From: Coriobacteriia bacterium
GTDB lineage: Bacteria > Actinomycetota > Coriobacteriia > Anaerosomatales > PALSA-660
Direction: 5' to 3'
DNA: 64,000 nucleotides
NCBI GenBank assembly: GCA_036507895.1
Contig: DATCIG010000013.1
Coordinates: forward strand, 26,573 to 90,572
Shown here in pieces: positions 1-64,000 of the stretch. The position numbers and the translations under genes are program-made. Under the pieces are notes generated by a model. The model ran no database searches. It had not been told where the DNA came from and saw only the letters and a list, made by a program, of their open reading frames with translations. Positions within the stretch are counted from its first letter, which is position 1, and each line of letters begins with the position of its first letter.

Positions 1-340
1 GCAGGAAGTCGTCCGCGCCGGACACGAGGCCGCGGAGCACGCTCGCGGGATCGGACAGACCCGTGAGGAGCATCACGGGCACTTCGGCGATCGTGGCGTC
101 CGCCTTCGCCGCGCGACACAGCGCGTAGCCGTCCATCCTCGGCATGACCACGTCGCTGATCACGAGATCCGTGTGCGCTTCCCGGGCGAACCGCAGCGCC
201 GCTTCGCCTTCCTGCGCCACGACCACGTCGTAGCCGTTCTTCACCAGCAGGAACTCGAGACATGCGGCCTCGGTCGGGCTGTCCTCCGCGAGGACGACCC
301 TGCAACGACCCTCCCGGTCGATTCCTTGGCTCGCGGTCAC
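1..340 (-). CDS. Response regulator receiver (REC) protein; 5' part only, runs off the window start
   Basis: Absent from the ORF track because there is no stop in the window. Hand translation from GTG at 340 gives VTASQGIDREGRCRVVLAEDSPTEAACLEFLLVKNGYDVVVAQEGEAALRFAREAHTDLVISDVVMPRMDGYALCRAAKADATIAEVPVMLLTGLSDPASVLRGLVSGADDFL, with canonical REC motifs (ED pair, DLVISDVVMP phospho-Asp context, LLTG). A purine-rich SD (GGAGGCGGGAGAG) lies between the cheB stop (354-356) and this GTG. Confidence 0.8.
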   Translation of the reverse strand, partial: MTASQGIDREGRCRVVLAEDSPTEAACLEFLLVKNGYDVVVAQEGEAALRFAREAHTDLVISDVVMPRMDGYALCRAAKADATIAEVPVMLLTGLSDPASVLRGLVSGADDFL

Positions 341-353
341 CTCTCCCGCCTCC

Positions 354-1397
354 CTATCGTCCGGCCATCGCGGCAGATGACGTGAGTGAGACCAGCATCG
401 CGGCCACCTTGTCCACCCCGATCACATAGGTCGCCCCCCCGATCAGCGCGGCCTCCCTCGGCATCCCGTACACGACGCTCGATCGCTCGTCCTGCGCGAT
501 CGTTACCCCTCCGGCCTCACGCATCAGCTTCAGCTCGTCGGCTCCGTCGCGGCCCATCCCGGTGAGCAACACGCCGATGCACCGGGGTCCGCACGCCTTC
601 CGCACGGAGCGGAACAGGTACGACACCGCCGGCTTGAGGCTGCTCTCCGGTGGCGACGAGCTCAGTTGTATCCGACCTCCGCGGTCGACACCCATGTGAT
701 ACGAATCGGGCGCGAGGTACGCGTTGCCTGCGATGAGCTGATCCCCGCCCGCCGGTGCGCGGACGGGCGGGCCGCCCGAACGGTTGAGCCAATCGAGCAA
801 CGTCGGCTGGAACCCCACCGCCATGTGCTGGACGATGAGGATGGGTATGGGGTAGGCCTTGGGGAGACCCGAAAGCACTGTGAAGATGGCCTGCGGCCCG
901 CCGGTCGACGCCCCGATCGCGACCACGTCGATCGGCCCGGCACCCGGACTCCGGAACGCTACCGGAGCGCTCGCCGCGCGCGGCGGTCGTCGCGTGACGA
1001 CCCCGACCTCCGACATGCCCCGAACGACCTTTACGAGTTCGGTCTCTGCCCTGCTCCGCTCCACGCCCGTGCCCTCGGGCACGCCCACCACCGCCACAGC
1101 CCCCACGTGAAGCAATCGCTGCGTCTCGGATCGCGGCATGAGCGGGCCGCCGATGACGATGATGGGAGCGGCGGCGCTCTCCATGATGGACACGACCAGG
1201 GCGAGCGGATCCTTACCGGGGGCGCCCCCGATCACGATCGCGTCGGGCGCCAAATCGTGCGCGAGCGCCTTGGCTGAACTCGCCGTCCAAGCCGTTCCGA
1301 CGACCGCCATACCTGCGCCGGTCGCGAACGCGTCGCTCAGCCGACGGCGCTCGCCGGCGGATGTCTCGATGAGCAGTATGGTGACCGCCCTGGGCAC
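354..1397 (-). CDS. cheB: Chemotaxis protein-glutamate methylesterase CheB, with a degenerate N-terminal receiver domain
   Basis: The C-terminal half of ORF 354..1820 has CheB catalytic motifs (AIGASTGGP Ser, IVQHM His, GMGRDGA Asp). Start trimmed to GTG at 1397 (VPRAVTILLIETS...), which has AGGAGA 7 nt upstream and lies 11 nt after the cheA stop at 1409. The longer ORF N-terminus is Arg-rich and overlaps cheA. Confidence 0.9.
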   Translation of the reverse strand: MPRAVTILLIETSAGERRRLSDAFATGAGMAVVGTAWTASSAKALAHDLAPDAIVIGGAPGKDPLALVVSIMESAAAPIIVIGGPLMPRSETQRLLHVGAVAVVGVPEGTGVERSRAETELVKVVRGMSEVGVVTRRPPRAASAPVAFRSPGAGPIDVVAIGASTGGPQAIFTVLSGLPKAYPIPILIVQHMAVGFQPTLLDWLNRSGGPPVRAPAGGDQLIAGNAYLAPDSYHMGVDRGGRIQLSSSPPESSLKPAVSYLFRSVRKACGPRCIGVLLTGMGRDGADELKLMREAGGVTIAQDERSSVVYGMPREAALIGGATYVIGVDKVAAMLVSLTSSAAMAGR

Positions 1398-1408
1398 GAA
1401 TGGGTCTC

Positions 1409-3649
1409 CTATGTCAGTCGACGAAGGGTCTCCAGCAGGTTGTTCTTGCCGAAGTTGCTCTTGATCAGGTACGCGTTGGCTCCTGCTTCGATGCCGCGCG
1501 CCTTGTCCGACTGCGATTCGCGCCCCGTCACCAGGATCACAGGGATGCGGGCGGTCCGCGCGTCCGCACGGATGCGGGCGGTGAGTTCGAATCCGTCGAT
1601 CTTCGGCATCTCCACGTCGGAGACGACGGCATCGAACAACTCCGTCTTGAGCACCGTGAGAGCTTCGGACCCGTCGCAGGCCGTACGAACGCGGAAGCCC
1701 GCGGTCGTGAGGATGTTCCGCAGCAGCATCCGAGACGTCACCGAGTCCTCGACGATCAGGATGCTCGGCGCCACCTCGGCGGGTTCTTCCTCCTGACCGA
1801 GCGCGCCTCCAGCCTGCCACAGCGCGTTCGCGGCGGCGATGAGGCCTCGGGTGTCGAAGACCGGGGCGACCTGTCCGGTCTCGAGCACCGTCGCTCCCGA
1901 GACGCTCGCGACTCGCGCGAGCTGTGGTCCGAGGCTCTTGACCAGCACGTCCTGTTCTCGCATGACGCGGTCCACCCCGAAGGTGATCCGCTCGTCACGC
2001 CCCCCGAGAACGAACGCTTGTATCCGGTCGTCTGGCTTCCGGTCCCGAGGTCGGGGTATGCCGACCAGGGCAGCGAGGTCGACCATGGGCACGGGCCGCT
2101 CGTCGACCAAGATGGTCGGCTGGTTCGCCGCGGTCTTGATCGAGTCCCGGCTGACCCGCATCACGCGGTAGAGAAGGGTGGTCGGGACGACGTAGGGCCG
2201 GCCGCCCACCTCCACTACAACGCCCCGGATGGTCGCCAGCGCCGTCGGGACCACGAGACGCAGGGTCGAGCCCCCGCCCGCAGCGGACCGGAACGAGACG
2301 GTCCCTTCGAGTTCCTCGATGTTGCGCCGCACGACGTTCAGCCCCACGCCCCGCCCGGAGATGTCGGTGATGATCGGATTGGTCGAGACGCCCGGCTCGA
2401 ATGCCAGCGAAAGGGAGCGGTCGTCGTCGAGCAACTCCACCTGCTCTCGCGTCGCCGCGCCCGTCGCTACAGCGGCGTCCCGGATGCCGGCCGGGTCGAG
2501 CCCGCGGCCGTCGTCGGTCACTTCGATCGAGACCCGGCTGTCCTCGAGCCTGGAAACGACGACGCGCACCACACCTCGCTCCGGCTTGCCCGCGGTCGCG
2601 CGCCCTTCCGGCGTCTCGATGCCGTGGCTCACCGCATTGCGTATCGCATGGACGAGCGGATCCTTGAGCCGCTCCAGGACGCGCCGGTCCAGCTCCGTCT
2701 CCGCGCCGCTGACGACGAGGTCCACTTCCTTGGCCTCTTGCCTCGCGAGATCGCGCACCATCTTGCCGAACAGGGCGGATATCGAGGAGAACGGGAGCAT
2801 CAGCACGCTTTCGACCTGGGCCAGCATGTCGTCCACGAGCGGCCCCACGTGGCGCCGGTCCTGCTCGGCTCCGGCCGCCAGCGCGGAGGTGCGAGCCGAC
2901 AGCTCGGCCGCGAAGGCTGAGGTGCCGTCCAGGACCGCGCGCACGCGGCGCAGAGCCGCCGGCGTCAGTCGGTCCACCGATGCAAGATCCGCACGCGCAG
3001 CGTCCCAGCCCTTGCGCCACGCCCGCGTCCGCGTGTCCAGGTCGCGGGCCCCGCTCGCGTGACGGTTCTGAGCGAGCTTGATGGCGAGCATCTCCTCGGC
3101 CTGGAGCATCAGGGCGTCGATCTTGCCGGCGGCCACCCGCACCATCGTGTCCTGGGTGCCGGTCGAGGCGGTCGAAGACGGCGCAGATGAAGGGTCGGGA
3201 GGAGGTGAGACCGGCGTCGACGTTGCCGCATGCCCCGGATCCGGATGAGAAGCGGGATGGTCGGGCGCACGCACGATCTCCGATCCCGCCTTGACCGTCC
3301 GGGCTGGCCCGGTCGATGGTTCCAGGAGCGCCACCACGGTATCCAGCGCGTCGCTCACCGAGTCGATCTCCGTCGCGACGGGCTCCGAAGCGCCACCCCT
3401 CCACGACGCGAGGACCGTCTCCATCGACTGGCACACGGCGGTGATCCGGGGCTGGCTGGCCGCGGCCGAAGCGCCCTTGAGGCTGTGGACCTCCCGGAAC
3501 ATCCCGTCGAGCAGCTCAGACCGGCGCGCAGAGGCGGGCAGGCCCTCGAGTTCGAGCAGGCCGCGTGACAGCGCCTCGACGTGCTCGATCGCCTCCGCGT
3601 AGAACGTTGCGCGAAGCTGTGCGGCGAAATCCTCGTCACTCGGATGCAC
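1409..3649 (-). CDS. cheA: Hybrid chemotaxis histidine kinase CheA with C-terminal CheY-like receiver
   Basis: HPt motif (HSLKGASAAA), HATPase G-boxes (GRGLD, GRGVGLNVV), a CheW-like P5 region, then a REC domain (ILIVEDSVTSRMLL...VVSDVEMPKIDG...ILVTGR...YLIKSNF). GTG start at 3649. Confidence 0.95.
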   Translation of the reverse strand: MHPSDEDFAAQLRATFYAEAIEHVEALSRGLLELEGLPASARRSELLDGMFREVHSLKGASAAASQPRITAVCQSMETVLASWRGGASEPVATEIDSVSDALDTVVALLEPSTGPARTVKAGSEIVRAPDHPASHPDPGHAATSTPVSPPPDPSSAPSSTASTGTQDTMVRVAAGKIDALMLQAEEMLAIKLAQNRHASGARDLDTRTRAWRKGWDAARADLASVDRLTPAALRRVRAVLDGTSAFAAELSARTSALAAGAEQDRRHVGPLVDDMLAQVESVLMLPFSSISALFGKMVRDLARQEAKEVDLVVSGAETELDRRVLERLKDPLVHAIRNAVSHGIETPEGRATAGKPERGVVRVVVSRLEDSRVSIEVTDDGRGLDPAGIRDAAVATGAATREQVELLDDDRSLSLAFEPGVSTNPIITDISGRGVGLNVVRRNIEELEGTVSFRSAAGGGSTLRLVVPTALATIRGVVVEVGGRPYVVPTTLLYRVMRVSRDSIKTAANQPTILVDERPVPMVDLAALVGIPRPRDRKPDDRIQAFVLGGRDERITFGVDRVMREQDVLVKSLGPQLARVASVSGATVLETGQVAPVFDTRGLIAAANALWQAGGALGQEEEPAEVAPSILIVEDSVTSRMLLRNILTTAGFRVRTACDGSEALTVLKTELFDAVVSDVEMPKIDGFELTARIRADARTARIPVILVTGRESQSDKARGIEAGANAYLIKSNFGKNNLLETLRRLT

Positions 3650-3671
3650 GTCGCGTCGCCTTCCCGGGTGC

Positions 3672-5141
3672 TCAGGTGCCGATGGTCGTGCGGTTATCGA
3701 TCAGTGCCTGGAGGGCGTTGGCCATATCGCGCAGATGGCCGACCTCTGCCTCTATCTGCCGTGTCCCGGCAACGTTCTGCGCACTGGCCTCGTTGATCGC
3801 CTCCATCGCAGAGCCGATCTGGCCGAGCCCGGCGAACTGCTGCTCGGTCGACGCGGCCGTCTGCTGGATCGCAAGGACCGCCGCGGCAACGCTCTCCGCA
3901 AGCCGATCAATGGCCTCGCCGCTCTGAATCGACTGCTTCGCCGTGCTCTCGACCGACTTGCTCCCCAGCTCCGTTGCCATGATCGTGGCAGTCGAGGCCT
4001 TCTCGATCTCGGCTAGGACCCCGCGCACCTGCGCCACGGCCATCTTCGATTGGTCGGCGAGGTTCTTGACCTCCTGCGCGACCACCGCGAAGCCCTTGCC
4101 CTGATCGCCGGCCTTCGCGGCCTCGATCGCGGCGTTCACCGACAGGAGATTCGACTGCTCGGCGAGGTCGTTCACGGTCGCTATGACGTCTGAGATCGTC
4201 GCGGTCTGGTCCGACAGGCGCATGATCGACTCCGTGATGACGCTCATCTGCTCGCCCATGCGCTCGATCCCGCTCAGTGTCTCCTCGACCGACTTGCTGC
4301 CCATCTCCACCACGCGGGCCGTCTCGTTGGCCGTCTCAACGAGCGCCATCGCCTTCTCGTTGACCAGTTGAGCAGTCTGCTTGACCTCGACGACGGTGAC
4401 CGTGGTCTCGGAGATCGATGTCGCCGTCTGCGACGCGCCGGCCGCGACCTGCGCCGAGACCGCGAGCATTTCGGCTGCGGAGCTCATCAGCTTGGCCGTC
4501 ACCTCGCGCAGTGTCCGCTTGGTGGAGGTCGCGATCCACACAGCAAGACCGATCGCGAAGATGATGAAGAGCACGGCGGCGGCCACTATGACGATCGTAG
4601 ACTCCGCGGAGGCCTTCTCGGCGGCAGCGGTGTGGGCGGTCACGCTCGCGTTGGCCGTCTCTATCAGTTGCGTGGAGAGATCGACGATCTCCTGCCCCGG
4701 AACCGCAAGCTTCTCAGCCTCACCCAACGCCGCAGTCTCGTTCTTGGAGCTGAGAAACGCGAGCACTTGGGTGACGCCCCCGTGCCACGAGACCTCCTTG
4801 CTGGCTATCTGTGCGGCAGTGTCGACTCCGATACCGGAGGCCTCGGCGGCAGCCTGCATCTGCGTGACGGCAACGTCAATCGGCGGCAGTAAGTCCGTGG
4901 TCCGCTTGATGAACTCGGCGCGGCGGTCGCGGTACAGCAGCGCTGCCCGCATATCCGCCACCGTGTCGCGGATCTGGAAGCGCATCTCCGACGCCGCGTA
5001 GCGTACCTGCACGTCCTCGTTCAGAAGGGAGGTGTACCGCGACTGCGTGTCGTTCATGTCGTAGATCGCCAAGCCGAGCATCGCCACCAGAAGCACGATC
5101 GCGACCACGTACCCTGCGTAAATCTTCCTGATGAGCGTCAT
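3672..5141 (-). CDS. Methyl-accepting chemotaxis protein (two TM segments, extracytoplasmic helical sensor, MCP signalling domain)
   Basis: Highly conserved MCP hairpin-tip motif ([40 protein letters not shown]). N-terminal TM segment and a second TM around [20 protein letters not shown]. The ATG at 5141 overlaps the cheW stop (ATGA). Confidence 0.95.
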
Positions 5142-5713
5142 GCCGATCCCTCCGTAGTGAGAGCTTCCGACCCCGCACCGGGCCGCACGACCAATCTCGG
5201 ATCCGCAAGCAGCTTCGCGGCGTCCAGGAGGACCACCCGCTCAGGCGTCACCCCGAACACGTAGTCCCCACTCGCGCCGGCCAACGTCTTGAGCGATTGC
5301 TGGAGCGTCTCGAGGGGCAGTGCCTTCACCTCTCTGATCTGATCCGCCGCCACGCCGAACTCCATGGAGTCCGATCGGAGCACGATCGCGGTATCCGAGC
5401 ACACGCCCTCTCGGACGCGCAGTCCGAAGATCGGCCGCAGGTCGAGCACGGACACGATCTTGCCGCGGACGCTGATCACGCCGAGGACGAAGTCGGGCGT
5501 GCCGGGGATCAGTGCGAGGTCCGTGACCGGGTACACCTCGCTCACGAATCTCGTCTCCAGCGCGTACGTCTCGTCACCGACGGAGAACTCGAGTACCTGA
5601 AGATCCGCCGAGTGGTCCGATTCCTCCGCACGGGCAGCCAAGGCAAGCGCGCGCCGGTGCAGGACGGCGGCGTCCACCGCAGCGGGAGACGATGCTGTCT
5701 TCCTCCTGGCCAT
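5138..5713 (-). CDS. cheW: Chemotaxis coupling protein CheW
   Basis: CheW-like domain ([61 protein letters not shown]). Operon context. Confidence 0.9.
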
Positions 5714-5716
5714 GCG

Positions 5717-7063
5717 CTATGACCTCCCCGTGATGTCGGGCATCATCGCGCGCACTTCTCCGACGGTCATCCCGTCCGTATCGGGAAGCACCGATGCGGG
5801 CGGGAGGCCCGCGAGGATCTTCGCGAGCGTCGCATAGTGCCTGGCCGCCGCCCGGTGGTCGCCGGCCCGCAAAGCATCGTTCCCGAGGAGCAGATGGGCG
5901 AGCGCGAAGTCGGGCTCGAGATACAGGGCCCGGCGCAACTCGGTTGCCGCGTCTTCCGACCTCCCGAGCTCCTGCAGGATCGTGGCACGCAGGAAGTGAT
6001 AGGACGCCGTCGCTTTTATGTCCGCCGCGATCGCGTCGCACACGGTCAGCGCTTCGGCCAACCGCCCCCCGTCCGCAAGCGCCTTCGCCTGCGCGATCGC
6101 CGGCGCCGCCACGATCGGCGCGGGATCGACCGGACGGGCGATCCTACGCGGCGGATCGACCGCCGCGTCCACGCGGACCCTGCGGGCCGGCGGCTTGGAC
6201 GAAACCGGCGCCGTCGGCGCACCCGGCCCCGGCTTGGTGAAGCAGAATGCTCCCGCGACACGGACCAGCGTCAGACGGGGGAACAGCATCCGTGTCGCCT
6301 CGCTCGGCGCAACGAAGAGGTGTCCACCGATGGCCAGTGAGTCCTGCAGACGATCCGCCGCCACCCGCAACTGACGCGGCGAGAAGTACATGAGCGTGTT
6401 GCGGCAGAAGATGACATCCAGGCTTGATGTCTCATCCGGCATCACCCGCTCGCCGGAGGCCAGATTATGGTGCGCGAACTTGACCATCTCGCGGATCTCG
6501 GACCTGAGCTCCCACCTGCCGGGCGCGACCGGCGTGAAGTAGTCCCGGGTGAACGACTCCGGGGTCTCGCGCAACGACCACTTCGTGTACCTCGCGGCCT
6601 TGGCAAGCGCCAGAGCGGCGCGGTCGATATCCGTCGCGAGGATGGACACGCTGACGGCACCGCTGAGTGCCAGCGCCCTTCTGCATGCGATCGCGATCGA
6701 GTAGGGCTCGGCGCCGTCGGAGCAGCCGGCGCTCCAGATACGAATGGAGCCGGGATGCGCTCGAGCGAGCTCGGGCAGGATGTGCCGCTCGAGAGCCGCG
6801 AATGACTTCGGGTCGCGGAAGAAGTAGGTCTCGTTGATCGTCAGGCAGCTCTCGAAGTGCGTGATCTGCTCGGTCGTGGCGCTCCCGGTGAGGATCGCCG
6901 CGACCAGACCGGTCGAGGCGGCGAAGCCCGCGCGTGGGGCGGCGGCTTCCAGTGCCCGCGAGAGATCGGCCCACTTCCCCGACGGGAAGTGGAGTCCCAT
7001 GCGGTCGTCGACGAAGTCGGCCAGCGCCGCGAGTTCCTGAGGAGATACGCGGGCGGCGGTCAT
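5717..7063 (-). CDS. cheR: Chemotaxis protein methyltransferase CheR with C-terminal TPR-like extension
   Basis: CheR SAM-methyltransferase core (ETYFFRD, IRIWSAGCSDGAEPYSIA, DVIFCRNTLMYF). It is followed by about 130 aa of Ala/Leu-rich TPR-like repeats (AEALTVCDAI..., ASYHFLRATILQELGRSEDAATELRRALYLEPDFALAHLLLGNDAL...). The ATG at 7063 overlaps the upstream stop (ATGA). Confidence 0.9.
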   Translation of the reverse strand: MTAARVSPQELAALADFVDDRMGLHFPSGKWADLSRALEAAAPRAGFAASTGLVAAILTGSATTEQITHFESCLTINETYFFRDPKSFAALERHILPELARAHPGSIRIWSAGCSDGAEPYSIAIACRRALALSGAVSVSILATDIDRAALALAKAARYTKWSLRETPESFTRDYFTPVAPGRWELRSEIREMVKFAHHNLASGERVMPDETSSLDVIFCRNTLMYFSPRQLRVAADRLQDSLAIGGHLFVAPSEATRMLFPRLTLVRVAGAFCFTKPGPGAPTAPVSSKPPARRVRVDAAVDPPRRIARPVDPAPIVAAPAIAQAKALADGGRLAEALTVCDAIAADIKATASYHFLRATILQELGRSEDAATELRRALYLEPDFALAHLLLGNDALRAGDHRAAARHYATLAKILAGLPPASVLPDTDGMTVGEVRAMMPDITGRS

Positions 7064-7572
7064 GTCGGGTCGCCCAACGGCGCGACCTCGAAGAGTCCGG
7101 AGAACTCCTCCTGGGTGACCACGCGATCGATCGCGAGCTCCAACACGATGCCCTCATCGTCACGCAATGCGCGACTGAGACAGTCCGCTCCGAGCGGTTC
7201 ACAGTCGTCATCTGCCGGCGCGAAGAGGCGTTCGCTGATCCCGATCACCGCGTCGACGGGCAGGACGATCACCGCCCGAGACGTCCTGGCGATCACCATG
7301 CAGTCTGTGACCGCGATCGGCCTGCCCTCGAGCCGCAGACGCAGGCGAAGATCGACCACGGGAACAATGTCGCCCCCCACGTCGATGACGCCCGCGAAGA
7401 CACCGGGAGCGGTGACCACCGGTGTGATCTCGACCGCGCGCACCACGCGAGACACCGTTCCTAACGGGATGGAGTATCTCTGCCCCTCGACCAGGACGAT
7501 GAGGTCCGCGGTCGTGCGCTCGACCCCATCGGGCAAGTCCAAGACGGCAACGCCTCCCCATTCGATGAACAC
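7060..7572 (-). CDS. Second CheW-like coupling protein
   Basis: CheW-like pattern (LIVLVEGQRYSIPLGTVSRVVRAVEITPVVTAPGVFAGVIDVGGDIVPVVDLRLRL). GTG start at 7572; the exact start is uncertain. Confidence 0.8.
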   Translation of the reverse strand: MFIEWGGVAVLDLPDGVERTTADLIVLVEGQRYSIPLGTVSRVVRAVEITPVVTAPGVFAGVIDVGGDIVPVVDLRLRLRLEGRPIAVTDCMVIARTSRAVIVLPVDAVIGISERLFAPADDDCEPLGADCLSRALRDDEGIVLELAIDRVVTQEEFSGLFEVAPLGDPT

Positions 7573-7577
7573 CCTGA

Positions 7578-7889
7578 CTACGTCGACAGCTGGAAGTGGT
7601 CCTCACGGAAGAGGGCGACGCAGACCCTGGACACCTCAGCGTCGTAGAGGCGTCCGACGCCCCGCTCGATCTCGGCCAGCGCCGCATCGATCCCGAGAGC
7701 GGGCCGGTAGGGACGATGCGACACCATCGCCTCGACGACATCGGCCACCGCGAGCCGGTCGACCGCCGCGGCCAAGGTATCGAAGCTCTCCGCGACTATG
7801 CCGGAGCCGGAGTCGTGGAGCATCTCGATGATCAGCCTGGGGTCGCCAGGGTTGTCCTCGACGATAGGGAGCTTTCGAGCCGGGTCCAC
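7578..7889 (-). pseudogene. In-frame remnant of a REC-HD-GYP response regulator: about 40 aa of REC N-terminus fused to the last about 55 aa of an HD-GYP domain
   Basis: 103 aa. The N-terminus LPIVEDNPGDPRLIIEMLHDSGSG parallels the next gene ([21 protein letters not shown]). The C-terminus ADVVEAMVSHRPYRPALGIDAALAEIERGVGRLYDAEVSRVCVALF matches the HD-GYP C-terminal signature (ADvfDAlts-RPYR...eAl.ei....G..fDP.vv.af). The HD and GYP core is absent. The GTG start abuts the upstream TAA. Confidence 0.6.
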
Positions 7890-8333
7890 TTATGCTTCGC
7901 CACCCGGAAGCTTCACGATCGACAGCCAGAATTCCTCGATGGAGCGGACGACCTTCACGAACTGGTTGAGGTCGACCGGTTTCGTGATGTAGCAGTTCGC
8001 GTGGAGGTCGTAGGCGCTCAGGATGTCGAGCCCGGCTGACGATGATGTAAGCACGATGACCGGGACCCTTCGCAGCGCGGGATCGGCCTTCATCTCCGCC
8101 AAGACCTCGCGGCCGTCCTTCTTGGGCAGGTTGAGGTCGAGCAGGACCAGGCCCTGCGGCCCCGCATCGGCGTAGGTGCCCTCGTGGCGCAGGAATGCCA
8201 GCGCCTCCACACCGTCCTCCACGACGTTGAGCGTGCTGCTGATCGGCCCCTCTTTGAGGACCTCCCGCGTGAGGCGCACGTCACCGGGGTTGTCCTCGAC
8301 GAGCAGTATCTGGATGGGAGCCGAGGCGTTCAT
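7890..8333 (-). CDS. Stand-alone CheY/Rcp1-like response regulator
   Basis: [26 protein letters not shown]...[17 protein letters not shown]...VIVLTSS...ANCYITKP. 147 aa from the ATG at 8333. The rest of ORF 7890..9197 overlaps orr out of frame and is Arg/Pro-rich. Confidence 0.9.
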
Positions 8334-8560
8334 TCGCGCTCCTTCACTCAGCCCACCGAGAGGTTGAGGTTCTGCTCGCTTCGCTTGAGAGTCTCCGCTG
8401 CACGCGCCAGCCCTGCCCCCGACCGCAAGGCCGCCGAGAGTCGGTCCCATCCCGATCCGATCATCTTCGAATCCATGCGGGGGACCCCTGCCCCATACGA
8501 AGCGGGCGCGCGCGCACCCCACGAGTGGGAATGTACCCCCGGTCAGCAGTCGCCAACCCG

Positions 8561-9640
8561 CTACGCGCCGCGCACGAACTCCTTGGCCACATACGGCGAC
8601 GTGAAGAGCGACAAGGTCGACGAGTAGCCGGGGACGAAGACGATCGGCTCGCCGATGGCGGGCGCGACCGACAGGTCCTCCACGTCGAGCACGAGGTGGT
8701 CGCTCGAGGCGCCGAGCACGATCACGCGCGGATCGACCGGCGTGAGTTGCTCCGGCACGACGTCCTGCCGCCCGATCGCGCAGATCGCGCGGAGGCGGTC
8801 TCCCCGGTCCTCGAATGAGGGGACGTTGCCGAAGGCGTCCTGCGCGCACGTGCCGATCGGCAACGAGGGCTTCACCTTGCACTCGATCACCGGGGCGGAG
8901 ACGGTCACCGCATCCTCGTGGAGTTCGAGTCCGGGTATCTGCTCGCGGGTCGCGGGGTCGACGCCCAGCATGATCGCCTCGCCGAGGCGCAGGTTGTCGA
9001 TCGAACGGGGCGCCCTGCCGGAGATGACCGGCGCAATCGACGTGGAACTGCCGCCCGATACGAGCAGCCGTTTGCCGAGCTGCCGCTGCGCGGAAGCTGC
9101 GAGCTCCGACAGCAGACCGAGGTTGCCCTCGTCGGGGACGATCGCGCCGTAGCACGTCAGGCTCGCTCCGATGCCGAGTATCTCGATGTTCGAACAAAGC
9201 GCCGCCCGTTCGAGGAAACCCGGAAGCTCAGTCGGCATCATGCCCTCACGCAGGTCGCCGATATCCACCATGGCGACGATCCCGTACCGCGTTCCCACGC
9301 GCGCGGCCGCGGCATCGAGCGCCTCGACGATGTCCATCTCGCTCACGACGGAGACGTCGGAGTACCGGACCGCGTCCTCGGCGACACCCGGAGCCGGAGC
9401 GCGCACCAGCCAGATCGGCGCCAGTATCCCGGCCGCGCGCAGCCTCGCGGCGTTCTCGATGCGTGACTCCCCGAGGGCCACAGCACCGCCGGCCAGCATC
9501 GCTCGGCCGATCTCCGGCGCCCCGCAGGTGACTTTGGTGACGCCGACCACGTCGACACCCGGAAGCCGCTCGACCAGCCTCCGCGTATTGTCGACGATCT
9601 TGTCGAGGTCGACGGTGACGGTCGCCTGTGCGAGTTGCAT
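8561..9640 (-). CDS. orr: PLP-dependent alanine-racemase-fold enzyme, likely ornithine racemase
   Basis: N-terminal TIM-barrel racemase pattern with a PLP-Lys context ([21 protein letters not shown]). AGGAGG SD before the ATG at 9640. Sits next to the GlmL/MutL-like gene, as in described ornithine-degradation clusters. Confidence 0.75.
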
Positions 9641-9652
9641 GCGGCTTTCCTC

Positions 9653-10996
9653 CTACAGCCCCGTGCTGCGGCGCATGAGCGCCGTCACGGCATCGGCTTC
9701 GAAGTACCCGGACAGCGCGCCACAGCACGCGAACACGTAATCACGATCCAGGACGCAGCGTGCATCGTGTGGGGGCATGAGACTGCCTCCACCCTCGTGG
9801 CCCAGGGTCCCGGCGAGCAGGGACTCCCCCTCGGGCAGACGGGTCAGCGCACCGCCGGTACCGATGACGATCCGGCACGCGGTGAGGTCGCGTCCCTGAA
9901 CGACGGTCTGGCGACCGGTGGGCGTGTAGAGGTGCTTCAGCTGCCCCGCATGCCTTTGCATGGCGGTGACGGCAGCGACGCGTGCGAGGAGCACCGCGGC
10001 CTCGATCTCCGAGGCGGTTCGCGGGATCGCCGGCGGCAGCGGATCAGGACGCAGCGCGGGCGCCAACAGCGCCGCGACGTGTTCGGCGCTGATGAACGTC
10101 CCGAGGTCGCCTTCGACCGTCCGCTTGCTGTGGGGTTCGGGATCCGTGCGCATCCCGGCCAGCTCGGGGCTTCCATCGGTGATCGAGTGCACGTCAGTGG
10201 TCGCTCCGCCGACGTCGATGACGATCAGGTCACCGACCGCCTTCGCGAACAGCTCCGCAGCGAGCAGCACCGCGCCCGGTGTGGGCAGGATGTGACCCGT
10301 CACGAACCCGGCGATGCGCTCCATCCCCGGCGCGTGCGTGATGTGCTCCTCGAAGGCGTCGTGGATCACGGCGCGGGCCGGCACTATGTCCAACTCGTCC
10401 ACGCCCGGGTAGACATTCGCGGTGACGCGCACCCGGAACCCGGCGGGCTCGAGGATGTCCCGCGCCTCGTCTGCAGCACGCGAGTTGCCCCCGTAGACGA
10501 CGATGGGGCGGATCTCCAACTCGGTCAGCCGCCGTGCGTTGTAGAGCACGGTGTCGCTGTCCCCGCCCTCGACGCCCCCGGCCAGCAATATGAGGCTCGG
10601 CTGCACAGCTGCGATCCGCTGAAGGTCGTGATCGCGCAGCCTCCCGGAGGTCTGGTACTCCACGACGGCACCTGCGCCCAGTGCGGCCTCTCGGGCGGCG
10701 GTAGCGGTCATTCGTTGCGTCAGGCCGTGCACGGTCATGCGCAGGCCGCCAGCTGCCGAGCTCGTCGCCAGCGTCACATCGGGGGCGAGCGGTCCGAGGC
10801 GCGACTCGAGGTCGGCGCGTGCTGCGCTCACGCCGATCGACACGTCACCGTCTGCCACGGACGTGGGAGCGACGCCTTGGCCGAGGAGCACCGGCGGCGT
10901 GACCGACGAGGAACTCAGCCCGTCGAAGGCTGAGACGGTCGTCGTGGTCGAGCCGACCTCAGCGACGAGCGCGTCGATGCGTCGGGCTTCAGGCAT
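9653..10996 (-). CDS. GlmL/MutL-like protein (ASKHA-fold; putative reactivase/chaperone for the AdoCbl aminomutase)
   Basis: MPEARRIDALVAEVGSTTTTVSAFDGL..., VIDVGGATTDVHS and IGTGGALT are actin-like ATPase motifs typical of glutamate mutase component L. Start trimmed to the internal ATG at 10996; the upstream ORF part is Pro/Arg-rich. Confidence 0.7.
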   Translation of the reverse strand: MPEARRIDALVAEVGSTTTTVSAFDGLSSSSVTPPVLLGQGVAPTSVADGDVSIGVSAARADLESRLGPLAPDVTLATSSAAGGLRMTVHGLTQRMTATAAREAALGAGAVVEYQTSGRLRDHDLQRIAAVQPSLILLAGGVEGGDSDTVLYNARRLTELEIRPIVVYGGNSRAADEARDILEPAGFRVRVTANVYPGVDELDIVPARAVIHDAFEEHITHAPGMERIAGFVTGHILPTPGAVLLAAELFAKAVGDLIVIDVGGATTDVHSITDGSPELAGMRTDPEPHSKRTVEGDLGTFISAEHVAALLAPALRPDPLPPAIPRTASEIEAAVLLARVAAVTAMQRHAGQLKHLYTPTGRQTVVQGRDLTACRIVIGTGGALTRLPEGESLLAGTLGHEGGGSLMPPHDARCVLDRDYVFACCGALSGYFEADAVTALMRRSTGL

Positions 10997-11189
10997 CCCG
11001 GCTAGCCTTTCGGTCGGTGGCGGGCGCCCGCTGGAGGCGCCTCTCGGGGAGAGCGCCAAGTCGGCGCTGTCACATGCGCCGATCGTAGCACCAGCGCGTG
11101 CCGGGGGGTCGCTCCGCGCCGAACCTCGACGGAACGACGTCGGGGCCGGACCGCCAGGCCCGGCCCCGTGGGGCATCGTCGTACCGCTC

Positions 11190-11543
11190 CTACGAGGCGG
11201 GCACTCCGGCAAGCGCCGCCTCGGCCGACTGCAGCCGCTCGATCACAAGCGCACACGCGACCGGCGCCTGCTGGAAGAGCGGCAGCTCCGCGCACCCGGC
11301 CCGGATCGCATCGCCGAGTTCGGCGTCACCGAGGTTCCCGGTCACCCACGCCGCGAGAGCGTCTGCCGAGAACACCGGATCGAGCCCCGTGGTCACCCTC
11401 ACGAACTCGGCGACCGACAGGATCGGCACCGGCTGGAACCCGCCGTGCTTGCCCACGAGGCTCACGTGGAAGCGGTCCTCGTACGGCTGCTCGGCGACGA
11501 AGCGCTCTGCCGCCTCCGGGGTCATCGGCTCGAATCCGGCCAT
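11190..11543 (-). CDS. Hypothetical 117-aa protein translationally coupled to the AOR gene
   Basis: MAGFEPMTPEAAERFVAEQPYEDRFHVSLVGKHGGFQPVPILSVAEFVRV.... The ATG at 11543 overlaps the AOR TGA (TGATG). Balanced, non-Arg-rich composition. No family recognised. Confidence 0.55.
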   Translation of the reverse strand: MAGFEPMTPEAAERFVAEQPYEDRFHVSLVGKHGGFQPVPILSVAEFVRVTTGLDPVFSADALAAWVTGNLGDAELGDAIRAGCAELPLFQQAPVACALVIERLQSAEAALAGVPAS

Positions 11544-13621
11544 CACGCGACCCCCAGCTTCTTGGCTTCTTCGAGGACATCGGCCACGTTCTCCAGGTCC
11601 AGGCCCTTGAGGGTCTCGCGCGTAGGCCATCCGGACTTCGAGTCCCACCCTTCGAGGGCGTAGAAGCGCGTCTTGAACTCCTCGAACCCGGCGCGATCGA
11701 TCGAACGGCCGACGCAGTTGATGTACTCCCACTTGCCGTCGACCTTGCCCGCCATCGGGTAGAGGGGCCCGACAAGGCTCGTCTCGAGCTTCTTGTCGTA
11801 GATGTACGACGCGAACTTGACGATGTCGCGGTGCCTGCCCTGCAGCGCCCAGATCGCGTTGTCCAGGTTGAAGATCCGGCGACCGAGTTCGATCCCCTTG
11901 GCGAACGTGATGTCCTGCCCGGTCACGGCGTTCCAGAACTTCGGCTCGCCGTCCCCGGTGATGCCCACGTTGTCATCGCGGTTGTAGTTGGTGAAGTCCG
12001 GCCAGCGGAAGTCGCAGTACAGCGCGCTCTGCTTCCAGAAGCGCCCGTAGTGGCCCTGCCACACGACCAGCTTGGCGATCGACTCCGAGTAGATGTTCTC
12101 GGTGCTGAAGTCGAGCATCGCGGTGTCACCCGCGTACGGCACCATCTTCGACGAGGCGATCTTGGCGTACTCCTCCGCCGAGACGGGCATCGCCTTCCCT
12201 ACCATCATGTGCTTGATGACGCTCCAGAAGTTGGTGTTGAAGCAGTGAAGGTTCATGTCACGTTCACCCATGATCGATCCATAGCCCCACTCGATCTCGG
12301 CGCGCGGATCGTAGCCGTGGTTGGCGTATCCCCAGTACGGGAAGTCGAGGATGCCCGCGGCGAAGTCCTTCTCGAGACGGCCCCACTTCTCGGCAGCGCG
12401 CACGAAGCCATGAGCAAGGTCCTCGCCGATGCCCTGGCGGTAGGCGATCTTGGTGATCAGGTCCACGGCGAAGTCGGCCTCACCGACACGCGACATGTCG
12501 AGGTCGGTGTCGATCTCCTTGCCGGCCCCGAGCACGCCCATCTTGCCGAGCGCGTAGAGGTAGCCGATGCCCTGCATCAGCTCGTAGGAGTTGACGCCCA
12601 TCTTCTGGACGAGGTCGGTGGCGATGAAGGAGGCCTCCGTGCCCTTGCCGTGCGCGAGCACGTCGAAGGCCTTGTACATCGAGGTCTCCTGGCAGGAGGA
12701 CTCGTTCGCGATTCCGGTATCGAACCTCGCCCGGCACCCGTTGATGCAGCCCTGGCACGCCTGAGGCCCCTTGGCTCCCTTCGGAGGGGTGCCGTACATG
12801 AGCACGGGCGCCGGGTCGACGCCGAAGCTCGGCCCATTGGGATGGGCCGGCTGGCCCGGCTTGGCGGCGTATTCGTCCTTGGCCCACAGGCGTGCGTTGA
12901 ACAGCCCCGCGGGGTCGGCCACCTCGACAGAGCCGGTGCCGACGACGCTGATCGCCTTGAGGTTCTTGGATCCGAAGACCGCGCCGAAGCCGCCTTGGCC
13001 CGCAGCGTTCCCAGCATCGTGCACCAAGCAGCCGAGGGTGGAGAGGTTCTCGCCCGCGGGGCCCGTGGTGATGATCGCGGGCTTCTGCGTCGTACGCCCG
13101 CCATCGCGGCTCTTGCCGACCTCGGTCCACCCGTGGATCTCATCGTCCTTCTGCTTCCAGATGAGCTTCTGGGTCTCCTGGGTGTCCTTGCCCCACAGGC
13201 CAGCAGCGTCGCGGAAGACGACCTTGTCGTTGACGATGTCGATCCAAACGGGCTTGTCGGCCTTGCCCTCGAGGACGATGCCGTCCCAGCCCGCGTACTT
13301 GAGCTGTCCGCCGAAGCGGCCGCCGAAGTTGGAGCGCGTGAACCAGTTGATCGGGTACGACGTGGCGCCGATGCCCTGCACCTCGACACGACCGGATGCG
13401 GAGGGCACCATCGTGCCGCTGAGCGGCGAGGTCATGATCGTCACGACGTTGGCGGGGTCGAGCCCCGATACCGTCTTGTCCTTGCAGAGGTCCCAGAACA
13501 GGGCCGAGCCGATACCGTGGCCGCCTCCCCATTCCGCGTACTTCTCGGTCTCGATGGCCGAAGACGTGCGAGCGGTCAGATCCAACCTGAGGATCTTCCC
13601 GGCGTATCCACCTGTTGCCAT
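11543..13621 (-). CDS. Aldehyde:ferredoxin oxidoreductase (AOR) family tungsto/molybdopterin enzyme, long (about 692 aa) form
   Basis: AOR N-terminal signature MATGGYAGKILRLDLTARTSSAIETEKYAEWGGGHGIGSALFWD, plus GFGAVFGSKNLKAISV and C-terminal AOR domains. ATG at 13621 with GGAAGG 7 nt upstream. No signal peptide. Confidence 0.9.
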   Translation of the reverse strand: MATGGYAGKILRLDLTARTSSAIETEKYAEWGGGHGIGSALFWDLCKDKTVSGLDPANVVTIMTSPLSGTMVPSASGRVEVQGIGATSYPINWFTRSNFGGRFGGQLKYAGWDGIVLEGKADKPVWIDIVNDKVVFRDAAGLWGKDTQETQKLIWKQKDDEIHGWTEVGKSRDGGRTTQKPAIITTGPAGENLSTLGCLVHDAGNAAGQGGFGAVFGSKNLKAISVVGTGSVEVADPAGLFNARLWAKDEYAAKPGQPAHPNGPSFGVDPAPVLMYGTPPKGAKGPQACQGCINGCRARFDTGIANESSCQETSMYKAFDVLAHGKGTEASFIATDLVQKMGVNSYELMQGIGYLYALGKMGVLGAGKEIDTDLDMSRVGEADFAVDLITKIAYRQGIGEDLAHGFVRAAEKWGRLEKDFAAGILDFPYWGYANHGYDPRAEIEWGYGSIMGERDMNLHCFNTNFWSVIKHMMVGKAMPVSAEEYAKIASSKMVPYAGDTAMLDFSTENIYSESIAKLVVWQGHYGRFWKQSALYCDFRWPDFTNYNRDDNVGITGDGEPKFWNAVTGQDITFAKGIELGRRIFNLDNAIWALQGRHRDIVKFASYIYDKKLETSLVGPLYPMAGKVDGKWEYINCVGRSIDRAGFEEFKTRFYALEGWDSKSGWPTRETLKGLDLENVADVLEEAKKLGVA

Positions 13622-13677
13622 GTCACTACCTTCCAAGTCAGCCGCGATCGGTCGTCTCGTGCGCGATCGTGCGGCGA

Positions 13678-14442
13678 TCAGTGTGCGGACGGTGCGGTTG
13701 CGGGTGCGGAGGGAGCGACCTTGCCTTCATCGTCGATGGCAAAGCCGAGCGCCGCCCAACCCGCGTCGCGCAAGTTGACGTCGTAGCCTCGATCGGACTG
13801 CAGCGGGACGTCTTTGGTGAAGCTGATCGCGCCGACCGGGCAGACGGCTACGCACGCCTGCTGACCGCCCGGTCCGCCATCGGCGTCCATGAACGGAGTG
13901 TCGAGGCACAGGTCGCACTTCTGCGCGTGTCTGTCCTCGAAGTTCCAGTCGGCGCGGCTGGCGTCGAAGGGGCACGCGTTCACGCACCGCTGACATCCCA
14001 CGCACTTCGCCACGTCGACCGTACGGACGCCGGTCTTCTTGTCCACGTGCAGCGCGGTCGTCGGGCATGCCTCGACGCATGCGGGTGACGGGCACTGGCG
14101 GCACTGGGAGATGGCCTTGTCGTTCGGGTACTTCGCGAACGGGTCCTGCACCACCTGGATGCGGGAGAGCGACAGGCTCTGGACGCCGTGATGCGTGAGC
14201 GAGCAGGCCATCATGCACGTGTTGCAGCCCTGGCACTTCTTCGAGTCCACCAGCAGATAGCCCCCGGACGCGGGAATGGCGAAGACCTCGTCGGGGAGCA
14301 GGAATCCCTTGAAGAGGGAGCCGCCGAGGACGACGCCCAAGCCCACCCCGCCGAATCCCGTGAGGAACTGCCTGCGAGAGATCGTGCCCGCATGCTCGGC
14401 AGGAACGGCCGTCTCCGCAGGGTCCTTGTCCTTATCAACCAT
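13678..14442 (-). CDS. Tat-signal 4Fe-4S ferredoxin-type subunit (DmsB/NrfC/HybA-like, multi-cluster)
   Basis: Twin-arginine motif (ISRRQFLTGFGGVGLGVVLGG). Cys clusters CQGCNTCMMACS, CRQCPSPACVEACP, CVGCQRCVNACP and CDLC...CVAVCP. The ATG at 14442 overlaps the upstream stop. Confidence 0.9.
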   Translation of the reverse strand: MVDKDKDPAETAVPAEHAGTISRRQFLTGFGGVGLGVVLGGSLFKGFLLPDEVFAIPASGGYLLVDSKKCQGCNTCMMACSLTHHGVQSLSLSRIQVVQDPFAKYPNDKAISQCRQCPSPACVEACPTTALHVDKKTGVRTVDVAKCVGCQRCVNACPFDASRADWNFEDRHAQKCDLCLDTPFMDADGGPGGQQACVAVCPVGAISFTKDVPLQSDRGYDVNLRDAGWAALGFAIDDEGKVAPSAPATAPSAH

Positions 14443-15242
14443 CAGTTGTTCCCTTCAGAATCGTCAGTGCCCGCCGCAGCGTCCGCCCCTGGCTCGATGT
14501 AGCCGAGCTCAGCGAGCCAACCGGCGTGCTCATGCTTCGCGTACTCGAGGTCCACGTAACCCGTGAACATGGAACGCAACACGGGCCAGCTCATGGGCAG
14601 GACGGCCGCGAAGAACACGTGTGCGAGGAAGAATGCGAGCATCGCAACGGTCGCGATGTCATGCACGGGGGTCACGATCGCCATCGCCTGCACGGGGACG
14701 TCGACCGCGTGCGCCGCAACCTTGAGCAGCCCCGTGAGGATGATCAGCACCGTCGAGGCGAGCGCGAGGATGTAGGCCATCTTCTCGCTCTCGAAGTACT
14801 TGCGCTCGGGCGGCATCGTGAACTTCTTGAAGCCGAGCAGGAGCCCGTAGTGCCGCTTGGTGAATCCGATCGCGTCCTTCGTCGGCAGATGCTCCCTGAA
14901 TCGCTTCTTCTCCAGAAGCGTGTTCGCACCGTAGTAGAAGGTGCCGAACAGAAACACGACCGCCGCCGCGAAGTGGACGTCCATCGTGGCCCACACCGGC
15001 TCGCCGCTCCCGACGAGCGCAGGCACGAACCAAAGTCCGAGAAGGATGCCGCTGACCAGCAGCACCGCCGTTCCGATCCCGTGCGCCCAATGCTCGAGGA
15101 TCGCCGCAGCGTCGTGCCTGAGCACGCGGTCGCCCTCTACCACCGGGTCGCGCCGTTTGGTGAGCCCCGCCGCCAGAACGCCTACGAACGGAGCGAGCCA
15201 CACGAGCCACGTGGCCGAGTCGAACAAGAGCTCTCGTTCCAT
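14442..15242 (-). CDS. Integral membrane b-type cytochrome subunit (FdnI/PhsC/Ni-Fe hydrogenase cytochrome b-like)
   Basis: Several TM helices with conserved His positions (AAILEHWAHGIGTAVLLVSG, TMDVHFAAAVVF, AAHAVDVP...PVHDIATVAMLAFFLAHVF). First gene of the module. Confidence 0.75.
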   Translation of the reverse strand: MERELLFDSATWLVWLAPFVGVLAAGLTKRRDPVVEGDRVLRHDAAAILEHWAHGIGTAVLLVSGILLGLWFVPALVGSGEPVWATMDVHFAAAVVFLFGTFYYGANTLLEKKRFREHLPTKDAIGFTKRHYGLLLGFKKFTMPPERKYFESEKMAYILALASTVLIILTGLLKVAAHAVDVPVQAMAIVTPVHDIATVAMLAFFLAHVFFAAVLPMSWPVLRSMFTGYVDLEYAKHEHAGWLAELGYIEPGADAAAGTDDSEGNN

Positions 15243-15504
15243 ACAGATACCCCTTCCCCTCGTACTTGGATGTCCGGTCCGCCCACGAGAGGAGCAATTC
15301 CGATGCCATGCTACCCACTATTCCATTTCGGGTAGCAAGATAACCTCACTGACAATCAGCCGCACCTTAGCAACTCGCTGAAGTGCATCTTTCTTTCCTA
15401 CCCATGATTCTCCCGCAGGGTTTTGGTGATGCGGCGGCCCTGCCAGGCGTGCTAGTCTTCGTCGAAAGGGCGGCCAGTGCCGCTCTCGAGGAGATTGGGT
15501 AGAC

Positions 15505-16782
15505 GTGGCTCCCGATATCGACCCCAACGAGGCGGCAAAGGTGTTCGAGGCGCTCGAGGCAGGGCGTCTCGACCAGCTCTTCACCGAGGCGAACACCGAC
15601 TACTACGGGCGCGAGGGCTTCGAGTCGCTGCGATACGGTGTCGGAGTACCGCGCGAGTCCGTTTGGCGCCTGATCTCCGCGATCCGACGATCGGCCGGTC
15701 TGCTCGTCCTAGAAAGCGCCTGGGGCGACTTCCAGGTCCGCGTCACACCGACCGCGCAGCTCATGCAGGCGCTGTACGAGGTGGACACATGGACGGCGCG
15801 CAGCATGCTCGGACGCACCGAACTCCCCCCCGACGAGGAGTGGATCGTCCAGGATCGGCTGCTCGTCGAGGAGGCGGTGCTCGTGGCCCTCGGCGAGACT
15901 CAAGACACCGAACCCGAGGCCGACGACGTCTCCGCGACCCGCGCCGAGGTCATCGCCGCGCTCTACGACGACGCATCCCCCACAAGCGAGGCCAGCATCA
16001 TCGCCATGCGCTTCTATCGCACGATGCGCGCCCTGCCGGATGCGCGTACCCAGGCCATCACGCCTGCGTACGTCATGGAGATCCACCGCCTGCTGCGCGG
16101 GGACGACCCGAGTGCGGGCATCCTGAGGTCGACCGACACGCCTGTCAGCGGGTCACGTCCGCTCGACCTCGCGACCCCTCCGGCCCGCATCCTCGGAGAG
16201 CTGCAGGCTATGCACGCGTACTCGGAGAGCCGCGACGTCCCCTTCGTCCACCCGCTGATCAAGACCCTCGCGCTGGCGTGGTGGATCCCACGGGTCAGGC
16301 CGTTCGACGAATACAACCACGTGGTCGCCCGACTCATCTCGATGGCGTACGCGTTGCGGCACGGCTACCGGGTGACCAGCATCATCGACTGGGCCCGGGC
16401 GCTGCGCGAGATCGCCGACGACGATGCGGACCTGACGGCACGCGTGATCCACCAGCTCGAGGTCATCTCGCGTTCCAACGAAATCGTTGAGGAAGAGCTG
16501 CGCCGACGCGTCACCAGGTACCGCGAGGTCATGGCACGCTTCGCCGCTCTCGACATCAACCACCGCCAGGCACTGATCCTGGACCGTGCTCTGCGCGCTC
16601 CGGAGACCGACTTCACCATCAAGCACCACGCACGCACCCGGATGCTCGGCTACGAGACCGCGCGGCAGGACTTCACGAAGCTCGTCGCGGCGGGATATCT
16701 GGAACATCGGCGGCGCGGGAAGGCGTTCGTCTTCCGCCTCGCTCCGGACGCGGAGAGGACGCTCTCGAAGCGGCTCGGCTGA
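15505..16782 (+). CDS. Fic-domain-like protein with a degenerate active-site motif and a C-terminal winged-helix domain
   Basis: The Fic core helix context VHPLIKTLALAWWIPRVRPFDEYNHVVARLISMAY aligns to hP..kA...H..f..IHPF.DGNGR..R. The C-terminus NHRQALILDRAL...GYETARQDFTKLVAAGYLEHRRRGKAFVFRL is wHTH-like. GTG start at 15505. Confidence 0.65.
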   Translation: MAPDIDPNEAAKVFEALEAGRLDQLFTEANTDYYGREGFESLRYGVGVPRESVWRLISAIRRSAGLLVLESAWGDFQVRVTPTAQLMQALYEVDTWTARSMLGRTELPPDEEWIVQDRLLVEEAVLVALGETQDTEPEADDVSATRAEVIAALYDDASPTSEASIIAMRFYRTMRALPDARTQAITPAYVMEIHRLLRGDDPSAGILRSTDTPVSGSRPLDLATPPARILGELQAMHAYSESRDVPFVHPLIKTLALAWWIPRVRPFDEYNHVVARLISMAYALRHGYRVTSIIDWARALREIADDDADLTARVIHQLEVISRSNEIVEEELRRRVTRYREVMARFAALDINHRQALILDRALRAPETDFTIKHHARTRMLGYETARQDFTKLVAAGYLEHRRRGKAFVFRLAPDAERTLSKRLG

Positions 16783-16801
16783 CGCGCAAGATGCACCACT
16801 C

Positions 16802-16823
16802 CCGGCGTGCGACACCACGCCGG
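16802..16823. terminator. Short GC hairpin in the convergent gap between the fic-like gene and oraE
   Basis: CCGGCGTG-cgacac-CACGCCGG, an 8-bp perfect stem. Confidence 0.4.
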
Positions 16824-16851
16824 CGTTCCTCACAGCGACAAGCTCGACCAC

Positions 16852-16898
16852 AAACGCCCGATGGCCATTCCCGCTCCGGGAATGGCCATCGGGCGTTT
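16852..16898. terminator. Long perfect hairpin (20-bp stem) in the convergent gap; probable bidirectional terminator
   Basis: AAACGCCCGATGGCCATTCC-cgctccg-GGAATGGCCATCGGGCGTTT. Flanked by AAA/TTT, so it presents a U-tract in both orientations. Confidence 0.65.
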
Positions 16899-16920
16899 GC
16901 CTGACCGGTGAGCTGCGCCC

Positions 16921-19134
16921 CTACATACCCCGCTCGCGCATGTTCTTGACGATGAACGAGGCGACGTCGATACCGTGGGTCCGGCGCCCGAAGCCCGCGT
17001 CCATGCCCCACGAACGCGCAAGCTCGTCGGTGACCTGGGTCCCGCCGGCGATGAGCAGTACGCGATCGCGGATGCCCTTCTCACGGGCCAGGTCGGCGAG
17101 CTTCTCCATGTTGCGGCGGTGCATGTCCCCGTGCGTGATGATCGTGGAGAGCAGCACGATCTGCGCGCCATGCTCGATCGCGGCGTCCAGCAGCTTCTCA
17201 ACGGGCACCGACGTCCCGAGATGCGTGCAGGTGAAGCCCCACTTCTCGAGGCCGCCGTGCTTGATGTCGAGGATCTCGTACATGCCTACGGAGTGTTCGT
17301 CCATGCCGACCGTGGCGGCGACACAGCGCAGCCCACGCTCTGCCACGAACTCCCTGATCTCCTCGTCGGAGAGCGACTCGGGCGGCTCGGGGATGACCAG
17401 CGTCTTCGGGTCGATGGCGGTCGCCAGGGTGCCCTTGAGCTCGATGAGCGTGCCTTCGGCGGGGTGCATGACCTGTCGGTGGATGACCTCGCACTCGGTG
17501 AGGTTCATCGAACGGCCCAGCTCGAGCGCGGCGGCCTCGGCGACGCGCTGCCCGACCGGCAGGAACATGGTCACGACCACCACGCCGTCCCCCGCCCACT
17601 GCACCTCCGGCTTTATGAGGCCCTTCTCGCGCAGCTCGGCGGTGGCGGCCAGACGCACATCCACGTTGTCCTCGGGATCGAGCTCGTCGGTGTACGGCAC
17701 CTTGTCGTGGTCGCACAGCGTGCAGCCGCCGATGGGATCGCACGCTCGACCCGAGCCCTCGGGAAGGTGGTTCACGCCGAAGTGGTGGCACACGGGCGCC
17801 ATGTAGTCGCCGGCGCGCTCCACGATCGTCCCGACCGCCACGCCGCCTGCCGACTTCCGCACGATGCCGTCGTCATTGGTCTCCGGGTACTCGCCGGAGT
17901 CCACGAAGTACGCGTCTTCCACGGAGGCGAAGTACCCGCCGTCGCAAACCATCGCCTCGAGGAACAGCACCGCGCGTTCCTTGATCTCGCGCACGCGCGC
18001 CTTCAGCTCGGGGCTCTCGCGGTCGAGCTTGATCATGTCGCGCAGACCGTCCATGCCGACGAGAGACTGACGCGCCGTGTTGACCGCGTGCACGTTGTTG
18101 TAGTGCCACGGCACGTTGCGACCCTCGTCGGGCGTGATGGTCGACTGGATGTCCGCGCTAGTCAGCCGCGAGATCATCATGTTCATGACCTGCGAGACCG
18201 TGGCGTCGCGGCCGTCCGACTCCATGTAGCGGGTGTTCTGCTGGGCACGCATCTTGTATTCGCCGAAGAGGTCACGCAGTGCGACGGCGTACGGCAGGTC
18301 CATGCGCATGCAGGGTGCCGGCGACGCGTCGGGCGGCACGGTGGACAGCGCGATGTTCTCCTTCGCCATCCCGACGGAAACAGAGAAGGCGCAGTTGATG
18401 GCGTGCTGGACGAGCAGCTCGGGCATGACCTTCCACGCCTTCACCGCGGTCGCGTTCGCGTTGTGTGCGCCGTCGATCTGCAGCATGCCGACGGACCCCA
18501 TGACCAGCTTCGCCACGGCCGCGTCGACGAAGCTGCGGTACATGTTGATGTTGCGGTACAGCACGTTGTACTGCGGATCCTGGTGGGCGCCGTTGACGCC
18601 CTCCTCGGCGAACATGACGGCCATCTCGGGGCCGGCGACGCCGCTCACGTAGCTGTGGAAGTTGATCGGGCGGCCGACCTCATCCTCGATCAGGTCGAGT
18701 GCCTTGCGCGTGAGGCGCACCTGCTTGCGCGTGACGGCGATACCGCCCGTGCCTTCGGGGGTGCCCTCGATCAGTCCGTCGATGTGGCTCTGACCCGCAG
18801 TGCGGATGACCATCATATGGTCGGCCCCGTGCCACGCGGCCATGCGCATCCTACGAATGTCGTCCTCGACGCGACCGGACGCGATCTCGGTGGTGACGAC
18901 GCAGTCGGGCTGCGGGTCGATGTCGTCGAAGTAGTGCGCCGCCGGCAGTGGGATGCTGCGCTCCAGACCCTTCGAGGTCTCCTTGTAGTCGAACTCGTAG
19001 AGGTGCTGGTCCGGTACCTGCTCTCGCCAATGCCAGCCCGAGCGGCGGGGACGGTAGTGCTCCAGCCCCTCGAGCAGACCGGCGACGTCGAGCTTCTCAT
19101 TCGGATCCAGAGCGCGCATGTCATCGTTGCTCAC
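16921..19134 (-). CDS. oraE: D-ornithine 4,5-aminomutase large (E) subunit; PLP and AdoCbl binding
   Basis: Aminomutase TIM-barrel region plus a C-terminal B12-binding Rossmann domain with a DxHxxG motif (VGMDEHSVGM...GTSVP...LSTIITHGD). Start set to the GTG at 19134, which overlaps the oraS TGA (GTGA) and has GGGGAGG 6 nt upstream. The alternative ATG at 19119 has no SD. Confidence 0.9.
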   Translation of the reverse strand: MSNDDMRALDPNEKLDVAGLLEGLEHYRPRRSGWHWREQVPDQHLYEFDYKETSKGLERSIPLPAAHYFDDIDPQPDCVVTTEIASGRVEDDIRRMRMAAWHGADHMMVIRTAGQSHIDGLIEGTPEGTGGIAVTRKQVRLTRKALDLIEDEVGRPINFHSYVSGVAGPEMAVMFAEEGVNGAHQDPQYNVLYRNINMYRSFVDAAVAKLVMGSVGMLQIDGAHNANATAVKAWKVMPELLVQHAINCAFSVSVGMAKENIALSTVPPDASPAPCMRMDLPYAVALRDLFGEYKMRAQQNTRYMESDGRDATVSQVMNMMISRLTSADIQSTITPDEGRNVPWHYNNVHAVNTARQSLVGMDGLRDMIKLDRESPELKARVREIKERAVLFLEAMVCDGGYFASVEDAYFVDSGEYPETNDDGIVRKSAGGVAVGTIVERAGDYMAPVCHHFGVNHLPEGSGRACDPIGGCTLCDHDKVPYTDELDPEDNVDVRLAATAELREKGLIKPEVQWAGDGVVVVTMFLPVGQRVAEAAALELGRSMNLTECEVIHRQVMHPAEGTLIELKGTLATAIDPKTLVIPEPPESLSDEEIREFVAERGLRCVAATVGMDEHSVGMYEILDIKHGGLEKWGFTCTHLGTSVPVEKLLDAAIEHGAQIVLLSTIITHGDMHRRNMEKLADLAREKGIRDRVLLIAGGTQVTDELARSWGMDAGFGRRTHGIDVASFIVKNMRERGM

Positions 19135-19493
19135 AGCGCGCCTCCCCACTTGGCCTCGACCAGATCCCACCCGTCGCCCGCGGCCAACCCGGCCGCCGCG
19201 ATCGGGGCGTCGCATTCGAGCTCCTGCGAGCAGTACAGGACGATGTTGCCGGCGCCGTGCCCGAGCAGCCCGCGCTTCTCGCACTCCGCCACCACGGCCA
19301 TGCACGTCTGCGAGTCCACGCCCATGCGCATCAGGACGCTGCGCTCGATCGACGGGGATGTGTTGGTGCGGGCCAGCTCGACGAGCGGGTCGACGACCTG
19401 CTGCGCCAAGGACCAGAAGCGGGCCTCCAGCTGCTCGTCGGTCAGCTCCTGAAGATGTGCGCGAGCCTCTTTGAACGTGTCTTCACGAGCCAA
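19131..19493 (-). CDS. oraS: D-ornithine 4,5-aminomutase small (S) subunit
   Basis: 120 aa from the TTG at 19493, with AAGGAGG 6 nt upstream and 1 nt after the ortB stop. Sequence AREDTFKEARAHLQELTDEQLEARFW.... Its size and position between ortB and oraE fit OraS. The longer ORF part overlaps ortB. Confidence 0.8.
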   Translation of the reverse strand: MAREDTFKEARAHLQELTDEQLEARFWSLAQQVVDPLVELARTNTSPSIERSVLMRMGVDSQTCMAVVAECEKRGLLGHGAGNIVLYCSQELECDAPIAAAGLAAGDGWDLVEAKWGGAL

Positions 19494-19494
19494 G

Positions 19495-20907
19495 TCAGGC
19501 CTCCTTGAGTGCCGAAATGATCGCCTCGACCGTCGAGGCGTCGGTGTTCGTGTCGCTGGCGAGGAACTCGATGTCGTCGGTCGTCGGCGCGTAGCCTTCG
19601 CCGGCGTGCGCGAGCGCGTTGCGCACGTAGCTGCGCCGCATCTTGCCCATGTCGAAGTCCTTCGCACGGATCTGCTCCGGACGCTCCGGTATCACGATGC
19701 TCTTGCCCGGGACGCTCTCCGTCGGGTCGCCGAGTCGCACTTCGACCCCGTTGGCGCGGGCGAAGTTGAGCTGCGCCCAGTGGTGCTTGCCGGCACCCGT
19801 GTACTCGGTCTCCTGCACCACGACGGTCGCGTCGCGCGGCAGGTCGCGCGCCAGCGAGATCGCCGCGGCCATCGCAGTATTGCCCGACGGCCCGCGCTCG
19901 AGACCCTCGAGCTTGGCCATCGCCTCGGTGACGTAGAAGACCTCGCCCTGGGTGACGGTGAGATACCGGTCCATGTAGCGCAGTGCCCGTGCGGCGTTGC
20001 GCGGCACGTCCGCGCGGTCGGGCCAAGTCGCGAAGGGCACGCCGAAGCCCGTGTGGCCCGTCGTGAAGCTCTTGCGATTGAAGTCAGCGTCCGAGGCCAT
20101 GTGCAGGCCCGACAGGTCCACAGAGGCGCTCACGACCTGCGTCGAGGTCGCGCCCGCCCGCCGCAGCCCGCGCGCGGTGCCGGTGGTGTTGCCGCCGCCC
20201 GCGTGGGTGACCACCACGTGCGTGGGCGGTGCGCCGGTGAGCGCCGTCATCTCCTCGGCGAGTTCCCACCCGAGCGACTCGATGCCGGAGATACCGAAGG
20301 CGGAGTACAGCGATGCGGCGAGGTAGCCGGTGTCGTCGAGCAGTTCAAGCATGTGAGAGAAGAGCTCGGGACCCACGGAGAGCTGGATGACCTCGGCGCC
20401 GAACGCCTCGCAGATGCGGGACTTCTCGATGATCTCGGGCTGACCGACGTGGCGCGAGTCGAACGCCTCCTGGACGATGATGCAGTTGAGACTCGCGCGC
20501 GCGGCCTGGCTGGAGACGGCCGCGCCGTAGTTGCCGGACGTCGCGGCGATGACGCCGGCGTAGCCCTTCTCCTTGGCGACATGGATGCTGATGCTCGCGC
20601 GGCGGTCCTTGAACGATCCGGCCATGTTGGCGGCCTCGTCCTTCACGAACAGCCGCGCCCCACACCCCGGCTCGGCGTACGAGCGCACCAGGTCGGTGAG
20701 GTTGCGCAACTCGAGTAGCGGCGTCTTGCCGACACCTGCCACGAGCTGGATACCGATGATCTGCTCGAGCGAGTAGCCGTGAGCCGACATCATCGCCTCG
20801 TAGTCGAACGCGATGGGACTGCGCTCGAACTGCGCGTAGTCCATGCCCAGCGCCCGCTTCATGATCTCGCCCTTACGGGCGAGGATGGCCTCGGTCTTGC
20901 CTGCCAT
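19495..20907 (-). CDS. ortB: 2-amino-4-ketopentanoate thiolase beta subunit (PLP, Trp-synthase-beta fold)
   Basis: PLP-Lys motif (NMAGSFKDRRAS) and a glycine loop (ATSGNYGAA). 470 aa from the ATG at 20907, which follows the ortA TGA by 1 nt. Confidence 0.85.
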   Translation of the reverse strand: MAGKTEAILARKGEIMKRALGMDYAQFERSPIAFDYEAMMSAHGYSLEQIIGIQLVAGVGKTPLLELRNLTDLVRSYAEPGCGARLFVKDEAANMAGSFKDRRASISIHVAKEKGYAGVIAATSGNYGAAVSSQAARASLNCIIVQEAFDSRHVGQPEIIEKSRICEAFGAEVIQLSVGPELFSHMLELLDDTGYLAASLYSAFGISGIESLGWELAEEMTALTGAPPTHVVVTHAGGGNTTGTARGLRRAGATSTQVVSASVDLSGLHMASDADFNRKSFTTGHTGFGVPFATWPDRADVPRNAARALRYMDRYLTVTQGEVFYVTEAMAKLEGLERGPSGNTAMAAAISLARDLPRDATVVVQETEYTGAGKHHWAQLNFARANGVEVRLGDPTESVPGKSIVIPERPEQIRAKDFDMGKMRRSYVRNALAHAGEGYAPTTDDIEFLASDTNTDASTVEAIISALKEA

Positions 20908-20908
20908 G

Positions 20909-21232
20909 TCAGCCACCCGCCTTGCGGTAGGCGGCCAGGCGGGCACGCAGGTCGCGGCCTATGGCCGTGAGCTCCGGCGCCGGCCTGCCGAACGTGTGGA
21001 AGTAGCCGGGGTTGACCTCGGTCAGCGTCCCGGTCACGTCGCGGCCGGTCATCGTCTCGACCGAAACGGCCTCACCGACGGAGGCAGAGGCGCGCGCGAA
21101 ACCCTTCACCCACATGCGGAGTGGCTGGGCGGCGGTGTCCTCGGGCAGATTCGTCGCGCGATCGACGGGCTCGAGCAGCACGCGCTCGACCTCCACCCAA
21201 TCCCCCTCGGCACAGCGAGTCACATCGTCCAT
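20909..21232 (-). CDS. ortA: 2-amino-4-ketopentanoate thiolase alpha subunit
   Basis: 107-aa protein (GDWVEVERVLLEP...MWVKGF...GTLTEVNPGYFHTFG) between ord and ortB, matching OrtA in size and position. Confidence 0.75.
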   Translation of the reverse strand: MDDVTRCAEGDWVEVERVLLEPVDRATNLPEDTAAQPLRMWVKGFARASASVGEAVSVETMTGRDVTGTLTEVNPGYFHTFGRPAPELTAIGRDLRARLAAYRKAGG

Positions 21233-21245
21233 TTGTCGTCCGTCC

Positions 21246-22262
21246 CTAGGCCGTCGGTGACCAGAATCGAGGAAGCGGCATGTCCACCACGGTCACGATG
21301 CCGGGATTCGCCGCGCCGATGAGCGGGATGTAGTTGCCGATGCTCGCGTAGGTACCCTTGCCGCCCGGGACCTCCGGGGTGTTGGCGACGCTGATGTTCG
21401 GCTCGCCGATCACCTTGATGTAGTCGCCGGTCGTCACGCCCTCGAGGTCCGGGTGGATCTGCTGCGGGTGGACGAGCTCGATCTTGAGAACGCCCTTGCT
21501 GTAGGCCCGTGCGATGTGGCGGCAGCCAGCTACGTTGCCGGGGGCCACGTGCACATGCGGGGTGGAGCGCTCCACCGTGCTCACGATCGGCTCGCGGGTC
21601 TCGACGACCTCGTCGATCTCCCAGCCGAGCGCATAGCCGATCAGGCCGATGGACTCCTGGAACCCGATGTGGCCGACGATCGAGCCGTCGGCGATGCCGG
21701 CCTCGAACTGCTCGACCGTGGTGCCGACACCCTGGCTCGTCATGACTGTGGGCCCGAACGGCGAGAGGTCGTTGACCCGGGCGGCCTCGATCCGGTCGAT
21801 GCGGAGGCAGGCGGAGCTGAGCAGGATCGGCAGCGCGTCGAGGATGAAGCCGGGGTTGATGCCCGTGCCGAGGACGCTCACGCCGTGCTCGCGTGCGAGT
21901 GCGTCGACGCGATCGGCCCACGCTGCGTCGCTCGCCCACGGATACGACAGCGTCTCCGCGATGCCGATGACGTCAGCGTCCGCGCGGATGGCGGCCTCGA
22001 CCGGACCGGTGATCTCGTGAAGGTTGCTCGCGGTGAGCACGCACACGACGTCCGGCTTCAGCGCGAGCACGGCGTCGTGGTCCGCCGTGATGGCCACGTC
22101 ATGCTCGTAGTGCTCCCCGAGCAGACCCCCGAGTGTCATCCCGTGCTTCTCGGGGTGACGATCGATCACGCCTACGAGTTCGATATCGTTCGGGCGGTCG
22201 AGGATGTAGCGGAGCAGGCCCTGGCCCATCATGCCTGCGCCCCAAACGGCGACCTTGATCAT
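21246..22262 (-). CDS. ord: 2,4-diaminopentanoate dehydrogenase (NAD(P)-dependent, DapB-like fold)
   Basis: Rossmann N-terminus MIKVAVWGAGMMGQGLLRYIL. AAGGAGG SD before the ATG at 22262. First gene of the ord-ortAB-oraSE operon. Confidence 0.8.
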   Translation of the reverse strand: MIKVAVWGAGMMGQGLLRYILDRPNDIELVGVIDRHPEKHGMTLGGLLGEHYEHDVAITADHDAVLALKPDVVCVLTASNLHEITGPVEAAIRADADVIGIAETLSYPWASDAAWADRVDALAREHGVSVLGTGINPGFILDALPILLSSACLRIDRIEAARVNDLSPFGPTVMTSQGVGTTVEQFEAGIADGSIVGHIGFQESIGLIGYALGWEIDEVVETREPIVSTVERSTPHVHVAPGNVAGCRHIARAYSKGVLKIELVHPQQIHPDLEGVTTGDYIKVIGEPNISVANTPEVPGGKGTYASIGNYIPLIGAANPGIVTVVDMPLPRFWSPTA

Positions 22263-22594
22263 GCGGAGTCCTCCTTGGTGGCATACAGAATCACACGACT
22301 CCTATGCACGATACCTTCCCCGAAGCCGCGGTGACAGGGTCGAGCGGGGGGTGGCGTTCTTCGCGGCGCTTAACTGGGGACTCGGCGACCTACAAGCTCG
22401 GTGGCCATACATCGCGTACGCGGCCGTCGGCAACATCGCTTCCGCGACGGTGGGCGCTTTGTGGGTCGTGCTGCGTCGTCCGGTCGACCTCTGAGGAACC
22501 GTCCCCTACCTCGCGATCGTGGTGGTATTCGCCATCATCGGCGCGATCCAGGCTCGCCAATCGATCGAAGCATGACTAACGAGAACCTCTTCCG

Positions 22595-22969
22595 ATGAGC
22601 GCACTCGACGCATGGGAGCTCAAGCTGCTCGAAGGCTGGGAGGATGTCTTCAAGCGCGGGCAGCTGACATTCTGGGTCCTTCTCGCGCTGCGGGACGGCC
22701 CGAAGCACATGGCCGAGATCCGGCAATGGTTGACGGACATCGGCGACGGGGCGCTGACGGTCGAGGAACGGAGTCTGTACCGGGCGCTTCAGCGATTCCA
22801 CGACTCCGAGCTCGTGAAGAGCACCTCCGTCTCGGGGAATCGGGGGCCGGATCGCAAGGTGTACGAGCTAAGCCCCATCGGCGAGCGTGTTCTGGTCGCC
22901 TTCATCGAGCGCGACATCCGGCTGTTCCTCAGACCCGAGGTGACGCGCCTGCTCAAGTCACACACCTGA
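22595..22969 (+). CDS. PadR family transcriptional regulator
   Basis: PadR wHTH signature (FWVLLALRDGPKHMAEIRQWL...SLYRALQRFHDSELVKS...GPDRKVYELSPIGERVL). Confidence 0.85.
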   Translation: MSALDAWELKLLEGWEDVFKRGQLTFWVLLALRDGPKHMAEIRQWLTDIGDGALTVEERSLYRALQRFHDSELVKSTSVSGNRGPDRKVYELSPIGERVLVAFIERDIRLFLRPEVTRLLKSHT

Positions 22970-23084
22970 CTCGCGCGAGATCGTCGACCCAAGGCTTGGA
23001 ACTCGAGTGCCGCGACCGATCGCACGCTCGAAGTTGCGACGAAAGCGTTGGTGAAGATGCGACCATGCTGTTCGAACATGGAAT

Positions 23085-23660
23085 CTACGCTTGCCGCTCA
23101 TCCCGCATCGATCGCGGGGAAGCCCCCATCACGGGCGGCAATGCAGCGACCTCGTTCAGAACAACTGCACAACCGAGGACATAGATGGCCGCTGTGGCCG
23201 GCGCAGTGTAGGCATGCGACACCGACGGGCCCATCAACGCCGTCGCAGCAGCAACCACAGGAACCGCGATGCCGAGGAAGTAGTAGCCCCGGCTTTGATA
23301 GAGCCATCCGTATGGCAGAAAGTGCGAGCCGAACAACACGGCTAGCACGAACGGCAGCCACACAGGGAAGACCAGCATGCACAGGATGATGATCGGCCAA
23401 TAGAAGAGCTGAACGGCCGCAAGGATCCCCCCAAGATCGCTTAGGGGAGGCTCCTTGGCAAAGATGTCTCCCTTCAGTAGTCGCGAGATCAGAATGCCGA
23501 GCGGGAAGACCAGTCCCGTCCCAACCATGACCACGAAGCCCGCAGGCTTCGGCGGAACAAGAAGGAAGATGGCGCTGGCGGCGATCCAGAACGCCGCGCC
23601 TGCGATGGGCAGGCCTATGCCTTTCTTCGTGGCTGCTGCAAATCCTGCGCGATCGAACAT
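23085..23660 (-). CDS. Hypothetical integral membrane protein (5-6 TM)
   Basis: Hydrophobic segments throughout. GAAGGG SD 7 nt before the ATG at 23660. Convergent with padR. Confidence 0.6.
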   Translation of the reverse strand: MFDRAGFAAATKKGIGLPIAGAAFWIAASAIFLLVPPKPAGFVVMVGTGLVFPLGILISRLLKGDIFAKEPPLSDLGGILAAVQLFYWPIIILCMLVFPVWLPFVLAVLFGSHFLPYGWLYQSRGYYFLGIAVPVVAAATALMGPSVSHAYTAPATAAIYVLGCAVVLNEVAALPPVMGASPRSMRDERQA

Positions 23661-24104
23661 TGGATACCCTTCAGATCGGTCATCTCATCCTGACGTGTTG
23701 CGCATGAGCGGCGCTCGGGCGCTGTCGCCATGATCGTCCGCCCCAAGCCTGCTCACGCTGTCGGCGCGCTCGTCTGTCACTGTCGCACTACCAGCGTCGC
23801 GAGATCGCCCGCAATCTTGACGAGCACGCCAGCCGGAAGTATCGGCGCATGTTCGGCTGCAGCCCGGCGTCCAATCGAGCGGTCTCTATCGGCTAAGAGT
23901 TGCACCCGGTACTGCGCGCGAACGACAGCCAACAGCTTCCCTGTGGATCGAGCTGAGTCCGTTCGAGAAACCGCTAGAGAGACGCTCCGCTCGAGCCGAG
24001 CGCTTAGCCGTATGCCACGCCGTCGGCGCGGAGACCTTCAGTCAGGACGTGCTCACGGCACTGGCGCCGGAGAGACGGACGCCGTGACGGGCGATGCCCG
24101 TGCC

Positions 24105-24506
24105 TCAGGCCCGGCGCCACCAATTGAACCTCTTGCGGGCAACGACCGGTGCGGCTTCGACGGTCTCCACCGTCTCGGGACCGCGGCGCGGAGTCATCGC
24201 GCGGACCAGAGCGACGATGAGCCATGCGATCACGGCATAGACGACGATCGCGACGAGCGCGCTCCATTCGAAGACCTCGCCGTTGATCGTCTGGACGCCC
24301 AGGATCGCATTGAATGGTGCCATGAAGATGCCCGAGAGGTCGTGTATCCACTGCACGAACCCTGACTGGGTGTTCGCGCCGACCAGCAGCAGGAAGAACC
24401 TCACAAGCAGGAGCAGCTCGACCACGCCGAACACGAACAGCACGACGCGCGAGATCCACGATCCGACCGACTCGCGAGATCCGGAGTAGATGCGGGTTGC
24501 CGACAT
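24105..24506 (-). CDS. YggT-family-like small membrane protein
   Basis: MSATRIYSG...VVLFVFGVVELLLLVRFFLLLVGANTQSGFVQWIHDLSGIFMAPFNAIL...EWSALVAIVVYAVIAWL follows the YggT pattern. Internal ATG at 24506 with a GAAGGGGAG SD. Confidence 0.55.
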   Translation of the reverse strand: MSATRIYSGSRESVGSWISRVVLFVFGVVELLLLVRFFLLLVGANTQSGFVQWIHDLSGIFMAPFNAILGVQTINGEVFEWSALVAIVVYAVIAWLIVALVRAMTPRRGPETVETVEAAPVVARKRFNWWRRA

Positions 24507-24586
24507 GTCATGCTCCCCTTCGCGTTGGTCGATCGCCCAGTCCCCCTCCGTGGGCAAGCCACGGAGGGGGACTGGGCGATCCGGAC

Positions 24587-24730
24587 TCAGCCCCTGCGAC
24601 CCGTGATCAGGTTGTAGATGAGAACGATCACCGCGATAACGAGCAGAAGGTGGATCAGCCCGCCGCCGACATTCAACGAGAACCCCAGCAGCCACAAGAT
24701 GACCAAGATGACGAAGATGGTCCACAACAT
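24587..24730 (-). CDS. 47-aa two-TM membrane protein resembling the lmo0937 family
   Basis: Below the ORF-track size cutoff and found by hand: MLWTIFVILVILWLLGFSLNVGGGLIHLLLVIAVIVLIYNLITGRRG, then TGA. Confidence 0.6.
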   Translation of the reverse strand: MLWTIFVILVILWLLGFSLNVGGGLIHLLLVIAVIVLIYNLITGRRG

Positions 24731-24922
24731 GGGTTTGCCTCTCCCGAGCTCATTGACTCCCTGTCGATCGCACGAGACAGCAAGATCCGACTCGGCGTCA
24801 CTCCGTCTATACCCCGCCAGCGCGCCGAGCCACCGATGTCACCAGGGCACAGTGCCCGCCCCCGAACGGGCGCCATCGCGCTCTTCGTCCTTGGGGCCCT
24901 TGGGAAGTAGCCGCGGGCGCCC

Positions 24923-25804
24923 CTAGCCGGCCCGTTTCGGGACGAGTACCCCGACGGCACCCGGCACGACCGTCACGTCCACCGGTGTGAGACCCGCATC
25001 CTCACCGTCGGCGAGCACCGCCTGCGGGAGCGTCGTTTCCAGGTGGATCTCCTTGCCGCGCCACCGGCTCATCATGCGCGGCTGTTGCCCTTGCGCGGCG
25101 TCCGCGGCACTCCCGATCAGGCCCGGCAGATCGGCCCGCTGCACGACGACCACGTCGAGCAGCCCGTCGGAGACGCCCACGTCATCTGCGATCCGCAGTC
25201 CCGAGACCCCGGTGCTCGCCGAGTTGGCGACCAACGCGGCCAGCCCCTCGCACTCGACCGCCTTTCCGTCGATGATCATGGAGTAAGTGGTCATGGGCGC
25301 GTCCGAGATGGCCATGAGCCCGGTGAACGCGTATGCGAGCCAGCCGAAGCGATCCTTCATGTCCTTGGTCGCGGCACTCACCATCTCGGCCTCGAACCCG
25401 GTGGTCAGTCGGAGCACGAACCACCGTTTCCCCGAGCGTCCGACGTCTACCCGCCTGACCTCACCGGCATCGCCCACGGCCAGTGCGGCGGCCTCTGCGA
25501 GTCCGAGCGGGATGCCGAGGTCGGCCGCGAGTGCGTTGCCCGTGCCGCCCGGGAGCAGCAGGATCGGCGGCCCGCCCTCGGCCAGGCCTGATACGACCTC
25601 GGATACGCTGCCATCCCCGCCGTAGACGGCGACGAGATCGTAGCCCTCGTCGGCCGCTTGCCGAGCCGCGGCCACGCCGTCGCCGCTCTTGTGCGTAATG
25701 TCGACTTCCCAGTCGATCCCGGCGGGGCCGAAGACATCGTTGAGCACACTCAAGACGGGCTCGGCCTGGCCGGCCGCGGGGTTGATGATGACCTTCACGC
25801 GCAT
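24923..25804 (-). CDS. Diacylglycerol/lipid kinase family protein (YegS/DagK-like)
   Basis: MRVKVIINPAAG..., DLVAVYGGDGSVSEVV and LLPGGTGNALA are DAGK catalytic-domain motifs. Confidence 0.85.
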   Translation of the reverse strand: MRVKVIINPAAGQAEPVLSVLNDVFGPAGIDWEVDITHKSGDGVAAARQAADEGYDLVAVYGGDGSVSEVVSGLAEGGPPILLLPGGTGNALAADLGIPLGLAEAAALAVGDAGEVRRVDVGRSGKRWFVLRLTTGFEAEMVSAATKDMKDRFGWLAYAFTGLMAISDAPMTTYSMIIDGKAVECEGLAALVANSASTGVSGLRIADDVGVSDGLLDVVVVQRADLPGLIGSAADAAQGQQPRMMSRWRGKEIHLETTLPQAVLADGEDAGLTPVDVTVVPGAVGVLVPKRAG

Positions 25805-25832
25805 GTCCGCCGCCTCCTTGGAAGTACGAGCG

Positions 25833-26321
25833 TCAGGCCGTCGACGGCCTCTGCCGGTTGAGCCAGTCCTTCTCGAACGCGCGGATACGCCGCTCGATGT
25901 GCGGCGCGTGCGGGTCGGCCACGGGCCGATGCGCCACGATGAGGTCCATCGCCTCGTCAGCGGTCATTCCCCGGGCGATGAGGATGCACGCGGCCATCGC
26001 AACGCTGCGGTGGCGCCCGGCCCGGCAGTAGATGAGCACCTGCCCGCCGGCCGCCATCACCAGCACGGCAGCGGTGGCTCCCCGCCTCAGAAGGAACAGC
26101 GGGAGCGGAATCAGCGGGAAGTCCACCATCGGAAGCCACATCGAGTGGAACGGGGGTCTCCGAAGGACGCGCGTCGGCGCGAGCCAGATCGTGCTCAGGA
26201 TGAGGTCTATGCCCAGGTCGCGAACGTGCTCGACATGCCGTGCGTGGAGACGCGATGCGATGAAGAGCTGGTCCGTGATCTCCGAGACGTCGGAGACCGG
26301 AAGATCGGCAGGTTCGACCAT
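25833..26321 (-). CDS. Dual-specificity / Cys-based protein phosphatase
   Basis: CX5R(S/T) P-loop: VLIYCRAGRHRSVAMAACILIARG. Confidence 0.8.
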   Translation of the reverse strand: MVEPADLPVSDVSEITDQLFIASRLHARHVEHVRDLGIDLILSTIWLAPTRVLRRPPFHSMWLPMVDFPLIPLPLFLLRRGATAAVLVMAAGGQVLIYCRAGRHRSVAMAACILIARGMTADEAMDLIVAHRPVADPHAPHIERRIRAFEKDWLNRQRPSTA

Positions 26322-26603
26322 CTAATGCACGAGAGGGCCCAAGCCGGTGAGCACGTGCAGCACCCGGTCGCCCTCGGTCGTCGGCGCGTCGAGGAGTACC
26401 ACGGGGCCGGACCGGCCGTCCGCCGTCTCCAGGCGCATCTGCTGGCCGGGCTCGAGAACCATGCCGAGTGGCAGAGCCACATGCGCGTGCCACCCGGTGC
26501 CGTCGGTAGAGCCCCCGACCGCATCCAAGACGTCGAGAAGCACGGTCGTGCCCGCCACGACGACGGTGTCACCGTCGAAGATCGACCCCTCGACCTCTTC
26601 CAT
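26322..26603 (-). CDS. Hypothetical 93-aa protein directly abutting the phosphatase gene
   Basis: MEEVEGSIFDGDTVVVAGTT.... Its TAG is immediately followed by the phosphatase ATG (TAGATG). The rest of ORF 26322..27005 overlaps the plus-strand Cys-rich gene and looks non-coding. Confidence 0.5.
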   Translation of the reverse strand: MEEVEGSIFDGDTVVVAGTTVLLDVLDAVGGSTDGTGWHAHVALPLGMVLEPGQQMRLETADGRSGPVVLLDAPTTEGDRVLHVLTGLGPLVH

Positions 26604-26793
26604 GCGCGCATCCCTTCGCTGATGACGTGTGCTCAGTATGTACCCGCGAACAGGGCACCGGAGTCCATCTCGCCCCGTGCCGAGTGTGGTCCGGGTGCGA
26701 ATCGGGCATACCGATAAAAGCGGCTCGCGTTTCGGGAGCGGTGCGCCCGGCCATAGCCGCGGCGTTGGCCCGATGTCTTCCGAGAGGAGCACG

Positions 26794-27015
26794 ATGATCG
26801 TCGAGGACAGCGAGAGGAACTCCAGCCGTTGCCGGTGCCCCGGCTGCCCCACGCACGACGGCTGCATGAGCAAGAACGACGAGCGGCTGCACTGCTCACG
26901 CGACCGAACGGAGTGCGACGTGACAGCCCACGGCTGCCTATGCAACGAATGCCCCGTGTGGTCAGAGAACCGCCTCGGGGGTCGATACTTCTGCATGGAG
27001 GGCACCGCCCGCTAG
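26794..27015 (+). CDS. Small Cys-rich protein, DUF2769-like
   Basis: MIVEDSERNSSRCRCPGCPTHDGC...LHCSRDRTECDVTAHGCLCNECPVWSENRLGGRYFCMEG fits the DUF2769 pattern (C.C..CP...C...FC.....C....C.C..C.V......YFC..G). GAGGAG SD before the ATG at 26794; alternative ATG at 26773. Confidence 0.6.
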   Translation: MIVEDSERNSSRCRCPGCPTHDGCMSKNDERLHCSRDRTECDVTAHGCLCNECPVWSENRLGGRYFCMEGTAR

Positions 27016-27110
27016 GTTGAACGCGGTGGCAGGTCGACGATCGAGGCGTAGGCACGCGGGATACGGGCCGACAGCCCGGCTGCACGCCGGGTACAAGGAG
27101 ATGTGAGGAC

Positions 27111-27308
27111 ATGAGAGACGTACGCTTGAGGATGGCAGCGGTGACGCTGATCGCGCTCACAGCGATGTTCGCGCTCGCCGGATGCTCGAGCTCGACGACC
27201 ACAACGGCACCGGGCGGCTCGACAGGAACCGGGACGGGCAGCTACGGCCCCGGAAACATGATGGGCGGGTCGAACAACACGAGCCCGACGGGCACCAACG
27301 CGCCGTAG
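27111..27308 (+). CDS. Small secreted lipoprotein (65 aa), Gly/Thr/Ser-rich mature part
   Basis: Signal peptide with a lipobox (VTLIALTAMFALAGC). AAGGAG SD upstream of the ATG at 27111. Confidence 0.55.
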   Translation: MRDVRLRMAAVTLIALTAMFALAGCSSSTTTTAPGGSTGTGTGSYGPGNMMGGSNNTSPTGTNAP

Positions 27309-27450
27309 ACACAGCAGGTCGGGCGCGACGCGCCTCAAACCGTGTGGCGAGCTCGCCACGGCGCGACAGCGCGATGAATCCCCCACCCGAGTTCCGTATG
27401 CCGATGGGCTGTTCTGGCATGCGGCGCGCCGAGACGTACGAAATCAGTAT

Positions 27451-27918
27451 CTAGGGGTCGAGACGCACGCCTCGACCATCGCGAGTCGCCATGCCCGCTT
27501 CCAGCAGGATCGCGGCAGCTTCTCTTTGAGCCGCCACCAGTGCATCTGCATACTCGGTCTCGTGCTCTCGCAACAAAGCCACGGCTGCTGCGCCCTCGCG
27601 GCGAAGAAGGGCAGCTGCCTCGTCCCGGGCTGCCACGGCCATCGCTGCGTTCTCGTCCCCCTGCTCCGCCAGCAGTTCAGCGGCCGCCTTCTGAGCCGCG
27701 ATCAGTAGCTCAGCCGCCGTAAGCACGTGCGCGGCAGACTCGGATGCCGCGTGCCCATGCGCCTCAAGAAGGATGACCGTCGCCTTCTCGTGCGCGACCA
27801 ACAGAGCGGCAGCCTCTCGACCGTAGGTCTTTTCCGCGCTCACAGGCGATCCCCATCCGTCGACTTCGATGCTCGCTCCCTTGGCCAGGAGTATGCGCCG
27901 TGCAACGCGCGGTGTCAT
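27451..27918 (-). CDS. Hypothetical Ala/Leu/Glu-rich protein with four internal helical repeats
   Basis: Repeats: EAAALLVAHEKATVILLEAH, AAELLIAAQKAAAELLAEQ, EAAALLRREGAAAVALLREH and ALVAAQREAAAILLEAG. No family recognised. Confidence 0.45.
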   Translation of the reverse strand: MTPRVARRILLAKGASIEVDGWGSPVSAEKTYGREAAALLVAHEKATVILLEAHGHAASESAAHVLTAAELLIAAQKAAAELLAEQGDENAAMAVAARDEAAALLRREGAAAVALLREHETEYADALVAAQREAAAILLEAGMATRDGRGVRLDP

Positions 27919-27959
27919 GCCGGCTCGCCGGAAGTCTGTGGATCCGGCGAGCGATGTCC

Positions 27960-28080
27960 CTAAGAGCTGCCCTCGATGTCCTTAGCTGTCGGGCCGTAGA
28001 TCACTTCACCGTGGCGACCGTAGCACGAGCCGTGGCAGGGGCAGTCGACAGTTCCCTCTGCCGTATTCTCGGCCAGAGGA
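27960..28080 (-). pseudogene. C-terminal remnant of a Rieske [2Fe-2S] domain gene
   Basis: The minus-strand frame reads ...LAENTAEGTVDCPCHGSCYGRHGEVIYGPTAKDIEGSS then stop. CPCHGS...G.V..GP is the second Rieske cluster-binding box. There is no in-frame start and no first (CxH) box; upstream, the frame runs into the tRNA terminator and tRNA. Confidence 0.5.
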
Positions 28081-28087
28081 CAACGAA

Positions 28088-28117
28088 AGCGGCTCCCCCG
28101 TTTCCGGGAGAGCCGCT
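28088..28117 (-). terminator. Hairpin immediately 3' of tRNA-Leu
   Basis: AGCGGCTCCC...GGG(AG)AGCCGCT. On the minus strand it is followed by TTTCGTTG. Confidence 0.5.
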
Positions 28118-28126
28118 GATCACTTC

Positions 28127-28212
28127 TGGTGTCCGAGGGGGGACTTGAACCCCCATGAGGTTGCCCTCACTAGGCCCTCAACCTAGCGCGTCTGCCATTC
28201 CGCCACTCGGAC
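28127..28212 (-). tRNA. tRNA-Leu, anticodon GAG, type II (long variable arm), CCA encoded
   Basis: The reverse complement folds by hand: acceptor GTCCGAG/CTCGGAC, D-stem GCG/CGC, anticodon stem CTAGG/CCTAG with loop TTGAGGG, a 15-nt variable arm, T-arm GGGGG-TTCAAGT-CCCCC, discriminator A and CCA. 86 nt. Confidence 0.9.
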
Positions 28213-28301
28213 AATCATGCGCCTGCGTGAGGCGCGGATTCGGAGTATAGCAACCACCATGGTGACCGCCAACCCCTGAATAAGAAGCTTTCCGACCGCC
28301 C

Positions 28302-29374
28302 CTACGCCTTCTTGCCGGCAGCGGCCATCATGGCCTCGTACGGAGAGCACGGCTTGTCGCCGATCACGGTCGAGCAGGCCTTGTCGAGCGAGATCGGATA
28401 CGGCTTCGCAAAGTGGCACGCGGCGCGATGACCGGGCGTGATCTCACGCAACTCCGGGTCCTTCTCCGCACAGATCGGGAACTCCGCGATCGGGCAGCGC
28501 GTATGGAACCGGCAACCGCTCGGAGGGTCGCTCGGGCTCGGAGGATCACCGGCGAGGATGATGCGCTGCCTCGCGCGCTGCTCCTTCGGATCCGGGAGCG
28601 GCACGGCCGACAGCAGCGACTGCGTGTACGGGTGCGACGGCGCGTCGTACAACTGCCGCCAGTCGGCGATCTCCGCGACGACGCCGAGGTACATGACTGC
28701 CACGAAGTCAGAGACATGCTCGACGACCGAGAGGTCGTGGGCGATGAACACGTAGGTCAGGTCGAACTCGTCCTGCAACCTGTCGAGCAGGTTGAGGACC
28801 TGCGCCTGGATCGAGACGTCGAGCGCGGAGACCGGCTCATCGCACACGATGAGCTTCGGACGAAGCGCGAGTGCCCGGGCGATGCCGATGCGCTGACGCT
28901 GGCCACCTGAGAACTCATGCGGGTAGCGGTTGATGTGCTCGGGGTTGAGGCCCACGACGTCCAGCAGTTCCTTGGCGCTCGTGATCCGTTCGCGCGGCGT
29001 CGAGATGTTGTGGATCGCAAGCGGCTCGCTGACGATCTCACCGATCGTCATGCGCGGGTTCAGGCTCGCGTACGGGTCCTGGAAGATGACCTGCACGTCG
29101 CGACGGTACGCCTTGAGCTCGGCGCCCCGCATGGCGCGGACGTCCTTGCCCTGGAAGGTGATCGATCCCTCGGTCGCCTCGTTCAGACGGATGATGCAGC
29201 GCCCGGTCGTGGTCTTCCCGCAACCCGACTCACCCACCAGCCCGAGGGTCTGGCCCTTGTAGACGTCGAACGACACGCCGTCGACGGCCTTGACGTCCCC
29301 CACCTTGCGGGAGAGCACGCCCGAATGCATCGGGAAGTACTTCTTGAGGTTGCGTACGCTCAACAGTGGCTCGG

Positions 29375-29378
<4 letters not shown>
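28302..29378 (-). CDS. Oligopeptide/dipeptide ABC transporter ATP-binding protein (OppF/DppF type)
   Basis: Walker [10 protein letters not shown], signature [15 protein letters not shown] and Walker [13 protein letters not shown], plus the C-terminal oligopeptide-type Cys-rich domain. The ATG at 29378 overlaps the upstream stop (ATGA). Confidence 0.95.
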
Positions 29379-30394
<1,016 letters not shown>

Positions 30395-30398
30395 CCGT

Positions 30399-31394
30399 CT
30401 AGTCCTTCATCTTCACGTCGAGCGCGTCACGAACACCGTCACCGAGGAGGGTGAACGCGAGCACTGTCGTCAGGATCGCAAGACCCGGCCACAGCACGAG
30501 CCCGGGGTTCGAAGTCAGGTACTGCTGGCCGTCGCTGATCATGCGGCCCCACGACGGAGTGGGAGGCAGGATGCCGAGGCCGAGGTAGGAAAGCGCGGCC
30601 TCGGTGAGGATCGCCGAGCCGATCGACATCGTGGAGTAGACGACGATGGGAGCGACGGCGTTCGGCATGATGTGGCGCGTCATGAGTCGCAGGTCGCTGG
30701 CCCCGAGCGCGCGAGCGGCGTCCACGTAGTCGTTCTCCTTGACGGAGAGGATCGAGGAGCGGAACACGCGGGCGATGGATGGCCAGCCAAGGACGCCGAT
30801 GGTGAGGACGACCGGCATGATGCCGCCTCGATACTCTTTTGGCACCACCGACAGGAGTAGAAGCGCGAACAGGAGGTACGGGAACGCAAGGAACACGTCA
30901 GCGATGCGCATGATGAGTGCGTCCGGCCAGCCCGTGTAGAAGCCCGACAGCGAGCCTAGGATCAACCCGATGACGACCGACACGAACACCGCCATGAACC
31001 CGACCGACAGGGACGCGCGCGCGCCGTACACGATCCTCGACAGCATGTCGCGACCGAGATCGTCGGTTCCCATCGGATGCGCGACGGACGGTGACTGCAG
31101 CGCGCCTGTAGCGACGGTCGCCGTATCGATGGCGACGGGGTCTCCGTAGATCCGCGGGACCCACAGGCTCGCGGAGATGGCCGCGAGCGTGATGATCATG
31201 AGCCATGCGAGCGCCACGAGCGCCAGCTTGTTGCGGCTCAGGCGGTACCACGCATCGCCCATGAGGGTGCGGTTGCGACCGGATGCTTCGCCCTTCACGT
31301 CAGGTCCGCTGGGCGGTGTCGCGGGCAGACCCGTGCGAGGGTCCTTCACTCCGTGGTTCGCAGCGCCCTGCAGGGCGTCCATCTCGTTGCTCAT
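30399..31394 (-). CDS. Peptide ABC transporter permease (OppC/DppC type)
   Basis: BPD-transporter EAA loop (ENDYVDAARALGASDLRLMTRHIMPN). Start trimmed to the ATG at 31394, with a GGGGGAG SD after the upstream stop. Confidence 0.9.
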   Translation of the reverse strand: MSNEMDALQGAANHGVKDPRTGLPATPPSGPDVKGEASGRNRTLMGDAWYRLSRNKLALVALAWLMIITLAAISASLWVPRIYGDPVAIDTATVATGALQSPSVAHPMGTDDLGRDMLSRIVYGARASLSVGFMAVFVSVVIGLILGSLSGFYTGWPDALIMRIADVFLAFPYLLFALLLLSVVPKEYRGGIMPVVLTIGVLGWPSIARVFRSSILSVKENDYVDAARALGASDLRLMTRHIMPNAVAPIVVYSTMSIGSAILTEAALSYLGLGILPPTPSWGRMISDGQQYLTSNPGLVLWPGLAILTTVLAFTLLGDGVRDALDVKMKD

Positions 31395-31398
31395 CTCG

Positions 31399-32370
31399 TC
31401 ACTCCCCCGCTGCGGAGCCGTAGCGGATCCGCGGATCGAGGAAGGCGTACGAGACGTCAACGATCAGGTTGATGAAGAGCACCGCGAACAGCATCAGCGT
31501 GACGCAGCCGAAGAGCACGGGGTAGTCGTACGCACGAATGGAGTGATAGATCGTCCAGCCCAGCCCGGGGATGTTGAACACGCTCTCGGTCAGGATCGCG
31601 CCCGAGAGCATCGCACCCAGGTCGAGTCCGATGAAGGTCACGACGGGGATGAGTGCGTTCTTCATCTCATGACTCCACAGCACACGACTCACGGACAGCC
31701 CCTTTGCGTGGGCGGTCCGCACGTAGTCCTGTCCGGAGACCTCGAGCAGCTGGCTGCGCATGACGCGCGCGGCGTAGGCGGTCGACACCGAGGCGAGCGT
31801 GATCGACGGCAGGATCAGGTAGACCCACGTGGGGAACACGCCGCTGACTCCTGAGATCGGTAAGTAGAACGCGCCACCTGTGGCGTTCTTCAACCAGATG
31901 CCGAAGAAGTACTGGAGCATGATGCCGAGCCAGAATACGGGCAACGCGACGAGGATCGATGTGGTCAACGTCGCGAGAGTGTCCCAGATTGAGTAACGCT
32001 TCACCGCTGCGACGATCCCAACGGCGATGCCGAAGATGATCTCGAGCGCGATGGCCCCTCCCGCGAGCTTGACGGTGTAGGGGTAGACATCCTTGAAGAT
32101 ATCGGTGACCTGGCGGCCGCTGGCGATCGAAGTGCCCAGATCGCCTTTGGCGAGGGCGCCGAGGTAGTCGGCGTACTGCTGGTACCAGGGCTTATCGAGA
32201 CCGTACTGGTGCCTCATCGCCTGGTAGACCGCAGGGGGAAGCTTCTTCTCGCCCGCGCGCAGGGCGACAGGGTCGCCGGGCAGGATCGTCGTGACGAAGA
32301 AGAGCAGCAACGTCACGCCGAAGAATACCGGCACGAACTGAACGAGTCTGCGGAAGATGTACTGGAACAT
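31399..32370 (-). CDS. Peptide ABC transporter permease (OppB/DppB type)
   Basis: MFQYIFRRLVQFVPVFFGVTLLLF is the typical OppB N-terminus. EAA loop (QDYVRTAHAKGLSVSRVLWSHEMKNAL). Confidence 0.9.
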   Translation of the reverse strand: MFQYIFRRLVQFVPVFFGVTLLLFFVTTILPGDPVALRAGEKKLPPAVYQAMRHQYGLDKPWYQQYADYLGALAKGDLGTSIASGRQVTDIFKDVYPYTVKLAGGAIALEIIFGIAVGIVAAVKRYSIWDTLATLTTSILVALPVFWLGIMLQYFFGIWLKNATGGAFYLPISGVSGVFPTWVYLILPSITLASVSTAYAARVMRSQLLEVSGQDYVRTAHAKGLSVSRVLWSHEMKNALIPVVTFIGLDLGAMLSGAILTESVFNIPGLGWTIYHSIRAYDYPVLFGCVTLMLFAVLFINLIVDVSYAFLDPRIRYGSAAGE

Positions 32371-32464
32371 GCGGAACCTTTGCGACGAGGGAAATGATGG
32401 CGGGTGGCGGGGCATCGGCTCGATGCCCCGCCACCCTTACGCATGAACGTATGTCAGGTACGAC

Positions 32465-34192
32465 TTACTTGGCTGCCTGGAGCCAGACCTTCTGGAAGTC
32501 CGCGAGGTTCATCGCGGAATAGGTCAGGTCGTGGACGCGGGCTGCCGCGACGTGATGGTGACGGTAGAACATGATCGGGATGACCGGCAGCTGAGCGCCG
32601 ATCGTCTTGTCGACCTCGGTGAAGGCCGCGATACGGGCTGCGGAGTCGGAGATCTTCTCGGCAGCATCGATGGCGGAGTCGACCGCGGGATCAGTGAACT
32701 TCGAGTAGTTGTCCGCGGACTTCGAGTTGAAGAGCGGATACAGGAAGTTGTAGATGATCGGGTAGTCGGCAGACCAGCCGAGGCGGCCGATCTGGACCTT
32801 GCCGGCGCCGAGCTGCTTCAGGTAGGTCGCGAAGTCGGGAGTCGGGCTGAGCTTGACCTTCAGGCCGAGCTTGTCCAGGTCCGCCTTCACGAGCTCCATG
32901 ATCTTCTGGTGGCCGCCGTCGGCGTTGTACCACAGGGAGATCTCGGGAGCACCCTTGCCGCCGGGGAAGCCGGCATCCGTCATCGCCTGAACGGCGGCGG
33001 CGGCATCGTACTTCGAGTCGGGCCACAGGCCGGGGGCGTAGCCCGCGATGCCCGGCGGCACGATGTTGTCGGCCGGGACGCGGGTGCCCTGGAACACGAC
33101 GTCGCAGATCGCCTGGCGGTTGATCGCCAGCGAGATCGCCTTGCGGAACTTGTACTCCTTGAGCGCCGGGAAGTCCTTGTTGTTGACGTCCAGGTAGTAG
33201 ATCGAGTTCTCAGAGCCGAGGAGCGCCTGCTTGCCGGGGTTGGCCGTGTAGCCATCGGCAGCCTCGCCGTACTTGGCGATGGCGTCCTTGATCTTGCCCT
33301 CACCGATCTGCGTGAAGTCGAGCGTGCCGGCCTCGAACTCGGTGTAGGCGGTGTTCGGGTCCTGGAAGATGCGGAAGTCGATACCATCGATGTTCGGCTT
33401 CACGCCGGCGTAGGCATCGTTGCGGACGACCTTGATGTACTGGCCGCGCTTCCACGGCTCAGACAGCTTGAAGGGACCGTTGCCAACGGGCATGTCGCCG
33501 AACGCGGCGGTCTGCTCGGTGCCGGCGGCGTCCTTGTACTTGACGCCTCCGTCGACAAGGGCCTTCTCGACCGGAGCGAGCGCCGGATGGCCGACGACAT
33601 ACTCGAAGTCGCCGAACGGAGCCTTGAGCGTGACCTCGAGCGTGTAGTCATCGACGGCCTTGAGGCCGGACATCTCGGCGACCTTGCTGCCCTCGGCCTG
33701 CATCTCGTCGTAGCCCTTGACCGGAGCCAAGTGGTACCCGATCGAAGAACCCTCGACCTTCTTGGTGGAGGTGTTCAGCGTGTTCGGGTTGGCGATACGG
33801 TTCCAGGCGTAGATGAAGTCCTGCGCCTTGACCGGGTTGCCGTCCGAGAACGTGGCCTTCGGATCGAGCTTGAACGTCCAGACCGATGCGTCTGCGTTCG
33901 CCGACCACGAGAGGGCCGCCGCCGGGATGACCTTGGTGGCGTCGAGCGGGTCGAAGGCGGTCAGGCTGTCGAAGACCGACTGCTCGACCTGGGTTCCCTC
34001 GGACTCCTGCGTGTTGTACGGATCGATGTAGGCGGGCTCTCCAACGTAGTAGGACAGCGTGCCGCCCTTGACCACGGCGCTGGTGGTGCCGGCGCCGGTG
34101 TCGGCCGTCTTCGGCGCGCAGCCGGCGAGAATGCCCAGCGATAGCGCGCACGCGGCCGAGACTGCAATGACCTTGCGCAAACGATGTGTCAT
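32465..34192 (-). CDS. Peptide/nickel ABC transporter substrate-binding lipoprotein (family 5)
   Basis: Signal peptide with lipobox (AACALSLGILAGC) from the ATG at 34192. Family-5 SBP body (GGTLSYYVGEPAYIDPYN...). Confidence 0.9.
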   Translation of the reverse strand: MTHRLRKVIAVSAACALSLGILAGCAPKTADTGAGTTSAVVKGGTLSYYVGEPAYIDPYNTQESEGTQVEQSVFDSLTAFDPLDATKVIPAAALSWSANADASVWTFKLDPKATFSDGNPVKAQDFIYAWNRIANPNTLNTSTKKVEGSSIGYHLAPVKGYDEMQAEGSKVAEMSGLKAVDDYTLEVTLKAPFGDFEYVVGHPALAPVEKALVDGGVKYKDAAGTEQTAAFGDMPVGNGPFKLSEPWKRGQYIKVVRNDAYAGVKPNIDGIDFRIFQDPNTAYTEFEAGTLDFTQIGEGKIKDAIAKYGEAADGYTANPGKQALLGSENSIYYLDVNNKDFPALKEYKFRKAISLAINRQAICDVVFQGTRVPADNIVPPGIAGYAPGLWPDSKYDAAAAVQAMTDAGFPGGKGAPEISLWYNADGGHQKIMELVKADLDKLGLKVKLSPTPDFATYLKQLGAGKVQIGRLGWSADYPIIYNFLYPLFNSKSADNYSKFTDPAVDSAIDAAEKISDSAARIAAFTEVDKTIGAQLPVIPIMFYRHHHVAAARVHDLTYSAMNLADFQKVWLQAAK

Positions 34193-34494
34193 AACGCGAA
34201 AGCCCCCTTCCTGCATGGACAATACGAAAAGCCGATCCCTAACGACTCCGTACTCGTTCGCATCCCCCCAAGTGGGCCGGACCTTGCCCCGGGAACGCAC
34301 GAGGATTCGGCCCATCGACTGCGGGGGCGTATGCCCCTATGAGTTTCCACCCTATCCGCGCGCATATGCAAGTGCAAGCAGCATCGGGCACCGCGGAGGT
34401 GCTGAATCGTGAACGTCGGTAATCCGTGATCCGACGCATAGAACGCAGCTGCCACGCGAAACGAGCGGGCAAAAACACGTCTCGATATGGTCCG

Positions 34495-34731
34495 CTACAC
34501 AGGACGGTAGAACATCATAAGAATCACGGAGGTCAGAGCCCAGCCGACGGCGAGCCCGATGGTGATCCGATCGAGGTTCTTCTCGATGATGCTCGTGCCG
34601 CCGGAAGAGGACATGCCGCCGAACATCGACGACAACCCGGTTCCCTTGCCGGAGTGCAGCAGCACGAAAACGATGAGGCCGATCGCGAGCAGGACATGCA
34701 CCGCGACGACCACGTAGATGAGCGGGTTCAC
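34495..34731 (-). CDS. secG: Preprotein translocase subunit SecG
   Basis: 78 aa from the GTG at 34731 (GAGGGAG SD 5 nt upstream): VNPLIYVVVAVHVLLAIGLIVFVLLHSGKGTGLSSMFGG.... Conserved position after tpiA/gpmI. Confidence 0.85.
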   Translation of the reverse strand: MNPLIYVVVAVHVLLAIGLIVFVLLHSGKGTGLSSMFGGMSSSGGTSIIEKNLDRITIGLAVGWALTSVILMMFYRPV

Positions 34732-34840
34732 GCGTACTCCCTCGTTTGGAACGGCATCCGCGCCATCAGGCGCGACAACTGGGTGAGTATAGCCGCACGT
34801 CGGTGCCGGCTCAACTCGTGGAGCGTCGGAAGGGGGCCTT

Positions 34841-36409
34841 TCAGCGAACAGCCAGACTCGTTCCGGTCCACTCCGGAGGCGCCTGAAGGCCCACGATATC
34901 GAGCAGCGTGGGGGCGACGTCGGCGAGCTTGCCGCCCTCGGCCACAGCCCGAACGCCATCAGCGACGACGACCAGCGGCACCGGATCGGTCGTGTGGGCG
35001 GTGAAGGGCGTCACATCGTCGTCCGCCACCATGCGCTCGGCGTTGCCGTGGTCCGCGGTGAGGACGACGACCCCGCCCCGCGCGGCGATCGCGTGCAGCA
35101 CGCGTCCGACACCGTCATCGACCGCCTCGACCGCGGCGATCGCGGCGTCGAGGACACCCGTATGGCCGACCATGTCGCAGTTCGCGTAGTTGACGATGTA
35201 GACATCGGCCCTATCCTCGGCGATGGCCTCGACCAGGCGTTCCGTGACCCCGGGCTCGCTCATCTGAGGCAACAGGTCGTAGGTGGCCACCTTGGGACTC
35301 GGCACGAGGACCCTCTCCTCTCCCGGCTTCGGAGGCTCGCTCCCGCCGTTGAAGAAGAAGGTCACGTGGGCGTACTTCTCCGTCTCGGCGATGTGGAGCT
35401 GCCGCAGGCCCGCATCCGCCAGGACGTCCGCGAGCGTGCAGCACGGCAAGCCCTTCGCGAACGCGACCGCGGCGGGAATCGTGGGATCGTACTCGGTGAG
35501 GCACACGAACTTCACGACCGGTGTGGCCGGGCGCTCGAATTCGTCAAAGGCTGGGTCAACGATCGCGCGCGTGATCTCGCGCGCGCGATCGGGCCGGAAG
35601 TTGAAGAACACGACGGCGTCGCCGTCGCTCATGCGCCCGTCGACCCCATCCACTACCACGGGGGCCACGAACTCGTCGGTCACGCCGTCGTGGTACGAGC
35701 GCTCGACCGCACCCACCGCGGACTCGGCACTCCTGCCTTCGCCGAGGACCAGCGCACGCCATGCGCGCTCGACGCGCTCGAACCTTCGGTCGCGATCCAT
35801 CGCCCAGTAGCGCCCGCAGACCGTCGCGATCCTCCCGACGCCGAGTGCCGCCAACTTCGCTTCGAGTCGCTTGATGAAGCTCGCTCCGGACTCCGGCGCC
35901 ACGTCGCGACCGTCGAGAAAGCAGTGCACGAAGACCCGGGTCGCGCCACGGGCCTTCGCGAGGTCGAGCAGGGCGAACAGGTGCGTGATGTGGCTGTGCA
36001 CTCCCCCGTCGGAGACGAGGCCCATCAGATGCACGGACCGCCCCGCCGCGACCGCGTCGTCGATCGCCTCGCACAACACGGGGTTGCTGCCGAAAGAACC
36101 GTCCTCGATGGCGAGGTTGATGCGAGTCAACTCCTGGTAGACGACACGTCCCGCGCCGATGTTCAGGTGGCCGACCTCGGAGTTGCCCATCTGTCCGGGC
36201 GGCAGTCCGACCGCGAGCCCGGAGCACTCGACGGGCGCCCATGGGCTGGCGGCGAACAGCGCGTCAAGGTTCGGGGTGTTGGCGAGGGCGACCGCGTTGC
36301 CGTCCGTCTCGCTCGAGAGCCCGTAGCCGTCGAGGATGATGAGCGCGGCCGGCAGACGGAGCAGGGCTCTGCGCTCCGGATCCGCGGATTCGAACGGAGC
36401 GACCGTCAC
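34841..36409 (-). CDS. gpmI: 2,3-bisphosphoglycerate-independent phosphoglycerate mutase
   Basis: LIILDGYGLS..., GNSEVGHLNIGAGR, SDGGVHSH and ADHGNAE. The GTG at 36409 overlaps the tpiA TGA (GTGA). Confidence 0.95.
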   Translation of the reverse strand: MTVAPFESADPERRALLRLPAALIILDGYGLSSETDGNAVALANTPNLDALFAASPWAPVECSGLAVGLPPGQMGNSEVGHLNIGAGRVVYQELTRINLAIEDGSFGSNPVLCEAIDDAVAAGRSVHLMGLVSDGGVHSHITHLFALLDLAKARGATRVFVHCFLDGRDVAPESGASFIKRLEAKLAALGVGRIATVCGRYWAMDRDRRFERVERAWRALVLGEGRSAESAVGAVERSYHDGVTDEFVAPVVVDGVDGRMSDGDAVVFFNFRPDRAREITRAIVDPAFDEFERPATPVVKFVCLTEYDPTIPAAVAFAKGLPCCTLADVLADAGLRQLHIAETEKYAHVTFFFNGGSEPPKPGEERVLVPSPKVATYDLLPQMSEPGVTERLVEAIAEDRADVYIVNYANCDMVGHTGVLDAAIAAVEAVDDGVGRVLHAIAARGGVVVLTADHGNAERMVADDDVTPFTAHTTDPVPLVVVADGVRAVAEGGKLADVAPTLLDIVGLQAPPEWTGTSLAVR

Positions 36410-37179
36410 GATGCGGCGCGCACGATGTCTGCGAACGCCGCGGCCTTGAGTGCCGCCCCGCCGACGAGTGCGCCGTCGATGTCGGGCTCGGAGAAGAACA
36501 TCGCCGCGTTCTCGGGCTTCACCGAACCGCCGTACAGCACGCGTGCCGACATCGCGGCCTCGGGCCCGTACATGGCGCCGATCGTCGCGCGGATGGCACG
36601 TGCCACGTCGTTCGCCTTCTCGGGGGTCGGCGTGTGGCCGGTCCCGATCGCCCAGATCGGCTCGTAGGCCACGATGATCCCGGATACCTGCTCCGGGCCA
36701 AGACCCTTGAGACCGGTCGTGACCTGGCCGCGAACGAACGACGCGGTCTCGCCCGCCTCGTAGACGGCGAGCGACTCTCCGCAACACACGATCGGCGTGA
36801 TTCCGTGACGATGCAGCGCGTGCATCTTGCGGTTCACGGTCTCGTCGGTCTCACCGAAGAACTCGCGCCGCTCCGAGTGGCCCACGATGCAGTATCCGCA
36901 GCGCAGCTCGACGAGCATGCGCGGAGAGATGGCCCCGGTGAAGGCGCCCTCTTCCTCCCAGAACACGTCCTGGGCCCCGAGCCCGATCGGAAGCCGATCG
37001 AGTTCGATGATCGTGGATGCGGCCTTGAGTCCGGTGAACGGCGGGCACACGACCACGTCGACACGATCGGCCAGGTCGGTCAGCAGATCCTGCACGCGGT
37101 CGATGAGCACGGCGCCCTCACCGGACGTGGTGTACATCTTCCAGTTGCCGGCGACCATCGGCGTACGTTCGCTGCGCAT
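36406..37179 (-). CDS. tpiA: Triose-phosphate isomerase
   Basis: MVAGNWKM, IVGHSERR and AYEPIWAIGTG. ATG at 37179 with an AAAGGAG SD. Confidence 0.95.
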   Translation of the reverse strand: MRSERTPMVAGNWKMYTTSGEGAVLIDRVQDLLTDLADRVDVVVCPPFTGLKAASTIIELDRLPIGLGAQDVFWEEEGAFTGAISPRMLVELRCGYCIVGHSERREFFGETDETVNRKMHALHRHGITPIVCCGESLAVYEAGETASFVRGQVTTGLKGLGPEQVSGIIVAYEPIWAIGTGHTPTPEKANDVARAIRATIGAMYGPEAAMSARVLYGGSVKPENAAMFFSEPDIDGALVGGAALKAAAFADIVRAAS

Positions 37180-37201
37180 GGCGGCTCCTTTAAGGTTCGG
37201 G

Positions 37202-38389
37202 TCAGGCGTCGAGCAGGGCGGCAAGACCCGGAAGGACCGAGCCCTCGAGCAGCTTCATGGACGCGCCGCCGCCGGTGGAGACGAACGTCACGCGATCCTC
37301 GACATCGAACTTCTTGAGGGCCGCGACCGAATCCCCGCCTCCGACCACCGAGACCGCGCGGTTGTTGCGGCTGACCGCGAGGGCGACCTGCTTCGTTCCG
37401 TTCTCGAAGGGCGCCAACTCGAAGACGCCCATCGGGCCGTTCCAGAAGATGGTGCGGGCCTGTGCGATCTCGCCCTTGAAGAGTTCAACGGTCGTCGGCC
37501 CGATGTCGAGCCCCATCTGCCCCGCGGGAATCTCTTCCCGGGCCACGATACGGGTGTCCACGTCGGGCTCGATCGCCTCGGCGATGACGAAGTCCACCGG
37601 CAGCACGATCTCGACACCCTTATCGAGCGCTTTCGCGAGCATCGCCTTGGCCGGCTCGATCCACTCGGATTCCACCAGCGAGTCCCCTACCGAGACGCCT
37701 TTGGCGACCAGGAGCGTGAAACACATCCCGCCGCCGATGATCAGCGTGTCGACACAGTCGAGCAACCGGTCGATGACCCCGAACTTGTCGGATACCTTCG
37801 AGCCTCCGAGGATCGCCACGAACGGGCGCTCAGGGTCCGCGAGCATGGAAGTGAGCGTCTCCACCTCGCGGGCGAGCAGCAGCCCGGCGTAGGCCGGAAG
37901 CAGATGCGCCACGCCCTCTGTCGAGGCGTGCGCACGATGCGCAGCGCCGAACGCGTCGTTGACATATATGTCGGCGAGCGACGCCAGCGCCTTGGCGAAT
38001 GCGGGATCGTTGGTCTTCTCGCCGGGATCGAACCGGACGTTCTCGAGCATGATGATCTCGCCGTCCACCATGCGGTCGACGGCATCGTGCGCCTCGGGGC
38101 CGACGACGTCGTCGACGAACACGACGTTGCGCCCGAGAAGACGCTGCAGCACGCGCCGCACCGGGCGCAGGGAGTACTGCGCCTCGGGGGCGCCGCTGGG
38201 ACGACCGAGATGGCTCATCACGATCACGCGTGCGCCGTGATCCACGAGATAGCGCAGCGTCGGCAGCGCGGCGCGAACGCGCGTGTCGTCGGTGACCGTC
38301 CCGTCAGCCAACGGAACGTTGAAGTCCACACGGACCAGCACGCGCTTGCCGCGGACCTCGACGTCCTTGACGGTCTTCTTGTCGAACAT
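37202..38389 (-). CDS. pgk: Phosphoglycerate kinase
   Basis: KRVLVRVDFNVPL, SHLGRP and ILGGSKVSDK. ATG at 38389. Confidence 0.95.
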   Translation of the reverse strand: MFDKKTVKDVEVRGKRVLVRVDFNVPLADGTVTDDTRVRAALPTLRYLVDHGARVIVMSHLGRPSGAPEAQYSLRPVRRVLQRLLGRNVVFVDDVVGPEAHDAVDRMVDGEIIMLENVRFDPGEKTNDPAFAKALASLADIYVNDAFGAAHRAHASTEGVAHLLPAYAGLLLAREVETLTSMLADPERPFVAILGGSKVSDKFGVIDRLLDCVDTLIIGGGMCFTLLVAKGVSVGDSLVESEWIEPAKAMLAKALDKGVEIVLPVDFVIAEAIEPDVDTRIVAREEIPAGQMGLDIGPTTVELFKGEIAQARTIFWNGPMGVFELAPFENGTKQVALAVSRNNRAVSVVGGGDSVAALKKFDVEDRVTFVSTGGGASMKLLEGSVLPGLAALLDA

Positions 38390-38400
38390 CCCGCCCCCGC

Positions 38401-39537
<1,137 letters not shown>

Positions 39538-40524
39538 TTATCGTTCCCTGCCCCCGCCGTTCCCGTCAAGCGATGCGCCCTCGAATGCCGCGCGGGTCCG
39601 CAGATCGGCGGCCATCGCCTCGATGCGCCGGATGCGGTGATAGACCGCGGACTTGGACAGCGGCGGCGTCGCGTACTCGCCGAGCTCGCGTATCGACACG
39701 TCGGAGTGGTCGAGCCGCAGCTGTGCGAGCTCCTGCAGCGCAGGCGGCAACCAGTCGAGCCCATGCACGTCCGCCAGATACCTGATGTCCTCGACCTGCG
39801 CGATCGCGGCATCCGCAGACTTCTGGACGTTCGCGGTCTCGGCGTTGACCAGGCGGTTGACGTCGTTGCGCATCGACTTGAGGATGCGGACGTCCTCGGT
39901 GCGCAGGAGTGCCCGATGCGCCCCCACGAGCGCCAGGAACGTGACGATCGGATCGGCGCCCTTGAGGTAGACGGCGTACAGCCCCCGCCTCCTCGTGACG
40001 CGGGCCTCGACACCGAAACGCGCCATCAGCGCCACCAGGTCGCGTGCGTGCTGCTCGGTCTCCGCGGTGAGTTCGAAGTGGAAATCGCCGTGCGGGTCGG
40101 CGACGAAACCACCGCCGAGGAAGGCCCCACGCAGGTACGACACAGCGCAGCAGTCCCGGCGCACGAGCCGCGCGGGAACGCCGGGCGTCAGCCCTCTGGA
40201 TTCATCGAGGATGCCGAGATCGGCCAGCGCGGGAGCCAGAGCCGGCTGGCTCGGCACGGTGATGAGGTAGTTGTTCGTCTTGTGGAGCACGCTCCGGCGC
40301 ACCGTGAGCTCCGTCTTGAGCCCGTAGAGGCTGTGGAGGAGCTTGATCACCTTGCGGGCGACGGGAGCCGTCTCCGTGGCTATCTCGACGCGGAACCGCT
40401 CGTTGCCGGAGATGTGGAGCGTCCCCTCCACGCGAAGGAGCGCCGAGAGCTCGGCACGCGGACAACAGGTCCGCGTGGGCATGACCCGCGAGAGCTCCTC
40501 CTTGACCTCCGCCGTGAAGCTCAC
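39538..40524 (-). CDS. whiA: DNA-binding developmental regulator WhiA
   Basis: SFTAEVKEELSR....CC..AELSALLR, LAGLIDADG-like regions and a C-terminal HTH (IRELGEYATPPLSKSAVYHRIRRI). The GTG at 40524 overlaps the yvcK stop (GTGA). Confidence 0.9.
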   Translation of the reverse strand: MSFTAEVKEELSRVMPTRTCCPRAELSALLRVEGTLHISGNERFRVEIATETAPVARKVIKLLHSLYGLKTELTVRRSVLHKTNNYLITVPSQPALAPALADLGILDESRGLTPGVPARLVRRDCCAVSYLRGAFLGGGFVADPHGDFHFELTAETEQHARDLVALMARFGVEARVTRRRGLYAVYLKGADPIVTFLALVGAHRALLRTEDVRILKSMRNDVNRLVNAETANVQKSADAAIAQVEDIRYLADVHGLDWLPPALQELAQLRLDHSDVSIRELGEYATPPLSKSAVYHRIRRIEAMAADLRTRAAFEGASLDGNGGGRER

Positions 40525-41468
40525 AGCGCCACCTCTCGGAGCGCGAGCAGGAGCTTGCGGCTGTCGTGGTGTCGCGGATCGCCCGGATCCGCGAGATCCC
40601 GCACCACGCACTCGACCCCATGGGTTGCGATGCGCGCGATCGCAGAGGGGCCGGCACCGACCGGATCGGTCCCCACGGGAAGCGGGAAATTCTCACTATC
40701 GTGGAGCAGGGCGAAGTCCAACACATCGGACAGGCCGTGCCGCACCAAAGCATCGACGTGGTCTGCGGCGTCCATGCCGATCGTCTCGCCGCGCTGATTG
40801 GCGACGTTGCACACGTACACCACTCGTCCTCGCGTCGCTGCGAGCGCGTCCGTGATCCCGGTGAAAAGGAAGTTCGGGAGTATTGAAGTGAACAGCGACC
40901 CCGGAGCGATCACGACGAGATCGGCCTCGGAGATCGCTTCGATCGCGGGCGGATAGGCCCGGGCGACCGATCCCGAGGCGTATCGCACGCAGGCTATGGG
41001 GGCCGCACTGCGGGCGACCCTGGCCTGCCCGGTGACCTGCGCGCCCTCGACATCCTCCGCGGTCAGCACCACGTCATCCAGCGTGGACGGCACGACCCGC
41101 CCACGCGTACCCAGCATCCGGCCGGCGGCGTCGAGCGCCGCAGGGAACGAACCTTCCATGTCCGCGAGGGCCGCGATCATCAGGTTGCCCAGTGCGTGTC
41201 CGGCCAGCCCCTCCCCCCGTGCGAAGCGGTAGGAGAAGACCTGCGCCAGCGGAGATCCGGGATCGTCGGCCATCGCGACCAGACAGTTCCGGGCGTCGCC
41301 CGGAGGAAGGACCCCGAGTTCCCGGCGAAGATGGCCACTCGAGCCTCCATCGTCGGCCATCGTGACGACCGCGGTCGTCTCGTAGCCGGAATCGAGAAGG
41401 CAGCGCAGGACCTTGGGAAGGCCGGTCCCGCCGCCGATGGCGACGGCCCGAAGTTCGCGGTTGCTCAT
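40521..41468 (-). CDS. yvcK: YvcK/CuvA-family gluconeogenesis factor (CofD-like fold)
   Basis: AIGGGTGLPKVLRCL...VVTMADDGGSSG.LR. Conserved rapZ-yvcK-whiA order. Confidence 0.9.
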   Translation of the reverse strand: MSNRELRAVAIGGGTGLPKVLRCLLDSGYETTAVVTMADDGGSSGHLRRELGVLPPGDARNCLVAMADDPGSPLAQVFSYRFARGEGLAGHALGNLMIAALADMEGSFPAALDAAGRMLGTRGRVVPSTLDDVVLTAEDVEGAQVTGQARVARSAAPIACVRYASGSVARAYPPAIEAISEADLVVIAPGSLFTSILPNFLFTGITDALAATRGRVVYVCNVANQRGETIGMDAADHVDALVRHGLSDVLDFALLHDSENFPLPVGTDPVGAGPSAIARIATHGVECVVRDLADPGDPRHHDSRKLLLALREVAL

Positions 41469-42382
41469 GCGCGGTCCATATCCTTGCGCACGTCACGATG
41501 ACGCACGGAGATGTCGTACCCGAGCATGCGGAGATACTGGGCCGTCTGCTCGGCCAGGACGACGCTCCGGTGCATCCCGCCGGTGCATCCCAGCGCGATG
41601 GACAGATGGTGCTTGCCTTCGATCAGGTAGCTCGGGAGCAGCTCGCGCAGCAGGGGCAGCCAACCCTCGAGGAACCGCTTCGTCTCTTCGCGCTCGAGGA
41701 CGAAGGCCCGCACGGCTGCGTCCAGGCCCGTCTTGTGACGCAACTTGGCCACGTAGAAGGGGTTCGGCAGGAAGCGGACGTCCATCACGATGTCCGCGTC
41801 GATCGGCAGCCCGTATTTGAAGCCGAACGAACTGACGGTGACCGAGAGCGAGTCCATGAGACTGTCGGACAGGAAGCGGCGCCGGATCGCCTCACGGAGC
41901 TGCGGCGGCAGGAGGTCACTCGTATCGACGATGAGGTCCGCTCGCTTGCGTACCGCGACGAGCCCTTTCTGCTCGGCCGTGATCCCCTCGACGACGGATC
42001 CGCTCTCGCACAACGGGTGGCGGCGGCGCGTCGTCTTGAAGCGGTTCACGAGTACCTTCACCGCGGCCTCGAGGTACAGGATCCGGTACGGCTGCCCGCT
42101 CGCCTCGATCTTGTCCAACTCGTCGAGAAGCGTTCCGAAGAACTCCATCGAGCGCATGTCGCACACGACCGCGACCCGCTGGATCCGGCTGCCCGGCAGA
42201 GCGGTGAGCTGCACGAGCTGCGACAGCAGCGCCGGCGGGAGGTTGTCGATGCAGAAATAGCCGAGGTCCTCGAAGGTATGTATCGCCTCTGAGCGGCCGG
42301 CGCCGGACAAACCGGTGATGATCACCAGCTCGGCGGGAGCGCCTCCGACCTCGGGCTCACATGCCTCGATCTGTTCGTCCAT
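41465..42382 (-). CDS. rapZ: RNase adapter / nucleotide-binding protein RapZ (YvcJ)
   Basis: Walker A ITGLSGAGRSEA, FCIDNLP and C-terminal GCTGGMHRSV. Confidence 0.9.
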   Translation of the reverse strand: MDEQIEACEPEVGGAPAELVIITGLSGAGRSEAIHTFEDLGYFCIDNLPPALLSQLVQLTALPGSRIQRVAVVCDMRSMEFFGTLLDELDKIEASGQPYRILYLEAAVKVLVNRFKTTRRRHPLCESGSVVEGITAEQKGLVAVRKRADLIVDTSDLLPPQLREAIRRRFLSDSLMDSLSVTVSSFGFKYGLPIDADIVMDVRFLPNPFYVAKLRHKTGLDAAVRAFVLEREETKRFLEGWLPLLRELLPSYLIEGKHHLSIALGCTGGMHRSVVLAEQTAQYLRMLGYDISVRHRDVRKDMDRA

Positions 42383-42394
42383 CTACCGGACCCT

Positions 42395-42772
42395 CTACCG
42401 ATCGCTCTGGGTCAGCGAACCTGCGACGCCACTGAACAGCGCCACGATGATCGCCGCCAGGGCGGTGTACAGGAAGCCGGCGTCGGCCCTGATCGGGGTG
42501 AAGGCCGCAGCGAGGTAGAACATCGCGAGGTTCACCAGCAGCGAGAAGAGGCCGAGCGTGAGGATCGAGATCGGCAGGGTGAGCAGTTTGACGACCGGCT
42601 TGATGACCGCGTTCACGATGCCCAGCACCAGCGCGAACACGCATGCGATGCCGAACGCCGACCAGGAGAAGACCTGCCCCGGCCCGACACCCTGGATCGT
42701 GATCAATCCCAGGTAGGCCACGACCAGCACGCCGACCGCCGTGATCGCCATGCGCATGAGGAATCGGACCAT
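42395..42772 (-). CDS. Small 4-TM membrane protein, YvlD / Phage_holin_4_2-like
   Basis: MVRFLMRMAITAVGVLVVAYL...LGIVNAVIKPVVKLLTLPISILTLGLFSLLVNLAMFYL. Internal ATG at 42772. Confidence 0.55.
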   Translation of the reverse strand: MVRFLMRMAITAVGVLVVAYLGLITIQGVGPGQVFSWSAFGIACVFALVLGIVNAVIKPVVKLLTLPISILTLGLFSLLVNLAMFYLAAAFTPIRADAGFLYTALAAIIVALFSGVAGSLTQSDR

Positions 42773-42917
42773 GTTCGACCACCCCCATCCCGCATCGGAC
42801 CCCGGCATCGTTCGCCGCTCGTCCATGAGTATACCAACGGGCGGCCACACGCGGCCGGGCGTTTCCATACCCGGGCGACCGCCCGACCGATGGGGCGCCC
42901 CCGTAGCCGTGGTGCCC

Positions 42918-44810
42918 CTACGCGTCGGCATCCTCCGGGCCGCTCGGATCCCACGTTCGCAGGAAATCGAGCACGTCGGTCGCGAGCGGGGCCGGTATCC
43001 CCTTCACCTGCGCGATCTGCTCCACAGACGCGGCTCGCAGCCGCTTGACGGAGCCGAACGCCTTGATCAGCGCCGTCTTGCGCGTGGGTCCCACGCCGGG
43101 TATCTCGTCGAGGATCGACGCGGTCATGGCCTTGCCCCGCAGCTCTCGGTGATACGTGATGGCGAAGCGGTGCGCCTCGTCGCGAAGACGTTTCACCAGG
43201 TAGAGCGATGGCGAACCGCCCGGGAGCACCACGGGCGCGTCCCATTCGGGGACGAAGAGCTCCTCCTCGCGCTTGGCGAGCGCCACGACCGGCACGCCGG
43301 TCACACCGATGTCCGCGAGCGCGGCGATCGCGGCGGACAGTTGTGGCTTCCCGCCGTCGACCACGATCAGATCGGGCTTGCGCGCGAACCGCGTACCCTC
43401 CTTCGCCTCCCGGAGGAACCGGCGCTGCAGCACCTCGCGCATCATCGCCACGTCGTTGGACTCGGGCGTCTCCGAACGGATCTTGAAACGCCGGTACGCT
43501 GAGGGGTCAGCCCTGCCCGCCTCGAACACGACCATGGAACCGACGGAGAAGCGTCCGTGCAGTGTCGAGATGTCGTAGCACTCCATGCGCAGGGGCGGTG
43601 CGGACAGGCCCAGAGCGCTCTCGAGTTCGAGCAGCGCGCGGTTGACCCGGTCCTCGTCGTAGCGGGTCCGGAACCTGTAGCGCGCCAGCGCGTGCCGCGC
43701 GTTGACCGTCGCCATGTTGAGCAGACGCCGACGCTCACCGCGCTCGGGATGCTCGATCGTGACCTTGCGGCCGCGGCGCGCCGCCAGCCACTCCTCGAGC
43801 GGATCCGGGTCGGCCGGGAGCGTCGTGACGAGCACCTGGCGCGGAACGTGGGACGCGTCAGCGTAGTAGCGCAGCAGGAACGCTTCGATGAGCTCGGCAT
43901 CGGTCACGTCGAGCCCTTGGTCGAGGATGAACTCGCTCGCCCCTTGGACGCGGCCCTCGCGGACGTGCACCACGTGGGCGCCGGCGATCGTCTCCTCACG
44001 GAACACTCCGATCGCATCGGCATCGAGCCCGCTCGCGTTCACGATGGTCTGGCGTTCGAGGATGGAGCGAACGGCGTCGAGGCGGTTGCGGTAGCGCGCC
44101 GCCCCCTCGAAGTCGAGTTCGGCCGCTGCCTCCCGCATCTGCCGTTCGAGGTCGCGCGCGACCGAGGACTGCTTCCCGTCGAGGAACGCCTCGACCTTCT
44201 CCACCGTCTCGGCGTACGCCTCGGGCGTGATCGCGCCCACGCATGGTCCCGGGCCCCTGCCGATGTGATAGTCGAAGCACGGCTTGCCGGTGGGTTCGCC
44301 GCCCTTGGCGGTGACGCGCTTCCACTCGATGCAGTCGGTGCGGCAGATCGGATAGACGCGCCGCACGATCTCGATCGTGGCGCGCGCGGCCTTCGAATCG
44401 GTGTAGGGCCCGAAGTAGGTCGTGCCCGGGCGGTGCTTCTCCCGCGTGTACTTGATGCCGGGGAACGCGTCGCCCGTGGTCAGCGCTATGTACGGGTACG
44501 TCTTATCGTCGCGGTAGTCGACGTTGTAGCGCGGATGGTGCTCCTTGATGAGGTTGTTCTCGAGGATGAGGGACTCGACCTCGTTGGCCGTCACCACATA
44601 GTCGAACGAGGCGACGCGGGACATCATCTCGGGGACCATCGCGCGGTCGTCATGCCCCTGCGCGTACTGTTTCATGCGCTTGCGCAGCGCCTTCGCCTTG
44701 CCCACGTACAGCACGACGCCCTTGGCGTCCTTCCACAGATAGACACCCGGGGAGTCGGGTACCTCTGCGATCTGCGCGCGTATGTCTGCACTGCCGTATC
44801 GGCGGGTCAC
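42918..44810 (-). CDS. uvrC: Excinuclease ABC subunit C
   Basis: GIY-YIG N-terminus (PGVYLWKDAKGVVLYVGKAKALRKR), the UvrC central region and a C-terminal (HhH)2. Confidence 0.95.
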   Translation of the reverse strand: MTRRYGSADIRAQIAEVPDSPGVYLWKDAKGVVLYVGKAKALRKRMKQYAQGHDDRAMVPEMMSRVASFDYVVTANEVESLILENNLIKEHHPRYNVDYRDDKTYPYIALTTGDAFPGIKYTREKHRPGTTYFGPYTDSKAARATIEIVRRVYPICRTDCIEWKRVTAKGGEPTGKPCFDYHIGRGPGPCVGAITPEAYAETVEKVEAFLDGKQSSVARDLERQMREAAAELDFEGAARYRNRLDAVRSILERQTIVNASGLDADAIGVFREETIAGAHVVHVREGRVQGASEFILDQGLDVTDAELIEAFLLRYYADASHVPRQVLVTTLPADPDPLEEWLAARRGRKVTIEHPERGERRRLLNMATVNARHALARYRFRTRYDEDRVNRALLELESALGLSAPPLRMECYDISTLHGRFSVGSMVVFEAGRADPSAYRRFKIRSETPESNDVAMMREVLQRRFLREAKEGTRFARKPDLIVVDGGKPQLSAAIAALADIGVTGVPVVALAKREEELFVPEWDAPVVLPGGSPSLYLVKRLRDEAHRFAITYHRELRGKAMTASILDEIPGVGPTRKTALIKAFGSVKRLRAASVEQIAQVKGIPAPLATDVLDFLRTWDPSGPEDADA

Positions 44811-44819
44811 GGGGTTCGC

Positions 44820-45086
44820 CTAGCCCTTCCGGCGGTAGACATCGCGACGATGGCCGACCTTCACCACGACGACGGTCACGATCGCGTCATCGATCGTGTA
44901 GACGACGCGATACGAGCCGACGCGGATCCGGTAGCGATCGAGCGCGGACAGCTTCTCGCAGCCATGCGGACGCGGGTCGTTGCGCAGTGAACCGATGGCG
45001 GCCATCACGCGCCCCGCATCCTGCTGTTCGAGATGCTCGATCTCACGGCGCGCGGACGCCACGAGCATCACGCTATAACTTCCCAT
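44820..45086 (-). CDS. Type II toxin, RelE/ParE family
   Basis: 88 aa with ...L..DPRPHGCEKL...DRYRIRVGSYRVVYTIDDAIVTVVVVKVGHRRDVY, the typical RelE/ParE C-terminal pattern. Overlaps the antitoxin gene by 14 nt. Confidence 0.8.
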   Translation of the reverse strand: MGSYSVMLVASARREIEHLEQQDAGRVMAAIGSLRNDPRPHGCEKLSALDRYRIRVGSYRVVYTIDDAIVTVVVVKVGHRRDVYRRKG

Positions 45087-45312
45087 TGGCCTGCAGGTAG
45101 CCGAGGAACTCCTCGTAAGCCATGACGGGCTCGCCCGAGCGCTCCTCGACCGCGCGCAGGTCCTCTTCGTCCTCCGCGAGCGCGGCGCGGACCGCGTCGT
45201 TGATGAGCTCCGATAGCGAACAGTCGGTCGCGGCGGCCTTGAGTCGCAGCGCCTGGTGCAGCTCGGCCTCGAGGTACACGGTGGAACGTCGTGCTTCGGT
45301 CATGGATGCCAC
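45073..45312 (-). CDS. Type II antitoxin, ribbon-helix-helix (CopG/ParD-like)
   Basis: RSTVYLEAELHQALRLKAAATDCSLSELINDAVRAAL is an RHH fold signature, with an acidic C-terminal tail. Confidence 0.75.
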   Translation of the reverse strand: MASMTEARRSTVYLEAELHQALRLKAAATDCSLSELINDAVRAALAEDEEDLRAVEERSGEPVMAYEEFLGYLQANGKL

Positions 45313-45357
45313 CTCCGAAGTCGGACGCTACGCCGATGCCGCTTTAGCGTCAAGACG

Positions 45358-48285
45358 TCATGACGCTTTCGTGGGCGCATCAACGGCGGGCGCAGCGGGT
45401 GCGCCGGACGAGACCTTCTTCTTCGGCGCCTTCTTCCCGCCCGTCTCCGGGGCAACGGTCGCTCCCCTGCCCTCGAGCACGGGCTTCAGGAACCGTCCTG
45501 TGTGTGAGGTCGGATGTGCGGCGACTTCCTCGGGTGTGCCGACCACCACGATCTCACCGCCGCGGTCGCCTCCCTCGGGCCCGAGGTCGATGATGCGGTC
45601 GGCGCACTTGATGACGTCGAGGTTGTGCTCGATGACGAGCACGGTGTTGCCCGCGTCGACGAGCCGGTGCAGCACGACGAGCAGCTGGCGCACGTCGTCG
45701 AAGTGCAGACCGGTGGTCGGCTCGTCGAGGATGTAGAAGGTCTTGCCGGTGCTCCTGCGCTGGAGCTCGCTGGACAGCTTCACGCGCTGCGCCTCGCCGC
45801 CGGAGAGCGTCGTCGCGGGCTGGCCGAGCTTGATGTAACCGAGGCCGACGTCGTAGAGGGTCTCGAGCTTGCGCTTGATCTTCGGGATGTTCTCGAAGAA
45901 GTGCACGGCTTCCTCCACCGACATCTCCAGGAGGTCCGAGACCGTCTTGCCCTTGTAGGTGACCTGGAGCGTCTCGCGGTTGTAACGCGTGCCCTTGCAG
46001 ACCTCGCACGGCACGTAGACGTCCGGCAGGAAGTGCATCTCTATCTTGATCTGACCGTCGCCCTTGCACGCCTCGCAGCGGCCGCCGGCCACGTTGAACG
46101 AGAAGCGCCCCGGCGAGTATCCGCGCGCCCTCGACTCCTGGGTGGAGGCGAACAGCGAGCGCACGTCGTCCCACACGCCGATGTAGGTGGCGGGGTTGCT
46201 TCGCGGCGTGCGGCCGATCGGCGACTGGTCGATGACGATGACCTTGTCGATCTCCTTGAGGCCCTCCATGTATTCGTAGCGGCCCGTTCTACGACGCGTG
46301 CGGGAGACCGCGTTGGTGAGCGCGGGCGCGAGCGTGTCGGCCACGAGCGACGACTTGCCCGATCCGGATACGCCGGTCACCACGACAAGCTGCCCGATCG
46401 GGATCTCGACGTCGATGCCTTTGAGGTTGTGCTCGGCTGCGCCGAAGATGCGGATCGCGCTGCCCCCGGCAGGGCGCCGGGTCTCCGGCACCGGGATCGA
46501 GCGCGCGCCCGACAGGTAGGCACCGGTAAGCGACTCGGGGCAGGCCAGCAGGTCCTTGGTCGTGCCGAGGCACACGATGTCGCCGCCATGCTCGCCGGCG
46601 CCCGGGCCCATGTCGACCACGAAGTCCGCGGCGCGGATCGTCTCCTCGTCGTGCTCCACGATGATCACGGTGTTGCCGAGGTCGCGCAGGCGCTCCATCG
46701 TCGCGATGAGCCGCGCGTTGTCGCGCTGGTGCAGCCCGATCGATGGCTCATCGAGGATGTAGAGAACACCCATCAGCCCGCTGCCGATCTGCGTGGCGAG
46801 CCGGATGCGCTGCGCTTCGCCGCCCGACAGGGTCGCGGTACCGCGCTCGAGCGTGAGGTAGTCGAGGCCGACGTCCACAAGGAACTTCAGCCGCTCGACG
46901 ATCTCCTTGATGACGCGCCGGCCGATCTGCTCCTCGCGGTCGTTGAGCTCGACGCCGTTGAAGAAGTCGAGCGAGTCCTTCGCCGACAGCATCGTGCATT
47001 CGGCGATGTTCTTGCCACCGAACGTGACGGCGAGGATCTCGGGCTTGAGGCGGGCTCCATGGCACGTGGCGCACGGGATGACCGCCATGTACTCCTCGAG
47101 CTTCTCCTTGCTGCCCTCGGACTCGGTCTCCTCATAGCGCCGGAACACGGCGTTGACGGCACCCTCCCACTTGGAGAACCAGTGGGTCTCACGGCCGTCA
47201 CGCGTGTGATAGTCGATGCGGATGCGCTCCTCGCCGAGCCCGTAGAGCAGCGCGTCCCGGACGTTCTTGGGCAGGTCGTTCCAGGACGTGTCGACGGAGA
47301 CGTCGAAGTGCTGCGCTACCGCGGCTATGAGCTGCGGGTAGTAGTTCATGCCGCCCGAGAACGGCTTGAGCGCACCCTCGAGCAGCGACATCGAGCCGTC
47401 GGGGACGATGAGGTCCGGGTCCGGCTCGAGGCGCGAGCCGAGGCCCATGCAGTCCGGGCAGGCGCCGTACGGACCGTTGAACGAGAAGTCGCGCGGCTGC
47501 GGCTCCTCCATGCTGACGCCGTGCACCGGACAGGCGTACGCCTGGGAGAACGAGATCTCGTCGGCGTCCTCGGGCGCGACCAACAGCGTGCCGCCCGCCA
47601 GGCGCAGCGCCATCTCGACCGAGTCGGCGAGACGCCCAACCAGTCCGTCCTTCATCACAAGGCGGTCGACCACGACCTCGATGTCATGCTTGTACTTCTT
47701 GTCGAGGGTTATCTCCTCGTCGAGACCCTTGACCTCACGGTCCACGCGAACGCGCGTGAAGCCCTCCTTCTTGAGGTCCTCGAGCAGCTTCCCGAACTCG
47801 CCCTTGCGCCCCTTCACGACGGGCGCGAGCACCTGGAACTTGGTGCCCTGCGGCAGCTCGAGGATGCGGTCGACGATCTGCTGCGGCGTCTGGCGCTCGA
47901 TGACGCGCCCGCACTTCGGGCAGTGAGGGATGCCGACACGCGCGTAGAGCAGGCGCAGGTAGTCATAGATCTCGGTGACCGTGCCCACCGTCGAGCGCGG
48001 GTTGCGGCTCGTGGTCTTCTGGTCGATCGAGACCGCGGGCGACAGCCCCTCGATGTGGTCCACATCGGGCTTCTGCATCTGCCCGAGGAACTGGCGCGCG
48101 TAGGCGGACAGCGACTCGACGTAGCGACGCTGGCCCTCCGCATAGATCGTGTCGAACGCGAGCGAAGACTTGCCGGAGCCGGACAGACCGGTGATCACGA
48201 CGAGCTTGTCACGCGGGATATCGAGGTCGAACCCGCGGAGGTTGTGCTCGCGGGCGCCACGGATCGAGATGAAATCGAGAGACAT
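45358..48285 (-). CDS. uvrA: Excinuclease ABC subunit A
   Basis: Two ABC modules ([25 protein letters not shown]), zinc modules ([22 protein letters not shown]) and a Lys/Pro/Ala-rich C-terminal tail. Start set to the ATG at 48285 ([16 protein letters not shown]). Confidence 0.95.
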
Positions 48286-48378
48286 CGCTTCGGTGCTCAC
48301 TTTCGCGGATAGCGGATCTTGCCATGCGCTCGGCGGAGTGATTTCCACCGAACCTCCATTCTACTACCGCATCATATA

Positions 48379-48392
48379 CGAACACGTGTTCG
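48379..48392. promoter_or_regulatory. LexA (SOS) box upstream of uvrA
   Basis: CGAACACGTGTTCG is a perfect CGAAC-N4-GTTCG palindrome, extended as ATACGAACACGTGTTCGTAT (48376-48395). It sits about 95 nt upstream of the uvrA start in an AT-richer gap. Confidence 0.75.
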
Positions 48393-48442
48393 TATAGCAT
48401 AAGACGTGTTTGTTTCGTCCTCTTTTCGAGAACGCTCTCCGT

Positions 48443-48469
48443 GAAATCCCGTGGAAACACGGGCGAAAC
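48443..48469 (+). promoter_or_regulatory. Three GAAA(C/T) pentamers at 11-bp periodicity upstream of amt; candidate GlnR/OmpR-type site
   Basis: GAAAT-cccgtg-GAAAC-acgggc-GAAAC, 75-100 nt upstream of the amt ATG. The spacers are themselves an inverted repeat (CCCGTG/CACGGG). Confidence 0.35.
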
Positions 48470-48542
48470 AACCAGGCCGCACGATGCGAACACGAAGGGC
48501 CGCTGAGGCGGATCCCGCTGCCCGCTGGAAAGGAGCCGACGG

Positions 48543-49772
48543 ATGCCCGCGATCGATACCGGTTCGACCGCCTGGATGCTCGTGTCCGCCGCGATGGTCT
48601 TGTTCATGACGCCCGGGCTCGCGCTGTTCTACGCGGGTATGGTGCGCAGTAAGAACGTGCTCTCCTCCACGATGCACTCGCTGTTCGCAATGGGGCTGGT
48701 CTCCGTGATCTGGGCGGTGATCGGCTACACGCTCGCCTTCGGACGGGACGTCGGAGGAGTCATCGGCGGACTCGACTTCGCCGGACTCTCCGGAGTTCTC
48801 GGCGCCGTCACGGGAACGGGCACGTCTGCGATCCCGACGAGCGTGTTCGCGATGTACCAGGGCATGTTTGCGATCATCACCGTGGGGCTGATCACCGGGG
48901 CGGTCGCCGAGCGCATGAAGTTCAAGGCCTACGTCATCTTCGCGGCGCTGTGGGCGGTGCTGGTCTACAGCCCGCTCGCCCACTGGGTATGGGGCGGCGG
49001 ATGGCTCATGAGACTCGGCGCGCTCGACTTCGCCGGCGGCACCGTCGTGCACATCGCATCGGCCGCCGCCGCGCTGGCGGCCGCGATCGTACTCGGCAAG
49101 CGCCGGGGTCACGGGACCGAGGAGATGCGACCCCACAACATCCCGATGTCCGTCCTAGGTGCGGGGATCCTGTGGTTCGGCTGGTTCGGGTTCAACGCGG
49201 GCTCCGCACTCGGCTCCGGTCAGCTGGCGGGCTCGGCATTCATGGCCACCAACCTCTCGGCTGCTGCGGGAATGCTCGCCTGGACTCTCGCCGAGGTCCT
49301 CGGTGGCCACAAACCCACGGTGCTCGGCGCGGCCTCCGGTGCGGTCGCGGGACTCGTCGGCATCACACCGGCTGCAGGCTTCGTCGGCCCGATGCCCGCA
49401 TTGGCGATCGGCGCGATCACCGGCCTGCTGTGCTACTTCGGGCTGCGCCTGAAATCGCGCTTCGGCTTCGACGACGCACTCGACGTGGTGGGCGTACACG
49501 GAGTCGGCGGCACCACCGGCGCCATCCTGACCGGTGTGTTCGCGAGTCTCGCGGTCAACTCCGCCGGAGCGAACGGGTTGTTGTTCGGGGGCGGATTCGC
49601 GCTGCTGGGCAAGCAGCTGGTCGGCGTGGGAGCCACGATCGCGTTCTCATTCACTGTGTCATTCATCATCCTGAAACTTCTCGACTCTACGATGGGCATA
49701 CGCGTCGATGCAGAGACCGAGACGGTCGGCCTCGACATCGGAGAGCACGCGGAGACCGGGTACGAGTTCTAG
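48543..49772 (+). CDS. amtB: Ammonium transporter
   Basis: AWMLVSAAMVLFMTPGLALFYAGMVR, DFAGGTVVHI and VHGVGGTTGAILTG. AAAGGAG SD. Confidence 0.95.
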   Translation: MPAIDTGSTAWMLVSAAMVLFMTPGLALFYAGMVRSKNVLSSTMHSLFAMGLVSVIWAVIGYTLAFGRDVGGVIGGLDFAGLSGVLGAVTGTGTSAIPTSVFAMYQGMFAIITVGLITGAVAERMKFKAYVIFAALWAVLVYSPLAHWVWGGGWLMRLGALDFAGGTVVHIASAAAALAAAIVLGKRRGHGTEEMRPHNIPMSVLGAGILWFGWFGFNAGSALGSGQLAGSAFMATNLSAAAGMLAWTLAEVLGGHKPTVLGAASGAVAGLVGITPAAGFVGPMPALAIGAITGLLCYFGLRLKSRFGFDDALDVVGVHGVGGTTGAILTGVFASLAVNSAGANGLLFGGGFALLGKQLVGVGATIAFSFTVSFIILKLLDSTMGIRVDAETETVGLDIGEHAETGYEF

Positions 49773-50135
<363 letters not shown>

Positions 50136-50137
50136 AC

Positions 50138-52435
50138 ATGCCGATCGCAGGCGTCGCCGAGTTCCTGCAGCAGCGGGAGACACTCATCACCTCGGCGACC
50201 CCGGGGCCTGAGGCCGCTCGCGCGCTCAGCGACCTCTCGGACAGGGCCGTCACCGCACTCGCGGAGACGGCCCTGTCCGCACTCGGTTCCCCATGGGTGG
50301 TGCTCGCGCTCGGGGGCTGGGGAGCGCAGCGGCTGCTCCCCCACTCCGACCTCGACCTCCTGATCGTCGCGGACGCTCCGCCGGCGGAGCTGCGCACGGC
50401 GTTGCGCGACGTGCTCTACCCGCTGTGGGACGCGGGGCTCATCGTCGGGCATCAGGTGCGGACGCTGCGGGACCACGAACGCGCGTGCCGGGGTGACCTG
50501 CAGACGCTCACGGCGACGCTGACCGGCCGCACCCTGTGCGGCGATCGCGCCCTCGGCGAGCGGCTTCTGGGAGACGTGGCCTCCGGCGCCCGCAAGCACG
50601 CGCGCGCGCTCGCGCGAGAACTGGCACAGCGCCCTCGTCCCGGGTCGCCGTATCTGCTGGAACCCGACCTCAAGACCGGCGCGGGCGGTCAGCGCGATCT
50701 TGACGAACTGGTCTGGCTCGGCGGCGTGCTGGCCGGGGCGCCCTCAGTCGGACCGGGCGCGCTCGCGGATGTGGGGCTCCTTGAGGCGGACGAACCTCAT
50801 CGGCTGGCCTGCGCCGCTTCGACGATCACCGAGGCGCGCTGGGCGTTGCACCGCCTGTCCCCGCGACCCACCTCGCTCATGACACTCGAACTCGCGGCCG
50901 AGTCGGAGATCGACGCCGAAGACATCCAGCGCGCCCTCGCGACCGCACATCACCTCCTGCTGCGCGTGCGCGGTCGCGTCGCGGACCGTCTCACGCGGTT
51001 CGACCCGCACTCGGGCCGGGAGCCGGTCCCGCTCGACGGTCCGGAGCTGTTCGCGCTCCTCGACGCCGGCGAGGCAGCCCTCCCCGCCCTCGAAGAGGCC
51101 GCGTGGTCCGGACTGCTCGACGACCTCGCTCCCGCGTTCGGTGAGCTGATGACGGTCCGGAGGCCCGCGCTGTCGCACCGCTACACCGTCGGAGAACACT
51201 GCCTGCGCACCGCAACGCTCGTCTCGGGACTCTCCGCCCTCCCCGAAGCGGCGCGGGCGGACTCCGCCACCGCCGACATGCGCCCATTGCAGCTCGCCGC
51301 ACTCTTGCACGACGTCGGCAAGACGCAGCGCGCCCCCGGCCACGCCCGTCGCGGCGCGGCGGTCGTCGAGACGCTCGGTGGCCGGTTCGGACTGGACCTG
51401 GAACAGGCGCGGGAGGCCGCGCACCTCGTCCGCGAACACCTGCTCCTTCCGCAGATCGCGTTCGGACAGGACATCCACGACGAAGACGTCCTTCTGCGCG
51501 CGGCCTCCCACCTGCCCGGACCGGCCGCGGTCGATGCGCTGTACCTGCTCACGGAGGCGGACTCACTCGCGACGGGACCGGGCTCCTGGACGGCATGGCA
51601 TGCGGCGCTGGTGGGCGAGCTGACGGACCGCCTGAAGGCGGCGCTGTCGGACGAGGTCGCCGGAGCAGGAATCGTCGGGCACGCGGAGGCGGTGCGCGCC
51701 GATGCGCTCGCATCGCTCGGCGCAGAGGCGGCCGGTGCGGCGGCGATCGCCTTCACGCGACGCGCCTCGCTGCGCTACCTGGCGGCCACCGCCGCAAGCG
51801 ATGTCGTCCACCACGCGAAGCTCGTGACCGGCGTTGCAGCCGGAGGGGTCCGGGACGGCTTCGGCGTGTTCGTCGGCAGCGGTCCCACCCCGGAGAGTTG
51901 GCGCGTCAGCGTCGCGGCCTTCGACCGGCCCGGACTCTTTGCCGCCCTGTGCGGGGCGCTCACGCTCTCCGGCCTGGACATCATGGGCGCCGACGCGTAC
52001 GACGCTCACGACGGGGTGGCGATCGACGTCTTCGTGGTGCGGTCCGACACGCTGGCGGTCGTCGACACCGCGACCTGGGCCGCCTTCGAACGCCACCTGC
52101 AGGGTGCGTTCACGGACCCGACGGGCCTCGCTGCGCGCATCTTCGAACGGCAGCGCCACTACCCGACGGCCGCACGCCATCGGCTGCACGTCGAGGCGGG
52201 CGCGACAGGCGCGTACGCGACCGAGGTCCGGGTCCGCGCGGCGGACCGGATCGGACTCCTCTACGACCTCGCACAGGCCTTCGCCCGGACCGGGCTGCAG
52301 ATCCGCTGGGCGCGGGCGATGACGAAGGACGGCGTCGCGCACGACGTCTTCCACGTGACCGACACGTTCGGGGAGCCCGTGGACGACCCCGGCGTACTCG
52401 GGCACCTCGCTATGCATATACGGGAGTGCGCCTGA
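50138..52435 (+). CDS. glnD: [Protein-PII] uridylyl/adenylyl-transferase GlnD
   Basis: Nucleotidyltransferase motif (ALGGWGAQRLLPHSDLDLLIV), HD domain (LLHDVGK) and two C-terminal ACT-like domains. ATG at 50138, 2 nt after the glnK stop. The upstream part of ORF 48950..52435 overlaps amt/glnK out of frame. Confidence 0.9.
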   Translation: MPIAGVAEFLQQRETLITSATPGPEAARALSDLSDRAVTALAETALSALGSPWVVLALGGWGAQRLLPHSDLDLLIVADAPPAELRTALRDVLYPLWDAGLIVGHQVRTLRDHERACRGDLQTLTATLTGRTLCGDRALGERLLGDVASGARKHARALARELAQRPRPGSPYLLEPDLKTGAGGQRDLDELVWLGGVLAGAPSVGPGALADVGLLEADEPHRLACAASTITEARWALHRLSPRPTSLMTLELAAESEIDAEDIQRALATAHHLLLRVRGRVADRLTRFDPHSGREPVPLDGPELFALLDAGEAALPALEEAAWSGLLDDLAPAFGELMTVRRPALSHRYTVGEHCLRTATLVSGLSALPEAARADSATADMRPLQLAALLHDVGKTQRAPGHARRGAAVVETLGGRFGLDLEQAREAAHLVREHLLLPQIAFGQDIHDEDVLLRAASHLPGPAAVDALYLLTEADSLATGPGSWTAWHAALVGELTDRLKAALSDEVAGAGIVGHAEAVRADALASLGAEAAGAAAIAFTRRASLRYLAATAASDVVHHAKLVTGVAAGGVRDGFGVFVGSGPTPESWRVSVAAFDRPGLFAALCGALTLSGLDIMGADAYDAHDGVAIDVFVVRSDTLAVVDTATWAAFERHLQGAFTDPTGLAARIFERQRHYPTAARHRLHVEAGATGAYATEVRVRAADRIGLLYDLAQAFARTGLQIRWARAMTKDGVAHDVFHVTDTFGEPVDDPGVLGHLAMHIRECA

Positions 52436-52504
52436 CCCCGCTTCTGCGCACCGCGACGGGTACCATAGCCATGCGTACCCACATCCGCGTCCGAGGAGCC
52501 GTGC

Positions 52505-53047
52505 ATGGCCACCATCTATACGAAGTCCGGAGACGCAGGCGCGACGTCTCTCCCGGATGGAACGAGAGTCGGTAAGGACGATCCCCGCATCGCCCTGTAC
52601 GGCGCGCTCGATGAAGCCAACTGCCTGATCGGGCTGGCACGCGTCAGCGTCTTGGACAGCGGGCTCGATGCGGCGCTCGGGTTCATCCAGCACCGGCTGT
52701 TCAACTGCGGCGCGTGCCTGCCGGGTCCGACGACCTCCCCGAACGGGCCGCGCATCGACGCACAGGACGTGACCGCGCTCGAGGCGGTCATCGACCGCTA
52801 CTCTGCCCGCCTCGGGTCGTGGGGCTTCACACTTCCCGGCTGCGACGAGGTCTCCGCGCGGCTGCACGTGGCGCGCGCGGTGATGCGTCGCGCCGAACGG
52901 GAAGCGGTGCGCCTGAACTCCACCGATACGGTGGACCCGATGGTCCTCGCCTTCCTCAACCGGGCAAGCGACCTGCTGTACGTCGCAGCGCGCTACACGG
53001 GCAACGGCAACGAGTGCGCGTGGCACCCCGACGCGGAACGCCCGTGA
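52505..53047 (+). CDS. PduO-type ATP:cob(I)alamin adenosyltransferase
   Basis: MATIYTKSGDAGATSL.DG.RV.KDDPRI.LYGALDEAN is the characteristic PduO/MMAB N-terminus. Confidence 0.85.
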   Translation: MATIYTKSGDAGATSLPDGTRVGKDDPRIALYGALDEANCLIGLARVSVLDSGLDAALGFIQHRLFNCGACLPGPTTSPNGPRIDAQDVTALEAVIDRYSARLGSWGFTLPGCDEVSARLHVARAVMRRAEREAVRLNSTDTVDPMVLAFLNRASDLLYVAARYTGNGNECAWHPDAERP

Positions 53048-53862
53048 GTGCGACCGAGGCGTACAACCGCCTCCTCGACCGGCTGCGCGAACTCGACAGC
53101 GTGCTCGTGGCGTACTCCGGGGGCGTCGATTCGACGCTGCTTGCCGTCGCCGCGCGCGAGGCGCTGCCGGGACGCACACTCGCCGTCCTCGCATCCTCGG
53201 CGACCTACCCGCGCACCGAGATCGAGGCCGCCAAGGCGACGGCCGCGGAGCTCGGTCTCGACCTGTTCGAGGTCGAGACCGACGAGCTCGCCGACCCGCG
53301 CTTCGCGTCCAACCCGTCCGACCGCTGCTACTACTGCAAGCAGGAACTCTTCGGGATGCTGCGCGGGGTCGCGGACTCTCGCGACCTGATGCACGTGGCG
53401 GACGGCAACAACGCGGACGATGCGTCCGACCACCGGCCGGGACACCGGGCGGCCCTGGAACTGGGCGTGGTCAGCCCGCTGCAGGAAGTCGGCCTCACCA
53501 AACAGGACATCCGCGACATCTCGCGCATGCTCGGCCTGCCGACCGCCGACAAGCCCTCGATGGCCTGCCTCGCCTCGCGTTTCCCGTACGGGACGGTGAT
53601 CGACGTCGCGGGCCTCGACCGCGTGGGCGCGGCCGAGGACGGGCTGCGAGCGCTCGGGTTCGTCCAGACGCGCGTACGCGCGCACGGAGACGTCGCCCGC
53701 CTCGAGATCGCCCCTGACGAGCTGGAGCGCGCGTTCGCCGAGCGCACGGCGGTGTCCGCCGCACTCAAGGCCGCCGGCTTCACCTATGCGGCCCTCGACC
53801 TGGACGGATACCGCACGGGCTCGCTCAACGAGACGCTCTCCGAAGAGGCGCGCGGCCGATGA
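53044..53862 (+). CDS. larE: LarE-like PP-loop ATP-dependent sulfur transferase (TIGR00268-type)
   Basis: PP-loop VAYSGGVDSTLL, CYYCK, and ACLASRFPYG containing the LarE-type Cys. The GTG at 53044 overlaps the upstream TGA (GTGA). Confidence 0.75.
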   Translation: MSATEAYNRLLDRLRELDSVLVAYSGGVDSTLLAVAAREALPGRTLAVLASSATYPRTEIEAAKATAAELGLDLFEVETDELADPRFASNPSDRCYYCKQELFGMLRGVADSRDLMHVADGNNADDASDHRPGHRAALELGVVSPLQEVGLTKQDIRDISRMLGLPTADKPSMACLASRFPYGTVIDVAGLDRVGAAEDGLRALGFVQTRVRAHGDVARLEIAPDELERAFAERTAVSAALKAAGFTYAALDLDGYRTGSLNETLSEEARGR

Positions 53863-53869
53863 GCACGCT

Positions 53870-53900
53870 GGCGAACGGATGGCTCTGGGCCACGTTCGCC
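53870..53900. terminator. Hairpin in the convergent gap
   Basis: GGCGAACG-n15-CGTTCGCC, an 8-bp stem between the larE stop and the stop of the minus-strand membrane protein gene. Confidence 0.4.
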
Positions 53901-53910
53901 CGGAGAAGAA

Positions 53911-54381
53911 CTACTTCAGGATCGGGCTCGACTCGGTGACGGTGTTGGTGCTGCTGGCGATCGGCATGGTCGGGCTCGGGAGGATACCGGGCTGATCCTG
54001 CGTCGACCGCCCGAACCGCCACCGTCCGAGCGCAACGGCCATCGCGATCGCGACGCCCAGTGCCAGAACGATGAGCCACTTGGGTTCGGCCGTGAACGAC
54101 AAGGCCACACTCCACAGCGCCGTGAACCCGCTGGCGAAGAGGAACCCACCCGTCAACCAGGGCATCCGATCGTTGATGATCATGCCGGCGACCATGAGGA
54201 CTCCTGCGGCCGTCAGGCCCGTCAGCACGGGAGACAGACCGGGGTTGCCCCCCAAACCGCTGGTGTCGACCATCCACGTGAACACGATCACGGCCACGAA
54301 CGATGCCATCAGCCCGCCGAGCAGCAGACTGTATATCTCCGGAACGCCGTTCGAACGCTTCTCGCCACTCACCGCGACCAC
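53911..54381 (-). CDS. Hypothetical membrane protein (4 TM)
   Basis: Hydrophobic segments (IYSLLLGGLMASFVAVIVFTWMV, LTGLTAAGVLMVAGMII, GGFLFASGFTALWSVALSF, LIVLALGVAIAMAVAL). GTG start at 54381, or alternatively 54372. Confidence 0.5.
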   Translation of the reverse strand: MVAVSGEKRSNGVPEIYSLLLGGLMASFVAVIVFTWMVDTSGLGGNPGLSPVLTGLTAAGVLMVAGMIINDRMPWLTGGFLFASGFTALWSVALSFTAEPKWLIVLALGVAIAMAVALGRWRFGRSTQDQPGILPSPTMPIASSTNTVTESSPILK

Positions 54382-54410
54382 TCCCCCTACGTCATCGCCG
54401 CCGAAGCGGC

Positions 54411-55766
54411 TTATGCCAGCAGCTCACGCATCGCTGCGCGCCATACGGCGGGCAGCCGTTCCTGGAGCTTCGCAGGGCTCCCGATACTCTCGCCGATCAT
54501 CCGCGTCACGAACGGGCGCGCCACCTCCATGATGTCGATGTCGGGGTAAAGACGCCGAGCCACGCCCTCGACCGTCGCGAGCGACTTCACGAGCAATCCG
54601 TAGCCGCCCGGGATCCCGATCCCATTCCGACGCAGGAGTCCGAGGAACCCGAAACCGAAGTGCCGGAAATCGGTGCTCCCCCCACCCATCGTGGCGTCGA
54701 GCAGCTCCCCGAGCTCGCGCCGGACCGTGGCGACCTTCTCCGGCGGCACGATGACCCCGAGGTTCGCGGAGTAGCGCAACGCGCGGTCTGCGTCGCGGTA
54801 CACGAATCCGGCCAGCACCTGCGCGATGTCACCGCGCTCGGCATCGGTCAGGTGCCCGACGATCCCGAAATCCAGATACGCGATGCGGCCGTCGGGCGTC
54901 ACGAAGAGATTCGACGGGTGCAGATCGGCGTGATAGCGGCCGTAGAGCATGACCTGGCGCATGAACGCCGTGGCCCCGTGAACGGCAAGCCCGTGCGCGT
55001 CGACGCCGGCCAGCTCCGCCTCGTCGAGCTCCGAGAGACGCCAGCCGTACATCCGCTCCATGGTGAGCACCTGCGGCGATGTCCGCGGCCACACGATCCG
55101 CGGGACGACGATCTGCGGGTCGGGCCGGAAGTCGAAGGCGAAGCGGTCGGCGACCCTGCCCTCGACACGCAGGTCGAGTTCGCGCGCCACCGACTGCTCG
55201 AACTCCTGCAGAAGCGAACTCACATCGATGCCGCGCAAGGTACGGCGCACGATCGGGTTCGCGGCGAGCCTCCACGCCTCCGCGATATCACCGTTGAGCG
55301 CCGCCGCCGCGCCCGGGCGGATCACCTTGATGACCACCTCGGCGCCGGCGGGCAACTCGTCGCCCCACACCGGCCGATACGCCGAGTGCAGCGTCGCGGC
55401 GTGCACCTGCGCGATCGAAGCGGTCGCGAGCGGCGTCGGATCGATGGTCGCGAACAACTCGGAGAGCGGCGCTCCGAGCCCGCCCTCGATCACCGGAACG
55501 AGCTTCTCGAACGGCACCGGGGCCACCCGGTCGCGCAGCCGCTCCATCTCACCGGCGAGCTCGTCGCCGAACTCGTCCGGCCGCACCGAGATCATCTGGC
55601 CGAGCTTGATGAAGGCGCCACCAAGCTCCTCGAACGCCCGCCGCCACTCCTGTGCGAAGACGGTCCGACGGACGCTCGTCGGCGCCAGGCCGAAGCGCGC
55701 GCGCACGATCCCGGCGACGAAGTGCCGCACGAGAGTCCGCGTGACGTGCCCTGATCGGGCGGTCAT
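54411..55766 (-). CDS. ABC1/UbiB (AarF) atypical kinase family protein
   Basis: GGAFIKLGQMISVRPDEF, PLATASIAQVHAA, VIKVIRPG and HADLHPSNLFV are ABC1 kinase motifs. Confidence 0.9.
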   Translation of the reverse strand: MTARSGHVTRTLVRHFVAGIVRARFGLAPTSVRRTVFAQEWRRAFEELGGAFIKLGQMISVRPDEFGDELAGEMERLRDRVAPVPFEKLVPVIEGGLGAPLSELFATIDPTPLATASIAQVHAATLHSAYRPVWGDELPAGAEVVIKVIRPGAAAALNGDIAEAWRLAANPIVRRTLRGIDVSSLLQEFEQSVARELDLRVEGRVADRFAFDFRPDPQIVVPRIVWPRTSPQVLTMERMYGWRLSELDEAELAGVDAHGLAVHGATAFMRQVMLYGRYHADLHPSNLFVTPDGRIAYLDFGIVGHLTDAERGDIAQVLAGFVYRDADRALRYSANLGVIVPPEKVATVRRELGELLDATMGGGSTDFRHFGFGFLGLLRRNGIGIPGGYGLLVKSLATVEGVARRLYPDIDIMEVARPFVTRMIGESIGSPAKLQERLPAVWRAAMRELLA

Positions 55767-55768
55767 GG

Positions 55769-56116
55769 CTAGTGCGCCCCCGTCGCGCCGAGGTGTGAGG
55801 CGATGACGTCGAGAGTGGTCTGCATCTGGTCGAGGCGCCCGCGAAGCTCCGCGACCTCGAACCTGACCTCGTCGAGACGCTCATCGCCGGCATCCTCGGC
55901 CGGGCCGGCTCCGCCTGTGGCGATCTGCTCCTTGAGGCGCGCCTTCTCCTCGGCGACCATCGCCATGAACCCATCGGTGAATGCGTCGGGCCCGCCGGAC
56001 ATCCCTTCGCCCGCGACCGCCTGGCCGCGTGCAACGGACTGCACCATGAGGTCGTCGGCCTGATCGTGCGTGAACATCCACAGTGCGAAGAACTTCATCG
56101 GATCAAACGCTGCCAT
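55769..56116 (-). CDS. Hypothetical protein with a C-terminal coiled coil, coupled to the ABC1 kinase gene
   Basis: MAAFDPMKFFALWMF...EEKARLKEQI...LDEVRFEVAELRGRLDQMQTTLDVI. Its stop is 2 nt before the kinase ATG. Start at ATG 56116 or GTG 56125. Confidence 0.5.
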   Translation of the reverse strand: MAAFDPMKFFALWMFTHDQADDLMVQSVARGQAVAGEGMSGGPDAFTDGFMAMVAEEKARLKEQIATGGAGPAEDAGDERLDEVRFEVAELRGRLDQMQTTLDVIASHLGATGAH

Positions 56117-56182
56117 TCTCGTCACGCCCTCTCGCTCGCTTCAACCCTGCACACTCGATTCCCTCAAATCCCTTGCGGGCGA

Positions 56183-56686
56183 TCACACGATCCACCGGAA
56201 TGCGTGAGAAAGCAGCGCCGCGCCCAAGAGGACCGCGGAGGCCGCAGTGATCGTCAGATAGGCGATCAGCGTCTCCCTTCCGGCGACGCGACGCTCGGCG
56301 GCCACGTCGCGCATCACGGCCACAAGAACGACCGCGAGGCCGATGCTCATCGCATCCGCTAGGAGCAGCAAGGCGAGGACCGCCAAAAGCAGCGGCAGCA
56401 GGATCGCGCTCTGGTCGCCCTGCGTTGAGAGGACCGAGAACACGGCGAAGAACACCACGATCAGGGCGACGGTCCCGAGCGCCAGGACCATCGCCGTACG
56501 GCCGAGCCGAGTCACCCCACCGGACCGGTCACCGGGATCACATCCGATCCCCGATGCCTCATGACGCGACCGCCTGTCGCCCAGGTATGTCGCGATGCCG
56601 AGACCGACCCACAACGGTAGGCTGATCGCGATCCAGAACAGGCTCAGCACGTACAACAGTTCACCGATGCCGACTGCGAATTCCAT
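56183..56686 (-). CDS. Hypothetical 4-TM membrane protein; paralogue of the adjacent gene
   Basis: MEFAVGIGELLYVLSLFWIAISLPLWVGLGIATYLGDRRSR...RRVAGRETLIAYLTITAASAVLLGAALL. Internal ATG at 56686. Confidence 0.55.
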   Translation of the reverse strand: MEFAVGIGELLYVLSLFWIAISLPLWVGLGIATYLGDRRSRHEASGIGCDPGDRSGGVTRLGRTAMVLALGTVALIVVFFAVFSVLSTQGDQSAILLPLLLAVLALLLLADAMSIGLAVVLVAVMRDVAAERRVAGRETLIAYLTITAASAVLLGAALLSHAFRWIV

Positions 56687-56714
56687 GGCCCCTCCACCTC
56701 GGTTCGAATGATCG

Positions 56715-57221
56715 TCACAGTAGTTGGACGTGGCCACCTGCGGCCACCAGAGCACAGACCAGGAGAGCGGCCTGTATCCCTGTTGTGAGCGTGTATGCGA
56801 TCGCGCTGTCACGACCGGCTACCAGATCCCCTCTCCGGATCTCACAGATCGAGGCGATGAAGAGCGTCGCAAGCCCCGCAGACATGGCGGGCACCGACCA
56901 CAGCAGAGAGGTTCCAGCGCTGAGCAGGCCCATGGGCACCGGGCCACGACCCGGCAGAACGATGCCCAAGCCGATCACGATGACGCCCAGGCACAGCGCT
57001 CCTGCCGTGATGGCCGCTGCGATCTTCACGGGCTGCGCGTACCGCGTCACCTGAGGATCGGCCATCCCGGTCTGCTCCCGGGTGTCGGCGAACGCCGCGC
57101 GACTGCGCCGGCTCGAGAAGTAGGTGACCGCTGCCAGCGCCAGCCAGAACGGCAGTCCGCAGAAGGCCCACAAGAGAGCCAGCGCCGACATCCACCAGGC
57201 AACGAAGTACATATCCGGCAT
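56715..57221 (-). CDS. Hypothetical 4-TM membrane protein; paralogue of the adjacent gene
   Basis: MPDMYFVAWWMSALALLWAFCGLPFWLALAAVTYFSSRRSR...DLVAGRDSAIAYTLTTGIQAALLVCALV has the same architecture and shared motifs as 56183..56686. GAGGGG SD. Confidence 0.6.
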   Translation of the reverse strand: MPDMYFVAWWMSALALLWAFCGLPFWLALAAVTYFSSRRSRAAFADTREQTGMADPQVTRYAQPVKIAAAITAGALCLGVIVIGLGIVLPGRGPVPMGLLSAGTSLLWSVPAMSAGLATLFIASICEIRRGDLVAGRDSAIAYTLTTGIQAALLVCALVAAGGHVQLL

Positions 57222-57305
57222 ACCCCTCGCCCCATCCCCCGACCGGGACCATCCATCCGCTCATCTAACTATTACGCAATATGTTATATAGCACACGGCG
57301 TATTA

Positions 57306-57366
57306 GATGAACGGCATTTCAATGCCCAATCAATGTGACGAACGGGGCAATTACGTTGACGAACGG
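57306..57366. repeat. Three direct copies of GA(T/C)GAACGG in an AT-richer intergenic region
   Basis: GATGAACGG (57306-57314), TGACGAACGG (57336-57345) and TGACGAACGG (57357-57366). The last two are 21 bp apart. The repeats lie between the ATPase stop and the start of the membrane-protein pair. Confidence 0.5.
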
Positions 57367-57370
57367 TTGT

Positions 57371-59491
57371 CTAGGCGCGCGTACGCAGCAGCCTGAGCCC
57401 GTTGAGCGTGACCAGCAGCGACACACCCATGTCGGCGAAGACCGCGAGCCACAGCGGCGCATAGCCGAACACGGCCATCACCAGCACGATCGCCTTCGTT
57501 ACCACCGAGAACGCGACGTTGGCGCGGATGATGGCCACGGTGCGCCGTCCGAGCGCGAAGAAGCCGGGAAGCGCGTGGAGGTTCGGCGCCATGAGCGCCA
57601 CGTCCGCGGTCTCGAGGGCGGTGTCCGATCCTGCGGCGCCCATCGCGATCCCGAGGTCGGCCAAAGCGAGCGCAGGGGCGTCGTTGACGCCATCCCCCAC
57701 CATCGCGACGACGCCGCCCGAACGCTGCAGGTCGCGGATCGCATCCATCTTCTGCTCGGGGAGCAGCCGGGCGCGGTACTCGGAGAGCCCGGCGTGTCCG
57801 GCGACCGCCGCGGCGGTCCGCTCGTTGTCACCGGTGAGCATGACGACGTGCGCGATCCCCCCGTCGCGCAGGCGGCGCACGACCGCCGACGCCTCGGGAC
57901 GAACGTCGTCGGCGACCCCGATCAGCCCGATGACCACATCCGCCTGCAGCAACACCAGGACGGTCTTTCCCGCGGACTCGAGCGCTCCGATGCGCGCGGC
58001 CACGTCCTCGGTGAGCGCGCCCGCCTCCCCGGCCAGCAACGGACTGCCGATCGAGTACGCGACACCCTCCACCTCGGCGCGTACTCCCCGACCCGCGATG
58101 TCCTCGAGGCCGATGGCCGCACGCTCCCCGGCCTCGCTGCCCTCAGCACGCAACACCGCCTCGGCGACGGGATGGTTCGACCCGGCCTCGAGCGCGGCCG
58201 CGATCCGCAGTACGCGCGAAGCGTCGCCGTCGCCGAAGGGGTCGACGTCGGTGACCTCGGGGCGGCCGCACGTCAGCGTGCCCGTCTTGTCGAACGCCAC
58301 GACCCGCACCCGCGCGGCGGTCTCCAGGTGCACACCGCCCTTGACGAGCACGCCGTCACGGCTCGCCCGCGTGATCGCCGAGACGATGGCCACCGGTGTG
58401 GATATGACGAGCGCGCACGGGCACGACACGACGAGCACCACCAGCGAGCGATACGCCCACTCGACCCACGTTCCGAGGCCGAACAGCGGTGGGAGCACGG
58501 CGACCAGCACGGCGCCGACGACCACGATCGGCGTGTAGTACCTCGTGAAGGAGTCGACGAGCCGCTGTGACGGCGCGCGCTGTGACTGTGCCTCCTCGAC
58601 GAGGTGGACGAGGCGCGCAAGTGTCGAGTCCGCCTGCACACTGGTGACCTCGACCTCGATCAGACCGTTCACGTTGAGGGAGCCGGCGAATACATGGTCA
58701 CCCGGAGCCTTGTCGACCGGCACGCTCTCACCGGTCACGGGCGCCTCATCGACAGCGGTCGCCCCGGTCCGCACCACACCATCGAGCGCGATGCGCTCGC
58801 CCGGCTTCACGATGAGCAGGTCCCCGGTCACAGCCTCCGCGATCCCGACCTTGAGCTCGATCCCGTGCCGGCGGATCCGCGCCAGCACCGGCGCGAGGCC
58901 GATCAGGTCGCGGACGGAGCGACGGGTACGCTCGAGTGCGCGGCTTTCGAGGAGCTGGCCGAACGCGAACAGGAAGATGATCGTCGCGGCCTCCGCGAAG
59001 TCGCCCAGGGCCATGGCACCGACCACCGCGAGCGACATCAGGACGTTCATGTCGAGTCTCACCACACGCAGCGAGGTCCAAGCGCGCCGAACGGTCACCG
59101 ACCCGCCCGCAACGATCGCGATGACGAATGCGACGACGGCCACACCGTGATGCCCCGTCCATTGCGTCGCGTAGCCGGCCGCCACCAGGATCCCGCTCGC
59201 GGCGAGCATGGACGCGTGCCCGTGCGACTGCCACCAGGAGGGAGTCGCCTCGCTCGCGGGCTCCCCTGCGTCCGTCTCGAGGGTGTGACCCGCGGCGCGC
59301 ACGGCGGCGGCGACCTTCTCGCGAGGGTCGCGCGTCGGGTCGTACTCCAGCGCGAGAACGCCCGACGGGAAGCTCAGGTCGGCCGAGATCACACCATCGA
59401 CATGCTGCACGGACGCCTCCACGGTCCGCGTGCAATCGGGTCAATCGAGCCCGACGACCCGCCAGCGCGCGTATGCGGATGCGCCGCTCAT
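57371..59491 (-). CDS. Heavy-metal (Cd/Zn/Co/Pb-type) P1B ATPase. The full-length reading needs decoding of an in-frame TGA (59441-59443) at the first Cys of the HMA CxxC motif
   Basis: The core (57371..59422) has CPCALVISTP, DKTGTLT, GDGVNDAPAL and eight TM segments. Upstream in the same frame: ATG at 59491 (ATGA overlap with the arsR stop), then MSGASAYARWRVVGLD-TGA-PDCTRTVEASVQHVDGV..., completing a canonical HMA fold. If the TGA is a real stop, the CDS is 57371..59422 from a GTG and lacks the metal-binding loop. Confidence 0.6.
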
Positions 59492-59877
59492 CGCGCCGGC
59501 CCCTCTTCCGCGTGGGCAAGGCCGATGGCGAGAAGGTCGCGCACGTGCTCGTCGGCGAGCCGATAGACCGCGCGCTTCCCGTCCCGCTCGAAGGCGACAA
59601 GGTGCAGGTCGCGCAGCGTACGGAGCTGATGGGACACCCCTGACTCGCTGACGTCGACTATCTCCGCAAGGTCGCACACGCACAGCGCATCTTCGGAGAG
59701 GGCGAGCAGCAGACGCATCCGTGTCGGGTCGGCCAGCGCCCGGAATATGTCGGCCACGCGCGACTGTGCGGCCACAGCCGGCAGTGCGTTCGAGACGCGG
59801 GAGACCGCGCCCGCATCGACGATGCGGGCCGCGCACTCGCCCCGGTCCTGCATGACTTCATCTGAATGGTTGCTCAT
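59488..59877 (-). CDS. ArsR/SmtB family metalloregulator
   Basis: LADPTRMRLLLALSEDALCVCDLAEIVDVSESGVSHQLRTLRDLHLV (wHTH with a CVC alpha-3 metal site). First gene of the arsR-ATPase pair. Confidence 0.9.
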   Translation of the reverse strand: MSNHSDEVMQDRGECAARIVDAGAVSRVSNALPAVAAQSRVADIFRALADPTRMRLLLALSEDALCVCDLAEIVDVSESGVSHQLRTLRDLHLVAFERDGKRAVYRLADEHVRDLLAIGLAHAEEGPAR

Positions 59878-59976
59878 ATGACAGGTTTACCCCATCACGC
59901 GCGGCGAAGCAAGCGGAGCGCTACACTCCGGGTGTGAGGCGACCTTCGGGGCGCCACGACGGAGAGAGGGTCCGTG

Positions 59977-60693
59977 ATGAGCGACCGACCGCAGGATCTC
60001 GGGACCACAGCCGTACTTCCCCCGGCGGGTCCGGACGGGCCACCGAGGACCGCCACTCAGGGCGGCATACCTCCCCGCCGCCGCAAGATCCCGATCTGGG
60101 TGTTCGTCGTCGCAGCCATCGCCGTCGCACTACTTGCGGCGTCGATCGTGTGGTTCGCCACCAGGTCGCGGTCGTCGACCCCGGCCCCGGTCCCGGTCCC
60201 GACGTCCACCGTCGCGCCTGCCGTCATCCCCACGCCCGCGGTCGAGGCGACCGGCCCGATCGTCCCCACGAGCACAGTCGTCGCCACCCCCACGCCGAAG
60301 ACGGTCCGCGAGCCGACTCTGGTCACCAAGGTGACCAAGATCTCCTCGAAGGAATACCGGATCGCCGTCGACTACGTCCAGATCCTGACGGGCAAGGCGG
60401 CCGCCGATGCCGCGACCGCCGCCGGCGAGGAGTCTCCCCCGCCCAACGACTACTTCATCGCGAACACCAGCACGAAGCTCCGGACCTTCTCGCTCCCGGC
60501 AACGGCCTCGATCACGGTCCTGGGCTGGGCCGGCGCCGATGCGACGGCGAAGAAGAAGCTCACCGTCGGGCAGTTCATGGACGTCATGCCCGGAGGGACT
60601 CACCCGCAAGACGAATGGGCGCACGGCTACTACTACGTGACCGTGAAAGCCGGGACGACCGTCACGAAGGTCGAACAGATCTTCTTCCCGTAG
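59977..60693 (+). CDS. Hypothetical membrane-anchored protein with a Pro/Thr/Val-rich linker and a C-terminal globular domain
   Basis: Single TM (IPIWVFVVAAIAVALLAASIVWF), a PT-rich spacer, then about 130 aa ending in a beta-rich stretch (YYYVTVKAGTTVTKVEQIFFP). Start at ATG 59977 or GTG 59974. Confidence 0.55.
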   Translation: MSDRPQDLGTTAVLPPAGPDGPPRTATQGGIPPRRRKIPIWVFVVAAIAVALLAASIVWFATRSRSSTPAPVPVPTSTVAPAVIPTPAVEATGPIVPTSTVVATPTPKTVREPTLVTKVTKISSKEYRIAVDYVQILTGKAAADAATAAGEESPPPNDYFIANTSTKLRTFSLPATASITVLGWAGADATAKKKLTVGQFMDVMPGGTHPQDEWAHGYYYVTVKAGTTVTKVEQIFFP

Positions 60694-60701
60694 GCCGGCG
60701 T

Positions 60702-62771
60702 CTACCGCTTCTTGCGACGACCGTACGCCGAGCCCTTGCGCGCACCGGCCTTGAGCCGGCCGAGCACCTCGTCCTCGCTGGAGCGCTCGACCTGTGCACG
60801 CAGCCGCACGATCTGGTCGCGCAGCCGGGCAGCGGACTCGAAGTCGAGGTTCTCCGACGCGCTCGTCATGTCCTCCTCGAGGGAGGCGAGCAGGCGCATC
60901 ACCTCGTCGCGCGGAAGGCCGGAGAGCTCCTTGGCGACCACGTCGGCGGCGACGGCCTCCCCTTCACCCGAGCGGGCGTAGTCGACGATGGCGTGGATCG
61001 CCTTACGGATCGTCTGAGGCTCGATGCCGTGCTCGGTGTTGTACGCGACCTGGATGGCGCGGCGGCGGTTGGTCTCGTCGATCGCGCTGCTCATCGCCTC
61101 GGTCACGTTCTCCGCGTACATGATCACCTTGCCCGACACGTTGCGTGACGCGCGGCCGATGGTCTGGATGAGTGAGCGGTAGTTGCGCAGGAAGCCGGAC
61201 TTGTCCGCATCGAGGATCGCCACGAGCGAGACCTCCGGGAGATCGAGGCCCTCACGCAGCAGGTTGATGCCGACGAGGCAGTCAAACACGCCGGCGCGCA
61301 GGTCGCGCAGGATGTCGACGCGATCGAACGTGGCAATGTCGGCATGCAGGTAGCGGACGCGGAGTCCCTGCTCGGTGAGGTAGTCGGTGAGGTCCTCGGC
61401 CATCTTCTTGGTGAGCGTGGTGACGAGCACACGCTCGTCGTTCTCGGCGTGCACGCGAACCTCGTGCACGATGTCGTCGATCTGGCCCTTGGTGGGGCGG
61501 ACCTCGATCTGCGGGTCCACGAGACCGGTCGGGCGGATGATCTGCTCCACGATGTACGGCTTGGATACACCGAGCTCATAGTCACCGGGCGTGGCGGACA
61601 CGTACACGAACTGAGGGACCCGCTGCTCGAACTCGTCGAACCTCAGCGGCCGGTTGTCGAGCGCGCTCGGCAGCCGGAACCCGTGCTCCACAAGCGTCAA
61701 CTTGCGACTGCGGTCGCCCTCGTACATGCCACGGATCTGCGGGATGGTGACGTGGCTCTCGTCGATCATGCAGAGGAAGTCCTTGGGGAAGTAGTCGATC
61801 AGGCAGTGCGGCGGCTCACCGGGCTTCCGGCCGTCGAGGTGGCGCGAGTAGTTCTCGATGCCGGAGGTGAATCCCAGCGTCTCGATCATCTCGAGATCGT
61901 AGGTGGCCCGCATCTCGAGACGCTGCGCCTCGAGCAGCTTGCCCTCGCTCTTGAACTGGGCGAGGCGCTCCTGCAACTCCGCCCGGATCCCGGTGACCGC
62001 CTCGCTGAGCCGCTCCGGAACCGTCACGTAGTGGGTCGCGGGCCAGATCGGCACGGACTCGAGCTTGGTCAGCGCCTCACCGGTCACCGGGTCGACCTCG
62101 ACGATCGACTCGATCTCATCGCCGAAGAACTCGATGCGCAGCGGATGGTCGGCGTAGGGCGGGAAGACGTCGAGCACGTCGCCCCGGACTCGGAACGCGC
62201 CGCGCACCAGGTCGAAGTCGTTGCGGTCGTACTGGATGTCGATGAGCCCGCGGATCAGGGCGTCGCGGTCCATCTCGGTCCCCACCGAGACGAACGCCGC
62301 CTGCCCCGCGTAGTCCTCGGGGCTGCCGATGCCGTAGATGCAGCTGACCGAGGCGACCACGACGACGTCGCGACGCGACAGGAGCGCGGCCGTGGCCGCG
62401 TGCCGGAGCTTCTCGACCTCCTCGTTGATCGAGGAGTCCTTCTCGATGAAGGTGTCGGTCGAGGGAACGTACGCCTCCGGCTGGTAGTAGTCGTAGTACG
62501 ACACGAAGTAGACGACGGAGTTGTTCGGCATGAGATCGGCGAACTCCGAGGCCAGCTGCGCGGCGAGGGTCTTGTTCGGCGCCATGACGAGCGTCGGCTT
62601 CTGGACCGCCTCGATCGTCTTGGCCATCGTGAAGGTCTTGCCCGACCCCGTGACGCCCAGCAGCGTCTGGTAGCGCAGGCCATCGCGCACTCCCGCTGCG
62701 AGCTTGGCGATCGCCGCGGGCTGGTCCCCCGCGGGCTCGTACGGCGAGACGACACGCAGTTCGTTGCTCAT
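60702..62771 (-). CDS. uvrB: Excinuclease ABC subunit B
   Basis: [16 protein letters not shown], helicase motifs and the C-terminal UVR domain ([12 protein letters not shown]). Confidence 0.95.
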
Positions 62772-62807
62772 CAGGGTCCTCCTCTCGCAGGCGTGGCCGC
62801 TACGATC

Positions 62808-63410
62808 CTACTTCAGGGCACTCGCGAACGCATCGGGATACAGCGAGCGGTACGCCTTCTCCTGCGCGACGACCTCGTCCACGTAGCGCGCGGTCTCAGG
62901 GAACGCGATCGACTCGGAGAACGGGCGCTTGGCGAGACGCGCCTCCTTCGCCCAGCGGTCGGCGTTGCCGAGCCCGGCGTTGTAGGCGGCGAGCGCCAGC
63001 GGCACGTCCCCGTCGTAGCGGGCGATCAACTCGGCCAGGTACGCGGTCCCGATCCGGATGTTGAGAGCGGCGGTGGAGAGGGCCTCGGTGGTCATCTCGT
63101 CCCTGATCCCCGCGGCGCGTGCCACGGCGACGGCGGTCGACGGCTTGACCTGCATGAGGCCCACCGCCCCGGCCGACGACACGACACCCTCCCGGAACCC
63201 CGATTCTGTGTTGATGACCGCTGCCACCAGATACGGATCGATGCGGTTCGCCTTCGCGTACCGGACGATCAGCGCCTCGTGTCCGAGCGGATGGTACAGC
63301 CGCTGGTACCACACGGGTCCGTAGGCGGCAGCGACCGCGACCACGGCGAGAACGGCCACGGCGAGGAGCGGCAGCAGACGGTGCCATGACAGCGGGTGCT
63401 CACGAACCAC
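62808..63410 (-). CDS. Lytic transglycosylase (SLT domain) with an N-terminal membrane anchor
   Basis: VINTESGF (catalytic Glu), GLMQV and AYNAG motifs. N-terminal TM LLPLLAVAVLAVVAVAAA. Confidence 0.85.
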   Translation of the reverse strand: MVREHPLSWHRLLPLLAVAVLAVVAVAAAYGPVWYQRLYHPLGHEALIVRYAKANRIDPYLVAAVINTESGFREGVVSSAGAVGLMQVKPSTAVAVARAAGIRDEMTTEALSTAALNIRIGTAYLAELIARYDGDVPLALAAYNAGLGNADRWAKEARLAKRPFSESIAFPETARYVDEVVAQEKAYRSLYPDAFASALK

Positions 63411-64000
63411 GATTCGCCAACTCGGAGTCCCAGAAGTAGGCCAACTCGGACTCGAACTTGGTGACTGTCCCGTCGTTCTCGACGACGTAGTCGGCGATGT
63501 CGCGGCGCTCGGCGTCCGACACCTGACAGGCCATGCGTGCGTGGACGTCCGCCTCGCTCATACCCCGGCTCACGAGACGCGCCAGACGGGAGTCCTCGTC
63601 AGCGGAGACGACCAGGACGCCGTCGACGAGGTCGAAGAACTCAGGAGCCTCGGCGAGCAGAGGTATGTCCAGCACGACGACCGCAGGGGGCTCCGGCACC
63701 TCGAGCAGCATGTCGAGAGCGCCCGCCACCGCGGCGTACACGCCGGGATGGACGATCGCGTCGAGCTTGCGGGCGGACTCGGGCGACTCGAAGGCGATCT
63801 TGGCGAGCGCGCGGTGGTCGACGCCACCGTCGGCTCCGAGGATCCCGGGGCCGAACGCGGCGGTCACTTCGCCCACCAGCGGACCATCCACGCCCGTCAG
63901 GCGCTTAGCCAGGTCGTCGAGATCGATGACCGTCGCGCCGAGATCACCCAGCAGGCGCGCTGCGGTCGTCTTGCCCGACCCGATGCCGCCGGTCACTGCG
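63400..64000 (-). CDS. coaE: Dephospho-CoA kinase; N-terminus runs off the window end
   Basis: P-loop TGGIGSGKTT at the extreme window end, with the frame still open upstream. DIPLL. Overlaps the SLT gene start. Confidence 0.85.
   Translation of the reverse strand, partial: AVTGGIGSGKTTAARLLGDLGATVIDLDDLAKRLTGVDGPLVGEVTAAFGPGILGADGGVDHRALAKIAFESPESARKLDAIVHPGVYAAVAGALDMLLEVPEPPAVVVLDIPLLAEAPEFFDLVDGVLVVSADEDSRLARLVSRGMSEADVHARMACQVSDAERRDIADYVVENDGTVTKFESELAYFWDSELANRGS

Follow-up and report, generated by a model that had tools for sequence, protein, structure and literature searches.

[quoted passage not shown] A sequence-only reading of the window (the whole 64-kb stretch of Coriobacteriia DNA analysed here) had stated, correctly in the light of these three papers, that E1-E2 ATPases appear in selenoproteome surveys. 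It had proposed that the N-terminal metal domain of a P1B-type pump contains a selenocysteine (Sec) codon, in a UxxC context, with a SECIS hairpin behind it. This main proposal is supported: the TGA is found in all 15 orthologues compared, synonymous sites are frozen at the hairpin and the hairpin is absent from the Cys-form orthologues examined. The gene located at 57371-59491 on the minus strand thus very probably encodes a heavy-metal efflux ATPase of the Zn/Cd/Pb type (P1B-2) that is a selenoprotein. It belongs to a new lineage of an already known kind of selenoprotein, such pumps having figured in computational surveys since 2007, and its novelty is lowered because the E1-E2 UxxC family is already catalogued. 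The locus comprises the following features:

57371-59491, minus strand: predicted reading frame of the entire heavy-metal ATPase (P1B-2, Zn/Cd/Pb-type), which is 706 residues long and has a single in-frame UGA, read as Sec, at residue 17 (from the translation, the TIGR01525 and TIGR01512 scores and the motifs)
59441-59443, minus strand: proposed Sec codon, a TGA in the reading frame where the metal-binding loop GLD-[U]-PDC would otherwise have its first Cys
59285-59461, minus strand: HMA (heavy-metal-associated, ferredoxin-like) domain, residues 11-69, with the TGA inside (PF00403; alignments to the HMA domains of ATP7B, CopA and ZntA)
59409-59429, minus strand: proposed bacterial SECIS, a 6-bp stem pairing nucleotides 15-20 with 30-35 (counted from the U of UGA) around the 9-nt loop CGUGGAGGC
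58394-58426, minus strand: transmembrane metal-site motif SCPCALVISTP (CPC), by motif location
58271-58291, minus strand: phosphorylation motif DKTGTLT, by motif location
57401-57520, minus strand: N(x)7K (57494-57520) and DxG(x)7N (57401-57433) in the last two transmembrane helices, by motif location
59488-59877, minus strand: ArsR/SmtB-family metalloregulator gene (PF01022; NF033788, 96.6 bits against a cut-off of 55)

A single minus-strand frame runs from the ATG at 59491 to the stop at 57371 and is broken only by the TGA at 59443-59441. On that strand the letters read ATG(59491) AGC GGC ... GGG CTC GAT TGA(59443-59441) CCC GAT TGC ACG CGG ACC GTG GAG GCG TCC GTG, and the translation gives MSGASAYARWRVVGLD, one internal stop, then PDCTRTVEASVQHVDGV and the remainder of a complete P-type ATPase, in which TGES, SCPCALVISTP, DKTGTLT and GDGVNDAP all lie after the internal stop. 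With Cys set at the TGA, the N-terminal part scores 42 bits against PF00403 (cut-off 24.8), residues 11-69 covering profile positions 3-61 of 62, and in alignments to the solved HMA domains of ATP7B, CopA and ZntA the TGA coincides with the first Cys of GMxCxxC. Upstream, the TGA stop of arsR and the ATG of the ATPase overlap as ATGA (59488-59491), and the arsR-ATPase pair is kept in most related loci. The structural part of the sequence-only reading therefore holds throughout: two ORF pieces forming one frame from ATG 59491 and split by a single TGA, an ATGA overlap with arsR, a complete HMA domain on a P1B-type ATPase, and a TGA sitting on the first Cys of the CxxC loop.

The same triplet serves as an ordinary stop nearby, as it terminates 10 of the 19 Pfam-supported genes of the window, including arsR, whose stop lies 45 nt upstream. 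Since TGA is a normal stop in these other genes, the recoding would be local and would not reflect an altered genetic code. A scan of the window and its flanks for other TGA-bridged coding frames returned only antisense-frame artefacts, plus one known ATPase site (locus L084). An exact-protein database look-up of the 683-aa ORF gave no record, and the database gene call for the pump (P0001) begins four codons further in than this ORF.

The pump scores 583 bits against TIGR01525 (NCBIfam, cut-off 346) and carries DKTGT, TGES and CPC, as well as the N-terminal HMA domain of P1B-type ATPases once the TGA is read as Cys or Sec. It also exceeds the cut-off of the cadmium-family model TIGR01512 (499 bits against 313.5; NCBIfam) and displays CPC, NVAFSVVTK and DMGVSLLVTLN, which places it in the P1B-2 subgroup. 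In Arguello's 2003 classification, the Zn/Cd/Pb (P1B-2) signature consists of N(x)7K and DxG(x)7N, located in the two final transmembrane helices. The ZntA equivalog models NF033775 and NF008262 are matched far below their cut-offs (545 against 1240 bits and 617 against 1005 bits, respectively). Judged by these profile scores, the predicted pump is a member of the subfamily that contains ZntA and is not a ZntA orthologue.

All 15 distinct orthologues that were compared have TGA at the same codon, as GAT TGA CCN GAY TGY. They are 54-83% identical, originate from uncultured Coriobacteriia and 'Actinomycetes' MAGs (soil, peat, sediment) and share the neighbourhood coaE-SLT-uvrB...ATPase...ABC1...amt-uvrA. 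In 7 of the 15, an extra N-terminal domain precedes the TGA and places it roughly 100 codons from the start of the frame. Just before it, G, L and D are invariant in the 15 orthologues while the Gly and Leu codons differ synonymously; by this codon pattern, protein-level selection evidently acts upstream of the TGA. A JGI contig (L001) identical to the window may share its sample and does not count as independent read support.

These comparisons bear on the most trivial explanation of the TGA, a pseudogene or an assembly error in which a TGC-to-TGA nonsense change struck a decaying or mis-sequenced gene. A single base change from Cys would suffice, and neighbouring genes of some related long-read MAGs do contain frameshifts. 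Yet the same TGA is shared by 15 distinct orthologues, drawn from numerous assemblies and a range of sequencing technologies, which at 54-83% identity are not copies of one sequence; the roughly 700 codons contain no further stop or frameshift, and purifying selection is seen on either side of the TGA. Decay of the N-termini of relatives, a possibility that had been raised at the outset, is not what is found, as the frames both upstream and downstream of the TGA are unbroken in the 15 orthologues. The chance that a lesion explains the TGA is vanishingly small, and the comparative data in effect rule out the alternative put forward with the initial proposal, namely a lesion or sequencing error combined with re-initiation at GTG 59422.

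Every more distant homologue (at most 49% identity) with a match extending to the motif has Cys aligned to the UGA. Among the 120 nearest protein clusters listed, 41 have Cys at this position and 78 begin just past the UxxC loop. A TGY codon was confirmed at the TGA position in three loci, all of them syntenic Cys-form orthologues, and the Cys-form orthologues are interleaved among the Sec forms. Whether relatives carry Cys or TGA at this codon, as had been asked, thus receives a twofold answer: TGA in the orthologues and Cys in the more distant homologues. Three features by which bacterial selenoproteins are recognized are present, namely a UGA conserved with coding sequence on both sides, Cys homologues and a SECIS-like stem-loop downstream. 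One might still propose that the UGA is recoded to a residue other than Sec (Cys carried by a tRNA-Sec-like tRNA, or near-cognate read-through), the hairpin being the recoding signal. Some bacteria are known to insert Cys at UGA in a SelB-dependent manner, and a conserved UGA with a hairpin would look the same whether SelB delivered Sec or a different amino acid. Nothing in the data points to such a system, however; selenoproteins classically show this alternation of Sec and Cys at a ligand of a CxxC motif, and the family is already catalogued as UxxC, so that recoding to another residue appears highly unlikely.

The hairpin itself can be described from the RNAalifold consensus of the 15 orthologues. 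The conserved stem has 6 bp (GCGGAC/GUCCGU) and begins 11 nt past the UGA. Five of these pairs are invariant and the sixth, closing pair is formed in all 15 sequences (GU in 11, GC in 3, AU in 1). A seventh pair, which in the window lengthens the stem to 59408-59430, is present in only 3 of the 15. A lower stem is formed in 9-12 of the 15, and in the window the UGC/GCA lower stem is part of the minimum-free-energy fold. The 9-nt loop of the window, CGUGGAGGC, has the conserved form CGUGGNNNN, in which the 5' half CGUGG is invariant, the 3' half is variable, and G22 and U23 are invariant. The 7-bp stem, 9-nt loop and lower stem first described do exist in the window, but only 6 bp are conserved and the lower stem is conserved in part; the loop said to be G-rich is better described by its invariant 5' half and variable 3' half. 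No true compensatory covariation was found in the stem by RNAalifold across the 15 orthologues, because the stem is invariant. Rfam gave no match on the hairpin, either at gathering scores or at E values up to 10 for the region, where two sub-threshold matches fall elsewhere.

The worry that such a structure might be at background for this GC content proved justified for folding alone: the single-sequence folding energy (z = -1.25, with 22 of 200 shuffles folding equally well or better) is no better than chance. It is because of the comparative evidence, and not because of thermodynamics, that the hairpin stands above chance, synonymous-site freezing being confined to it. Across the gene, an invariant residue of at least fourfold degeneracy occupies 153 columns, and in only four of these do all 15 sequences share one codon (CGG for R, ACC for T, GTG for V and TCC for S). 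Together the four form the hairpin, on which the lowest-entropy 7-column window of the gene also falls. All 18 TGA loci carry the motif CGGACCGTGGNNNNGTCCG, against none of the 72 other loci compared. The three Cys-form orthologues (L089, L091 and L092) retain the immediate arsR-ATPase-ABC1 order, and the hairpin arms are broken in all of them: L091 and L092 encode the same ARTVEKS peptide with the codons CGA ACC GTC or CGT ACA GTG, and L089 has GCA CGC ACG GCC, encoding ARTA. These alignments show the hairpin to be genuine and linked to the TGA.

The loop of the hairpin also contains the GUG at 59422, which suggests another use for the structure. In this scheme, the UGA would be a true stop, the upstream piece a short leader peptide (in relatives, a separate small HMA protein), and the pump would be re-initiated at the GUG without the metal-binding loop, the hairpin regulating re-initiation. 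Many relatives do have this GUG as the called start of the pump gene; it is invariant in the orthologues, lies 18 nt past the stop, and ZntA-type pumps truncated at the N-terminus are known to stay active. Against this, the stop coincides exactly with the first ligand Cys of an HMA domain that is complete in all other respects and that a split there would destroy, and in the Cys-form orthologues, which lack the hairpin, a single protein extends across this position. In addition, no Shine-Dalgarno-like sequence precedes the GUG, and a start codon would not account for the constraint on CGG, ACC and TCC. Obligatory termination with re-initiation is thus very unlikely, and decoding of the UGA as Sec is retained.

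Searches of the 64-kb window and of the flanks retrieved, which are a small fraction of each genome, revealed no selA, selB, selD or tRNA-Sec. Specifically, ARAGORN called no tRNA-Sec in the window and 10 flanks, Pfam detected no SelA, SelB or SelD among about 60 ORFs of the window, and tblastn with the E. coli SelA, SelB and SelD gave no match against the window and all loci. A 96-nt 'tRNA-Arg' in one locus (L015) was rejected as a false call within a GC-rich tandem repeat. The Sec trait is scored positive in several cultivated Coriobacteriia, and the literature on OPB41/Anaerosomatales makes no statement about Sec genes.

The expression of the pump could then proceed as follows. Translation would start at ATG 59491, coupled through the ATGA overlap to that of the upstream ArsR-type metal sensor. 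The small hairpin (6-bp stem GCGGAC/GUCCGU, loop CGUGGNNNN, invariant G22 and U23) would recruit SelB and Sec-tRNA(Sec), which would decode the UGA at codon 17 as Sec. The N-terminal HMA domain of the product would have D-U-P-D-C as its metal-binding loop instead of the usual D-C-x-x-C. In such a cytosolic domain, which regulates the pump or receives the metal, a selenolate, softer than a thiolate and of lower pKa, would be expected to tighten the binding or speed the exchange of thiophilic metals (Cd, Pb, Zn, possibly Hg). A more elaborate scheme, which seems unlikely, combines decoding and re-initiation in an isoform switch: in the presence of selenium, SelB would read the UGA and yield a pump with a selenolate domain; in its absence, translation would stop and re-initiate 18 nt on, at the invariant GUG of the SECIS loop, yielding a still-active pump devoid of the N-terminal metal site. 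If so, metal efflux would never depend on selenium, but its kinetics or selectivity would.

If the UGA is read as Sec, public gene calls for the pump are systematically wrong, and this reading restores the metal-binding domain; besides the calls that begin past the loop, a spurious separate small 'HMA' gene is annotated in some loci. Here Sec would bind a metal in a regulatory domain that has no redox role, and its TGA codon has been kept at a single chromosomal locus by anaerobic Actinomycetota that span an order-level clade. The interleaved Sec and Cys forms offer a clean natural comparison of the part played by the selenolate in metal sensing or hand-over, and the 15-sequence set is a case in which a putative SECIS is recognized from synonymous-site freezing alone, with matched Cys-form controls.

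The catalogued UxxC E1-E2 ATPases and the protein of the window are both heavy-metal P1B ATPases with Sec first in UxxC, and the latter passes TIGR01525. Its assignment to this family relies on TIGR01525 and the U-first UxxC; for the catalogued example ABB15669.1, a Sec in the same HMA loop is suggested by the shared UxxC motif. The 'UxxU metal-binding (seleno)protein' model NF041115 is likewise HMA-like with Sec in the metal motif, and is matched weakly (24 bits over residues 10-68, cut-off 95); it describes a small stand-alone protein, about 74 residues long, that contains Sec twice (UxxU), whereas the window protein would have one (UxxC) and is fused to a pump. The SECIS of E. coli fdhF is a hairpin within the coding sequence right after the UGA, with an upper stem-loop starting 11 nt past the UGA and apical-loop G and U at 23-24. 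The window hairpin, a putative SelB site, has the same 11-nt spacer and invariant G and U at 22-23, but it shows no sequence similarity to that of fdhF, its loop is of 9 nt instead of 4 and no bulged U is evident. With ZntA/CadA (1MWY, 4UMV), the pump has a common architecture (N-terminal HMA, CPC, N(x)7K, DxG(x)7N) and a D-C-x-x-C-type loop in which the Asp is kept, ZntA-type models being its best NCBIfam matches; the difference lies in the first ligand, which is Cys in ZntA/CadA and would be Sec here.

The frame of the pump gene is interrupted at a single codon, close to the junction with the upstream gene, and the features of this region are as follows:

59491, minus strand: start ATG of the pump gene, overlapping the TGA stop of arsR as ATGA
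59488-59877, minus strand: ArsR-family gene, adjoining the pump gene on its 5' side
59443-59441, minus strand: in-frame TGA, the sole internal stop between ATG 59491 and 57371
59444-59446, minus strand: Asp codon adjoining the TGA, also examined in L002-L088 (loci of relatives)

On the minus strand, the segment from ATG 59491 to the TGA encodes MSGASAYARWRVVGLD; translation after the TGA begins with PDCTRTVEASVQHVDGVISADLSF and the frame remains open as far as 57371. Once Cys is placed at the TGA, an HMA domain is complete at residues 11-69 (PF00403, 42 bits for a cut-off of 24.8), and the TGA aligns to the first Cys of GMxCxxC in the solved HMA domains of ATP7B, Bacillus subtilis CopA and ZntA. 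The part located 3' of the TGA carries the P-type ATPase motifs TGES, SCPCALVISTP, DKTGTLT and GDGVNDAP and belongs to TIGR01525 (583 bits, cut-off 346) and to its cadmium-type subfamily TIGR01512 (499 bits, cut-off 313.5). Among the NCBIfam models, those of ZntA type match best, yet the pump scores under their equivalog cut-offs. Its last helices contain N(x)7K and DxG(x)7N, a motif pair that marks the Zn/Cd/Pb subgroup (P1B-2). Pfam and NCBIfam identify the upstream regulator as an ArsR/SmtB metalloregulator. As the frame, the HMA domain (score and alignments), the pump family and the regulator are all as described, the claim of the sequence-only reading that an in-frame TGA lies inside the metal-binding loop of a P1B ATPase stands as written.

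A protein search was done using the pump with Cys at the TGA as query, and the best 120 clusters were compared. The called start lies just past the CxxC position in 78 of them, 41 contain DCPDC and one is a fragment. Where the DNA was fetched, TGA was found in 7/7 truncated calls and TGT or TGC in 3/3 DCPDC calls. Scanning one genome for each GTDB species added ten TGA loci, two of which duplicate loci already fetched, in MAGs labelled Coriobacteriia, 'uncultured Actinomycetes' and, for one of them, 'Eubacteriales'; in the same scan, every homologue at most 49% identical whose match reaches the motif has Cys. All 15 distinct orthologues (54-83% mutual identity) carry GAT TGA CCN GAY TGY and share the neighbourhood coaE-SLT-uvrB...ATPase...ABC1...amt-uvrA, with arsR directly upstream in most. 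The G-L-D preceding the TGA is invariant, and its Gly and Leu codons vary synonymously. A TGC-to-TGA lesion or a sequencing error, put forward initially as the alternative source of the TGA, is thus excluded, because the codon is conserved in orthologues under intact protein-level constraint. Furthermore, TGA is the normal stop of 10/19 Pfam-supported genes of the window, including arsR, so the genetic code is standard and any read-through must be local.

Two of the compared sequences call for comment. Window 57125-61077 is 100% identical to a JGI contig of 3,953 bp (Ga0209125_1012772 of metagenome 3300025600; L001); this contig may come from the window's own sample and hence is not independent support for the TGA. 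In the long-read MAG contig CAVSCJ010000006.1 (L003/L007), uvrB and the ammonium transporter are each called as two genes (6726-8798 and 20229-21460), probably owing to assembly frameshift errors; its ATPase TGA and hairpin have the same form as in the other orthologues.

In 15/15 TGA-form orthologues, the Asp codon that precedes the TGA is GAT. Of the 18 columns with invariant Asp, no other is GAT throughout, GAC being overall about four times commoner. The Cys-form orthologue L092 has GAC at this position. The invariant GAT may be required as 5' context for the Sec codon.

The folding energy of the window hairpin alone is unconvincing (z = -1.25). In the codon alignment of the 15 genes, the amino acid is invariant and at least 4-fold degenerate in 153 columns (mean codon entropy of 1.34 bits), and only four of these columns have one codon throughout: Arg CGG, Thr ACC, Val GTG and Ser TCC. 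These are codons +5, +6, +7 and +10 after the TGA, which build the hairpin, and the lowest-entropy 7-column window of the entire gene lies on it. The RNAalifold consensus is a 6-bp stem pairing nt 15-20 with nt 30-35 (numbered from the U of UGA) around a 9-nt loop, CGUGGNNNN; its closing pair is kept as GU (11 sequences), GC (3) or AU (1). The SECIS-like hairpin proposed from the window holds for this conserved, TGA-linked stem; of its extensions, the seventh pair forms in only 3/15 sequences, and the lower UGC/GCA stem is partly conserved, forming in 9-12 of the 15. CGGACCGTGGNNNNGTCCG is present in 18/18 TGA loci and in 0/72 other loci compared. Three Cys-form orthologues (L089, L091 and L092) adjoin the same arsR and ABC1 genes, and the hairpin arms are broken in all three: L091 and L092 encode the same peptide A-R-T-V-E-K-S using GCG CGA ACC GTC and GCT CGT ACA GTG, and L089 has GCA CGC ACG GCC (A-R-T-A). 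By these codon, motif and Cys-form comparisons, the hairpin is selected only when the codon is TGA, matching the prediction for a SECIS. The SECIS of Escherichia coli fdhF has an 11-nt spacer and G23/U24 in its loop; the window hairpin likewise has an 11-nt spacer, with the loop G-U at positions 22-23.

The Sec-bearing HMA is not the first domain in seven orthologues (L010, L011, L013, L015, L084, L085 and L088). It follows an additional N-terminal one of roughly 80-90 residues that has a CxxC too (LYCAQCVEKL, for instance), and the frame reaches the TGA after about 100 codons. In three of them, the position of the additional domain is:

L084, 9719-9982: extra N-terminal domain
L085, 9689-9982: extra N-terminal domain
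L088, 9710-9982: extra N-terminal domain

At least five of the seven (L010, L011, L013, L015 and L084) have a further CxxC domain after the Sec-bearing HMA, e.g. RFRLVGLDCADCA. In gene calls, the first part of the seven appears as a small 'HMA' gene of its own, with the TGA as its stop. Among clusters P0001-P0120, the 78 starting just past the UxxC loop lack an HMA annotation. It looks as though a selenoprotein is systematically mis-annotated in the public gene calls of MAGs and metagenomes. In practice, the chief consequence of reading the TGA as Sec is that the pump's database entries are mostly truncated.

The selenocysteine reading holds, TGA and hairpin being conserved together in orthologues and Cys being found in distant homologues. 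The best-supported model, drawn from sequence comparison, is that codon 17 of this efflux pump of Zn/Cd/Pb type, co-transcribed with its putative ArsR-type sensor, would be decoded as Sec through SelB. The metal-binding domain at the cytosolic N-terminus would then carry a D-U-P-D-C loop; the gain might be a ligand that is softer and has a lower pKa, in a domain that regulates the pump or receives the metal. Sec and Cys forms are interleaved in a crude neighbour-joining tree, too rough for counting events, as would be expected for repeated Sec/Cys exchange. A selenium-dependent switch between the full-length pump and an N-terminally truncated one, re-initiated at the invariant GUG of the SECIS loop, seems improbable.

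The window belongs to the core chromosome of an anaerobic actinobacterium. Besides the pgm-pgk-gap-whiA-cofD-rapZ-uvrC genes, uvrA, amt and P-II, an oligopeptide ABC transporter, the ABC1 kinase, the arsR-ATPase pair, uvrB, SLT and coaE, it contains:

1409-7602, minus strand: chemotaxis cluster (CheA-CheY hybrid, MCP, CheW, CheR with TPR repeats, second CheW)
8561-11242, minus strand: MutL-like (PF13941) and alanine-racemase-fold proteins, further downstream of the ornithine cluster
11543-15317, minus strand: aldehyde:ferredoxin oxidoreductase, 4Fe-4S dicluster protein and cytochrome-b561-like membrane protein in a row
16921-22301, minus strand: ornithine-fermentation cluster

The latter encodes a D-ornithine/lysine aminomutase-like B12 enzyme, a PLP enzyme, OrtA and 2,4-diaminopentanoate dehydrogenase and, with the MutL-like and racemase-fold genes, fits an amino-acid-fermenting anaerobe. 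The three genes of 11543-15317 lie side by side, which points to an oxidoreductase module that is membrane-linked and uses tungsten or molybdenum.

No selA, selB, selD or tRNA-Sec was found in the window or the fetched flanks, which represent well under 1% of each related genome. The 96-nt 'tRNA-Arg(ccg)' that ARAGORN calls in L015 (4550-4645) is not a tRNA-Sec but a false positive, situated within a tandem repeat of GGCTCC/GGCTCG. The description of cultivated Anaerosomatales does not mention Sec genes. The Sec trait is scored as positive in several cultivated Coriobacteriia, namely Eggerthella lenta, Slackia heliotrinireducens, Cryptobacterium curtum and Collinsella aerofaciens (Peng et al. 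2016, PMC5029168).

E1-E2 ATPases do appear in selenoproteome surveys: a UxxC family is listed by Zhang & Gladyshev 2007 (PMC1976440), was counted in 25 organisms and 32 genes (Peng et al. 2016, PMC5029168) and is tabulated in a 2026 review as UxxC, TIGR01525, with ABB15669.1 as example (PMC13188914); according to this review, the role of such transporter selenoproteins is still unclear. Compared with this family by its testable features (UxxC, TIGR01525), the window gene agrees with it. The gene is well supported as a new lineage within a selenoprotein family that had already been catalogued and is experimentally uncharacterised.
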